From assembly GCF_006345805.1 (NCBI RefSeq), contig NW_021833025.1, positions 124,001-188,000 on the forward strand: DNA of 64,000 nt, in the 5' to 3' direction. Positions 1 to 64,000 of this stretch are shown in pieces (position 1 is the first letter of the stretch; each line of letters opens with the position of its first letter). Under the pieces are notes generated by a model that worked only from the letters and a program-made list of their open reading frames with translations, was not told the origin of the DNA and did no database searches. Origin of the DNA: Octopus sinensis (taxonomy: Eukaryota). A program made the position numbers and the translations under genes.

Positions 1-1310
1 ACATCTAACAACCTTAACTAAATTTATCGCAGATAGATTTAACAACTTCAAACCTCCTCAAAGAACTATACTTGTGTCAGTCGATCTCACTAAGGCCTTT
101 GATTGCACTTCGAGACCCGTTCTGAGTAACAAAATTGCAATGACCGATATCCCAGCAACCCTGAACCGCTGGCTAAAAACTTTTTTATCGGGCCGCTTAG
201 GTCAAACAGAAGTCAGATACAAGATACAAGTCTCGTTTTCGATACCTATCGAATGGATTCCTGCAAGGCTCAGTGCTATCGTCAGCTCTCTTCAACCTCC
301 ATTTAAGTGATGCACCAGTCACCAAGAACACCTTACTACTTTCATGCGAGACGACGTAATCATTGCATAAAGAGATAGCAATCTACCAACGGGCACAAAT
401 CACCTACAATCTCATCTGGATTCCATTGCTGTTTATCATCAACCAGCAATTTATCTCATCATCTAAATCAACTGCAATGCTTTTCACGACGAACAAACGT
501 GAAATCATGAACCCTCACTCTTTAGATTTGGAAATCGTTTACCCATAACAAAAAAACTTTAAAATTCTGGGCATCACCTGAGATCAATCTCCGAGTTTCA
601 TTACCGATGTGAATAAGATATGTACTAAAGCCAGACGAAAGCCGAATACACTACGTGCAGTCTCGGGTTATTCTTTTAGACAAACCAAGGAAAGCTTACA
701 GTTGATATACAAACAATTCGTTCGAACAACAATGAATTATGCCTTCCCCTGCTGGTCTCCGTGCGTCTGGCTTACATCCCTTGAGTCCAGAATGCTGGGC
801 TCAAAACAATAACAAGATGTTTAAATCTTCCCCTATCGATCACCTCCATTGGAAAACAAAAATTTTGCCTGTTGCTGACCATTTCAAATGCGCGGACTCC
901 AATTTTTGGATGACTCCACAGCTGCTTACCACCCGGCATACAATCTTCTAATTCTGCCAACAAAAGGGAAATACGTGCTACCTTTGCTGATATGAAAAGA
1001 ATTCTGTTGAAAATCCCCATGGGAAACGGAAAAAAGATCGGCTCTAATACACGATTTTATCTTCACGAGGACCATCTGGAAACAATCAACAAACCAAATA
1101 CTCCAGGAACCTCCCCGGAAATCGATGAATCAGAGTCACTACCACCAAGAAAGGAACGTGTGACTCTCGCAAGGCTCGCTGCAGACAGCTTTTCCCGATG
1201 TTGGACTCTGGACCCAACGCAAGAAAGGACGTGCGAAGAACAGTTTACGTGAGGAATTGAATCGGGGTGATGTGCTTCTGGTTGCTAATCATCTAAAAAT
1301 AAACTCATAT
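1..1310 (+). mobile_element. Degenerate LINE (Jockey/I-like) reverse transcriptase 3' portion
   Basis: Fragments read LVSVDLTKAFD, YKQFVRTTMNYAFPCWSP and RKERVTLARL; many stops and frameshifts. Confidence 0.72.
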
Positions 1311-1329
1311 TATATAAACAATAAACCAA

Positions 1330-1800
1330 AAAAATCAAGCTGAAGTTACAGCGGTAATTACCAGTAAAAAATCATCCCTATCCTGTAGACCAGACTTGAT
1401 TCCAACAACCTTGCTAAAGCACCTTGATCCCATCGGAATTGATGCAGTGAAAAACATTTTCAACTATTCCGTTAACCAGAATCAAACCCCAAATATATGG
1501 AAAAATTCTCTTATAAGCCTAATTCTCAATCCGGGCCAACCGAAGAACGTCTCCTCCTCCTATGACCCATCTCACTTTTATGTTTAATTGCAAAGATTCT
1601 CGAAAACTAATTCTCAATTTGATCACTCCTATTCTCCCCCTAACATACATCCTTGGACGCGATTTCATGGAAAAAAGCCAGACAAAAGGGCCTGCCACGT
1701 GTGTAACCTCAACCCGATCTCCGTTCATCACTTGTTTTCTTGTCCTGGACCACCGGTAATTTTGCTACCACGCAGAGCGCTTCAGGATCTCTATAAATGA
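1330..1800 (+). mobile_element. Second degenerate LINE fragment
   Basis: LLKHLDPIGI..IFNYSVNQNQTPNIWKNSLISLILNPG (pre-RT region), then CHVCNLNPISVHHLFSCP (C-terminal CCHC-like). Confidence 0.55.
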
Positions 1801-1859
1801 CTTTTAAGTTGATCTTTTTGATTAGCGATTCCCTCTAAAGTTTCATTAACTCCTTCACA

Positions 1860-2500
1860 TTAACTTAGACCATATCTAGCCGACACGTTGCCTTTTATGT
1901 TCCCAAAGTGTTTACCACGCGGTTTTTCAACGCCAAGGGTGGAACCCTTCTTTTGGGATACACTTGACCCACTCCATGAGATGTCGTGCCTCTTAGTAAG
2001 AATTCGCTCACTTAACTGTACAATGTTACTCAGTCCACGTCCTAGCTGCCCGCGAGACAAGTATAATCTTTCCTTATTGCTTGCCAACATGTGGACGTGA
2101 TTGTCTCGGAGTACTCTTCGGACAATAAGGTCCATTTCATTGTACATCGAGGTACTATGGACAGGGGTTTGCGGTGCGTAGGAAACTTATACCTTGAATA
2201 TATTGGTGCTGGAATGTTTGTGATAGAATCAGTGTTCTTCAAATATGGGTCGGTGTTAAACTTACCTCATTTCCATAATAAACGTATATGCACCCCATAG
2301 TGAGCGGGTCGCCAAAGATTCGGACGAACTTGACGCTTTCTACACGCAGCTTTTGGGAACATCCTTTCTAGTCTTCATGGAACGCTCAAGCGGGAGTATG
2401 CCAATAACATGAGTCTACTATCGGAAGACACGGAAGAGAGATTAGAAACCTCCAAGTGGGTATGCTGATGACTTTTTGCTGTTCATTTTGAACGACTATT
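1860..2500 (-). mobile_element. R4/NeSL-like RLE retrotransposon, post-RT fragment
   Basis: DLIVRRVLRDNHVHMLASNKERLYLSRGQLGRGL motif typical of the RT thumb of RLE-type elements. Confidence 0.6.
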
Positions 2501-2539
2501 TAATGGTGAAATGGCCAATTTTTAAGGGCCGAGTGTATT

Positions 2540-5500
2540 AAGTAAAACAACAATTAATTTCCCAATAGTATTATGTTTATGGTAGATATGTAGCCTGGCG
2601 GATTGCCAAACTGTTTCCCCGGATGATGGCAATCGAGAACCGTTGCATTAGCCAGTTCGCCTCCCGAGGATCATGGGTGCGCATTGAGATTTTGGCTCCG
2701 AGCTTGCGAAGGAACTTTTCAGTTTTTGGACCGAGAGCACCCGACGTCTCCGCCGCGATCGGCACCACTGAAAACTTCTCCGAGAGGGCAGAATATTTTA
2801 AAAGCTTTAAATCTTCAGCCTTCTTAGCTGCAGATTTGGCTTCCAGAGCACACGAAGTTAAGTGAGAAGCAGAAAAGGTGTCGCAGCAGGTTACATCCCA
2901 TACGAGGCCTTTTCCGCCTTCAAAGGGGAAAAGGGTCATCCCGTCAGGACGCTTCCCGTCGCCGCGGTCAAGACCCGGAGGTTCGAGGACCGAAGGAAAT
3001 CCCGCCGAGTGGAGGGCAGTGTTCCCTCTAAGCGAGTGGTAGCTATGCGCACTGGGCACATTGCATTGTGCAGCGTTATAAAGTGACGTGTGCAAAAAAT
3101 TTTTGGGGGGGGGGAAATTTTACAATTAAAAAACCAATGGTTAAAAAAATAGGTCTAGTCAATTGGATATTCTCTTCTGTTTTTATTTTGTATCCAAAAT
3201 TTGTATACTCGATCAAGATCCACTGTATTCCCACTTGTTAAATAGAACTGATTCGCATGATCATCTCCAAATGGTCAATCTCAAATCTATTACGTAGTTT
3301 AGTTTTGATACAGTTCATCAAACTAAATCCACGTTCAGCATCAGCACTTGACGCTTGAAATGTGCCACAAATATCCACAAATGTTGCAGTGGCTAAAAAT
3401 TTTTTCTCCGCTAGTATATAGTAAATTACATCTTCAAATGTTTTCAAAGCACCAGAGTGCAGTTTTTCTTTTAAAATAAACTTGAGATCTGTATATTCCG
3501 ACTGCAGTTTTATGAGTGGGACTTCTGAAGAGAGTAAATTTTCATATTTTTTCGCTAATTTAATTATCTCCTCTTTTCCAAATTCAAAGTTTGTGTGATT
3601 TTGAATTGCTTGAGTGTCAAATGCTACCCATTCTCTTAATTCGTCAGCTGGAAATCTTTCTTGTAAATGCAGATAAACATGCTCGATAAAGCATAGGATT
3701 TCATCTGTATTTGTATCTCCATAACCAGTTGTTGATAACAACATCTTCACACTGTCTCTCCAGTAAATTTCATTTCCATCCAAATATTGAGATTTCAGCT
3801 TCGAAATTTTTGCTCTGGCAAACTGTACAGCTTCTATGGTCGATATACAGCTTCTTTGGAAAACTGTGCACAAATCTGCTAATTCAGCCAAAATTTCATT
3901 TAAGACAGTTAAAGCAACATGAATAAGAGGATTTTGAAGTTGTTTTAAGCAATATTTTGCAATCGGATCATTATCATCTTCAACCTGTTTCTTGAAATAT
4001 TCAATTAAAATTGTGTAGTTTTTTATCAAAGCTTTAACAGCAAAATGCCGAGACATCCATCTCACTTCATTTAGTGGCTTAAATGAAACGACATCTTCAA
4101 CAACAACATTAGCAGGTCCTGAAATGCAGCTTTTTTATACTTGATCGACTGAAAACAGTATAAACAGTCCGGAGTAATATTTCAATTTTTAATATTATAC
4201 TTTCTACTGCGCAGAAAAAAATTTCGCTGCGCAGCAAGGTGCAAACTGCCCTCCGTATGATGTCATTCATAGCAGAGTGCCTCGGGAAACGTCCGGCACT
4301 CCTCTTGCACGATAAAGGGTGCAGACCGAAAGGGTCAACAGTGCAGCCACAGTGGCACGTGTGCGGGACACATTGCTTTAGTCCGAGTCGCAGAGAGACT
4401 CCGATCCTTACCGCTTCATCGTCAAGGAGAGTGCCAGATGGGGCGTTCGGGAATGCACAAAGCCAAACTCTGCTAGCCGGGGATGCTGCCGACAGAAGGC
4501 AAGCGCGGCGGTGCTGGTTGGACGACTCGAGCAGCAGACTGAAAGTTTGCTTGCATCTAATTCGATCCCAGGCTCGTTGAGTCATCTGATTTTCCGGAAA
4601 GTCAAGACCTTGTTCCCTCCAGACTTCGCTGAAATGAGCCACATTTGTGTCCAAGGAAAATTCAGAAAAGGAGCGTAGAATTTCCATGACAAGTGTGTGG
4701 CTCGCGGAGACGGAAGAGAGGAAAGCAGGTAACGATAGGTCGGAACATGAGCGGATACTGAGCCCTCCAAAAGATAACGGGAGGGTTGCCTGTCTCCAAC
4801 CCATGTCGTCGAAAGGGGAATTGCATACGTTCTGAGTGCAAGTGCGGATAAGGAGGTCAATGGCTGAAAGCCTCTCTGGAAAATCAAAACACGGAGAAGA
4901 GCGAAGCAAATAGGAGAGCTTTTGGATCGAAAAGCAATTCCGTAGGAGGAATAATGCAGTGTGCGAGTCCAGCTGTCTGATACGATCAAAAGCTTATTCG
5001 AGGAAAAGTTCTTTTTTGCGTAGGGCCACATCGATAGAGTTGCCAGCTACCGGGGCTCCGAGGATAAAAAGTTCGTCAATGGGAGTAGATTGAACTCCCG
5101 GGATAAGATCGCAGAAAGAGGAAACAGCGAAAATAGATTGCGAGGATCTGAGGTTGGTAATTTCACATTTGGAGGAATTTAAAATGAGGCCGATTTTCCC
5201 CAGAGCCGGGATGATTTTAATTATGTCCTGCAGGACGATGTCCGGAGGGCCACCGAGAGTGGCGTCGTCGAGATACCAGAGGTTTAATGGAGAAGATAGA
5301 AGCTTGGTCACCTCGGAGATTCCAAGACAGAAAAGGAGTGGCCCCAGAGGGTCTCCCTGTTGGACTCCTGAAGCAGACGGGATAGTGTCGGAATCAAAGA
5401 TAAGGGAAGATGGTTGGCCATATGATTGGAAAGCGAGCCCAAATAAGGAAGGACAATACTCAGAGCAGGCATCTAAGACTCTGTCCCGTCGGATACTGTT

Positions 5501-6740
5501 GAATGCATTTCTGATGTCAAGCTTGATCAGAATGTTTGGACATGGTGATTTCCTGCACGTTTCTGAGAAAGTGCGGATAGCATGAACAGCAGATTCACAT
5601 CCTCCAGGCACGCCGACCCCGAGTTGGACTGGACTGAGCTTTGCGGCAATGGTTGGGATAATTTTCTTGCATGCGATCTTGGCTGCAAGCCGACCGCAAT
5701 TGGGCGGATCCCTCCGCATTTTTTGCCAAAAGCGGTGAGGTTGGCTGAAAAGAGAATGTGATGGATAGCATCCGGCAGATTCCCTTGGAGCAGTTCATTT
5801 AACAGGCAAGTGATAGATTTGAGCAGACGAGTGGCAGGCTCACCCACGGTATGAGCGGTAAGGTCCTTCAAATGTCCCGGGCGGAGGCCGTCGGCTCCTC
5901 CGCTGCTGCACGGAGCGAAAGAGTGGATCCCAACAGAGACATCATCTTCCGAAAAAAGTAAAGGCGGTTGATTGGCCGGATGGGGACAGACGCGAAGGTC
6001 CGCAGGAGACGGTGGATGTTTTTCGAGCAAAGCCTCAAAGACTGACCGAGACGGGTTGAGTGGTCCATTGTCAGACGAAATAACTCTGAGAGCTGCACGG
6101 ACTCCGCCCTCGCTAAGTCTAGAATGGATCATTTTGCGTAGACGGAGTTGTTGGGCTTCTGGGCTCTCATGTTTGCGACATTGAGACTGTTTGTGTGACT
6201 TTGATGACTGGAGAGGGGGCGAGTCTGGAAAGTATTCCCGAGCCATAAAGGAGCGAATGTTTTTCTTCATACGGGTGGCCAGAGAAGTCGAGTCCCGATC
6301 AGCATTCATAGGGGCACCGAGAGCACAGGGAGCAAAGCTCAGAAGACGGATCCAGTCCTGTTCGTCTTTAGACAATATTGCAGTGTCAATGCAAGATGAT
6401 AGAGCATCGGCCGCGGTAGCTCGTGCTGCCTTGGGGATCTTCACGGGGATGATGCGGGATTTGCGTCTCTCCGAAATGAGCTTCAGCATGGAAACTGGAT
6501 CAAACGGCGCCCGGTCGGAGGGGTTTGGACGATATACAGGATTGCTTCGGGCTGCGCCCAGGCATACAGAACAATTCCAAATAGAAATAGCGGACATTGC
6601 CTTCTTGGTCATTTTGGCACAGGACATGTGAGATGGATTCGAACAAGTTGCGCAGTAGATCCAAAGCTTACGACTGTTCGAAGTGTTGCAAATGATAAGT
6701 TGTATTTTACAATGCTTAGTAGTACCATTCTCATTTTCTT
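2540..6740 (-). mobile_element. CRE-like non-LTR retrotransposon (PHD - RT - CCHC - RLE), frameshifted and interrupted by a hAT
   Basis: RPIAVG, KLDIRNAFNSI, GVQQGDPLGPLLF, WYLDD; CHCG..HPLSC..RH knuckle; RLE KRPDG..WDVTC..FSVVPIAAETSG..QRFSIAIIRGN; PHD-like Cys/His pattern at 6562-6711. Confidence 0.88.
3017..4248 (-). mobile_element. 5'-deleted hAT transposon (ZNF862-like transposase C-half) nested in the CRE element
   Basis: ORF 3238-4065 with EVRWMSR and SSADAERGFSLMN (hAT dimerisation motif); ends CAGTGTTCCCTCTAAG and an imperfect counterpart ...GGTGCAAACTG. Confidence 0.8.
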
Positions 6741-7435
6741 ATTTTAAGATTGTATATTTTTCATTAGATTAGAATGACCGGTTCCCTCTTCTGCTAGGAT
6801 AACACCTACACTTGCATAGTGATAAATATACAAATCTCAAGTTTTATCGGAAATGTCTTTCAAGTAGAAAAAGTTAAAGGAGACGAACTAAATCATGTAA
6901 CTATAACTTTTTTAAAAGAAATTCCCATCAACCAACTTTAAATTGTAAATAGCACAAGTTTGGAATATTGATTTTTAATGTCATTTTAGTGAGAATTATA
7001 AAACAGATGCCACACATGAAGCATTTTTACATCAAAGAATTAATATTGATTATCTGCTAAGAACGTTCTTTCCAATCAGATTTCCTGTGAACATTCGAGT
7101 AATTAACAGCAGCGTAAATATGTTGAATATAAATTAGTCTGCGTTAAATTTAATTTGGTCAACGAATGCCAGACCAGGATAATGTCAGTATTTTTAAAAC
7201 AACAAACTATACAATACAATATAGCTGGACATTATTAGTTATCTTTAATTTAGGCATATTTAGAGAGTTTTTTCGTGTATTGATGTATCAAACTTTAGAA
7301 ATTTTATTAAAAATAATTATGTTCTTATAATTATTTTAACAATTTGCTATCAATTAAATCTGTCTTTTTAATTGCATTTTCAAAGATACCGCCCAATTAC
7401 AAGCAGCATTAATCTCACATTAATATTTTCAGACT

Positions 7436-7876
7436 AAAAGAAAATTGAGCCCTCTTGAAATACTTCACCAAACATGTCAAGACATTGGAAATAGTTCAGT
7501 TTTAAGAAAAAAATCAAAAAGAAGAAAATGTCTAAACTTTGAAAAACATTGGAAAAATGCGATATCAGACAACTTATTAAACCAGTTCCTACCAATAGCT
7601 AAACCTGAATCTATTAATGAAGAAATTCGGGATTTACCCAAATTGGATCGAACTATAAAGTCTGAAAATTTAGAAATTAATGATTCGAAATCAAATGCAG
7701 ATAATTTTGCAATTTCTCAGTGGATTTTATATCAAGGATGGCTAAATTGGTTTTTTGCCAATAATTTTAACGTGATGGCGAATATTCCACCATGGTATCC
7801 AGTATGGGATAATCGATTTGTTTATCTGACACCAAGACATCAAAATGATATGCAGTCTAATTCTGCTTCAGAATAA
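7436..7876 (+). CDS. Unknown host protein with an Sp-box-like motif; 5' exon(s) unresolved
   Basis: 143-codon ORF beginning LSPLEILHQTCQDIG, resembling the Sp/NET motif SPLALLAQTCSQIG; AG acceptor just upstream. Confidence 0.45.
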   Translation, partial: KRKLSPLEILHQTCQDIGNSSVLRKKSKRRKCLNFEKHWKNAISDNLLNQFLPIAKPESINEEIRDLPKLDRTIKSENLEINDSKSNADNFAISQWILYQGWLNWFFANNFNVMANIPPWYPVWDNRFVYLTPRHQNDMQSNSASE

Positions 7877-7944
7877 TTTATGAGGACTTATATTCTGACT
7901 AAACAATAAATTAATTTTTTAATTTATTGATTAAGCTTTTGAGC

Positions 7945-8625
7945 CGCTCAGGATACCATCTCCTCCACAAACCACATCACTTGGCTGAAGACTAAGCTAT
8001 GGATAATGGATTTGGACAGTGGTGAGTTTGATTCCGAAGGAGGCCAGTTTTCATCCTGGGGCCAATTCTCGTTATCGTTCCCCTGCCCGTGAGGCAACGA
8101 GTACTTCTGGCACGACACAGTTGGAAATGGGGATCTCTTACCTTCCGGTCTTAGCATGGCGTGATGGGGTCCACCATGTCAGTTGGAAAATTCCAATCGG
8201 ATATGGCAACGCTTAGGAGGCACTTAATGCCTACCAAAAAAGGACTTCTAGCTCTCAGACCCTGGGACATCGTCGTCTCAGTCCGTTCATTGTGGGCAGG
8301 ATCGAACCTTTCAGAAGGATCTCCCTCGCATGAATCGGGGGATTATAATTAACTGGCTTACCCTGGTCCTTTGGTCAATAAAAAGTGTTTAAAGTGTTCA
8401 CTACTATAGTCTAGCCTGGGGTTTTCCGACCTTAACATAGAAAGCGCAAGCATTAGTGTTGACCCCTTAGTTTCAGGCCGACCCTGGGACATCGTCGTTT
8501 CAGGCCGATCATGCGGGCAGGATCGAACCTTTCAGAAGGATCTCCCTCGTTTGGATCGGCGATCACGGGAATAACTATAATTAACTGGCTTTGCCCGTGT
8601 TTGGTCTTTAATAAATAAATAATAA
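7945..8625 (+). repeat. Two tandem, homologous 3' ends of a probable non-LTR element
   Basis: About 110-bp block GACCCTGGGACATCGTCGT..GGCAGGATCGAACCTTTCAGAAGGATCTCCCTCG..ATAATTAACTGGCTT at ~8258 and ~8478, each followed by AATAAA or (AAT)n. Confidence 0.5.
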
Positions 8626-8699
8626 ATAATCACTGCGTATACCCAGATCACCTCTTCTCATGCCCTGGAACATTTCAATCATCTTTCCTTTTCGGGCTC

Positions 8700-9000
8700 C
8701 GAGAAATCTTTCAAATAGTAAAGCTGGCTTACTCTTTCCCAAGCTGCCATTTGATCCATGACAAAATTATCATATCTGAATGCGGTATTCAGCAGAGTGA
8801 CTCACTGGGTACATTGCTGTTTGCCCTCTCTGTTGGCCATATTGAACGCAACCTTTCGTCCAGTGACGATTGGTGGACCCATAGAGGTCGCTATGGGGAC
8901 ATAAACAAAATCACTTTTATTTTCTCGGACTATTTCTAAACGGCGGAAAATATGAACTCGTCAATACTTCTCTTTCCTCCGAGGGTGTTTTATCATCAAC
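8700..9000 (+). mobile_element. Degenerate CRE-like RT core fragment
   Basis: SECGIQQSDSLGTLLFALSV, equivalent to GVQQGDPLGPLLFCL. Confidence 0.55.
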
Positions 9001-9059
9001 AATCTCATGTTCATTGACGGCATTTTAACTGTTTGCTCGGTCTCCAGAGATCCTCCACT

Positions 9060-9790
9060 CGATGGGCAAAGTCTTGGAAGGTTTTATGAAGGCCGTGGGT
9101 CTGGAGCTCAACTATACAACATATCAGAAACTAACACTCCTATGTGTGGTGACCTAGTCAAAGTCTTGAAGTAGCACCAAGGGTATAAGTAACTTGGCGT
9201 GGTTGAGAGTCCAGCCTCGGGTTCAATCGGTGTGAGAATTCGAAGGTGTGTATTAAGGTGGACACCCCCATACGCACCTTGATTGCCGTCCAGAACAATA
9301 AACCCGATATTGTGGTCCACGATAAGGTCACCGAAAAGATTGTTATTGTGGAGGAGCCTAGACCGGTTGCAGACAGTGGATAAAAGGAGGAAGCATAACC
9401 TGCAAACTAGCTAGGGCTGATGCACCAGTGCAAAGTCAATGTCATCCCGTGTGTGATGACATTGGATGGACCATACCATTTTGAAGTCAATTTGTCTATA
9501 TTACAAACTTCAAACTGCAATCACAAAAAACAAATTTACAGATAAGAATTTCAAATTGCAACCGCAGAAATCAAATCTTCAAATACAAACTTTATAGTCA
9601 CTAAATACCACTAGGAAACTTAAGACAACTGGGTGCGGATAAGTCTCTACAGGCTTATATGCAGTCACCTTTCTTAAGAGGACTCTAGAGAGTGTCTCGT
9701 TCGATGCTCGACGATACAGTCCTCACATGAGATTTAGTCAGCGAGAAATGAGGGACTGCACCTTCTCGGAGGTCTACAGTGCCAGAGAAG
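9060..9790 (+). mobile_element. Degenerate R4/NeSL-like RLE C-terminal fragment
   Basis: IKVDTPIRT..QNNKPDIVVHDK..IVIVE and VIPCVMTLDG; frameshifted. Confidence 0.65.
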
Positions 9791-10499
9791 AGGAGGAAAA
9801 AAATATCTACTTTGGTTCTTATATTTTTGCTTTCTTTCAATAGAGAACTAAAATATTTGTAAGCTACGTCAAAAAGCTTTTTTTACTTGATCTTTCTATT
9901 AGAATCAGTCGTTTCTTAAACTTTCCTTCCATTCTAAAGTTTTTGCAAAAGGCATAGTTAATTATTTGAAATTTTACAGAGGTGTGGAAAATGAAAGGAA
10001 GTTTGTAGCAAACTCTACTTCCAAGCTAAGAAGAGAAATCACTGACTATCTAGACCAGTGATTCTCAAGCTTCTTTACTTGGGGGCCGTAAATGATTTTA
10101 AACAATTATTTATTAACTAAATAATCAAAATTAGGTTTAATTTTACTAGTTGAGGTACGTAACAAATCACTTAGATGACTTTTTTTTTAGATGACTTTCT
10201 TTGATGACTATCAGTCAATCTGGTGCGAAACTTTGTTTTAATTTGAACAAGTTTACTAAATGTCGATTCGCAGACATATGTTGATCCAAACATCGCTAAA
10301 TTTTTCTTCGCATTATTGACTAGATTCGAAAATCGGTTCTCTGGAATTCTCGAATAAAAGTCAAATATTGAAATGTTGCTGGATCTAAACTCTTAATTAG
10401 ATAATTGAGTTAAAATTAGTTAGTTTTAGTATAAAATTCAATTTCACATTTTTTTAGAAAATAGTAAACGCTTTATAACACATGAGAAAGTTAAACTAG

Positions 10500-10860
10500 A
10501 TAAACGCTCAACCAACTTCGCAATAGCAAAGCCATTACTTTGAATCACAGCGATCGAGAGAAATTCCAAGAGTCAAAGTGACTCTCTCGAGTCGTGTCTT
10601 ATCCTTGTAATCTTTAGACCGAGCGAGTGAAGAAAGCAAAGCGTCTTGAAGCCGAAGAATCCGAATGAGTCCAAAGCGATTGGAGTAAAAGCAAAAGTTT
10701 GAAAGGTGGCCGTACTTGATAATCTTGCGATTCTTGGCCTGTCTCGACGTGTACCCAGGATCGACACCGGACAAAGCAAGATTTTCTTGTTAGAATGGAA
10801 TGTGTCTGAGCAAATAGAATCAAAAATACGTGCAAGAGTGTGAATAATACCCAATATATT
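10500..10860 (-). mobile_element. CRE-like RLE fragment
   Basis: NRKIIKYGHLS / FTPIALDSFGFFGFKTL / TLGISLDR, matching the RLE region of the 2.5-6.7 kb element. Confidence 0.62.
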
Positions 10861-11097
10861 ACCCAATTAACATGGGATAGTCTTGTAACTCAAAAACTAG
10901 ACAAAAAATAAGAGATTTATCACTAAATACATGGAGATTATATACCTTTTTTAAAATTGATGCTCATAATCTAGTGTCATTAATATAACGTCATTTTATT
11001 AATACTTCAGAAACTAACAGAATAAAATCGAATTAACCAGCATAATTAATTAGTAACAATAAGTGAAATGTTAGACTATTAGTTAGACGAAGAAATT

Positions 11098-12056
11098 TTA
11101 AACAGCCGCCGCACCAGAAATAATCTCGATCAACTCTCGAGTGATTACAGCCTGTCGTGTCCTGTTATAGGAAAGTGTCATCTTGTCAATCATCTCGCCT
11201 GAAAAAACTAAATATCAAAGTATAAACCTGCGTTCTTATTAGCGGCCTCCATGGAATTGCTTCTTGAACTTTGTTCACTACACGTCGCCTCTCTCAGAGC
11301 ACCATACATTCGAGCAGCGATAGAAAATTCGTAATAACTTTGTAAAACAGAATCGTCAACACTGTCATATATAGAAAAGTTTTCAGCCTGCTTGATACTT
11401 TCAGTATTGCAAACGTCAAACGTAGTCGGCACAAACCTCAGCAACGATCAGTTATATATACAAAATGACAAACTTGAAATAATTGTAATAGACTTTAGTC
11501 GTATCGAAACCCTCTAATCCAATGAGCTTGTCAGATATTAAAGACGCCTCCAAGAAGGTAGGAGCCTTCTTTCCAATATTAGTCACGTGCATTGCAATAG
11601 AAGAGGAATATTTACTATAAATAAAAATAAAGAAATCACCGCTGCATTGCTAGTCGCGCTTTATTTCCGATCAAAAAAAGTTTAACAGATTCGGCAGGAT
11701 ATTGAGCGAGTTGGTTATAAACGGATTTTATAAGCAAGGAGTGGACACTCCCACAAAGACCCCGGTCTGATGTCATAACAACAAAAAATTTGGGGGTGAT
11801 TTTTTCCTGAGTTTCTTTAGAAGAGGTTAATTCTTGGTTGAACTCTGAATTAAATATTTTATGAATTTAAAAACCGTCAACTGACTCGTTTAAAACTCTT
11901 GCTGGAAGAAGACCTCTTTTGGCTTGGGCGAGTTTTGAGGAGGCAACCATCTTCATTGATTTGGTTATTTTTTGGATGTTTTTTACGGATTTTATTCTCA
12001 ATGATACTAAATATGTGTGTTTATTTACTGAACATACTTTCTTTAAGCGTGACCAT
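11098..12056 (-). CDS. ATP5F1C: Mitochondrial F1-ATP synthase subunit gamma (multi-exon)
   Basis: Spliced translation [83 protein letters not shown]; GT-AG introns of ~29-31 nt; N-terminal presequence exon not resolved. Confidence 0.94.
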
Positions 12057-12410
12057 ATTTCTATATTTTTAGATAACTGTATCACCAGAAAGTGCACAAG
12101 AGAAATAATGTCTAGTGCTATTATAATTTTTAAATATAATTAATTCTTTATTATATTCAAGTTATACTTCTTCTGCTTTCGTATTATTAAAGAAAAATTC
12201 TAAAAAGTGTATTGTATTGTAGAAAATGTGAGTATTATTCGCAAAAAAATGATGAACATTCAGGCCTGAAACTTCATTGATAAAATCAATTTGCTCCCTC
12301 CTTCAGTAAACCAATTCCCTTTTTTAAAACATTTTCTTCGTCAACTTAGGACACCATTTTAAATAAACATATTTTTAGACAAAAATAAAACACATAATAT
12401 GTTATAAAAT
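12057..12410. promoter_or_regulatory. Short intergenic region between divergent ATP5F1C and COX15 (candidate bidirectional promoter)
   Basis: About 350 bp between the two opposite-strand start codons; position only. Confidence 0.4.
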
Positions 12411-13712
12411 ATGTATGAATATTTTAAATGCTGTCCTTTGTGGTAATTATTTTGTATAAAGTGAACAGAACAAAATTAATTTATTAAGGCCTTTTAAAAG
12501 AATTATTTCTTCCAATTCTAATGTTAATAAAAACATTGGAAGATGGCTATTGGCCTGTTCAGGACTAACATTTGGTGCAATAACTATTGGCGGGATTACA
12601 AGGCAATAATGTTAATATTACTTTAAAGACTGACTGAGTCCGGCTTGTCTATTGTCGAGTGGAAGGTGGTATCGGGAATAGCATTCCCTTTATCTGAAGA
12701 GTCGTGGATACGAGAATTTGATAAATATAAACAATTCCCTCAATATAATCAGTAATGAATCTACATGAATGCTAGAATGCCTCATTTAGATTTTGATGAG
12801 TTCAAAAAGATGTGGATTTGGGAATATTTTCACAGAATTATTGGAAGAGTTGTCGGAATTACTTTTCTATTTCCGGCTATTTATTTTTGGCGAACAGGAC
12901 AGCTATCTACTGGAGTGAAGCGAAGAGTTGCTGTCTTCGGCTCTCTGATTGGTCTTGAAGGAATCTTTGGCTGGTTAATGGTTCGGTCTGGGCTGAAAGA
13001 ACAAGAGGGAATAGTTCGAGTCAGCCCGTATAACTTGGCACTCCACTTAATGACTGCATCATTCCTATACGTAGGAATGTTTTACAACGGTCTCGTCATT
13101 TTCCTCAAACCGAGACTAGTCATTTTTTTAAATATTTCCCTAGTCTAATTTCGACTACGCTGGGAAGCGTGGAATTCTTAACATAAAAGTACACGTATCC
13201 CTCTTATTAATCTTTTTCACTCTCTTGACGGGTACCATAGTATCTAATATTCAAAGGATCTTTCGTGGCGGGAAGAGATGCTGGACGAATTTACAATACT
13301 TGGCCAAAAATGGGAAATCACTGGATTCCTGCAGAAATATTTGAATTAAAACCAACTTGGAAAAATGTCTTTGAAAACGATTCAACTGTTCAGTTCAATC
13401 ACAGAATAATGGTGATAATTGATTCAATATTCTCAGGGGAAAGTTACCTTTTTATATTTGTTATATTTGTGGTATTCTTTATATAAGTCACCACTACCTC
13501 CTCGAGCTCGTTTGGCTTCACATCTCCTTCCTATCATTGGACTTGTACAGGTTATTAGTTGTTGGAGGTTACTTTATTAGGTGGCATTGGGAATCTCGAC
13601 GCTAATAACATCAGTGCAGACGCACGTAGCTGCTACACATCAGGCCAATTCGGTTTTGTTGTTGTCTGTGGCCACTTGGCTTGCCACAGAATTGAGACGT
13701 TTTCCAAAATAA
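12411..13712 (+). CDS. COX15: Heme A synthase COX15 (8 exons)
   Basis: [51 protein letters not shown] motifs join in frame over introns of 19, 26 (GC-AG), 24, 25, 25, 25 and 30 nt. Confidence 0.94.
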
Positions 13713-13949
13713 TGTCATTTCTAAATACTTTCAGTTGAATTTAAAATTCAAAGAAATTAAATATATTTTGTTCCTGGCGACCAGGATGATTTACATATTC
13801 GATAGAGTGACCTACATAGTTTGAGATTCAATTATTAAATTGAATTGTTTTTATGTTTAAAAAACCAAAAACCCAATGAACAAGGAAAAATCATTAACGG
13901 GAAGATAAAAACAAGCCATTAAAGTGTCTTTTCTACGTAAGTGTATCTA

Positions 13950-14170
13950 TAATTTTTTATCTAAACTTTATCTCCGACACTAAATTCGTATTTACTATTG
14001 TGGACATTCATTTTCCTATTCATTGCCTTATAGTAGGCTGAGTTTCTATCAATCGGATTTAAATTAAATTTGAATTTTTTTGGACTTGAACAATTAGAAT
14101 CGCCTAAATATAAATTCAAAGTTAAAATACTTGAATTTTCAATTGAGTCTAAATTTGAACAAATCTCTGA
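13950..14170 (+). repeat. About 195-bp dispersed repeat (second copy at 52016-52211)
   Basis: Near-identical ATCTAAACTTTATCTCCGACACTAAATTCG...GTTAAAATACTTGAATTTTCAA in both places. Confidence 0.8.
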
Positions 14171-14229
14171 ATTTTCAAAATGATTTTTAATATTTTCTAA
14201 AACATAATTTGATAATTATAACCTGCATC

Positions 14230-15110
14230 AACAGTGTTTATTCCGCTTATCCCTCGACATCTTTCGAAAGGACTCTGATTTGAAAATGAGTGTACAGCCT
14301 TGTTATAACAGTACACTGCTTTTTCGAGAATTTCCAGCCACTTTTTTCATCTGTGTCTATCATTTTGGAAAGTTTTCGGGTGATGGTTTGATTAAAACGT
14401 TCTACAATCTCCCGTGTACGGGGATTGTTTGGTTTTCCATGCATCTGAACTACATTGAACTCTTCGCATAGATCTCTCAGAGACACATTCTTGAATTCTG
14501 AACCATTATCTGATTGCAAAATTTTGCAAGGTCCATATAGGTAGAAAAGTGATCTTAAGTTTTTGCATACTTCTTATGAAGATTTATGAAAAAGGGTCTG
14601 ACATATGCAAATCTGAATAAATTGTTGAGAGACCTATTACCAACCTACTATAAACATCGATGACTGTTAAAATCCATTTGTAATTATTATTTACGACTGA
14701 AAACTTTTTTAGATCTACAAGATCTAGCTGAAACCTTTCATTCGGAGAAGAAGCAAAAATATGATATCACCAACCTACATTAAAAATTAAAAAGAATTAA
14801 AACTTTCAATGGACAGGCAAATTTACATACTTCACAATTTCGAATGACTTTTCTGATTATGTCATTTTTAACAATGAAGTATCTTTGTCGACACTCATTT
14901 TCAATCTTGTTTATTCCTCCGTGTGAATATTCGTGTAGAGATTTAGCTACATGTGAATTTCATTGATTATTGTAAAGTCTATATTTTGCTTGTCTAGAAA
15001 AATCTTCCGGGAATTTATTTTCCAAACCATCTTTTAAAATTCGATACTCTGAAGAATCTTTGACATAACCTCTATAAGAAGCCATTACAGAAACAAATCT
15101 AGCACGCTAA
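14230..15110 (-). mobile_element. Degenerate retroviral-type integrase (KRBA2/Ginger-like) fragment
   Basis: QSDNGSEFKN..HGKPNNPRTREIVERFNQTI integrase core. Confidence 0.68.
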
Positions 15111-15151
15111 AAATTTTCCAATAAGTTTAGGTTTACCAACATTAAAAAAAT

Positions 15152-15430
15152 AACTTTTTTAAATTATTTAAGTACATGAACAAAAACTAGTTTTAATCAA
15201 TACAAGGCATACAAGGCAAGGCATAGAATCAATACAAGGATGCTCGCGAGTCTTCTTGGTTGAGGCAAAGGATCTCGCTCGCAATCGTGCGCGGGAACGC
15301 GCAAGCAATCCGTTCGGCTGGGTTAATTTAGTTATAAATTATTATGTTTTATACATTTTCGAGTTTTAAAAAAAACTTTTTTAAATTTAAGTACATGAAC
15401 AAAAACTAATTTAAATCAATACAAGGCATA
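15152..15430 (+). mobile_element. 5'-truncated CRE-like 3' end flanked by ~57-60-bp direct repeats
   Basis: DARESSWLRQRISLAIVRGNAQAI* then an A-tract; flanks 15152-15211 and 15374-15430 are near-identical. Confidence 0.72.
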
Positions 15431-15814
15431 GTTAAACTTTATAATTGGTCGATAAAAATAATATTTGTGATAATCAAAGGATTTAATTTTGACATCTACT
15501 AGGTCAAAAATGTAACCGGTTGCCCATGCGTAACGCGTTGCCCATGTCACATAATGCTAATTATTATTTTTTATCAATAATATTCTTTATCAAGGTCAAT
15601 AAAGATTAAACTTCATTGGTCGATCGACTTTCATATGTAATTTAACACATAATTTTATAAATATTATTTTATCAAAGAAAATTGACCTTAATATTATTTT
15701 TAATTAAACTGACCTTAAATTCATTAAGATATTTTCATGTAAGACTACCATATTTAAAATAAATTTTTAAACGTGTTTGTTGCCCGCGCTATCTAAGTTA
15801 CACCTAAGATTTTT

Positions 15815-17123
15815 AATGACGTCCTTAAATGATGCAAAAAACCGTTTTTCTGATATTTGGGATGACCTTTTGTCGCGAGATAGATTTGCCTACCTAAGTT
15901 GGGTGGATTCAAAATTGTCCGAGTTTAAAATTTATGGAAAAATGTCATTTAGTTTGTTATATATTAATTCATTTCAGACGACCCTCAATGTCAAATTTAT
16001 CCTTTGTGGATATCTCATACATTAGCTAGTTCTGTCCGACAAAGATTCGACTTGTTAATGGCTGACGATTCCATTCAAGGAAAGAAAAATACAAAGAAGA
16101 GTCTCATGTGTTTAGGTTTTAAAGTTTTTTTGAATAAAATTAGATATTTTAAGAAAGGAAATCGAAAACAAGAATAAGTCTTTTAATACTCCCCAGAAAC
16201 GCAATCGAATGCAGAGAAATAAAACAGACAACAAAACCCCTTGTAATTCTGACTTCAATTCTAAAAAACGTCTCAAATTTGACAATTCCGAGTCTCCAGT
16301 ATTCAGTCCACTTAAAGTTACCAAAAAAACTCCTGTTAAAAATATTCTGGATCATATAAATAAACTAAATGAAATTCCAACCTCAAATCAGTGCTGTGAT
16401 TTTGACTCGTATGTTAAAAAATTTGTTTCAGTTACGTCAAAAATTTCTGCTGTTTCCGAAAATAGAGATTCTAAAGACGCATCGTCTCAGGATGGCATGT
16501 TCAGTCAAAATTCGCAAAATTCTAGAAATGATTTTTGTGGGGATACAGAAAATTCTTTAGATTATAACACCTTTATTTCTTTTTTTAACTATTCGGAAAA
16601 TGATACTTCAAAAACAAATGAAACTGCCGATTCGAATGCGACTCTTACGTGTGGGAATTTTTCAGAAATTATTGGTTCACGTGAAGGAGAAGAACGTCTA
16701 TTTGATTTTCCCGTTTTAGTGGATGAAACTAATCAGAATAATTTTATTTCCAACTTAGATGATATCTCAAGAACCGACGTTGTTTGTAATAAATATTCTG
16801 AATGTGAAACTAACGACTCTATTGGAACTTATCAAACAGATTTGATTAATTTGAATAACAGGGATGATAATTCCAATATCATTGAAGATTCTTTAACCAA
16901 CGCTAATTCAAACTCTTTAATGATAAACATGGACATCAACCGTCCATTTAGAATCTTTGGATCCGATGAAAAGAATACGCCAGAAACCTGTTGTTCAAAA
17001 GAATCTGAAGTTAGTGAGACAATGGATTGTGAATTTACTGGGGATTCTGATTTCCGCGAACTGGACCAATGCAACGGTAAAACTCTGATAATCGATGATA
17101 CAATCAATTTTATGTCGAATTGA
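15815..17123 (+). CDS. Unknown host gene: short 5' exons plus a long N/S/D-rich exon (16209-17123)
   Basis: 304-codon open frame in AT-rich DNA; upstream GC-richer exon-like blocks; no recognised domain. Confidence 0.5.
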
Positions 17124-17169
17124 CGACCTTGGTTATTAATACATTGATTTTTTTGTTATTACATCAACT

Positions 17170-17900
17170 CGAGTTCTATCAACGGCTGACAAATTCGAAC
17201 TTAATTCTTATCTAGAAGGTTACCAATACTTGGAAGTGGAGTGGCATTTAACCAGGCACCGCTGTGGGGACGACGGGCCGTCACAAAGGAGGTCAAACGA
17301 TGTTGATCAAGGGATGCGCGGAATGACTTAATACGCGATTGAAGGCGAATTTCCTTCCGAGCAAATTGTTTTTGCGGAAGGTCAGAAGTTTCATAACCAA
17401 GCGAGTGCCACTTCAGGACCGCCGATGATAACTCAGGAGGCACGTAATATTTAAAGTCAGTTGAGAGAACCGTGAGTTTCTGACATGAAGAAAGTGACGA
17501 AAGGTACGCAGGCAGTGCGACATCATTCGGGCAACGAAGTCCGAGGTCTCCGTGGCGTATAGGGAATGATGCTTGGCTCTAATCCAAAGAATCAAATTAA
17601 CATTGAATATAGATTGATCAGTGAAGATGTTTTCATGCAGAAAGCATGGTACACTTCTGATGGAGTGAAGCAATTTTGGCAGAGCAAAAAAGTTTTTGGC
17701 TAGAAACAAGCCGACAAGCACTGAGACACGCCGGGCATTTCCCGATTCAAGGGCCGCAGACGATGACTTAGTTAAGCCGGTATAAGACAAGTGAACATCC
17801 CTCTGGAAGATAAAGCATTTCCTAGGCTTCTTCCGGGTGTTATTAGTTAAACAAATAAGGCATCGAAATGATGGAGACGAATTGGTATGGGATGGATTCA
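17170..17900 (-). mobile_element. CRE-like post-RT fragment
   Basis: RRPHSGAWLNATPLPSIGNLLD, homologous to SRVWLCAFPNAPSGTLLD of the 4.1-4.9 kb ORF. Confidence 0.6.
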
Positions 17901-18589
17901 TAGGATTGAAAAAGTGGTGATATGAAAGGAATTATAGAGAAGGGATTAAAGGAGAAATGAGAATTAAGAATTGGAAAGAGAAATGAGAAATTGATATTAA
18001 AAGGAATTATAGAGAAAGAAAGAATTGTTTGATATGAAAGGAAATTGGAATTGATATGAAAGAGACGGTTGCCCTACTCATCACATACGGACTTTTTATT
18101 AAATTGGATTCTCCGATTTGAATGTCGAGCTTTCTAGTCTTTATTCGGCCGCACTACAATAAAAAGAAGCTACAAGACAAGAGTACACGGGACTTCCTAC
18201 CTTGAATTTAATTAAAATAATTAACTTTCTTGTTCTCTTGATCTCAAAAATTGTGTTTGTGAAAATAGAAGCACAAGAAAAGCTTAGTTACTTAGGTGCC
18301 CATGCCTTACCTGTAAATATTTCCTCATGTACAAGAAAGGAAGTGTAGATTATTCCACTAATTATTGATCATTTGGAGTAATTATTTATAAGTTTGAAAA
18401 GTTATTTTCCATCTATATTAGTTGACTCTATAATTGGGTGAGGAATCAATTTGTTGAGTACGAAATAACTGAAAACGAGCTATTATTAAAAAAGGAAGAA
18501 AAACACGAGTTTATTTCAAATGACAAAACATTAGAAATGGAATATTTAAAGCGTAAAAATTGATTCGTTCTGGCTAATTGTCAAAAAAG

Positions 18590-18905
18590 AATATCTTATC
18601 ATAGCAAACAAAGCTTTAAAAGTTTTGGTTCTGTTTTCAACGACTCATCTCTGTGAAAGTGGATTTTCTACTTTAAAAAATATAAAGCATAAAAAACGCG
18701 CCAATTTACTATATGTAGAACAAGACATGCGTTTATCCCTGTCAAGGATAAGGAGAAATATACAGAGCTATTCAAGAGACATCAGGCTCAGCATCTCACT
18801 AATTTTTGTATTAATAAATACTGATAATTCTTAAAAACTATATGAGTTCCGTAAACCAAATAAAATGTCGTTAGGACGCTCTCTAAAAGGTTGGGAACTA
18901 CTGCA
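18590..18905 (+). mobile_element. hAT (Buster/Charlie-type) 3' end
   Basis: LFSTTHLCESGFS..DMRLSLS dimerisation motif; terminus GGTTGGGAACTACTG. Confidence 0.68.
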
Positions 18906-19237
18906 TTAATGATTGATGCGTCAACACTAATTCTTGCGCGTTCGACGTTAAATAAGAATATTATTTATGATAATGCTGTTAAAGTCATCAAAATATTTAA
19001 TTAATACCGTTCAATTTTTCTTTTATTAAATAACTTCATTGTTCAAGGTTTTCCCGATGTTTATAACTAAATTATGTTTTTTTGCTGAATTTTGTCTAAA
19101 AGTATATAAAAATTCATTAAGGTAACAGAAAACTTTTTAGCTATAGTTATGTCAAATAATAAATTTTTAAATAAATATATTAAATGTATAATATTATAAA
19201 TTAATATATAAATTCTAGCCTAGTTTTAATTTAGCAT

Positions 19238-20420
19238 ATGAGTAAGGAATGTCTTAAAGAACGCTTAACCGTCTTGGTTATTAATAGCTTTGTTGCAACA
19301 CTCAACGTCGGAAATTTGGCTTCTCGAACAATACTTGAGGTTGATAAGTTTTCTATATTACAAGATTATGGATATTTTAGCAGTTTGTATGCCAACTTGC
19401 TACTTTAGTCTCCACAACGGTTTGACGCAATTAAATTAATATTTATTTAGGGTTTGGAAAAAACTTTTGTTCTGGATTTATCATCGATTCACTTTTCAAA
19501 TTTTACAGAAACATCAAGCAAGAAAATTTTAACAAATTTAACTACGTTTTAATTGGTAAAATAAGTAATTTACATAATTAGGGTACTTGTACTCAAAATT
19601 AAACTTAATCGATGTCCATAAAATTATCGAAGATATGAAATTTACTAATCCAAATATAAAAATTCGTATTGCATTTTTTAAGTTATTAGTTTGTGATCCT
19701 GTTATGGGAGACAACAACAGATATGTATTTATTATATATAAATATTAGTACTGTCATAAAGATTTGTCGGATGCTTATATGAATGGATTTATAAAACTCT
19801 GTGATATTCTAACTCCTAATCTATTTGAGACAGAGTATGATTTTATTTAATATTGATAGAATTCTTACTGAATGTAAAATAAATAACATTCAAGAAGCAT
19901 TTTTTCAAATGCAAAAATTAATTCACATGGGCCCAAAAATCGTTATTCTTACCAGTATGGAATCATCTGATGAAAATTATTTACTTGCTCTCTTTTGTAT
20001 GGCCACTAAACGTAATATTGATTGGATTGTATTTTGAGGTGGATTTTTACAATACTTTATTAAATTTCCAAAATTTCATGCACACTTTGCAGGAACTGGA
20101 GATGTATTTTCATCTTTGTTTTTATCTTGGATAAACAATACGCAGGGCGACCCAGTTGTATTAGATTTCTAAAATTATTATTCATTTAAAGAAAGCTTTC
20201 GAGATTACTGTCAACATTCTCCACTTTATTTTAAAGGATACATTTGATTATGCTAGAAGTTGAACTTTTTATACTTAAATCAGAGGAAGGAATTGATCCT
20301 TTCACTCTCGATTTGAGGTTGGTGGAATCCGAAAACAGGATTAGAAATCCATTTATTGTTTTTAAAGCTGTGGAATATAAAATGCCTACAATTAGTGTGA
20401 TCTTTTGTAGATGTTTTTAG
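19238..20420 (+). CDS. PDXK: Pyridoxal kinase (multi-exon)
   Basis: Exons splice in frame: NVGN, CDPVMGD, DILTPNLFE, GPKIVILTS, FAGTGD, LRLVES; the six introns counted are 24-31 nt. Confidence 0.88.
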
Positions 20421-20508
20421 ATTTTAACGTGGACTGCCTCCAAAAATAGAGTTATTAGTTTACATTGTTTTGTTAAAAAATTGATTCTTTGATAAAATAC
20501 TTTAACTA

Positions 20509-22395
20509 TACCATTTCCCATACTAAATGGGATTAATACCAAACTAAGTGGGATTAGCAGAAAACTAAATGGGATTAACGTCAAACTAAGTGGGATTAGC
20601 AGAAAACTAAATGGGATTAACATCAAACTAAGTGGGAAAATGGTACAGAAGACATTTGCATAAACAGACAAGGAAGAGGACATTACGGAAAATATTCAAT
20701 GGAAAAACGGAAATTGATCATAGACACACACGATAGAGATGGAGATTGGCGCTCTTTATGCAGGTCTTTGGGAGTGAAAGAAAGGACCGCATATTATTGG
20801 ATTAAAAATAAAAAAATTGAATTACTTCCTAAAGGAGGAAAGATTTGGAGTAAAAAAAGTGAAGAAATTATATCTGCTCTATTAACTTGGATTGAATGCG
20901 ATTGCCAGATCTCACTGGTCGAATGTACTGAAAAAATTCAAGCTCAATTCAATGTTACTGTTTGTGTAAATACAGTAAAAAATTGGCTTGATGGACAATT
21001 AATTTCATTGAAATCACAATAAACATGAATACAGAGGAAAATAAAATAAAAAGAATGGAGTATTTAACACGTCTTTTGAATGCGAGATCTAAAGGAAGAA
21101 CTATAATTTGGATAGATGAGTCAAATTTTAATTTATTTTGTCGTCGTAAAGAAGGACGTTAACAAATTGGATGTCGGTCTATTGTTCTTGCACCCAGTAG
21201 CAGAGGGTCAAATTTACATTGTATAGCTGCAATGTCATCGTCACAAATATATAATTTTAAGTGCAGAAGAGGCTCATATACAGGGGAGTCCTGTAAAACA
21301 TGGTTTAGGCAACTTATTAATGAATGTGATGCATCAGGAGTTACACATCCAACATTCGTAATTGATAATGCTCCTATTCACAGTCAACTTGAGTCTGTAA
21401 TAAATCCAGGAGAAAATAGTGAATTATTAAGACTAGCGCCATATTCTTATTTAATCAACCCAATAGAACTTGCTTGGAGTTCATTCAAAGCTGAAGAATT
21501 CGTGAAAATATGGATGAAACACAACAACACAACGCACCGTGTGTCCGGTGTGCTTAATCTGCCCAGTGGAGTCCCACTCCATGTTTACTTCAAAAGCTCA
21601 GGAATTAGTCAGGAAATAATTAGTTTTTTATTATCCGGCTCAATATTATTTTGCCATTGATCAAATATCCAAAGTAAATAAAATAAAAACTTTTTTGAAT
21701 AAATGTTGAATAAAAAACTAAAATTAATTAAATAATCTAAAAAATTGTGTTCCCTGATAAACTATACCATTTCCCATACTAAATGGGATTAACACCAAAC
21801 TAAGTGGGATTATCAGAAAACTAAATGGGATCAACGTCAAACTAAGTAAAGAAGAGAATTCGTGAAAATATGGATATAATTATAAATTATAAAAAAAATG
21901 CAGAGGGACTGTCAATAACCGAATTCAGAATGAGAATCTTGGAAAGGATTGCAATTGAGGCAAAAGAAGTATTAACTCCACAAAAGTTAATGGAATTCTC
22001 GAATCATGTGGAGAGATATTACCCCTCAGTTATTCGATGTGAAGATTTAACTGACAATTCTTTTTTGTAATAAAAATTTCTTGCAAAATAGAATTTCTCA
22101 CCTGCAAAATTGGTTTTCATGACCGCAAATTTAATTTCTTGATTGGAAAATCGATTTTCCCAGTCGCAAAATTCATTTACTATTTGCAAAAATGATTTTC
22201 CTAACCGCAAACCGGATTTCTTACATGCAAAATTGCCATTCGACAATTCCCTTAGCCACCCAATTGCTTTAAATTCTTTGTTGTGTTTTATTAAATAAAT
22301 TATTTTTTTTCTAAAATTGCCATTCTTGACTGCAAATTTAATTTCCAGATTGCAAAAATGATGTTCTCAGCTGCAAAATTGACTTGTAAATGGTA
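20509..22395 (+). mobile_element. IS630/Tc1-like DNA transposon A (inactive), with subterminal 21-bp arrays
   Basis: Ends TACCATTT/AAATGGTA flanked by TA; HTH ORF 20699-21022; WIDES..DNAPIH..NPIE (D33E spacing); stops plus a 334-bp insertion. Confidence 0.85.
21514..21847. repeat. Inverted near-identical copy of 23003-23336
   Basis: Direct reverse-complement comparison: about 334 bp with few differences. Confidence 0.9.
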
Positions 22396-22397
22396 TA

Positions 22398-23085
22398 GTG
22401 TGTCGGCAATATTTCCCTGTATTCAAGAAATAAAGCCTACACAATCTTTAGACGTAATGGTTTTCATGCTATCCACAATTATTTGTTCAAGTATCCGTGT
22501 TCGATACTCTTTAATTGATAAGCCTTCTCCCTGTTGGAATAAAATTTGGTTTTTTTTCGAAGCGATGTCTCTTTTTACGTGAGCTTTTACTTTGGACCAT
22601 ACGTTTTCGATGGGGTTAAGCATTGGGCTGTACGGACCGAGACGAAGAATATGAAAATCATTAAATTCTTCCAATCGAAGAACTTCTTCGATACCACTGT
22701 GAACTGGTGCATTGTCCAACACCACAATAACTGGACCACCATGTTTAATCCGTGCTTGCCTCAAACAAATTTGCCGAAATATTGCCGACATTAACATAAA
22801 ATTTAAAAAAAAAGAATTTTTTGGTGTTAATCCCATTTAGTTTGGTATTAATCCCATATTGTTTGGTATTAATCCCATATTGTTTGGTATTAATCACATA
22901 TTGTTTGGTATTAATCCCATATTGTTTGGTATTAATCCCATATTGTTTGGTATTAATCCCATTTAGTTTGGTGTTAATCCCACTTAGTTTGACGCTAATC
23001 CCACTTAGTTTGATGTTAATCCCATTTAGTTTTCTGATAATCCCACTTAGTTTGGTGTTAATCCCATTTAGTATGGGAAATGGTA
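22398..23085 (-). mobile_element. IS630/Tc1-like transposon B, internally deleted, with a 12 x 21-bp left-end array
   Basis: VLDNAPVH..PYSPMLNPIENVWS (D35E spacing); array 22822-23075; end TACCATTTCCC plus TA. Confidence 0.82.
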
Positions 23086-23579
23086 TAGTTTATCAGGGAA
23101 CACAATTTTTTAGATTATTTAATTAATTTTAGTTTTTTATTCAACATTTATTCAAAAAAGTTTTTATTTTATTTACTTTGGATATTTGATCAATGGCAAA
23201 ATAATATTGAGCCGGATAATAAAAAACTAATTATTTCCTGACTAATTCCTGAGCTTTTGAAGTAAACATGGAGTGGGACTCCACTGGGCAGATTAAGCAC
23301 ACCGGACACACGGTGCGTTGTGTTGTTGTGTTTCATGTATAAGAGACTTAACCAAATATAAAAGCCACTTACAGTCTGTTTAAAAAAACGTGACCACTTG
23401 AAAATGTATGTTTGTTTAATTTTTGTGATTTATTTTTGAAAATTTACAGGGAATGATAAATTTAAAACCTTTCCAAACTTGTTGACTTTGACCTTGGACA
23501 CCACCCTGTTCGCCTTATACATCACTTAAATTATCTAAGATATAATGTGATATTTCTAATTTATCAACCCATTTTTCAC

Positions 23580-26200
23580 TGTTGTTTATCATTTTTGACA
23601 ATTTTCTGGTCATCGTTCGATTAAATCTATCGACAATTCCATGAACCCAGGAATTATTCGCCTTCCGTAGATTTGTTTGATGTTAAAATCAACGCATAGT
23701 TGTGTTATTTCTTGATTTTTGAATTCAGACCCATTTTCAGATTGAAAAAATTTGGATGATTCATTTGGGCCAGGGGTGTCAAACTCATTTCGCTTTGAGG
23801 GCCGCATTTATAATAATTTCTCATTAAGGGAAGATTAGTTCTGATATTTATTATTAAGAGCAACTAAATTATTGAATTATCGCCCTTTAATTTTGGTGAG
23901 AGCTGCTTCCAGTGGATTGACATCTTTTTTTAGATACAATTTTTGATATGTCAGGCTGAGCTATTCGTGTAGTTCCGACTTTTATTAAAGAGGATAAATG
24001 TTCATCAGTTAGTCTTGTTCTTTGAGCAGTTTTTGTCATTTTCATAACTGAAAAAAGCTGTTCACACACATATGTCGAACCAAACATAGCAATGATTTTT
24101 GTTGCAAACTTTTTAAAGTTTTTAAACTTTCCAGGAAGATATGAAAAGAAAGCAGGTATTCCAACCTCCAAATATTTAGCTTTAATTATAGAATCTGATT
24201 GGATTTCCAATAGTTCCACTTGTAAACTTTCATCTGCATTGGAAACATTAAAAGAGAATGGTGATGCGAATAATGAAAATTGTTGTTCAAAAGACGAAAA
24301 ATCATTAAATCTTTCTTGAAATTCCTTTAACAACGATTCTAGTTGTCTTTCATACTGAGAAAAATTCATTACATTATGTGCATCAACAGTACTCCTGAGC
24401 TTTTTGCACGTAGGAAAATAAGATAAATCTTCATTTAATAGCTGAAACTTCCATAATTTTATTTTCGAAATAAAAAACTTGATATAATCTGACAACTAAG
24501 TTATGAGCTTGTCTTTGCCCTGCAATTCTAAATTAAGGTCGTTCATATGTGTGGTAATATCCACTGCAAATGCCAATTGTTTGATCCAAGATTGACTTTT
24601 CATTTCGTCTGTGTTTTGCCGTTTCATCTCCATAAATAAAATTATTTAAATCTTTTAACAACTTTGTGAAGTGATAACCAGCGGACTAGAGTATAAAAAG
24701 GAATGTCGCTGAACTGATTATTAATATCTGTCAGCAATTTACTAAACTGCCGGTGGTTGAGGGAATGACCTCTGATATAGTCTACTGTTTTCGTGACCAA
24801 ACTAATGGTATTTTCCAGTTTTAATATCTTTGAGCACAAATATTTCTGATGAATAATACAATTAAAAAGAGCATGCTAAATGAAATATTCGAATTTTAAC
24901 AAATCAGACATTAATTGGTGTTTCAAATTGCATGCCATTTCATTAATGTGTTCGGCAACAGTGTTTCTTGTTAATGAAATATCTTTAAACAAGGTATTGC
25001 TTGATGAAATCACCATCACAATATGATTTTCTATTTACTGCAAGCATTCTGCTGATTTCATAGCTTGCAATGACTAATGCAGTACTTCGATTATGATTTT
25101 TTGTGAAATGAGTTTGTAACACAGATAAATTTTTTCGCAATTCATTTAGCATTGAAACACTCATTGGACCTTCTTGGTTAATAAGCAACTTAAAATACCT
25201 TCGAAATAATTGTATGATAGATGATTAGATTGATAATGCCTCTTTAGGTTGTATTCTTTCGGTATAGCGATACACATGTTACATATCAAACAATGTATTT
25301 TTCCATCAACCATTGTTCAAAAATAGAGAAGTTCCCATTTATCTTGAAACATTCTCTGTTCATCTTACAAGGAGCGCTTCTTTTTTATTCAAGAAGAAGC
25401 ACGTGACATTAACAAACACGATTTAAAAATACAATTAAAAATTTTAATTAAATGTAAAAAATAAAAAATATATTTTTGCATTTTATAGCCATTAAATCAG
25501 ACCGCACTTATGTTTGGCAAAGTACGCTGAGGGCCGCACCTATGTCTTTCGAGGGCCGCATGTTTGACACCCCTGATTTAGGCGAAACAAAGATCTGAAG
25601 TTTTGACACACTTCTTTACCAGGTAGTCATTCAAATGTAAATCTATAAAATTAAAAAAAACCAACCTACTATAAATGTCAATGACCGTTAAAATCCATTT
25701 TAAATTTTCGTTTAGTCTTGAAAATTTTTTCAGATCGATTATATCTATTTGAAAACGTTCATTTGGACAAGAAGCGAGCACGTGGTAATTTATATCTCCA
25801 ATCTACAATTAAAAAAAATCTTGAACTTTTAAAGAACGCGAAAATTTGCAAGCTTCAAATTTCGAATGACTTTTCTGATAATCTCATGACCTTTGTCGAC
25901 ATTCATATTCAATTTTATTTACTCCTCCGTGTGAAAACTCATGTAATGATTTCTCAAAAGCTCCATTCCTTTTTCATTATCGAGAGATATTCTTAACTTG
26001 GTTGATTTAAGATAAAGTCTGTAAATTTATTGCACATTTACAATATCTGTCATTGATAATGGTGAATTTCTCCATCTTCTTTATAAGTCTATATTTTCGG
26101 TGCTTCGGAAGATCTTAGGAAAATTTGTCATGTAAAGCATCTTTTAACATTTGATATTCAATGCAGTCTTTTACAAAACCCTTGTAAGAAGCCATTGCAA
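23580..26200 (-). mobile_element. Degenerate integrase (KRBA2/Ginger-like) element split by a hAT
   Basis: NERFQIDIIDL..WILTVIDIYSR at 25.6-25.8 kb continues as FQSENGSEFKN at 23.7 kb. Confidence 0.68.
23771..25575 (-). mobile_element. hAT transposon (SPIN/GTF2IRD2-like), internally deleted
   Basis: TIRs CAGGGGTGTCAAAC; 8-bp TSD ATTTGGGC/ATTTAGGC; VRWLS and FGSTYVCEQLFSVMK motifs. Confidence 0.92.
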
Positions 26201-26209
26201 CAAAATAAT

Positions 26210-26800
26210 CTTTAATGCTAAATATTACGCTATAAATTAAGGCTGTTGGCAATGTCTTCAGGAGACTAGCTGCTAAGCTCGCTTGCAGACTCGTCTCCTC
26301 TGACCTTGGGGCATTCTTCGAGCCTGTCCAACTTGGGGTTGCTGTTGGGAACGGTTGCGAAACTGCAGCTCATGCCTTGAGATCATACATCACCAGTCCT
26401 CTCCTGCTTCTTGACCTGATAAAGCCCTTCTCAAACTCGATATAAAGAACGCCTTTAACTGCATCCGTCAGGACCACTTCCTCTTGGTTTGCCACGACCA
26501 CTTTCCCATTTTGTACCTCCTGGCACTCCTGTCCTAGGAAAGACCCAGCTCTCTAATGTTCGGTACCAATATCATCTCTCATGTACGGGGGTTCAACAGG
26601 GTGATCCCCTAGGACCCCTCTTCTTTGCCTTGGGAATTAATGAAATAGTCCGGTAGGTCTCCTCTGAAATGAATATTTAGTATCTGGATGACCCCACCAT
26701 TGGCGGCTCCCCATACTCAATCCTCAAAGATGCTCTATCGTTGGCTTCTGCACTTTTCAAGATTGGACTGGATATTAACTGTCCAAATTTTGAATTAGTT
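26210..26800 (+). mobile_element. CRE-like RT core fragment (decayed)
   Basis: AVGNVFRRLAAKLAC..VQLGVAVGNGCE..KLDIKNAFN..GVQQGDPLGP..YLDD. Confidence 0.78.
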
Positions 26801-28309
26801 AACCTCAACATTGGTCACGAATGCTTGTTTCTTGTATGCATGGAGCAACTCCATTTCCTGGTCCAATAAACGGAAGATTGAGGCGAGCCTAAAAAGAGTT
26901 CCAGCACTCACGGTGCCTTGGACAAAAGGCAAGCTTTCGACTCCTACGAGCATAGAAGGCCACTTGATGGTATATGGACGATCAGATGAAGAAATGAAGA
27001 CAAGGCCCACATGACCACTACGCGTGTGCCCGGGTACTCGCGAGGAAAATCGCGCCAAAATGAGGAGTCTTTTCGTGCGTGTCGGGATCACGAAATTTTT
27101 TTCTTTCTGTCCTAATTGGAAATTGCTATTTTATGTTATCAAAAAAGTTCTGTATAATCTAAAAATAATAGATTTCAGATTTAAAAAATATTTGCTCTTT
27201 AAAAAATTAACTATAAATCTTAAAAATCTCGCACCTCCTAAATTTTTGCGCGCAGTTCCTGTATGGAACCGCTGATTTATAGGACTTACAATTCCATGGT
27301 TTTTAATAAAGTAGTCTATTGAATCTATTCTAAACTCTTTTTTTTAAGAAAACTTTTTTGACCTAATTTCTTTTCAGATTTGAACGTAGAAAACGGTTTT
27401 TGACTTTCTCCTGATTCCATTTATCTAAAATATTTGACAATTTCATTTTCAAAAGTAGGATTTAAAACTTTTAATTACACCTTGATTTAAAGGATTCCCA
27501 AACAAGCTGCTTCCCGGATTTAAAAGCGAAAAGCGTACAGCCGTAGGGACGTTTTGGATTTTTAAGGTCGAGACCCGTCTGTTCCAGAACTGAAGAGAAA
27601 CCAGCTCTTTCCAGGGCTTTACGAATTAGATTGTTAATTTCAGTGTGCCGAGAAAATCGGCTGGCACTCGTTCTACAAAACAGAGGATGGAGCCCAAGGA
27701 CGTCAACTTTAGCCCCACAACAGCGGGGTGAGGTCTGCAGACAGGGAATCCAAGGAGATTGCAGATAGCCAAACGGAGTTAATCCCTATCGAGGACAGTA
27801 TCCAAAAGCGGAGAAGGAAGTACATTAAGCCAGGAGCCTGAGTATGGCTGACAGGCGGAACGGAAACAGGCCCATCTGTGTTAATCGAAAAGCGGTTCCA
27901 AGTTAGCTGAAGATCGACGGCAAAAAATTTTGTCCCAATCCCGCTGAAAAATGACATCGGAAGGGAGTTCAGAGTTATTTTGTTTCAAAGTGAAAGGACC
28001 GAATAAATATTAGAGTCCAACAATGATTCAGTAGTTTTTTCCAGAATTTTTTGGACAAGGAGATATGATCCAGACGCCGAAGAAAGAAAGGCAGAAAGAG
28101 CCAACTGTAAAGGAGGCCCAAACCTCCGTGACTCAATATCCGGTTCACTTAATTTTTGATATCTTTTATCAAGAAAAAATTGGCAAATTACATAGTTTTC
28201 CGATGCAGAAGTGACGCCCTTGTCAAAAATTTGAATACTTACAGAATTTGGTGAATTAAATAGTTTACTGTCCTAAGGTTCCTACAAATATTTGCCGACC
28301 ACGTAGCTA

Positions 28310-28710
28310 ACCAAAGGAAGAGGAGCATTAGAATCCTCATAAGCTTAACCAGGTTCAATCTGGATCCGGAAACGTACATCTACGTCTACAAAACGTGTGT
28401 ACAGCCAGTCCTCACATATGGCTACAAGGGCTGGTACGGTACGGAGGAGAATGACTACCTTGTCGAACAGTTGGAAAAAACAAGACGTTTTGCATTGAAA
28501 CTGGCTTATGGAGTACAACTTGACGGAATGCTAGGAAGCTTGCGAGAATCCTCTGTGCCTACGATCCGGATAGTCTTGGAGAAAAGTTGTCGACACTGAC
28601 TATAATTGGGGATACGCATTAAAAGAGACACTTCGGTGCCTCGTTTAATCTCTCCGTGAACGATCTTTCCTTGTTTTCTTTCGGTTTCTGTTTTTGATCA
28701 ATAAACAACA
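28310..28710 (+). mobile_element. LINE 3' fragment of the 38.9-41.2 kb family (27.5-28.1 kb upstream may be its 5' part)
   Basis: Near-identical to 40790-41160. Confidence 0.8.
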
Positions 28711-29357
28711 TTTCATTCCATACTTGTAGATATATATTCTTTGAGGTAGGGAAATTTCTAAATATATCAAACTAAAAAAATACAATAAATCTCAGCCTCT
28801 AACTAAAAATAGGATAGATAAAGTACTACTATAGAAACAACCACAAATAAATTTATTTACTCTTTAAACGGTGAAAAGTCTAATATTGGAAAAAAAGTTA
28901 TCTATCTTTTTAAAATCTTTGATAAAATGACTTAAACGGCTCCCCATATTGACGTATCAACGTCATCAAGTTAGTTGAAATATGGAAGTAACTCTTCCCC
29001 ATCTAGCTTTTCCTTAATGAAAATTTTATTTTTTCAAAAATTCAAACACCTAATTTTAATTAAAATGTAGCAATTTGAAAGTCAAACATATGAAGATTTT
29101 TAGGAAAATATTTATTTATAAAATTTAAAAAAATTATTTCAATCTTTAGATTTTAAATTTTTTCTGGATATTTCAACTGCGAACAAAGAGTTTAAAATTT
29201 GGATATTATTCAGTTATTTTCCTTTTTAAGATTATTTGATTTTTTATTGATTGCTATTAAGATTTTGTTGAATATTTTCATAATTATTGTTCCATTACTG
29301 TGGTTACTCGAAAGAATTTGATTTTATTAATGAAAAATTCCATTTATCACAAAATAC

Positions 29358-30060
29358 ATGAATACACTCCCAAATTGCTATGTGTCTGAAGCTGAACCCA
29401 AACCTCACAAACCTCGTTATTCAAAAATAATATCAAGAACCACCGAACTTAGGGAACGACAAACTAAGCTTTCATGTGAAATAAATGCTTATAAAAAACG
29501 CTGGCTTTATCAATATCCATATATTCCAAATGATTTTATTACAAGTAGTACTTTGAAAATATTTCTTGGTAGCGAGGAAAATTGAATACAACGATATAAA
29601 AATTCACTATAAAGAAAAATATAAGGACATGAAGGACCACAACTTTCGTCCGGTTAATATAAAAAATATTATTTTCAAGCTAAATGATTTTCTATATCCG
29701 AAATTTGAAACTTTGCCTCAGAAGGATCCTGCTAATATAATTTTTAAAAATAATAAATTGAAAGAATCAGTGGATTATGTTGAGAAGCCTACTTTTAAAT
29801 ATGTTTCATATGGATCATATATGCAGTCGAATATTTACAACTCTAATCTGCCATTTGATACTCGCCCTCTTCGTCTACCAAAAGTTGACCTCAGTTTGCA
29901 GTTGAGGCGCGACAGATATCCTATAAAAAATTGTTCTTTCTCTGTAAACAAAATTTAAAAATATTAATGTCTAGAGATTTAAAAGAACTGACCGATCAGC
30001 ATACTCAGCCTTGGTTGAACGGGCATTTAAAAAACTCGGAATCATACCTGCACAAGAATA
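29358..30060 (+). CDS. Unknown multi-exon host gene
   Basis: ORFs 29358-29585 and 29566-29958 join in frame through a 28-nt GT-AG intron; a further short intron near 29943; no recognised domain. Confidence 0.5.
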
Positions 30061-32603
30061 ATTAATAACTTTAATAAATTTATATAAAACATATGCTTGG
30101 AGTTTACAAATTTTAATTGAAAATATCAGAAATGGATCACTATATAACTAAATATTTGTTTATATAATCAAATTGTTATCAAACGTTGGTCGTATGAAAA
30201 CAAACGTTCTGGGCCGGCTCCTCTGGAGGATCTGATTAATCTGAATTTCAGAATGCCGGTCTATGTTTGTGCAAAACCGTTTAGCCGCCCGGTGCGAAAA
30301 GATTAACGACAATAAGCGCATCGCAAAACCAGAGGTTTTTCATCAGAGAACAAGAAAGTTAATTATTCTAACTAGAGCTGTATCCTGAATTATTAAGTCT
30401 TTGTCTCATCAGTTTTCTTTAGTTGTTGGCAGCTGTAAGAACGCCAAGAACCTCGTGACGTCTTATCCGGTAGTCCATACATAATTGGAGTCCGTTTGTG
30501 AAGTCATTTTAAATTTTACTAGAAAAAAACATTTAAGTGAAATCGACCTTGTCTATGTGATAATTATTAAATTAAACAACATAAAAAAGACCGAACATAA
30601 ATAAATACTTTTTGCTTCAAGAACCGCTAAAAATAGAAACTAAGTTTCAAGAATTATTCATTGAATCTGTTTAGACTTATATACTTGTTAAAATTAACTG
30701 TGTACTTAGATAGATTTCATAATGTCCCCATATACTTAAGTACTTTTATGTAATTAAGTAATATTTATCTGAAATTCGCGTTTTAATATGTTTTTATGGG
30801 ACAAAAATCTCTCAAAAAATACTTCGTCCTACTCTGCAACAATCAGAGTATATGTAAAAATAATTCGACATGTTTAATAAATTTTACAAAAAAATTAAAA
30901 TGGTATAAATACTGCAAGTATTTTGGTTATTAAAATAAAGATGTCGGGACTACGATTTTTTTTATATTTACAGAGGTGAAAAATGTCAATTCGCTATATT
31001 AAGAAAATATTTAGATTTGGAAAAGTTTCTTCCTTTGAATTGTTTAAAAAATATGTTATTATATTTATAAGTTACGTCGGATAAAATATTCACATCATTT
31101 TCCCAGTTAGATCTCTTGTTAGTGACTATTATCGGATTCCTGATAATTGTTATTTTTTTCTTATCGTGGCATCTGTATAAAAAGAAAAAAAATAATAAAT
31201 GTAGAAATTTTTACTAATTAATAGAAAATAACTACAAACTAAATCAGTTTATGACTGAAAATGACTGAAATCAGTTTATCTTGGAAATAATATATTCTGG
31301 ATTTTTGAAACACCTATTAATAGGTGAAATAATTAAAAATATTCTCGAAACCATTCTTGTATTCTACAAATATGCTTTCTAAAGTTTTTTTAAGTAACAG
31401 ACTTTATATCTGGGTAAAAATTTTTAGTATGCCTTGTGGATTAAATCCAATTCACTTGGTAAAATGCAATATTTTTAAAGCTTCTTTCTATATTTTCTTT
31501 TAGATTATTTATTTACTTACAATTCAATAATCTATATTAGGTTCGTACTTGCACTGTCGGATTAGTTGCAACGAAAAAAAACAGAGAAAATATAAAGAAT
31601 TATTGCTAGAAATTTCGCCATAAAAAGTTTTGCAAATACTGGACAACATTAGTATTTTTCTAATACGGTTAACCTCATTAGTTACGATAATCTCATTAGT
31701 TGGGAACTACGGTTAACCACAAAAATCATCTAATTGTCAAAAAAGATCTCTGATTGTTTAAAGGGAGCTCCTCTGAACAATTTAATTTAACCCCATTTGA
31801 CTATGAACAATATGAAAGAATTTTTCAACAGACATTTTCCGGGAATGCTTTCTTTTATTAATAAACTTACAGGTTTATGATTTTTTGATTAAGCGTAATA
31901 GCTCGTACCTTATTCCCGATGCCTCTCTCATATGTCTGTGGGGTCTTTGTCTAAAGAATCGGCTTCATGCTTATGAATGATTATGATTAGACAAGAAAGG
32001 ATCGATTCGCCTCCTCTTCGAACATTAATAAATTAGAATTGTTAAATTACTTATCAAAAATTTTGGGTTGTGACTTTGATAAATTCGTTAAATATACAAT
32101 CAATAAAGCACTTAATTAAACAAATAAAAAATATCTTTTGAAAGTGAGCTGAAAATTAATAAAAATAGAGAAGATCCCATCATAGTCTCAAAATTATTAC
32201 GAAATAATTTGTAGATGTATTCGTAATAGTATTACTTTTTACACTTGAATATTATTCAATTTCTTATTTTTATAGGATAGCAGTCGATTATAGGACGGAT
32301 AATTCTGAAGTATGCAATTTTTATACAAATTAGACAATGCATGCCAAACTCATATAAAGTGTATTAAAATAATTGGTTCAATTTTATTGCTATTCATATT
32401 TTTAATAGGGAATGACAAAGAAATATAAAGGTTATCCATGATAGGCATGACGAATATAAATATTTTTGTATTAGAAATAGCTAAATAAAATAAACAATAA
32501 AATATATTAAAAAATATTTTTATTTATTTTCAAGTCTCACTATATATATGAAGAGGTCGAAGAATAACACAGAAGGCAAGAGAAGTAATTTTGAAAAATC
32601 TTT

Positions 32604-33158
32604 ATGATTATAGATGTTTCTAAATATGAAGAATGCTACCAAGAATTTTTTCAGTATTATATTAATAAATATCATCAATGGAAAAAAATAAATGAAAAAA
32701 ATCACAAGAAAAAAAGAATTGTATTTACTGAGACACAAATCAATGAACTTGAAAATAGATTTAACTTCAATCAATATATTAACTTGGCGGAAAGAGAGAC
32801 TTTAGGAAGAAGATTAAATTTAACTCAAGAACAAATTAGAACATGGTTTCAAAATCGTCGATACAAATTAAAAAAAGATACAAAAAACACAAATTTTTCA
32901 TATTCACAACTTTCCACAAATCAAATAATGTCCCAAGATTATTATTCTCCTAATGTGCATATAAATAATTTTTTTGAATATTATAAAGAAAATAATGAAT
33001 GCTATTTTATACCCACACCATTAAAAGCTACCGACTTTAATCAAAAAGATGAGGCCCCACATCAAAAAATCAACATTCATACAAATCCTGGAAATGATAA
33101 AAAGACTTGGACGTCACAAGAATATGAGTATTATCCAGATTATCCAGAATTTCAATAA
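32604..33158 (+). CDS. NK-class homeobox protein
   Basis: KKKRIVFTETQINELENRF..LNLTQEQIRTWFQNRRYKLKK; Tyr54 typical of NK2/3/4 homeodomains. Confidence 0.88.
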   Translation: MIIDVSKYEECYQEFFQYYINKYHQWKKINEKNHKKKRIVFTETQINELENRFNFNQYINLAERETLGRRLNLTQEQIRTWFQNRRYKLKKDTKNTNFSYSQLSTNQIMSQDYYSPNVHINNFFEYYKENNECYFIPTPLKATDFNQKDEAPHQKINIHTNPGNDKKTWTSQEYEYYPDYPEFQ

Positions 33159-33324
33159 GTATAAAAACATAGTTATTTATATTATAAACCTTGACCTTAA
33201 CGTATTTGAACATAATCTCTAATTCAATTTTTAATTAGGCCATGCTCAAATATAAACCTGATCAATTTTTACTAAAACAATTCCGTTTTATAAATAATAT
33301 AAACAGATAATGAAAAATTATTCA

Positions 33325-33405
33325 CAATATTTTGAACTTCGCGGAACTCCTAGAATTTTGCGGGGAACCTAAGCGTTCAGCGGAACCCAGGTTGGGAAAC
33401 ACTGC
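33325..33405 (+). mobile_element. Solo hAT right end
   Basis: GCGGAAC repeats and CAGGTTGGGAAACACTG, similar to the 63.9 kb terminus. Confidence 0.6.
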
Positions 33406-34138
33406 TATAGAGACTTATCGTGTGGCTATCTTTGCGGCAATGTTTTTCCTTCACCTACTCTTTAGCCTCGGCTTCATAGGTTGTTTCTGCCGAGTACAAA
33501 TAGAGAGAAATCTCCTCCATTGTCTCTAGAGCCTTACCCACGACTGTGTAAAATATGGCAAGATTAATAAAACTCAAAACGTCAGTTCTGCGTTGCCACC
33601 GAGGTATCTTTTTGGTCACTCTCCGATCTGCAAGGGGGACAACACAATTCGAAGAGATATGGCTACTAAATATCTCTTTAACCTGCAATGTATTTTTAAA
33701 AAAACTATTTAAGTCTCGAAACAAAAGAGTTTATTTAGTTAAAAACATAGAAAAATTAGAAAGGAAATATCATCAAACCAAATTTGGCTGAAGTAACATA
33801 GTGGGTTTGAGTGCTTGGGAAAATATTTCTAATGAGTGTATTTAGAAATTCTTCCAGACAGGTTATCTTGATCCTAGATACTCATTTAAAGAGTCTTTTT
33901 GTATCATAAAAGGTTGAATCCTCTGTTTTAACAAACTTTTGAAATGAAGAGAAATGCTGCCAATATTCTAACCAAATCTTTATTTGGAGATGTAACGGGA
34001 ATAAAGATTTGTATTTTGCCGAATAAATAAATTCGTAAATAATCAGTTTTATATATTTAGCTTGTTATTATGTTCTGTTTATTATGTTCCCCACTTTTAC
34101 TTTGTTATGTGCACTGCTTATATAGGGATTTTGAAATA

Positions 34139-35122
34139 CAGTGGAACTTGTCTAAACCGGACTCCGACGGGACCATGAAAATCGGCCGGTTTATACAGAG
34201 ATCCGGTTTATCAAGGTTTTGAAATTTATGAACATAATCTTACCAAAAGGACTTAAAGTAAGATTCTATTTATTAAGAAAATCTGTCAAAAAAGATTTTT
34301 TAAGGTTTGATTTTTTTCACAATGGCCGTGTTGTTCAGAATCATTAATTCTTTTATTGACGGAAGGAGAGAAGGATCCTCCGTGCAAGCGAAGTGCTGTA
34401 TATCTTCGAGCAATTAACATCAGCTTTTTCACCACAAATGGAGTAGGCTTCAATGGAATAACGTGACTTCCAGTTATCTAGCCACCCATTGGATGTTTTG
34501 AAATCATCAAAGCCAAGGGATTTTGCGAATGATGTTGCTTTCGCCTGAATAATAGGCCCGGATATCATATAGTGAAGGGATCTAGCCCTCTGAAACCATT
34601 CCCAAGTGATCTTATTTAGATAATCAAACTTGCATTTATTTTCAAAACGCTTTTTCTTGCTGTTTCCATTGTCATCGTATATGTCCAGATATTTAGTAGA
34701 GTTTTTCAGAATATCCGATACAGTGCTGGTTTCAATACCATATTTTTGGCTTAGATCTTTCTGTGTTAACTTGGGTGTGCATTGATAATCTTTTATGAGT
34801 TGAACTCTGTGGTTCAGGTCGAGTTCACAACGAGCACGTTTCATTGATATTAAGTCAAATATGAAACTTATTAACCTTTAAAATTATTATTTTTTAATTT
34901 TTAAAAATAACAGTTATTTTTAATACCTCTTTGTCCGGTTTGCACAGTGTGAAAAAAGCCGTTGGGACTTGACATTAGGGCCGGTTTTCAGAATATAGAG
35001 GATCCGGAATAAAGAGGTGAAATTTATATTGAAAAATACTGTAAAAAATTAGGACCGGAGAAAACGGTCGGTATACGGAGAGATCCGGTATATTCAGGGG
35101 CCGGTTTAGACAAGTTCCACTG
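34139..35122 (-). mobile_element. pogo/Tigger element, internally deleted; CENP-B DNA-binding ORF intact
   Basis: 22-bp TIRs CAGTGGAACTTGTCTAAACCGG, TA TSD; ORF 34353-34844 with HTH-psq and FKTSNGWLDNWK; no DDE domain. Confidence 0.92.
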
Positions 35123-35289
35123 TATAATTTACGTTTATAAAACCTACTCAATAAAATTTGGGCCTTCTTCCCTCTTCAAAAATATAAGCCCCGGCCTTCT
35201 AATATAAAGAACACGATATTTAATTTAAAAAATATTAGATATTAGTATATTGATTAAAAGAAAAAAATCTTTTTAAGGCTCTAACGAAC

Positions 35290-37860
35290 TAGTCGACAGC
35301 GTATCATTTTTTTCACTAGATGTAGAAATGGTTGATCTCAAGTTGTTTAAAGATTCTAATTTATTTCTGTCGGAATATGTATGATACCGGTATTACATTC
35401 ACTTGAATCCGTTGATTTTATATTTGAATCATATTCGAGGTGTGATATAATACCAACCGTAGAATTATTTGTACTAGCCGCGAATTCATTTCCAACCTCT
35501 TGGAGATTAAAATTAGTTTGAGGCTTAAAACCAGTAAATCTGTTTTTATTTTTTAAATCTTCTTCTTGAAACAAGCTTTCAACATATTGATCTAATAAAT
35601 AGTTGCACAAACAAACAGACAGTATTTGGTTGTTTGAAATATTTGAGGAGCTAAAATTTCATTTCTCAAATCGGAGATATTTCCGAAGGGAGCTTGCTTT
35701 TAACTAAGAAATGGTTTTTTACTGTGAGTTTTTTTTGAGATTTAGAATCCTTTAATTCTCCGTAAATAGGAAAATTCTTTAAAATTGGAGACTGAAAATC
35801 AATTTGAGGTGTTTTAAAAATATTTTCACTACTATCTGGCAGTAAATATATATTTTCACCATTGCTTATAGTCTTTTTGACCGATTTCGGAATGTTTTTA
35901 TTAATTTTTTTGGTTCTATCAATTATATTATTTTAGATATTTTTTTAATACATAAAATCTTCACTTGTAATTATTCTTATGTCCCAAATCTTTTTATCCA
36001 CGGATGGCTGTATAGTTTTTGAACTTTTAGTGGAAGCATCCTCCATCTGTTAAAGCATACATAAAGTTAAACAAACCACTTTATCTGGAACCCCAGTACT
36101 CAATTTCTAATAAAATTAAAATTAACAAATTTTGACTTTAAATATAAGTACATCTCCTAAATCATCTGATTCAATTTTATTTGGCAACTCGAAATCCTCA
36201 AAAATTTCCTCAGTGTGATCTATAGAATTGCAAATTTAAATTTAACTTGTTATAAGATCTTCAGATACCTGTTTTTCATCTTTTTCCTGATTCACCTTTT
36301 CCTCTAATTGAGCGATAATATCGTTTTTTGAATTTATTATCTCAATTAGATTATCTTTTTCCAACATATTAAATTCGTACTCAAAAACTATACCAGTAGA
36401 ATTTACCTGAACGTTTGTTGTATTTATTCTACGCAGTTCGCTGATTAATTCGGTCTCCTACAAAATGTAAATTATAAAAAAATTGTTGGTTATATTTTTG
36501 ATTGATAATATTAAATTATAGATTACTTTCTGTAAGCAATGTAAGCAATAAGAAGTTGCTGAACAATGTTTTTCAATCTAAATTTTATATGTTAATAATT
36601 TCTAACAATTTTTTCAAGGCGTAAATTATGTTTTCTGAGAAGATCAATCTCATCGTGATTTAAAATATTTTTTTCATTCGATTTTGAATAATCTCCTGAA
36701 GATGTTCTATTATTCTAACCATTATGTTATTTGTGTTTATTTACCGTATTTTTTGTTTCGAAAAGGAATTTAATATTCTTGGTCAGTTCCAATATTTCGT
36801 TTGTTGCCCATAAACTCTTATGGGCCATTTCATTAACATTAATCAGATTATGAGTGTCAAGAGAATATTCAGACGAATAGAGACCTAAAATAATTAAATA
36901 TTATGTATTAACAATTGTATCTATTAATGCACTTTAAAAAAGTATCAATTCGTTTTTTGAGCAAATTATTCTGCATTACTAGATTGGTTAACATTTTTAT
37001 TTGGTGATTTTTAGGTGACTCCCAAAAACAAGCTATTTCGTTTGGGCAGTTTATTTCGTTATCGGAAAAAAGATTTTGTATTATTTTCCCACCAAACATA
37101 TCACTAATTTTTGTATAATTCTGTTTTTTTAATTCAATTTTTGTATTTGTGTCGGATTCGGAAGACTAAAAATGATTTTTCATATACTATTTACATCAAT
37201 CAAACGTTTTAACGTTTTATTATCAAAAACAAGATTTTTTTGTTTACGTCTCAGTTCGAATATTTCTGATGCTATTTCTTTAATCTATATTTATAAAATA
37301 TAAATCATAAAAACAACTTTTGTTTTTAATTGTGAATATATTTCAAGATTTTCGTCATTTTTTTGCTCAAAGTTAGTTTTAATAAACTCATAAATAATGG
37401 AAATTATTTTTTTCACCATTTTTTCTGTTGTTGGATTTACCTAATTTTGTGAATATTCCAGACTTATTTGTATACTTTTAATTTAAGGGCATCTCGAATC
37501 TGATTTTCGAAAATTAGTTCAACTTCTGAATAGTTCCACTTGATTTGGGAATTTTCGAATAATTGTTTCTGTATATCTTCTACATGCTTTAACTTTTCAT
37601 GATCAAACTTTAACCTAATATTTTTTACATTGACTTTCAAAAACCCATTATTCTTATCTGCAGCTGATTTGTTTTCTATGTATTTGACATAAATGTTTCT
37701 TGATTTAAAATAGTTGTTCATTAAGGATTCAAAATCTGATAAAAGGTCATCAAATTCCCTTTTCAGAATTGAGGAATTGTGTTCATCTTTTAATTTAACC
37801 AAATCAAATTCCTAAAATATTTTCATTTGCCAGGTTATCAAAAATTTAAAATATACCATA
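35290..37860 (-). CDS. Unknown multi-exon host gene (K/N/E-rich)
   Basis: Chain of minus-strand open frames (37464-37802, 36908-37099, 35356-35610) with short intron-like gaps; structure not resolved. Confidence 0.4.
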
Positions 37861-38299
37861 AAAATGTCTTATATAACAACTAAGAAGGTACAATGCCTTT
37901 GATTTAATATATTGCAATAATGAGAAAATAATTAATACTGCGGTAAAAACGACTATAACAAAAAATTAACCATTAATTTGCAGAAATGCGGCATTCTTAT
38001 TATATATGGAATATAATTATACGCAGCGCAAATGGCGAATACTTAAAAACACTCTCTAAGAGGTCTGTCAGTTTTCTTCGTGTCGCACGCTTCTCAATTT
38101 AAGGAGGGGGAATGGGATTAAAAAAATATACACTGTCATTTAACTTAATTGAAAACATAAGAACAATAAAAATTAAAAAAGACGTCTATATCCAACAAAG
38201 TTCGAGATTTTTATGAACAGCCGAGCTTTGGATAACCAACTATCTATATTAAATAAAAATAAACCATTCAATTCCATAACCAAGTACTGAGCCTTCGAT

Positions 38300-38560
38300 G
38301 TTTACAAAGGGTGGCACCTCACACGCCTTTCCTCTGGCTCTGTCGAGACCCCATACCCGAGAAGGTGCAGTCCAACGGCTCTCTCAGACTAAATGTCAGA
38401 GAGAGACTAGATAGGTAAGCATCAAAAGAGATACTATCCAGAGTCCTTATAAGAACAATTGACTGCACATAAGCCCTTGTGATATTTAAAGTCCAATACA
38501 TCAAATGTAATAAAACACGGAATTACATGGGCTTTAGACTGGTGCTTCATCATCCTTAAT
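38300..38560 (-). mobile_element. R4/NeSL-like RLE extreme C-terminal fragment
   Basis: LNITRAYVQSIVLIRTLDSISFD, homologous to the fragments at 9.6, 53.7 and 56.3 kb. Confidence 0.6.
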
Positions 38561-38899
38561 TATGGATCTACTTCATTATTTGACAAGGTTTGTAGTTCAA
38601 TGATTATCTCAAAAAACCTTTGAATTCATAGGAGGATATTACGGTTATTAAAAAGAGCTCAAACAATAAAATATTCTGGAAGTAATAAAAATCTCTATTT
38701 TGAAATGTTTCTTCTTATATATCAATAGAAATAATGTATCCAGTATTTCTAAACACTAAAATCGCATTCAGTGCAGGATAAACTGGCAAGACAAATAATC
38801 ACAAGCGTGATGATTATTTTAATAAATTTAAAATAAATATTAAAAAAATTTAAAATTAACTAGATATTCAATCAAATTTTCATACCCTGTGATATTGAA

Positions 38900-41180
38900 T
38901 TTCAACCAAAAATGTGAGTTATGGATGTGAAACTACGAATATGGATGGAACTGTCCTTGAAGACTTGGCCAGTAGCTTGGGTTTTTTGGTCTTTACATCG
39001 AAAGAACTGAATCATTATGCAGACAGAGGCAGGACTGATCGCTTGGGTCTCTTTCTATGCTCGGCATCAATTAGTCCTTTATGTTACATACCGAGGTTGG
39101 AAGCGGACATTGGCTCTGACCACGTGCCGCAAACGATGTTGATAAAGATGACTATGAATGTTACGGAGGACTTGTTCATTGGTTACAACCTCGTGAATAT
39201 GAACTGGAGTTTATTCGAATCATATATGCGGGATTCTCTTCGAAATGTCGTGTTCCAGCCTCTGAGAGGCAGAGATGATATTGACAATCTCGATGATCAC
39301 CTTAGATCGTCAATCATAAAATTCCTGGATGTTTATGCATTAAAAAATGTATGGAAACCTAAAGGAACGCAAAAGCGGATGAATTCGAAACTTGTCACTT
39401 TGATCAGAACGAAAGGTACTCTGGAAAATCGCAGGAGAAGATGTCGGGTTGAGTCAATTAAATGCCGCCTGAAATTGGAGATCGACAAGATAAAATCTAC
39501 TATTGCAAAAATGGCCAAGACTGAGGTCGAAAATAAATGGAGGTCTGAATGCAGAAAACTGGATAAGCGAAACCCTAATTTCTGGAAAGCATATCAACGC
39601 CTTACCAGAAATGATGCCAAAGGATTTGAAATTTCACTAAAAGAACCAGACGGGAAATATATCTCCTCTGATCGTATCCCGGAAGTACTCAAGAACCAAC
39701 TCAGTCAGGTTCAAGAGGTCGAATCTACCGTTCCACGAGGGACTTATGACCGAATTGTGAAGAAGCTTGGCTCTTCGCAATTATCGGAGGGACCATTATG
39801 TGGGGCGATAACACAGGAAGAGGTTGAAAAGGCAATTGCTGGGTTGAAGAACAAGGCGCCTGGCTTCGACTACATCCCTCAGATGTTGTTAAAGAAGGCC
39901 CCTGAAATCTTGATACGAGCACTGACTATTGTTTCACGCCAGCTGGACGTTCGGACACCTTCCATCGGCGTGGAAGCATAAGATTGTTCGAATGATTCCA
40001 AAATCTGGTAAATCGACACTGCTAGCAGAGAACTACCGGCCAATTAGCCTCATTTGTGCTTTCTCTAAGACAATGGAAAAGATTGTCTTTAACAGACTCT
40101 CTTGTCATATAGAATCACAAAATTTGCTTTTACCCGAACAATGGGGATTTCGTGAAGGAAGATCCACAGGGGACTGCCTCAGGGAGTTAGAGCACCAATT
40201 ATCCCGTGCTGACAGAAATAAAGCATGGCTAACTGTGGTGTGTCTAGACCTGGCCAAAGCCTTCGATAGCGTGTGGCACCTGGGCCTACTCTCCAGAGTC
40301 CATGACACCGGAGCCGGGATAAAGACCTATCGATGGCTGGAGAGGTTCTTGTCCGCTGTGGAAACCGCCTATCGGGGTGTGTGGAACTTAGAAGGGGAGT
40401 CCCGCAGGGATCTATCTTGAGTCCACTTCTGTTCAACCTCTTCTTGGCGGACATTCCTCTGCCGTCGATACGTACTGGGAAGCTCGTCATCTATGCTGAC
40501 GATATCCTGGTAATGGATACCTCGAAAAGGATATCGCAGTTTTGGAGACGACTTAAATCATACATTGCAACGCTAAAGATGTGGACTATAGAGAAGGGTT
40601 TGACCTTAGCACCGGAGAAGAGCACCATTTCATGGTTGTGGAGAGGGAGTCGCTGTGCGGAGTCGTGTGCATATGCGATGAGTAGTTATGTGATGGATCT
40701 CTCGAAAAGCAAAAATCTTTATTACCTGGGAGCAACCATCAACTGTCGTGGCTCGTACGCAGATCATATAGCAAATCAGAGAAAGAAAAGTGTGAAGATC
40801 CTCAAAAGCTTAACCAGGTTCCATCTGGATCCGGAAACGTACATCTACGTCTACAAAACGTGTGTACAGCCAGTCCTCACATATGGCTACAAGGGCTGGT
40901 ACGGTACGGAGGAGAGTGACTACCTTGTCGAACAGTTGGAAAAAACAAGAAGTTTTGCATTGAAACTGGCTTATGGAGTACAACTTGACGGAAGGCTAGA
41001 AAGCTTGCGAGAATCCTCTGTGCCTACGATCCGGATGGTCTTGGAGAATTGTTGTCAACTATGACTACAATTGGGGATACGCATGGAAAGAGACACGTGC
41101 CTTGTTTTTATCTCCCCGTTAATGATTTCTTCCTTGTTTTTCTTTTCGGTCAATAAATACTATTCTATTCTATATATTGA
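38900..41180 (+). mobile_element. 5'-truncated APE-RT LINE, frameshifted
   Basis: IGSDHVP (APE end), NYRPISL, QWGFR, LDLAKAFDSVWH, GVPQGSILSP, YADD. Confidence 0.9.
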
Positions 41181-41449
41181 ATTTCAACAACATATCGTCC
41201 CTTCAAGATTTCATTGACAGCTTATTTTTTATACAACAACGCTGACCAAACAAGTTTAACAAATTACGTTGACTAGGCTCTGACCAATTTTAACATCATT
41301 GATTTCAATTCCCTCGACCGTGCCATGTATTAATTTAACAATGAAATTCTCGAAGGAAGAAAACGTTTTGCTCAAGACGAATAATTAAAAGGCTAAATAA
41401 TTAATTTGATCTACAAAAGATTTTGCTTATTAAAGAAATGAATAAACTG

Positions 41450-43262
41450 AAAGGAAAACTGGCATGGTTTCGGGCTGTATGTGGACGACTGCCTGCTCGA
41501 TCTCTCTATGGAAAATTGCACGGTGGAAAGGACGGCCAAGATCCTGTCTACTATCATTTTGCAAGCTGATAAATTATTTATACCTGTCGCTTCATACAAG
41601 AAGTTCAATCCAAGATTATCATCACAAATCCTATCACTTATCAAAGAACGGGATGCCCTGAAGAAAAACAAGTCCAATGACTCATATCATACTATACGTT
41701 CGTTGAATATCAAAATTTCTGAACTGATCCGGACTAATAACGGACTCAAGTGGAGTCGTCTCGTTGGTCGATTATGTCACAGAAATTCCTGCGCCACCTT
41801 CTGGAAAACGCTAAGAAGGATCAATTGCCTTATCGGCGAGGAGGACGGAGGAACTGAGGCCGTTGCCCACAATTCCTCGGAACCCGCTCGCAAACTTGCA
41901 AACAAGATTATGAAGTACTACGTATCGATCAGCCATAAAGACTTCTCTCGCACTCCACATTTTGAACGGCTCGGACCGCGACCAGAACCGTATTCCACCT
42001 TCTTCACACCGGATGATGTTGACAAGGCTATTAAATCCCTACGTCCCACCCGTGCTTGTGGCCCCGACGGGATTTGTGCTGTTCACCTCAAACACCTGGG
42101 ACCCCGGGCACGGACCGTACTATCAAGACTATATAACGACTCCATCAACTTACGTACAATACCTAATATATGGAAAAACTCCCTAATTACGCCAATTCTA
42201 AAGTCTGGGAAACCAAATGGCCCCCTCTTCATACCGCCCAATCTCAATAACTTGTATCTTATCGAAAGTACTGGAAAAGCTCGTACTAGCGCGAATCTCT
42301 CCTGTTCTACAACTGCCAGAATTCCAGCACGGTTTTAGACCAGACCGTTCTACAACGACCCACTTGTGGGCCCGTATTGACAATACTATTTCAAGATCAA
42401 GGCTACTGCCCAATGGTGTCCCACAAGGCTCCCCTTTATTTCCTCTCCTTTTTAACCTATTTCTACATGACCTACCCATTACTAAATCGCGCAAGAGGTA
42501 AATCTCCTTCTGTGGCTGTCGCAATGGTCCAGTCACACCTCAACCGTGTATGTGATTGGCTATCTGCAAACATGTTGTGTGTGTCTGCATCTAAATCCCA
42601 ATTCACCCTCTTTACTACTGATAGAAGATTCAAGAATGGACTGGAACTATTCATTGGAGACAATCCTATTCCCTCTTCGCGTACCCAGAAGATTTTTGGC
42701 GTGGTTTTCGACTCCTTAATGACGTTCTCAAGTCACGTAGAGGAGGCCCTAGCTAAAGGTCTTCGGAAGTGGAACGTCTTGAAAGCTCTGTTAAAGAAGA
42801 GTCCCTTCCCCCTGAAAGATTGTGTCAGCAAGGTCTACCAACAAGTGATTGCCCCGACGGTTGAGTATGCCTGCTCAGCCTGGAGGTTTGCAATTGCATG
42901 TTCGAAAGCGGAACGTTTGAACTCACTCAGAAGGAAGATTATGCTCCACACTGACACCTCAGTTGGCAGCCTTGCTTCCGAGGAGGCGACGCAGAAGAAT
43001 GGACAGGGTTTCCTACGTTTCTGCAAGGAACTGGGAAACTCACTCAAGGAAAAGGTGGCCCATGCAGAGGAATTTCGGTCGGTTATAAAGAAATGCATTC
43101 CAATTGAGTTCTACTGCAGAAGGAAGAGAAGGCGTTTTCGGATTACGGTCGGGTCATCAGAAGATCATGTAAGGAGAGTACGGCTGTTGTTGGAGGCAGG
43201 GATCACCTAATTAGTTAGTTCTGACCTATCTTTCTCGGTGATCTTGGAGTTAATAAATAAGA
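41450..43262 (+). mobile_element. Jockey-like LINE fragment with internal deletions
   Basis: GPDGI..WKNSLITPI, SYRPISI, FQHGFR, GVPQGSPLFP; YADD region deleted. Confidence 0.82.
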
Positions 43263-43300
43263 GATGTCAAAACTGGTATCCGACATTCCTAGACCTTAGT

Positions 43301-44028
43301 TTGAATGAATGAATGAATTTTTTTATTAAAACGGAAAAGCCGAAAAAAGAGAGAGAAAGTTAATGAGACAACGTATGCCTCTTCTCCGTTGTTTCCCTCT
43401 TTTTTTTAATTCGAGATTCGAGAGGAAAAGGCTCTCTCAAGAACACTTCCAACCGTTTCCGTCGCGTCTTCCATCTCTTGAGGGATGAGTTGGTCCAGCT
43501 TGAGTCCATTTGCCAATTTGATGGCATATCGTCTCGTCTTTTCGATCTTAGCGATAATGCCATCCCTCTCAGCAGTAGGGTACCATCCCTCGAACCCGTA
43601 GGTAAGCAATGGTTCGACGCACGTTTTATAAACATATAAAAACGTTTCCGGACAAAGGTGGAAGTGAATTATGCTCCTGAGAATTTAAGCGCATTTCCTT
43701 CTCCTCGAGTCGATGTATCTGAAGTAAGAACCCTTGGATCCAACTTCAACTCCAAGGTATTTCAGGTTCTCCGTTACTGTAAACCCATAGAGGTTTCTCG
43801 GCGGTTTTCGTTTAGCTCCCTGTTTTCCAATCCAAGTGGCGATGCACTTTTCTTTTGCGAGCGTCAGTCCTTTTGATATGCACCACTCTTCCACTCTTGT
43901 CACGTATCCTTTTAATTTCTTCCACGAGATGTCTTTTCTCCACGAAGCATCCGTTATTAGTATGTCGTCCGCGTAGACCGAGCCTTGAGGTACCCCTCTT
44001 TTGAGATCGACAGCTTTCGACAAATTCT
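43301..44028 (-). mobile_element. LINE family X copy 3 (3' ~730 bp, in-frame internal deletion), fused to a 28S fragment
   Basis: Highly similar to 45880-46673; (TTCA)n tail; GVPQGSV joined directly to YADD. Confidence 0.9.
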
Positions 44029-44845
44029 CCGTGCCAGTTCTACTTTGGTTGTTCATTGTCCTACCACTCAATGCTCAACTATCACTTACGCAGCAATCAA
44101 ACAAACAGCAGTAAAGATTCAACCCATAGAGCCAATCCTTCTACCGAAGATACAGATCTAGTTTGCCAACTTCCCTTACCAGCGTTTATCTATTGACTAG
44201 AGGCTGCTAATCTTGGAGACTTGCTGCGGTTATTGGTACGGCCCAAGTGACTGTTAAACTGTAACAGGCGTTTTATGAAACGTCAGGTGTACACTGGACA
44301 CAGCAAAAACTGCAATGCTTTGCGGATATGATCGTAGTGATCAACATCTTCTCTTTCGCTGGCTAAACCATTTCAAGAGAAACCGACACTTTAGAAGAAA
44401 AGATAACTCTTCCCAGAACACCTGGGACGTCCTAGAACGCCGTCCTAGACTGTTACAACAGCGTCACCGCATAAACAGCCTTCTTAGGTTCGGGAATATT
44501 AACCCTATTCCCTTTTGTACACAGGCTACACTAGCCATTTCAAATGATTTGATAACGTGCTTAGGACCGACTAACTCATGTACAATTTATGTTCACATGA
44601 AACCCTTCTCAACATAGGCCCTCAAAGTTCTCATTTGAGTAATTGCTACTACCACCAAGATCTGCACTAGCGAACAGCTCTATCAGCATTCACATGCTTG
44701 GCTTCAGTGCTACCGCCACGTCTCTCCTACTCGTCGTAGCCTATCTTTTCTCATTAGCCAAACCCAGTCAAACTGCTACAACGGCCTAGTATAGGTCAAA
44801 CGCTACAGCGCTATCCATTTTCAAGGCCAGTTAATTCGACAGGCT
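44028..44845 (-). rRNA. Orphan 28S rRNA internal fragment (~820 nt), pseudogene
   Basis: Conserved LSU strings on the minus strand: GAAAATGGATAGCGCT, GCAGATCTTGGTGGTAGTAGCAA, GGTTAATATTCCCGAACC, AAGGATTGGCTCT, AGAACTGGCACGGA. Confidence 0.92.
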
Positions 44846-44956
44846 AGTTATTATGTGACATGGGCGGCTGGATACGCATGGGCAACCGGTTACATTTTTT
44901 GACCTTGTAATGTCAATTATTAATCATTGAACAACTTGAAAGAATAATGCATTTTA

Positions 44957-46673
44957 TAAGATTCGTACCGTGAAAATAGAGATAAATGATGTCGCAAAAA
45001 AACATTCAGACCTTGCTTGGAAGAGTCAATGCTCGAAACTGAATAAGAAAAACCCTCATTTTTGGAAGGTTTTCAACAGACTGAGTAATATGGAGAACAA
45101 AGGAGAAGAGATCCGACTAAAAACAACTGAAGGAATAGATATCCCGCTCGATGAAGTTCCCTCACATCTGCGAAGTCAACTGGCAAAAGTTCAAGAGGTG
45201 GATCCGATCGACATGGTTCCGAAAGAAGTTATATGTGAGGCTCAGAGAAGTCTAAGAGCTAATTTGAGTCATACGGGACCACTGTGCAGAGACATAACGT
45301 TGGAAGAAACGTATGCCGCAATTATGAGCTGCAAGAATAATGCACCCGGCCATGACTACATTCCAATTCTGTATTCAAACATGCTCCAAATATTCTCCTA
45401 CGATACTTGACCGCACTATACAATGCAAGCTGGAGACTTGGATACGTACCGGACTCTTGGAAAAAGTCAATCGTACGTATGATTCCAAAGCCTGGAAAAA
45501 TAAAGGACCATGCAGAGAACTATAGGCCGATAAGCCTAATATGCTCCGTCTCTAAAATTATGGAACGGATTGTCTTCACAAGACTTTCGAACTTCGTAGA
45601 GGAATCAGGTGCACTTGCAGTAGAGCAGTGGGGATTCCGACGAAAAAGATCCTGTGGTGATTGTTTCGGAGAACTCGAGAAAGTCATCTCGCTTAGTCTT
45701 GCTAATAATACAGCGACTATTGCTATCTGCCTCGATGTCTCAAAAGCTTTTGACAGCGTATGGCACCTGGGCCTCTTGGAAAGTGTCGCCAAGAGCAAAC
45801 CCGGGTCTAAAACGGTCAATTGGCTGAAGAGCTATTTATCAATGAGAAGGTCATACATACGATGCGGAAACCGTTTGTCGGAATCTGTCGATCTCAAAAG
45901 AGGGGTACCTCAAGGCTCGGTCTTGAGCCCCCTGCTTTTTAATATTTACGTTGCTGATATTCCAAAACCGAAAGATCCTACCAGTCGTCTCATGATCTAC
46001 GCGGACGACATATTAATAACGGATGCTTCGTGGAGAAAAGACATCTCGTGGAGGAAGTTAAAAGGATACGTGACAAGAGTGGAAGAATGGTGCATATCAA
46101 AAGGACTGTCGCTTGCAAAAGAAAAGTGCACCGCCACTTGGATTGCAAAACAAGGAGCAAAACGAAAACCGCCGAGAAACCTCTATGGGTTTACAGTAAC
46201 GGAGAACCTGAAATACCTTGGGGTTGAAGTTGGATCCAAGGGTTCTTACTTCAGATACATCGACTCGAGGAGAAGGAAATGCGCTCAAATTCTCAGGAGC
46301 ATAATTCACTTCCACCTTTCCCCGGAAACGTTTTTATATGTTTATAAAACGTGCGTCGAACCATTGCTTACCTACGGGGTCGAGGGATGGTATCCTACTG
46401 CTGAAAGGGATGGCATTATCGCTAAGCTCGAAAAGACGAGGCGATATGCCATCAAATTGGCAAATGGACTCCAGTTGGACCAACCCATCCCTCAAGTGAT
46501 GGAAGACGCGACGGAAACGGTTGGAAGTGTTCTTGAGAGAGCCTTTTCTTCTCGAATTAAATTTTAAAAAAAAAAAAAAAGAGGGAAACAACGAAGAAGA
46601 GGCATACGTTGTCTCATTAACTTTCTCCCTCTTTTTTCGGCTTTTCCGTTAATAAAAATTCATTCATTCATTC
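44957..46673 (+). mobile_element. LINE family X copy 1 (5'-truncated)
   Basis: RT ORF 45407-46567; (TTCA)n tail; 13-bp TSD ATAATGCATTTTA at 44944 and 46674; 1-bp deletion near 45368. Confidence 0.94.
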
Positions 46674-46749
46674 ATAATGCATTTTAACAAAAAAAATTAA
46701 AATTAATCATTTTTTTTAATTGCTCAGTACTATTGAAAACAAAATCGAT

Positions 46750-47410
46750 TGAATTAATTAGTATGACCCTAGGATAGCGTGTGAATTTCCGCGGACAATT
46801 GCACACGAAATCCTCTGGAAGAGCCACGACGTCTCCCGCGGATCACCTGTTTTTTTGGTGATTAGACCACCCAATCTTCGAATGAACGAAAAACTCTCTG
46901 ATCCAAAGACTCCGGAAGTCTCCACAGCGATCGGCTGGAAAAGATATCTGTCTGCCAGGAAAGAGTATTTCTTTTTCTTCAACTCTTCAGAACGTTTTGC
47001 AGCAGAGCCAGGAAAGGATGCCGAACTTCCGAATGAAGAAGGTCCAAACGTGTCAGGGCAGGTAAAATCCCAAACAAGTGCTTTCCCTCTCGTGTACGGG
47101 TAGATAGTTACGCCATCTGGGCGTTTGCCATCCCCTCTATCGAGACCAGCTGGTTCGAGTTGAGAGTGGAATCCGGCAGCGTCCATGGCCCTTTTGTGAT
47201 GTCATTGGCGGCGGAATGTCGGGGAAAACGACCGGCGCTACGAGTGCAAGAAAGTGGGTGCCTTCCCAATGGACCAATCCTCTTTCCACATTTGCAGGGG
47301 TGTGGGGTGCACATCGGTAAGCCGAGACGTAGACATAGGCCGATCCTAATGGTATCGTCGTCCAGTTTACAGCCGGTAGACGCAATAGGACACGCTATCC
47401 TAGGGTCATC
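46750..47410 (-). mobile_element. CRE-like CCHC plus RLE 3' fragment
   Basis: CKCG..HPLSC..RH; KRPDGVT..WDFTC..PIAVETSG..QRISCAIVRGN. Confidence 0.85.
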
Positions 47411-47612
47411 ATTTTTTTAGTCTTGTCATTGGTACCGTCCATATCTCTCCTTTAGCATATTTTATCTATTAAATAAAAATGATTAATTTACCTCGACTCG
47501 ATTATTTGATAAAATGTTAATTATTTCAGCAGTCGGATAGAATGGAGACTCGAATTTATCCAACCGCAACTAAGGGTTTGTTCCATAATCTTTTTTAACT
47601 CAAACCTAATTA

Positions 47613-50600
47613 CAGTCCGACCCCCAAATGGGGCACCAAGTGCCCCAAAATGCGGGGGTGCCCCAAAAACAGGGGTTTGTTATTTTTTTAAAAATTAAAC
47701 CATTAATAAACATCAAAAAACATTTTTACTAAAATATTCAGTTATTTTCTTTTTATTTGTAGACTTTTGTCTGATATTGAATGAATGAATGAATGAATTT
47801 TTTATTAACGGAAAAGCCGAAAAAAGAGGGAGAAAGTTAATGAGACAACGTATGCCTCTTCTTCGTTGTTTCCCTCTTTTTTTTTTTTTTTTTTTTAATA
47901 TTTAATTCGAGAGGAAAAGGCTCTCTCAAAAACACTTCCAACCGTTTCCGTCGCGTCTTCCATCACTTGAGGGATGGGTTGGTCCAACTGGAGTCCATTT
48001 GCCAATTTGATGGCATATCGCCTCGTCTTTTCGAGCTTAGCGATAATGCCATCCCTTTCAGCAGTAGGATACCATCCCTCGAACCCGTAGGTAAGCAATG
48101 GTTCGACGCACGTTTTATAAACATATAAAAACGTTTCCGGGGAAAGGTGGAAGTGAATTATGCTCCTGAGAATTTGAGCGCATTTCCTCTCCTCGAGTCG
48201 ATGTATCTGAAGTAAGAACCCTTGGATCCAACTTCAACCCCAAGGTATTTCAGGTTCTCCGTTACTGTAAACCCATAGAGGTTTCTCGGCGGTTTTCGTT
48301 TTGCTCCCTGTTTTGCAATCCAAGTGGCGGTGCACTTTTCTTTTGCAAGCGTCAGTCCTTTTGATATGCACCATTCTTCCACTCTTGTCACGTATCCTTT
48401 TAACTTCCTCCACGAGATGTCTTTTCTCCACGAAGCATCCGTTATTAATATGTCGTCCGCGTAGATCATGAGACGACTGGTAGGATCTTTCGGTTTTGGA
48501 ATATCAGCAACGTAAATATCTCAAGACCGAGCCTTGAGGTACCCCTCTTTTGAGATCGACAGATTCCGACAAACGGTTTCCGCATCGTATGTATGACCTT
48601 CTCATTGATAAATAGCTCTTCAGCCAATTGACCGTTTTAGACCCGGGTTTGCTCTTGGCGACACTTTCCAAGAGGCCCAGGTGCCATACGCTGTCAAAAG
48701 CTTTTGAGACATCGAGGCAGATAGCAATAGTCGCTGTATTATTAGCAAGACTAAGCGAGATGACTTTCTCGAGTTCTCCGAAACAATCACCACAGGATCT
48801 TTTTCGTCGGAATCCCCACTGCTCTACTGCAAGTGCACCTGATTCCTCTACGAAGTTCGAAAGTCTTGTGAAGACAATCCGTTCCATAATTTTAGAGACG
48901 GAGCATATTAGGCTTATCGGCCTATAGTTCTCTGCATGGTCCTTTATTTTTCCAGGCTTTGGAATCATACGTACGATTGACTTTTTCCAAGAGTCCGGTA
49001 CGTATCCAAGTCTCCAGCTTGCATTGTATAGTGCGGTCAAGTATCGTAGGAGAATATTTGGAGCATGTTTGAATACAGAAATTGGAATGTAGTCATGGCC
49101 GGGTGCATTATTCTTGCAGCTCATAATTGCGGCATACGTTTCTTCCAACGTTATGTCTCTGCACAGTGGTCCCGTATGACTCAAATTAGCTCTTAGACTT
49201 CTCTGAGCCTCACATATAACTTCTTTCGGAACCATGTCGATCGGATCCACCTCTTGAACTTTTGCCAGTTGACTTCGCAGATGTGAGGGAACTTCATCGA
49301 GCGGGATATCTATTCCTTCAGTTGTTTTTAGTCGGATCTCTTCTCCTTTGTTCTCCATATTACTCAGTCTGTTGAAAACCTTCCAAAAATGAGGGTTTTT
49401 CTTATTCAGTTTCGAGCATTGACTCTTCCAAGCAAGGTCTGAATGTTTTTTTGCGACATCATTTATCTCTATTTTCACGGTACGAATCTTATCCCGAAGA
49501 CGAATACGATCTATGGGGTCACTGCATCGTCTTAGCTTCTTTTCAAGGTTTCCCTTCCATTTTATAAGTTTTCCCAAAGATTCGTCAATCCGGGTTTTTC
49601 TGTTAGTATTTGACATGATGTATTTCCTGATTGAAGATTTTCGGAGAAAGTCCAGTATAGCTTCTCTGAGAATTTTATCAAGTTTTTCAATTTGTATATT
49701 CGAAGAGATGTTTTGTATTGGATACGGTGTCAAATGCTTTTTCATTGATACCTCAAGGTCCGACCAGATTGTCCGAGACGTATCGTATCCGATAAACAGA
49801 TCTTCGCATATCGTAGATGATGTTCGCATACACAAGGATTGAGGTAGGTGATCACTACCAATGTTTATCTCAATCCTTGGTATGCTGCATTGATGAACAA
49901 GATCTGCCGATACGAGGAAAACTCCAATACAATCCTCTCCATAACAAGAGAAGTGGTTTGGTTCTCGTGAGGTCAAAACACTAAAACCGCAGTTCTCCGA
50001 TAATCTGAGGAGTATATTACCGTCCGAATTTGTGTTGGCACATCCGTACGATGTGTGTTTTGCGTTAAGGTCTCCTATTAGAATTCCTCTATCATTGTTC
50101 TGGAAAAATTCTTCAATAAGATTTTGATAATTCTTCATTGCTTTGGAGTACATAGCTCCGACAGATATCCATCCAAGGGATGTTAGTAGTTTCAATGTAA
50201 TCAGTTCGCACAAATTTTGTTCGACGATTTTCAAGTCCCTCACCATCAGATTGTCTTTATAATATATGGATGTCCCAGTGCCAGCCACTGCGTCAGGTCG
50301 CCATGGGATATCAATCGACTGAAAACCATGGATTTTATGATGTTGATTTCCCTTAAGCTTCGTTTCATTAACAACCAATATGTCCATGTTTACCGAGCTA
50401 ACCAAGTAGGTTAGCTCCGTAGCCCGTCCATGTTTACTGTCTGATATTGTTCGTCAATTTCAGCCGAAAATCAAAAAATCTCGGAGCATACTTGTGTCAA
50501 CATTAGAAATTTTTTCTTCTAAATTGTTAAGCAGATCTTTGTTTTTGCTACGACATTTTCACTATTTTCGGTTTCTGAATATGTATCATAAACATTATTG

Positions 50601-52012
50601 TTCATGTCTTCGCATTCTCCATCAATTGTTTCGTTAACAACTTGATCTAAATGTTCATCTGTTAGACAGTTTTTTGTTGCATAAGAATCACGGTTCCTGT
50701 CGATTTTCTTCCAACAATTAACAATACTTTTAGCATCTATTTTCTCCCATCCTTTTGAAATTAGCATCATAACCTGACGCAAATTTAATTTACCAATAGA
50801 ATGTGTAAAATCGTTTTCGAATCTTGAAAACATAAAAATCCATTAAGAAAGAGGAATAATAATCTTTAAAAATTTTGATTATTCCCATATCCAAAGGTTG
50901 TAAATAGGGCGTTGTATTTTTCGGCAAAATAAAAATTCGATGTTCGAACATTCGGCAGTTTTATGGCATCCCGCATTGTCAAGTATTAATAATATTTTTC
51001 TGTTGTTTTTGCAAAACGATTCATTTATAAGTGTAAGCCAACTCATAAAAGTCTTTCCAGTCATCCATGCATTTTGAGAAGATGATACAATAACCCAAAA
51101 TCTTGAACATCAAAATTTTTTAGACACCGAGGTTTTTTATATTTTCCAATAATCAATGGATTAAGTTTTTCCCCGATTAACTGCAGCATAGAAGAACAGT
51201 GAGTCTTTCTTTCCCTTGTTTATAACCAAAACACGGTTCGCCTTGTTCAACAAATGATTTTTGAGGAGTTCTTTTTATAAAAAGCGCAGTTTCATCACAT
51301 TAAATATTCTCAGGTCCATATTTTAATACTTTCTGGTCATATTTTTCAAAATATTTTTCACATAAGATAAATCACATGAAGCTTTTTCACCACATATTGA
51401 CTTGAATTGAAGTTCATGCCGCAATTTAAATCTATCAAGCCACCCATTGGAAGCTTTAAAAGAAGTAAATCCAATTTTTGAAGCTGTAACTAAGGCAATT
51501 TTTTTCAAAATAGGGCCTGAAATCGGAATTTTATCTACGCGTAGTCTTTGAAATATTTCAAAGACTTGATCATCAATTTATCTTTATCGGCTTTAAATGT
51601 GTCATATTCCTCAGAAATAGTATTGCCGTGTTGCAAGAAAGGTACAATATTTCGTTTTATTCTTGATATTGTTCCTTTACTTGTGTTGTACTTTTTCATT
51701 AGTTGCCTCTCAGATAAATTTTTCTTCAAAATTTCTTTAGCAATCTTCAATTTAGTTTCGTAATCCATAACCACAACAATAAAATATAAATTGAAAATAA
51801 AACAAAAAATAATTAATTTATTATAATTTTATTTTATTTTTAATTCCTTATAAATGATTTTATGGTGCCCCAAAAATCCATAATTTTTTATCGATTTTTA
51901 TTTTTTTTCTGCCAAAATGTACTTTTGGAATAAAGTGCCCCAAATTGCGGGGGTGCCCCAAAATCCGAGGGTGCCCCACCCCTGGGGTCTGCCCCATTTT
52001 GGGGTCGGACTG
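47613..52012 (-). mobile_element. pogo/Tigger element carrying nested LINE copy 2
   Basis: TIRs CAGTCCGACCCC(C)AAA(A)TGGGGCA, TA TSD; decayed transposase 50519-51774 (FKASNGWLDRFK, LLILDNAGCH). Confidence 0.9.
47780..50437 (-). mobile_element. LINE family X copy 2 (APE + RT)
   Basis: 633-aa ORF with NETKL, GDLNAKH, GSDHLP and RT; 14-bp deletion near 48520; (TTCA)n tail; 12-bp TSD TGTCTGATATTG at 47768 and 50438. Confidence 0.95.
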
Positions 52013-52562
52013 TATAATTTTCTATCTAAACTTTATCTCCGACACTAAATTCGTATTTACTATTGTGGACATTCATTTTTCTATTCATTGTCTTTAGTAG
52101 GCTGAGTTTCCATCAATCGGATTTAAATTAAATTTGATTTTTTTTGGACTTGGATAATTAGAATCGCCTAAATATAAATTCAAAGTTAAAATACTTGAAT
52201 TTTCAAGTGAGCAACCACAAATATGACCTTAAAAATATGACTTTTTTGACCTTATAATTAGAAAAGATGACCTTATTGGTTAGAAAATATGAGGTTATGG
52301 TCAGATAAATTGAGCAATCTTTTGGCCCTTTTTCGGAGGCGGGAACCAAAAATCTGGACTAAAATTTATAAATAATCAGATTTTTTAGTAACCAACCTTA
52401 TTTTTAAATTTTTTGGACTTGTAGTTATCTAAATTAAAATAGTCAAAAATTCAAAATTTTAAATAAAATTTTCCAAGAGGCTGGGATTTTACCCGAAACC
52501 ACGTAGTTCCCAGAAAAACATGGTTAATAAATCATTCGCCTTACGTCAGTTCTAGTGGAACT

Positions 52563-53530
52563 TATATCATTAAGAATTAAAATTTATTAAAATAACACAT
52601 TAAATAAGGTTTAATATTTTCTTTCTTGAAGTTTCTGCCTTTCGCTAAAAGTTTATTTAACATCGAGAAACTTCTTTCGACAGATAATGTGGTTCCCGGA
52701 CATTTCCATAAATACACGAATAATTCAGGAGGGAAATCTCTCAAATTAGCTTCTTGAATGCTATTCCATGGCATTGAATTTGTTCTTTTTTTTAAATATT
52801 GTGCAATCTCACATGGATCTTCCCCAAAGTCGATAGAATTAATACATTGAATAGCATCTTTAACAGTATAAAAAGTATCTTCACATTTCTTTATTCCTTT
52901 GCTTAGACAGTTGTAAGATGCTATGTTTGCTAGGTTCCGCTCCAGTGAATCAGAATCTATCGCCTTCTTTGCATTCAAAACAAATTTTCCATTATTCGAT
53001 AACGAGAAAACAATCCTTCGGATTTTGTTCAAATGTTTTGAATAATATGTTGCAGCATTAAGCCAGCTGCACCATCTTGTGACAACAACATCTGGAGGTA
53101 GACCAAATTCTGAAAAAAGCTTTTGACGACTTTTATTTTTAAGCGTCACAATCTTTATCGATGATATTAAGAAATCGATGTCTTGATAGTGAGAACGCTT
53201 TTTAGTGCACAATTATGAAGTAAATGGGCGAAACAAGTAAGGTGAATCATATTCGGATAAAATATACGTATGCTAGTTGCGGCTGACATCATATACGGTG
53301 CAGCATCAGTTAACAACAAAACAAAGTTTTTTCTCTCAACTTGGTAATTTCGTAAGCAATCATCAATTGTTTGACAAATTGAACTTGCATCACACGTCTC
53401 AACACAAATACAGTCAATTAAATAAATATTGGTTGGGTTGTCAATCTTCCCAGCAATAATGTTCACATATTTTTTTAAAGAATGTTGGGTTTCGTCTATT
53501 ACTAAAAATATTTGACTCCCTTTGAAATAT
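52563..53530 (-). mobile_element. hAT-like (CGGBP1-related) transposase, frameshifted
   Basis: LLTDAAPYM, HLTCFAHLLH, VVTRWCSW and SVERSFSML motifs. Confidence 0.78.
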
Positions 53531-53549
53531 TCTTTAAGTTTTTCGCCTC

Positions 53550-54000
53550 AAGCAAGTGGAGGTTGAAAAGTGTCACAAGTATGATCTACTGGCAAGCGAG
53601 CTTTCGCTTCTGTATAGCTTTCAAGTAAAAATAATTCCTGAGGTTATGACATGGGATGGAGTTGTCTCGAAATGCTTCAAAAATTATATGAAGAAACTAT
53701 CTATTGAAGCAGGAACGAGGACATACATCCAATCCGTTGTACTGAAAAGAACGCTCGAGAGTATGATGATCGAACACAAGCACGGAATGAAGGTATCTGG
53801 TGAAGAATACGCTTCTGCTTCCAACCGGTATGTGGAGATGGCATGCAAAGGTGAAGACAACCCAATGAATGCTAAAGAAGATGCAATGGTTGAATCAGAT
53901 GTGGTAATGGGGAGTAAGAGGCAGCTGGAAGTAGGCTCTTCTTCCAAGAGAAGAAGAGTGGATATCAGCAAGCTGGAGTGAGATCTGCTTAGTTTCTGAT
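53550..54000 (+). mobile_element. R4/NeSL-like RLE C-terminal fragment
   Basis: EKCHKYDLLASEL..IIPEVMTWDGVV..YIQSVVLKRTLES. Confidence 0.7.
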
Positions 54001-54354
54001 TAACTATTAATTTATTATTGTTTGTTAAAATATATAGTTTTGATTAAATGAAAAAAAATATAACTTTATGGAAAAAATATGACCTTATGAAAAAAATATG
54101 ACATTAATGACCTATAAAACTACATCGAAAGTAAATAAAAATTAATTCAAAAGTTATTCTAAGTTTTGTTGGAAAATGTCTTCATAATCACCTCAATGAT
54201 CCTCGTCTCCTGGAATTTTTCTCCTCTTGGGAGAGCTTTCCACCAACGCACCATCAGCACTTTCATTCTCCGAACACAAGATTTTCCCTAAATAAAAATA
54301 TAATAATAATTTAAAATGATGGAAATAATAAACTAACAATTCTTTTTTGATATG

Positions 54355-54362
54355 ACTTCTCT

Positions 54363-54395
<33 letters not shown>

Positions 54396-54725
54396 CTGAA
54401 CTCGTGCATTCATTTAGTCTTAAGTGAAGCTTTCCACCCACTTTAGCTTGCACTCACAAGCAAGCCGACTCTAACGATGCTTGCAGGCATACGTACACAG
54501 TTACTACAGGCCTTTCACCTTCTCTGGGAAGTCCATTTCGATAGAACTTGGTACCGTATACATTTCCTAATAACACTGCAAACGCCACAGTTCGTAGTTT
54601 AACTACAATTCGACGATGGACTATTCCCAATTCATTCGCCATTACTACGGGAATCCCGGTTGGTTTCTTTTACTCCGATTAATGATATGCTTAAGTTCAG
54701 CGGGTAGTCATGCCTGGCTGAGGCT
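54355..54725 (-). rRNA. 28S rRNA 5' fragment (orphan rDNA piece)
   Basis: ACCCGCTGAACTTAAGCATATCA..AAAGAAAC and GCGAACAAGTACCGTGAGGGAAAG on the minus strand. Confidence 0.9.
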
Positions 54726-55085
54726 GGTTCAAATTCACTAGCTATTTATTTCATCACCAAACATAACCAAATTGGTAGTGATTCAATAAATAACACTAAA
54801 TTAGTGTAATAAATGCAAACAGTCAATACATACGCTAATCATCTTCAAATACACAGCTCGACACGTAACAATTGTTATGCCACTACAGGTACACGCTCAA
54901 CCAGACCATCCCACTCGGTATCCAAGCACAAAAATCAAAAGGACTACCACCTGTTTGAGTCTAACAACTCTACGGTAGTCACCCTTATGGCTGGCTTTGC
55001 CTAACTTGAACTTCTCAACAGAACCAGACACAAATTAGCTAACTGCACGCAAGCAGCAACCAGTTAAACGACTACATCGTCTCAG

Positions 55086-55690
55086 TAGTGATCCTTCTGC
55101 AGGTTCACCTTTAGAAACCTTGTTACGACTTTTACTTCCTTTAAATGAGTAAGCTCGGGTGTCTTCTTGCATGCTATAGCACACGATCCAAAAACCTCAC
55201 CAAATCATTCATCGGTAGTAGCGATGGGCGGTGTCTACAAAGAGCAGGGATGTAATTATTGCATGCTAATGACCTGCGATTATTAGGAATTCCTTGTGCA
55301 CGAAGAATAATTACAAGCTGTCCTGCCACGAAAAAAATTTCAAGGCTTAGTTCGCTTTTCCAAGCAAAACCCCCCTTGCTTTCTTCATTGTAGCACGCGT
55401 GCGGCCCCGAACGTCTAAGGGCAATCACCGACATTTTATTGCTCATTTTCAAGTGTTTTTTACACTGATCCTTCTTAGTAGTCGAAAACTAGAATCGAAA
55501 GACTAGTAAGTAAGTCTGAGTTTCGTTCGTTATCGGAATAAACCAGACAAATCACTCCACCAACCAACAACGGCCATGCACCACTACCCACAGTATCAAG
55601 AAAAAGCTATCAGTTTGTCAATCCTCACTGTGTTCGGCCCGGGTGAGTTTTTCTGCGTTGAGTCAAATTGAGCCGCAAGCTCCACTCCTC
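55086..55690 (-). rRNA. 18S rRNA 3' third (orphan rDNA piece, followed by a spacer and the 28S start)
   Basis: GGTGGAGTGATTTGTCTGG, AAGTCGTAACAAGG and GGTGAACCTGCAGAAGGATCA; substitutions at normally invariant sites suggest a pseudogene. Confidence 0.93.
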
Positions 55691-55899
55691 AATTCTAAGA
55701 GCATCCACACGTCACTCAAATATCCGGTAGAAGCATTACCTGCGACTTGACCTTCTGAGGACAACTCGATTCCAAAATTTCTTGTAAAAATTTTCCTTGC
55801 AAAATTGATTTTTCCCTAAAAAAACATTTGTCTTCCACAACTTTATAAAAATTGCCTTTAATCATGCATAGCTTGACTATTTCAATATACAAATACTGC

Positions 55900-56400
55900 C
55901 CTACCTTCGTAGTACTAAAGACTGTAAGGCTTGTTGATGGGGTTAGTAAATAACTAAAGTACTATAAGATCAATCAAAACTTATAAATATCTCGAATAAT
56001 TCCATTTACGCGGCATATGAGAGCCAGGATAAAATAAACATCCACTGAAGGACAAAAAAGACGACGTTCTAAAAGTAGTTGAAAAAATACTTAAGGGCAC
56101 TTAAAATATAAATGAATGTTGACTTACTTGTCTACTGATCCAAAGTGTTAGTAGCAAATTTTCACTTCTCCAGGAATCTTTGTTCAGTTTAAAGTATAGC
56201 TGGTGTGCAGAAAGTGCTGGAAGTGAAAATAATACCTATTTATTAACTTGGGATGGGCTGATAACTCAAAAATTTCTACAATATGAACGTTTGCTTAACA
56301 TCAATGAGAGAACGCATGAATATTTTCAATCACTAACAACAAAGAAAATCCTCGATAGCATTATTGTCTTTTTTAGAAACACAGTTGAGCCGTAAGAAAG
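55900..56400 (+). mobile_element. R4/NeSL-like RLE C-terminal fragment
   Basis: YLLTWDGLIT..YFQSLTTKKILDSI. Confidence 0.6.
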
Positions 56401-56419
56401 GATGTTTGAACTGGACAAA

Positions 56420-56990
56420 AGAAGTTTGGATTAGGTCGGTGTGTTGATCACAGTGAAGTTGAATCTTGTTTGTCTTAAATAGACGATTCTAAATTGGATA
56501 ATTCTTTAGTTGGGAATATAAAACTGGAGCCTGTTCCTTATAAAGAACCCAAAGAAAACTGTCAAAAGCAGTTTGATAAATGGTTTCAACACTACTTTTA
56601 TGAAACTAAGCTCCGTTAGAAGTTCTATTTTTATAATTCTATCTTTAATTCTATTTTTAACTATGAATTTAATCTTCCAGGGAGAGTACGATATCGGAGA
56701 TTTGAACATCTGCCTAAACCTGAAGTGCACAAGATTAATTCATAAAATAGCTGCATTGTGATCGTCGTACTTGTGCTCAACGCGCAAGATTGATCCATTT
56801 CCTCCAAATGTGATCAAACATCCAATATCCTTTAGGTTTGCTGAGAAAAAAGGTTCCTCACCGAGGTCACTTGCTTTATCATCCTCAACAACAACCTGAA
56901 TGCTGTTTTCTTTTTGAAAAGAGATAAACTGTTCACGAATTTTTTTGATAAAAAATTTTTAGCTCAGGGGAAAAAGACCATTGTTTTCAT
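56420..56990 (-). pseudogene. nadK: Bacterial-type NAD kinase pseudogene
   Basis: VVVEDDKASDLG..DIGCLITFGGNGSILRV..HNAAIL*INLVHFRF, then ADVQISDI after a frameshift; matches the GGDG and ILGINLGHLGF motifs; no introns. Confidence 0.75.
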
Positions 56991-57545
56991 TGGACTTTGG
57001 CAGTTTGTCTTGAAAAAGTCTTTAAGACCTGTATAGGAATATTGTCGAGGGAAAGTCCAAATCTTTTTAACAAATCTTCATCACTACCATGCTGCACAAA
57101 TTCTTAAGAAACTCCAAAGTTTTAAATGAGTAAATGAGTCAAGTCTTCTTAGACGATAAAAGATTTGATAATCAATCATATGAGACCTTGAAGTGCATTT
57201 TCTTTAATTGTAACAATACCTCGAGAGTTTTCAAAGTGTCTTTTCAGGAACTTTGTATCCAAAGGTTTAACAAAAATCGGGTCAATGACGGTACCATCAA
57301 TGCCTTCTAACAAACAAAAGTTCGCATGTTTGCATAGCAATATTCACCATGTAACCCAGAGCTACTATCGTCAGATTTTTTTAAAAAATTTTCCCTCGCC
57401 AAAAGGAACTTGTTCGATTGGAATCTACCTTCTTAAGTTAGGATACTGGATAGCAGTTGAAAGGTTCCATTCAAAAAGACTTTCTAGAAAAATCTTTAGC
57501 ATATTCCCATCTCTAGGGTGCGTGATGACCATATTTGGCGCGGAT
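56987..57545 (-). pseudogene. dxs: Bacterial 1-deoxy-D-xylulose-5-phosphate synthase C-terminal pseudogene fragment
   Basis: Across frameshifts: PNMVITHPRDG, SFEWNLSTAIQYPN, TIVALGYMV, EGIDGTVIDPIFVKPLD, IVTIKEN, FVQHGSDEDLLKRFGLS. Confidence 0.82.
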
Positions 57546-57749
57546 TTAAATTATTTAATCATCAAAATTATTTAATAAATATTTCAAATGTAGCAAGCAG
57601 CCTAGTGAGTGATTCCAGTTTTTAAATGTTTGAATTTTTCATAAAATTCATCTGTTTATATTTCTCTAAACTGTTAATCAATTAGAATAAAAACTCTTCT
57701 CTTTAAAGTTAGATTATTTGAATTTTTTAGCATAAAACGTGTATTAGAG

Positions 57750-57900
57750 AAAACTGGTCATTGGCAGATAGCCAGAGTATTTCCTCTGACTATGGCTATG
57801 GATATTCTTTTGGTTAAATACCGGTGCTCACACGGGTCGCGGGTAACCCTTTCCATTAGTGAGCCAATCCGCTGGAGCAGGCTCCGAGTAGAAGACCCGA
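57750..57900 (-). mobile_element. CRE-like extreme 3' fragment
   Basis: RIGSLMERVTRDPCEHRYLTKRISIAIVRGNTLAI. Confidence 0.7.
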
Positions 57901-58741
57901 AAATTGAAATTTGGTTGTATATATAATTACATCTTGACTAAAAATGATTATATTCCCCCTGAATTATTTTATATTTCCAAATTTAATTATCTAAATTGGC
58001 CATTAATCCCAGCAGGAATCTGAATTAAAATTTGTACATTTTAAAATTAAAAGCAATTAGTAGTTAGTTATTTAGATCAAATGTTAAAATAACATCTATA
58101 ATGTAAGTTTGTTTAATAAAATTAAAAAATTATTATTCCTTTTTTTTAAAAATTATTATTATTCCAAATACAATTTTATATTAAAAAAAGTATAAAAAAG
58201 TAAAAATAGCATTTTATCAGTAAAATCGTTCTACTGATAAGCATGTCATTAAAGAATATTCAACGTGTTGATTATGATTAATCATGTCATTACTAAATTC
58301 GAAATAAGATAAAATAGTTTAATTTGGCACTATTAAAGGATTCAGTTTAGATTTTTGGTATATTCTGAGGATACATCAAATTGTTGACAAACTAGGTTAA
58401 ATCAATGAGACAGAAATAATACTTTATTGATGGGGATTTGATACTAAGATCAAATTCTTTACTAAAACTGCTTTATTTATATTAATCTTTATGGAAACTC
58501 TTGTTGTTTCCCTTGAGACTTAATTAAGTAATTAAAACTTCTGGTTCACAATCTGTGAGGCTGGGAGGGCGTCCTAAACTGCGTAGTCTTAAACAAACTT
58601 CCTCCTTTTCTAACTTAACTTTTGTAAACAAATTTATATTTTATAAATTAATATACGATTTAATATTTAAATTATCAATAACTTGCGGTTGTCCTGGCGA
58701 TGCGTGCCATATATAAAATGTCTAATTAATACGAATTATCA

Positions 58742-61700
58742 ATGCGTGGTAGCTTCAGGAAATCGTTAAATCCAGGTAATTAATAAAAAAATTCAAGTTT
58801 AATTCAGAGACAGAAAGAACTGTTTTGTCAAACACTGGGACTCAACAGTGCACGCCATTTTGCGTAAAAGTCTACTTTTCTATTCTAGACCAACCTAATT
58901 ATTACCTCAAAGTATACGTGGTATTCATTTTTACCAATAAATATGTATGAACAATTCTCGAGGGTTTCCAACGCTTATTTTTTAGTATTAATGATTTTAC
59001 AAGTTAATTAAATATTAAAATTCAGTTAATTCCGGGAATATCGTCATTATCTCCACTTACAACAATATTTCCCCTATTTATTGTGATTAGTCTGTCTGCT
59101 ATAAAAGATATATATGACGATTACGTGAGGCATAAGAACGATGACGAAGTCAATAACCGACATTGTTTAATTTTCCGTGATGGAGAATATTCCCCTGTAA
59201 AGTGGAGAGATGTGGTAGTGGGTGATATTCTCAGACTCTCAAGTGAAGAGAAAGTGCCAGTATTTTTTCACTATCTTCATTTCCAGGCTGACATTGTGTT
59301 ACTTAGTACCAGCGACGACGGAATTTGTCTTGTCGAAACAGCGGAACTTGATGGGTTGCCATTAATTAACAAATTTGTGCAGAGAAACAAACTTGAAGAC
59401 TCGAAATGCTCTTCCTTCCACTGTTCAGAAGTTCGCTTCTTCTAATTTGGATGATTACCTTCTAAAAGTGTCATCAGAACTGCCAAATAAAATACTTGAC
59501 AAATACGAAGGAACTCTTCAAATGCAAGACGATTCCATATTTTCATTAAGCAACGAAAATGTGGTTCTTCGTGGTTGCGTAATTCGGAACACTGCTAATG
59601 TAGTTGGAATGGTTATTTTCACTGGATGTGACACAAAAATTATGATGAACTCTGGAAAACTCCGTTTAAAGCGGACACATCTTGATATGTACGTCAATAC
59701 AGTCATCATGCAGGTTTCTTTTAATTGCTATTGGCAGATACTCATTTTCCTCGTTACTTCCGTTGTTGTCCTTATCATTGGGCAGGGGATTTGGGAGAAA
59801 ATTTTTGGTGTCGATTTGAGATTGTATCTTCCCTGGGCGGAGTATCTTCCGTTGAATGTCGATAGTGCAATCACAGTAAAGTCTATTTTATCTTTCTTCT
59901 CTTTTGTTATTATTATGAATGCCATAATCCCGATTTCTCTCTATGTGAGGTCTGTTTTAATATCCATTTTCGTAGTGTTGAATTCATTCGTTTTTGGCAG
60001 TCACTTTTTATTAACTGGGACTTGAGAATGTGTGATTCTAACACGGGGACTTTCGCCAAAGCCCGAAGCACTAACCTTATTGAGGAATTGGGGCAGATTC
60101 AGTATATTTTCAGCGACAAGACCGGCACCCTAACTCAAGTTTGGCTATTTGGAAAATATTTTAAGAATTTGATGAAATTTAGACAATGTTCTATTAAAGG
60201 TGTCAAATATATGGAATTTCAGGTTTTTCTTTGCATTTACCATGGTAGGAAAAGGAACTGCGGGATCAAATTCTGGGAAATGATGATACAACTAGGCTTT
60301 TTATGGAAATACTGTCAATCTGTCATACTGTCATGGTTGGGAACGTTAATTACGGTATTGAATTTATTGTGTTTTTAGATAGTACTCCTAATTTTCAGGC
60401 ACAGTCGCCTGACGAGGGAGCTCTAGTTGAGGCAGCATGCTATTATGGATTCATATTTAAGGTTTTAGCACAAAAACAACTTTAGAGTCGAAAGAATGGT
60501 ATAATTGAAATCGAAGTCAACGGGACTTCACTTTATTTCGAAATATTGGCAATCCTTGACTTTGACAATTTCCGAAAAAGAATGTCTGTTGTAGTCCGTA
60601 GAAATGGGAAAATCACGTTATTCTCGAAAGGAGCCGACACTACGATATTTCAGGTTCTATCCTCATCCAATTCCGAGTCACTTCGTAGCACTACAGAACA
60701 ACACTTAAATGTAATAGTTAATGTAATTTGGAGGACTTTGCTTGTTCTGGACTCAGGACTCTTTGCTTTGCCTATAAGGAGATTAAAATAGAGGATTGGA
60801 ATCGATGGTTTAGTGACTATTCTGCTGCCAGTTTGTCTTTGACTGACAGATCTGGGATGATAAATCACTGTATCATGGAACTAGAGAAGGACCTGATTCT
60901 TTTGGGTGCCACGGGAATCGAGGACAGATTACAAGACAACGTGGCCGATACTATTTCGTCAATTACTGCTGCAAAAATTAGAATTTGGGTACTCACGGGA
61001 GACAAATTGGGTTGCTAACCTACTCTTTACAACTCAGAGACCGCTGTAAATATCGGGCATTCTTGCAGTTTGTTAACAAATGATATGTACGGAGTCTTCA
61101 TGCTGGACAGTGAATTTAGGGATGAGGTTAAATCAAAACTGGATGGTTTTATAAACAACATCCATCACTCTCTAATGAAAATGGATATTGATTATTACCA
61201 ATTCCGAGATGCATATAACACTTTTTCGACGTGTTTTGACGGATTCCTAGGTTTTTCCCTGGTAATCACAGGCCAGGCATTGGTTTGCCCAGATTAAACT
61301 GATTCTTTTTAGGATATTGCTCTCAGTAATTATGCCCAACTATTTGTTGAATTGACCAGTTGTTGCAAAACAGTGATTTGCTGCAGAGTCACGCCCCTAC
61401 AAAAGTCACAAGTAGTCTGCTTGATCAAAAAACACAAGAAAGCGATAACACTTTCTATCGGAGATGGGGCCAATGATGTCAGCATGATCAAAGGTGTTGC
61501 GAGAGTTGAATTTACTTTAGCTGCCGATATTGGAGTTGGTATATCTGGTAAGGAAGGAAGACAGGCAGTGTTAGCTTCAGATTATTCTATCAGCCAATTC
61601 TGCTTTCTCAAGTATCTCCTCTTGTATCATGGACGTCTCTCATATTTTCGGATGTCAGCTTTTTTGTCATATTTTTTCTACAAGAGTTTCAGTTTTGCAT

Positions 61701-62576
61701 TTGCCCAGTTCATTTATGCATTTTTTTCCGCCTTCAGTGCTCAAGTCTGGAGGTTTTGTGATTTTGTAGATCTTCTATCATGTTATTTTTATGGCAACCT
61801 ACAATTTGGTTTATACTTCGGTTCCCGTGCTTGTCATGGCTATTCTGGACAAGGTATATTGTGCTCAATTATCTTTCTGGATGTTCTTAACCCAGAAATG
61901 GCCACTGATCCAAAATTGTACGATTCAGGTCTAAGAAATCGGCTCTTTAACAAAAAAATATTTTTTCTGTCGGCATTTGAGGGCTGTGTGACTTCACTGG
62001 TTATCACTCTCTTCACATACCTTGCCTTCAATGACGGGGTCGATTTAAGCGGGAAAACAATAGATGATCTCTACACAGTTCAACACGTGGGAATGACTTT
62101 ACTCACTTTCGTGGTCACATTTAGAGTTTTTTTGGATATTTGATTATAGTGTGCTTTGTACATGAGTTCTTGGACTTTTTTTCATCATTCTACAATATGG
62201 CTGTCAATTCTAGCTTATTTCGTGGTCGTTCTTTTCCTCAGTGGGGATATTGTAAAGAGTACCGCTATTGGAGCAGCCTTCACAGTCTTGCAATCTCCTA
62301 TTTTTTGGTTTTTGCTACCATTGGTAATGACTTGTCTGCTTATGCCTGTTGCTGCTTATAAGTATCTTATTTTTTCTATTTGTGAAAGGGCTGTTCATTC
62401 TCACTTCCATCCTTCATATGCACGCGAGTTAGTGATGAATCCTAAAAGGAAGATACCGAAGACGACATGGAGTCGGCGTCGCGGATATGCCTTCTCTCAG
62501 GAAGAAGTATTGGCAGTTTTGGTTATATTCTTAGACTGCTATTGGAAAAAAATATATTAAGAATTCGGCTTGCTAG
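58742..62576 (+). CDS. P4-type phospholipid-transporting ATPase (ATP8B-like), many short introns
   Basis: [91 protein letters not shown]. Confidence 0.93.
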
Positions 62577-62652
62577 TTATTAGATATTTATGATATTAAA
62601 CTCTTATTTTTTATTGAAAAATTTATTTTAAATTAATTTAGTATATTTAAGG

Positions 62653-63926
62653 CAGTGGTTCCCAACCTTAAGGTGCTCGCGGAACCCTTTTGGCTAATTT
62701 ATTTTTTGCGGAACCCTTCCAATTCAATTATTATAATTTCACTTAAAACATAATAGTAATAACCAAAAACAATTTTAATGTGAACATTGAGGTAATTTTT
62801 TATCATAGCATAGTTGTGTAACGTTAGGAGTTATTGTTGACAACTGTATCCTCATATCAGCGGAAGCATTAAGTTTATTTCTATATTTTGTTTTGGTGGA
62901 TGTATATATTGAAAACCTTGGTACAAATCCGGAAATTTTTCCGATCATACATTTAGCTCCATCGCTACAAACATCCACACATTTATTCCAATTTATGTTT
63001 TTTGCAAAAAAATAATTTTTAATAGTGTTACTCTCCAACGATTCGCTCATTAACATGTCTTCTTCAATAATATCGTCAAAAGGGTATCGAACGAAAACCA
63101 ATAAAACTGCCAATCCTTCAACATCAGTAGATTCATCAATTTGAATAGCGAAACCATTCGAATTATTCAAACGAATTAGTAACTGTGTTTCAATATTTTT
63201 CGAAAGTTCCTGAATTCGCCTTGAAATAGTATTATTTGACAAAGGAACAAGATCCAGTTTCTTAGACATTTGTTCGCCATAAATACACTCGATGATTTTT
63301 TTTGAACATGGCTTTATAAGATTTTCGGCAATTGTATGTGCCTCTCCACAACGTGCTACAAGATAACTCACCTGTTTGATTAAAATAATTATATACTTCA
63401 TAAGATGTTCTGGTCGATTTTAAATTGTCGTCTTTCGCAAAATTGGACATTTCCAACTTGCACCTTGTAGATGCATTTAATTTGTTTTGAAAAAAGAAAA
63501 TATCTTTATCCTTTAAATGAGGATTCTTCATCAATAAATGTCTTGATAGTTTGGCAGGAACAAGAGATGTGTTAGGCATTATATGATGGCATATTACACA
63601 TTCTGCCGTATGTGGTAAATCAGATCCATTCTGAGAAAACATATATGAGAGGTAGCTTTCATCATATTTTCTTTTCTAAAATTATAATTATAAAAAAACC
63701 TTTTTTTGAATATTTTTTGGAATCTCTTATGCAATTATTGTTTCTCATTAAAAATCTTATAAAATTAACCAACTAACTCAAAAGAGAAACAAGATATGAG
63801 CGTGGATGTTTAATATATTTTAATAATTAAAAACTATTATTAAATAAATATAATAAATTTCGCGGAACCCCAAAACTGTCTCTGCGGAACCCTGGGGTTC
63901 CGCGGACCCCAGGTTGGGAACCACTG
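62653..63926 (-). mobile_element. hAT transposon (Buster/Charlie, ZBED5/FAM200-like), internally deleted
   Basis: TIRs CAGTGGTTCCCAACCT; perfect 8-bp TSD ATTTAAGG; BED finger CVIC..KLSRH; IQIDESTD; VCSDGA. Confidence 0.94.
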
Positions 63927-64000
63927 ATTTAAGGTATTTGGAGTTTATAGGGATGCCTACAAATTAAAAATAATGAATAGAGTTATAGCACCGGGCAGTT

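Follow-up and report, generated by a model that had tools for sequence, protein, structure and literature searches.

The window, i.e. the whole 64,000-nucleotide stretch of DNA analysed here, contains a composite block in which part of a 28S rRNA sequence is fused to the 3′ part of a LINE, termed LINE-A. Read along the minus strand the full unit comprises a 5′-truncated transposable element (TE-P), 28S rRNA corresponding to ~1270-2320 of the Rfam LSU model, the trinucleotide GAA, and a 5′-truncated LINE-A with its tail. A second rDNA fragment lies 9.5 kb upstream of the 28S piece, on the same strand and with the gene order kept. The window also carries a P4-ATPase gene, a homeobox gene, a COX15 fragment and many transposon fragments, and its GC content is ~36%. 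The coordinates of the features in and around the unit are collected in Table 1.

Table 1. Positions of the rRNA-derived and transposon-derived features discussed in the text, numbered from the first letter of the window.
Feature	Position	Strand	Description and basis
LINE-C	41451..43296	+	Different 5′-truncated LINE; RT motifs in ORFs; 3′ limit approximate
LINE-A tail, (TTCA)4	43302..43318	-	(TGAA)4.2 on the + strand by Tandem Repeats Finder
LINE-A 3′ part	43319..44024	-	5′-truncated within the RT domain, plus 3′ UTR; BLAST/alignment to sisters, Pfam RVT_1
Filler GAA	44025..44027	-	Unlike LINE (AACCG) and unlike real 28S (CACGGGG)
28S rRNA fragment	44028..44853	-	826 nt, Rfam LSU model ~1270-2320; BLAST to 29 real 28S contigs
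TE-P 3′ end (3′ UTR)	44851..44945	-	Alignment A2: two boundaries shared by both copies
LINE-A copy 2	44946..46686	+	Young, 5′-truncated, nested in the TE-P 3′ UTR; 11-bp duplication AATGCATTTTA
TE-P coding part	46687..47395	-	5′-truncated; putative CCHC and restriction-like endonuclease regions, start of 3′ UTR; tblastn, motifs
LINE-A copy 3	47768..50447	-	Young, full-length 2.65 kb, APE + RT; 10-bp duplication ATATCAGACA
Second rDNA fragment	~54350..55815	-	18S from ~950 to its end, ITS1, ~45 nt of 5.8S, end of ITS2, 28S 1-~345

The P4-ATPase gene (59083-62560) is informative about the organism from which this DNA comes. It contains six GT-AG introns of 24, 26, 26, 27, 27 and 28 nt, and their removal generates a single uninterrupted reading frame. 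The best relatives of the protein are 46-48% identical over nearly the full query and belong to unrelated animals; no octopus orthologue is present among the best 120 matches listed. Dicyema japonicum inhabits the renal sac of Octopus sinensis, and its genome has a GC content of 36.7%, 49% repeats, numerous LINE copies and a mean intron length of 38 bp (PMC6736024). On the basis of the 24-28 nt introns, the lack of an octopus orthologue among those matches and these traits of the D. japonicum genome, we conclude that the window is almost certainly dicyemid parasite DNA within the octopus assembly. At least three O. sinensis contigs appear to be parasite DNA or to share its LINE families, i.e. 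VCDQ01008158.1 (which contains the window at positions 124001-188000, in assembly GCA_006345805.1), VCDQ01013128.1 and VCDQ01012147.1. We note that some ORFs of these three contigs are to be found in public protein databases, where two are named octopus proteins.

The minus strand between 44009 and 44653 matches the eukaryotic LSU rRNA model of Rfam (LSU_rRNA_eukarya), and when the 28S region was searched alone against that model the score was 398 bits, with E = 1e-106. The outer limits of the fragment, 44853 to 44028, were set against real 28S sequences from metagenomes. A search with a 28S-specific 30-mer provided 29 such contigs, all from distant eukaryotes and 70-89% identical in the conserved cores, so that they serve as references and not as relatives. 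The fragment starts as TAATAACTAGCCTGTCGAAT where real 28S reads TAACAACTCACCTGCCGAAT, and it finishes as GAACTGGCACGGA where real 28S goes on as CACGGGGAATCCGAC. The sequence is AT-rich and its expansion segments are very short, while Rfam alignments reveal that its helices are kept by changes on both sides of the base pairs. Since the window is read as dicyemid DNA, this piece is almost certainly the own rRNA type of a fast-evolving parasite and not decayed octopus rRNA. Spurious ORFs within rDNA were explored as a route to the source rRNA, and gave no candidates.

The AT-rich, compact and helix-keeping character of the rRNA had prompted the idea that a foreign rRNA had been horizontally transferred into the octopus. 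This was dropped in view of the 24-28 nt introns of the P4-ATPase gene and the missing octopus orthologue; the whole window is almost certainly non-octopus.

At its 3′ end the 28S sequence gives way to the three filler bases, followed by LINE-A in the same orientation and then by (TTCA)4. The filler is located between ...CACGGA of the 28S and TTTGTCG of LINE-A. The earlier note had described ~820 nt of 28S joined in the same orientation to a 5′-truncated LINE that ends in (TTCA)n and has an internal deletion with TCT microhomology, and this anatomy holds in each respect; both parts are on the minus strand, the tail is common to all four copies of LINE-A, and the deletion removes 75 bp in frame at 43975-43977, with TCT at each edge. 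The same note placed a CGGA microhomology at the junction, where we find the GAA filler in place of any overlap. The junction is thus abrupt with a few untemplated bases, and an ordinary 5′-truncated insertion would look identical. No 28S sequence was found beyond the LINE-A tail, as had been noted before, either with Rfam (E ≤ 1 over 19 kb, and E ≤ 10 over 250 nt), by BLAST against real 28S or by shuffle-controlled alignment. Further copies of the junction were sought, and there were none in JGI metagenome contigs or in the sampled loci L001 and L002; nor was there a second copy of the unit, which the earlier note had imagined as a possible seed for an rRNA-derived SINE, within 103 kb of this genome or in the JGI metagenomes. 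No database record was found for the ORF that spans the junction.

The fused copy of LINE-A is 95% identical to its three sisters. It differs from the sister consensus by 5.0%, i.e. 36 substitutions in 714 aligned positions, of which 27 are in coding sequence (11 synonymous and 16 non-synonymous), and it contains one premature stop codon. The sisters lie in the window at 44957-46675 (plus strand; copy 2) and 47778-50426 (minus strand; copy 3), and at L001 on another contig, and differ from each other by 0.1-0.8%. Copy 3 was taken as the family reference; copy 2 has 98.4% identity to it. Because the copies differ so little and have duplications of 10-11 bp, LINE-A is active and inserts in the ordinary manner. 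The four copies have four unrelated flanks, and LINE-A is therefore neither site-specific nor rDNA-specific, in agreement with the earlier statement that the LINE is not targeted to rDNA. Copy 2 is a later insertion, and is not a part of the 28S/LINE unit. The closest LINE-A protein is filed under O. sinensis.

Two other LINEs are of relevance to the surroundings of the unit. LINE-B has a target-site duplication of 15 bp. The 3′ region of LINE-C meets the tail of LINE-A, so that the two elements are tail to tail; judging from weak homology to LINE-A and LINE-B, the coding sequence of LINE-C stops near 43060-43210. There are no other copies of LINE-C in the window or the sampled loci, and its ORFs are absent from the protein collection.

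At its other end the 28S sequence meets TE-P: its 5′ end is at most 3 nt from the precise 3′ terminus of TE-P, and the two share the three nucleotides TAA. Independent evidence for this terminus comes from a second copy at 15489-15555, where the final 66 bp of TE-P recur with both boundaries alike. The C-terminal ORF of TE-P (47186 to 46758) matches 15239-15310, ~180 nt upstream of that second copy, and tblastn gives a further match to a larger relative at 2577-6627 that has an RT domain. The copy of TE-P adjoining the 28S is 5′-truncated at ~47395 and is split by the young LINE-A copy 2. Two other identities were considered for the 66-bp segment, initially called TE-X, and rejected. As a diverged 28S sequence its alignment score was below those of shuffled sequences, and as a small structured RNA it gave fold z-scores of -0.15 and -0.33.

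Four ORFs were read by eye for the protein motifs of TE-P and its larger relative, these being 4994-5719 (RVT_1), 4109-4909, 2577-3095 and 47395-46758. The order of motifs after the RT is C-x-C...H...C (CCHC), R..RH, PD, D and K..KY; an RG.W motif was not seen among the endonuclease motifs. CCHC, R..RH, PD, D and K..KY are the motif names of the R2 restriction-like endonuclease, and rRNA genes are the typical home of R2-type elements (PMC4838377). TE-P therefore appears to be an R2-like LINE, a class assignment that is read from motifs recognised by eye. The C-terminus of TE-P gave no match in a Pfam or PDB sequence search, and an AlphaFold model of it has a mean pLDDT of 39.7, which is too low for use. 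R2-type elements typically sit in sense orientation within rRNA genes. The first copy of TE-P abuts 28S in sense, while the second, with the same terminus, abuts AT-rich sequence that is not rDNA (n = 2), and no 28S sequence was found upstream of TE-P. PMC4838377 names positions for R2, R8 and R9, and the point in 28S at which TE-P ends is none of these. An R2-like element abutting 28S at an unlisted position, seen at one junction, is to be regarded as a lead and not as a finding.

It is necessary to ask whether the block might be an artefact of assembly, generated by a chimeric long read or by a mis-join of reads from rDNA with reads bearing the LINE; this is, after all, a long-read contig of a contaminant. 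We consider this to be very improbable. With ~5% divergence from the other copies and with indels of its own, the LINE part does not reflect the merging of identical repeats. In their fine structure both junctions are like biological ones, and a later LINE-A insertion with an intact duplication is nested within the block.

The second rDNA fragment was identified using Rfam together with direct reading of the sequence. Decayed 18S extends to ~55815 when compared with a dicyemid 18S amplicon (p = 0.017); the dicyemid 18S amplicons (PMC12953835) stop a little short of the well-preserved portion of the 18S in the window, on its upstream side. The fragment has a 16-nt gap in a universally conserved stretch of 18S and lacks most of the 5.8S, and because these deletions affect universally conserved stretches it is a pseudogene. 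Since ITS sequence is present, the source of the fragment was rDNA or a primary transcript, not mature rRNA. An 11/13-nt direct repeat, TTTAGGGAAAA(A)TC, flanks the fragment; an 11-mer is shared by chance in 1.5% of random pairs of 150-nt segments from this sequence. The flanking repeat suggests that the fragment is a separate insertion, and there is thus a hint of earlier insertions, in this region, of primary rDNA transcripts or of rDNA as such. No 28S sequence follows the 3′ end of this fragment. In ~39 kb taken from two further contigs of this assembly, which have LINE families in common with the window, there are no rRNA fragments. We note that the interval between the two rDNA fragments is a patchwork of transposon fragments with two young LINE-A insertions that have duplications.

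The presence of two rDNA fragments raises the possibility that both are remains of one. A piece of rDNA at this locus, an orphon or the relic edge of an array, extending from 18S to beyond 28S position 2320 would have been hit separately by TE-P, LINE-A and other transposons, with later deletions removing 28S 345-1270 and everything past 2320. The fragments are 9.5 kb apart, share strand and gene order, and one of them contains ITS; rRNA fragments are lacking from the ~39 kb of the two other contigs; and the patchwork of the interval, with its two young LINE-A insertions, also speaks for such decay in place. The missing duplication around the unit (see below) would also be natural. Yet the breakpoints of the deletions or rearrangements would need to coincide precisely with the end of the intact LINE-A tail and with the 5′ end of TE-P, both elements would be in the sense orientation by chance, and the second rDNA fragment has a flanking repeat of its own, expected by chance at the 1.5% level. 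We therefore think decay in place an unlikely account of the unit.

The 28S plus LINE-A pair is bordered by the 3′ region of LINE-C on the 3′ side and by the exact 3′ end of TE-P on the 5′ side. LINE-A copies 2 and 3 are bounded by clean duplications of 11 and 10 bp, unlike the fused unit. No duplication of 9 bp or longer surrounds 28S plus LINE-A at any candidate boundary. None surrounds TE-P plus 28S plus LINE-A either, with the 3′ flank placed immediately behind the tail, past LINE-C or past LINE-B, and none was found around a unit extended to the 18S fragment, or likewise with LINE-C or LINE-B removed. By eye ACTAA...CTAGGA can be seen in both flanks with a 10-nt indel, but this is at about the level of chance. 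The sequence AACTA, previously taken to be a repeat flanking the whole unit, is not a target-site duplication because its upstream copy (44845-44849) is within the 28S homology (TAATAACTAGCCTG, compared with TAACAACTCACCTG in real 28S). The limits of 43296-44850 given for the unit in the earlier note are also too narrow, since the 3′ terminus of TE-P abuts the 5′ end of the 28S; the upstream TE-P, the second rDNA fragment and the non-octopus host had all escaped that first reading.

The interpretation offered with that reading was that the reverse transcriptase switched template from LINE RNA to rRNA. The anatomy fits a unit templated by RNA, and to this extent the proposal stands. The switch itself is one candidate mechanism, and the absent duplication, the exact 3′ end of an R2-like element before the 28S and the nearby ITS-bearing rDNA fragment fit at least as well with the copying of a composite transcript (see below). 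Had a single switch generated a two-part chimera, its insertion point would need to lie no more than 3 nt from the TE-P terminus, a coincidence that a three-part version avoids. In one LINE-A TPRT event the enzyme would copy ~700 nt of LINE-A, add a few bases without a template, jump to a fragment of 28S rRNA and copy from ~2320 to ~1270, and then jump to TE-P RNA for ~800 nt. The single orientation of all the modules, the 3-nt filler and the 3-nt TAA overlap at the junctions, and the absence of rDNA outside the unit are all in accord with this; moreover, the second junction coincides with the precise 3′ terminus of the acceptor, which is what end-to-end jumping would give, and there are precedents in primate 28S/LINE-1 chimeras and tripartite chimeras of Magnaporthe. 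However, it would require two jumps, the unit has no target-site duplication, and the third template would by coincidence be a rare RNA of a class that normally resides in 28S genes, as would be expected had TE-P been physically inserted in 28S. The CGGA microhomology fails, and the length of the 28S exceeds that of every primate example (50-482 nt). Template jumping is thus in our estimation unlikely, to about the same degree as decay in place.

We tentatively favour a third explanation, to which we would give somewhat less than an even chance, in which a composite rDNA transcript, with TE-P and LINE-A both in it beforehand, was retrocopied to give the unit. TE-P would have inserted in sense into the 28S gene of a dicyemid rDNA unit, and a 5′-truncated LINE-A would have inserted ~1 kb downstream in the same unit, with three filler bases at its 5′ junction. 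The primary transcript passing through the invaded unit would then carry the LINE-A 3′ UTR and tail. The LINE-A machinery would recognise this 3′ end and prime reverse transcription at the present locus, and synthesis would run back through LINE-A and 28S into TE-P before stopping. Internal initiation on a read-through transcript is assumed here, after other LINEs with repeat tails. On this reading the 28S/LINE junction is an ordinary insertion junction and not the product of a template switch. What is seen directly comprises the three modules and their orientation, the exact TE-P terminus and LINE-A tail, the lack of rDNA past either outer edge and the second fragment with ITS; the rDNA unit of origin, the transcription of that unit and one reverse-transcription event are inferred.

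A number of observations lead us to favour the copying of a composite transcript. The three modules share strand and order. The 28S starts within 3 nt of a TE-P terminus that is defined independently, and TE-P bears motifs of the R2 class, which is typical of rRNA genes. An intact tail ends the unit, with no 28S beyond either edge; such clean outer edges are predicted by one reverse transcription, where otherwise two precisely placed deletions would be needed. In addition a fragment containing ITS, flanked by a direct repeat, lies in the vicinity of the unit, and LINE-A is active with ordinary insertions. Against this, there is no target-site duplication, and one of 10 bp should survive ~5% divergence. 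No source rDNA unit containing either element was seen, and the only other copy of this subfamily of TE-P is outside rDNA. These estimates of likelihood, here and above, come from rough reasoning and not from a formal model, and they leave part of the probability unassigned.

A more general proposal would be that dicyemid rDNA hosts an undescribed R2-type element at a new position near the conserved GTAACAACTCACC, about one third of the way along the 28S, and that primary transcripts of invaded units that happen to end in a LINE 3′ end are retrocopied to other parts of the genome. We regard this as rather doubtful, but if true then rRNA-derived composite retroposons, the precursors of SINEs, could form without a template switch. 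Likewise, if the unit was copied from a composite transcript, a LINE fragment inside rDNA can export rRNA sequence with no switch of template. Chimeras of rRNA and LINEs are already known, and with this case their range would come to include a dicyemid and a small LINE other than L1; the gain for mobile-element biology is modest. A possibly larger practical gain is that comparisons of transposons, rRNA or gene content in cephalopods should allow for parasite contigs.

It is instructive to compare the unit with known systems. The 3′ end of a LINE can mobilise foreign RNA, both in the SINE-like mobilisation in trans and in the 5′ transduction of upstream sequence. The retrocopy proposed here would resemble these, in that an RNA ending in a LINE 3′ UTR and tail is copied along with the sequence upstream. 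It would differ in that the template is a Pol I transcript of rDNA with two insertions, and to our knowledge no case of such a LINE template has been described. The second fragment resembles an rDNA orphon (a dispersed rDNA pseudogene) in being partial rDNA with spacer and deletions outside an array, but it also has a flanking direct repeat. The 28S piece is unlike an orphon, being bounded on both sides by transposon ends and not by arbitrary breakpoints.

Compared with R2 elements (PMC4838377), TE-P and its relative have an RT followed by putative CCHC and PD-(D/E)XK-type motifs, and sense 28S follows the element. They differ in that the other copy of TE-P is outside rDNA and that there is no 28S upstream of TE-P. 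LINE-A itself differs too, as it is of the APE type and is not site-specific.

In primates 18 28S/LINE-1 chimeras are known, 83% of them in sense, containing 50-482 nt of 28S and with duplications of 7-15 bp at sampled loci; 28S-derived SINEs are cited in the same study (bioRxiv 10.1101/2025.02.02.635956). The present unit has the same arrangement, with a copy of a cellular RNA 5′ of a 5′-truncated LINE in the same orientation and the tail of the LINE last. It differs in the 826 nt of its 28S, in the absence of a duplication and in the third module upstream; its LINE, moreover, is small, of the APE type and tailed by (TTCA)n, and the host is a dicyemid. The MGL LINE of Magnaporthe generates tripartite chimeric retrogenes by double template jumps (PMC2104539), and these too have three RNA-derived modules joined head to tail, all facing one way and closing with the 3′ end of the LINE. 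The Magnaporthe chimeras are described as flanked by duplications, and their middle or 5′ parts are abundant cellular RNAs. The 5′ module of the present unit is a putative R2-type LINE that ends exactly where a 28S target would begin, an arrangement that physical insertion fits too.

The window covers positions 124001-188000 of contig VCDQ01008158.1 in assembly GCA_006345805.1. This contig, although filed as Octopus sinensis, looks like DNA of a dicyemid parasite, because it combines tiny introns, a GC content of ~36% and a conserved gene lacking an octopus orthologue. That gene encodes a P4-type ATPase; no octopus orthologue was present among the 120 best matches listed. Six of its introns were verified (59260-59286, 59355-59382, 59714-59737, 59950-59975, 60139-60165 and 60223-60248). 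The homeodomain ORF and the COX15/CtaA fragment are host genes of the parasite, set among transposons.

The LINE families of this contig are also found on two other contigs of the same assembly, VCDQ01013128.1 (L001) and VCDQ01012147.1 (L002), and the satellite-like repeat of the window recurs at 4783-5129 of L001. Public protein databases contain ORFs from all three contigs, those on L001 and L002 being entered as the O. sinensis proteins LOC115229389 and LOC115228320.

Features of the window, with related copies on L001
Feature	Position	Strand	Description
COX15/CtaA fragment	12765-13148	+	E = 4e-28
304-aa ORF	16209-17123		present in NCBI/UniRef
Satellite-like short repeats, inverted blocks	20504-23336		flanking two DDE_3 (Tc1/mariner-type) transposase fragments
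Homeodomain ORF	32604-33158	+	no introns; Pfam Homeodomain, E = 1.5e-18
rDNA pseudogene	54350-55815	-	18S 3′ half, ITS1, only ~45 nt of 5.8S, ~first 345 nt of 28S
P4-type phospholipid-transporting ATPase gene	59083-62560	+	GT-AG introns, 24-28 nt
LINE-A	44946-46686	+
LINE-A, copy 3	47768-50447	-
LINE-A	L001 9961-12624
LINE-B	38906-41174	+
LINE-B	28304-28685; L001 6929-9225
TE-P	2577-6627; 46687-47395	-
TE-P	15239-15555	+
TE-P, weaker	10522-10827; 17192-17596; 27495-28104; 57761-57904

LINE-A, the family whose truncated copy is fused to the 28S fragment, is a very small element of 2.65 kb, with one ORF encoding APE and RT, a (TTCA)n tail and duplications of 10-11 bp. Its copies differ by 0.1-0.8%, and the family has therefore been recently active; three pieces derived from it lie inside 7 kb of the window. 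At the 5′ junction of copy 3 there are 10 additional bases (GTAAACATGG) that repeat internal LINE sequence. LINE-B is a related family, and its copy on the plus strand of the window is 5′-truncated, with a 15-bp duplication (ATATTGAATTTCAAC) and a CTATT-like repeat at the end.

The rDNA pseudogene is followed by an AT-rich stretch of 55 nt. A direct repeat, TTTAGGGAAAA(A)TC, encloses both (55820-55807 and 54292-54280) and could represent the duplication left by a separate insertion event.

In the LINE family TE-P, CCHC and R2-like endonuclease motifs lie downstream of the RT. A hAT-like fragment (3238-4065) sits within the large copy at 2577-6627. Just upstream of a TE-P 5′ end, in AT-rich surroundings, a G/C-rich 18-bp unit (GTGCCCCAAAAACAGGGG) occurs twice (47640-47675); it has no match in Rfam. 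The 3′ end of one TE-P copy is directly adjoined by 28S in sense orientation, and on the strength of this junction the family might use rDNA as a target.
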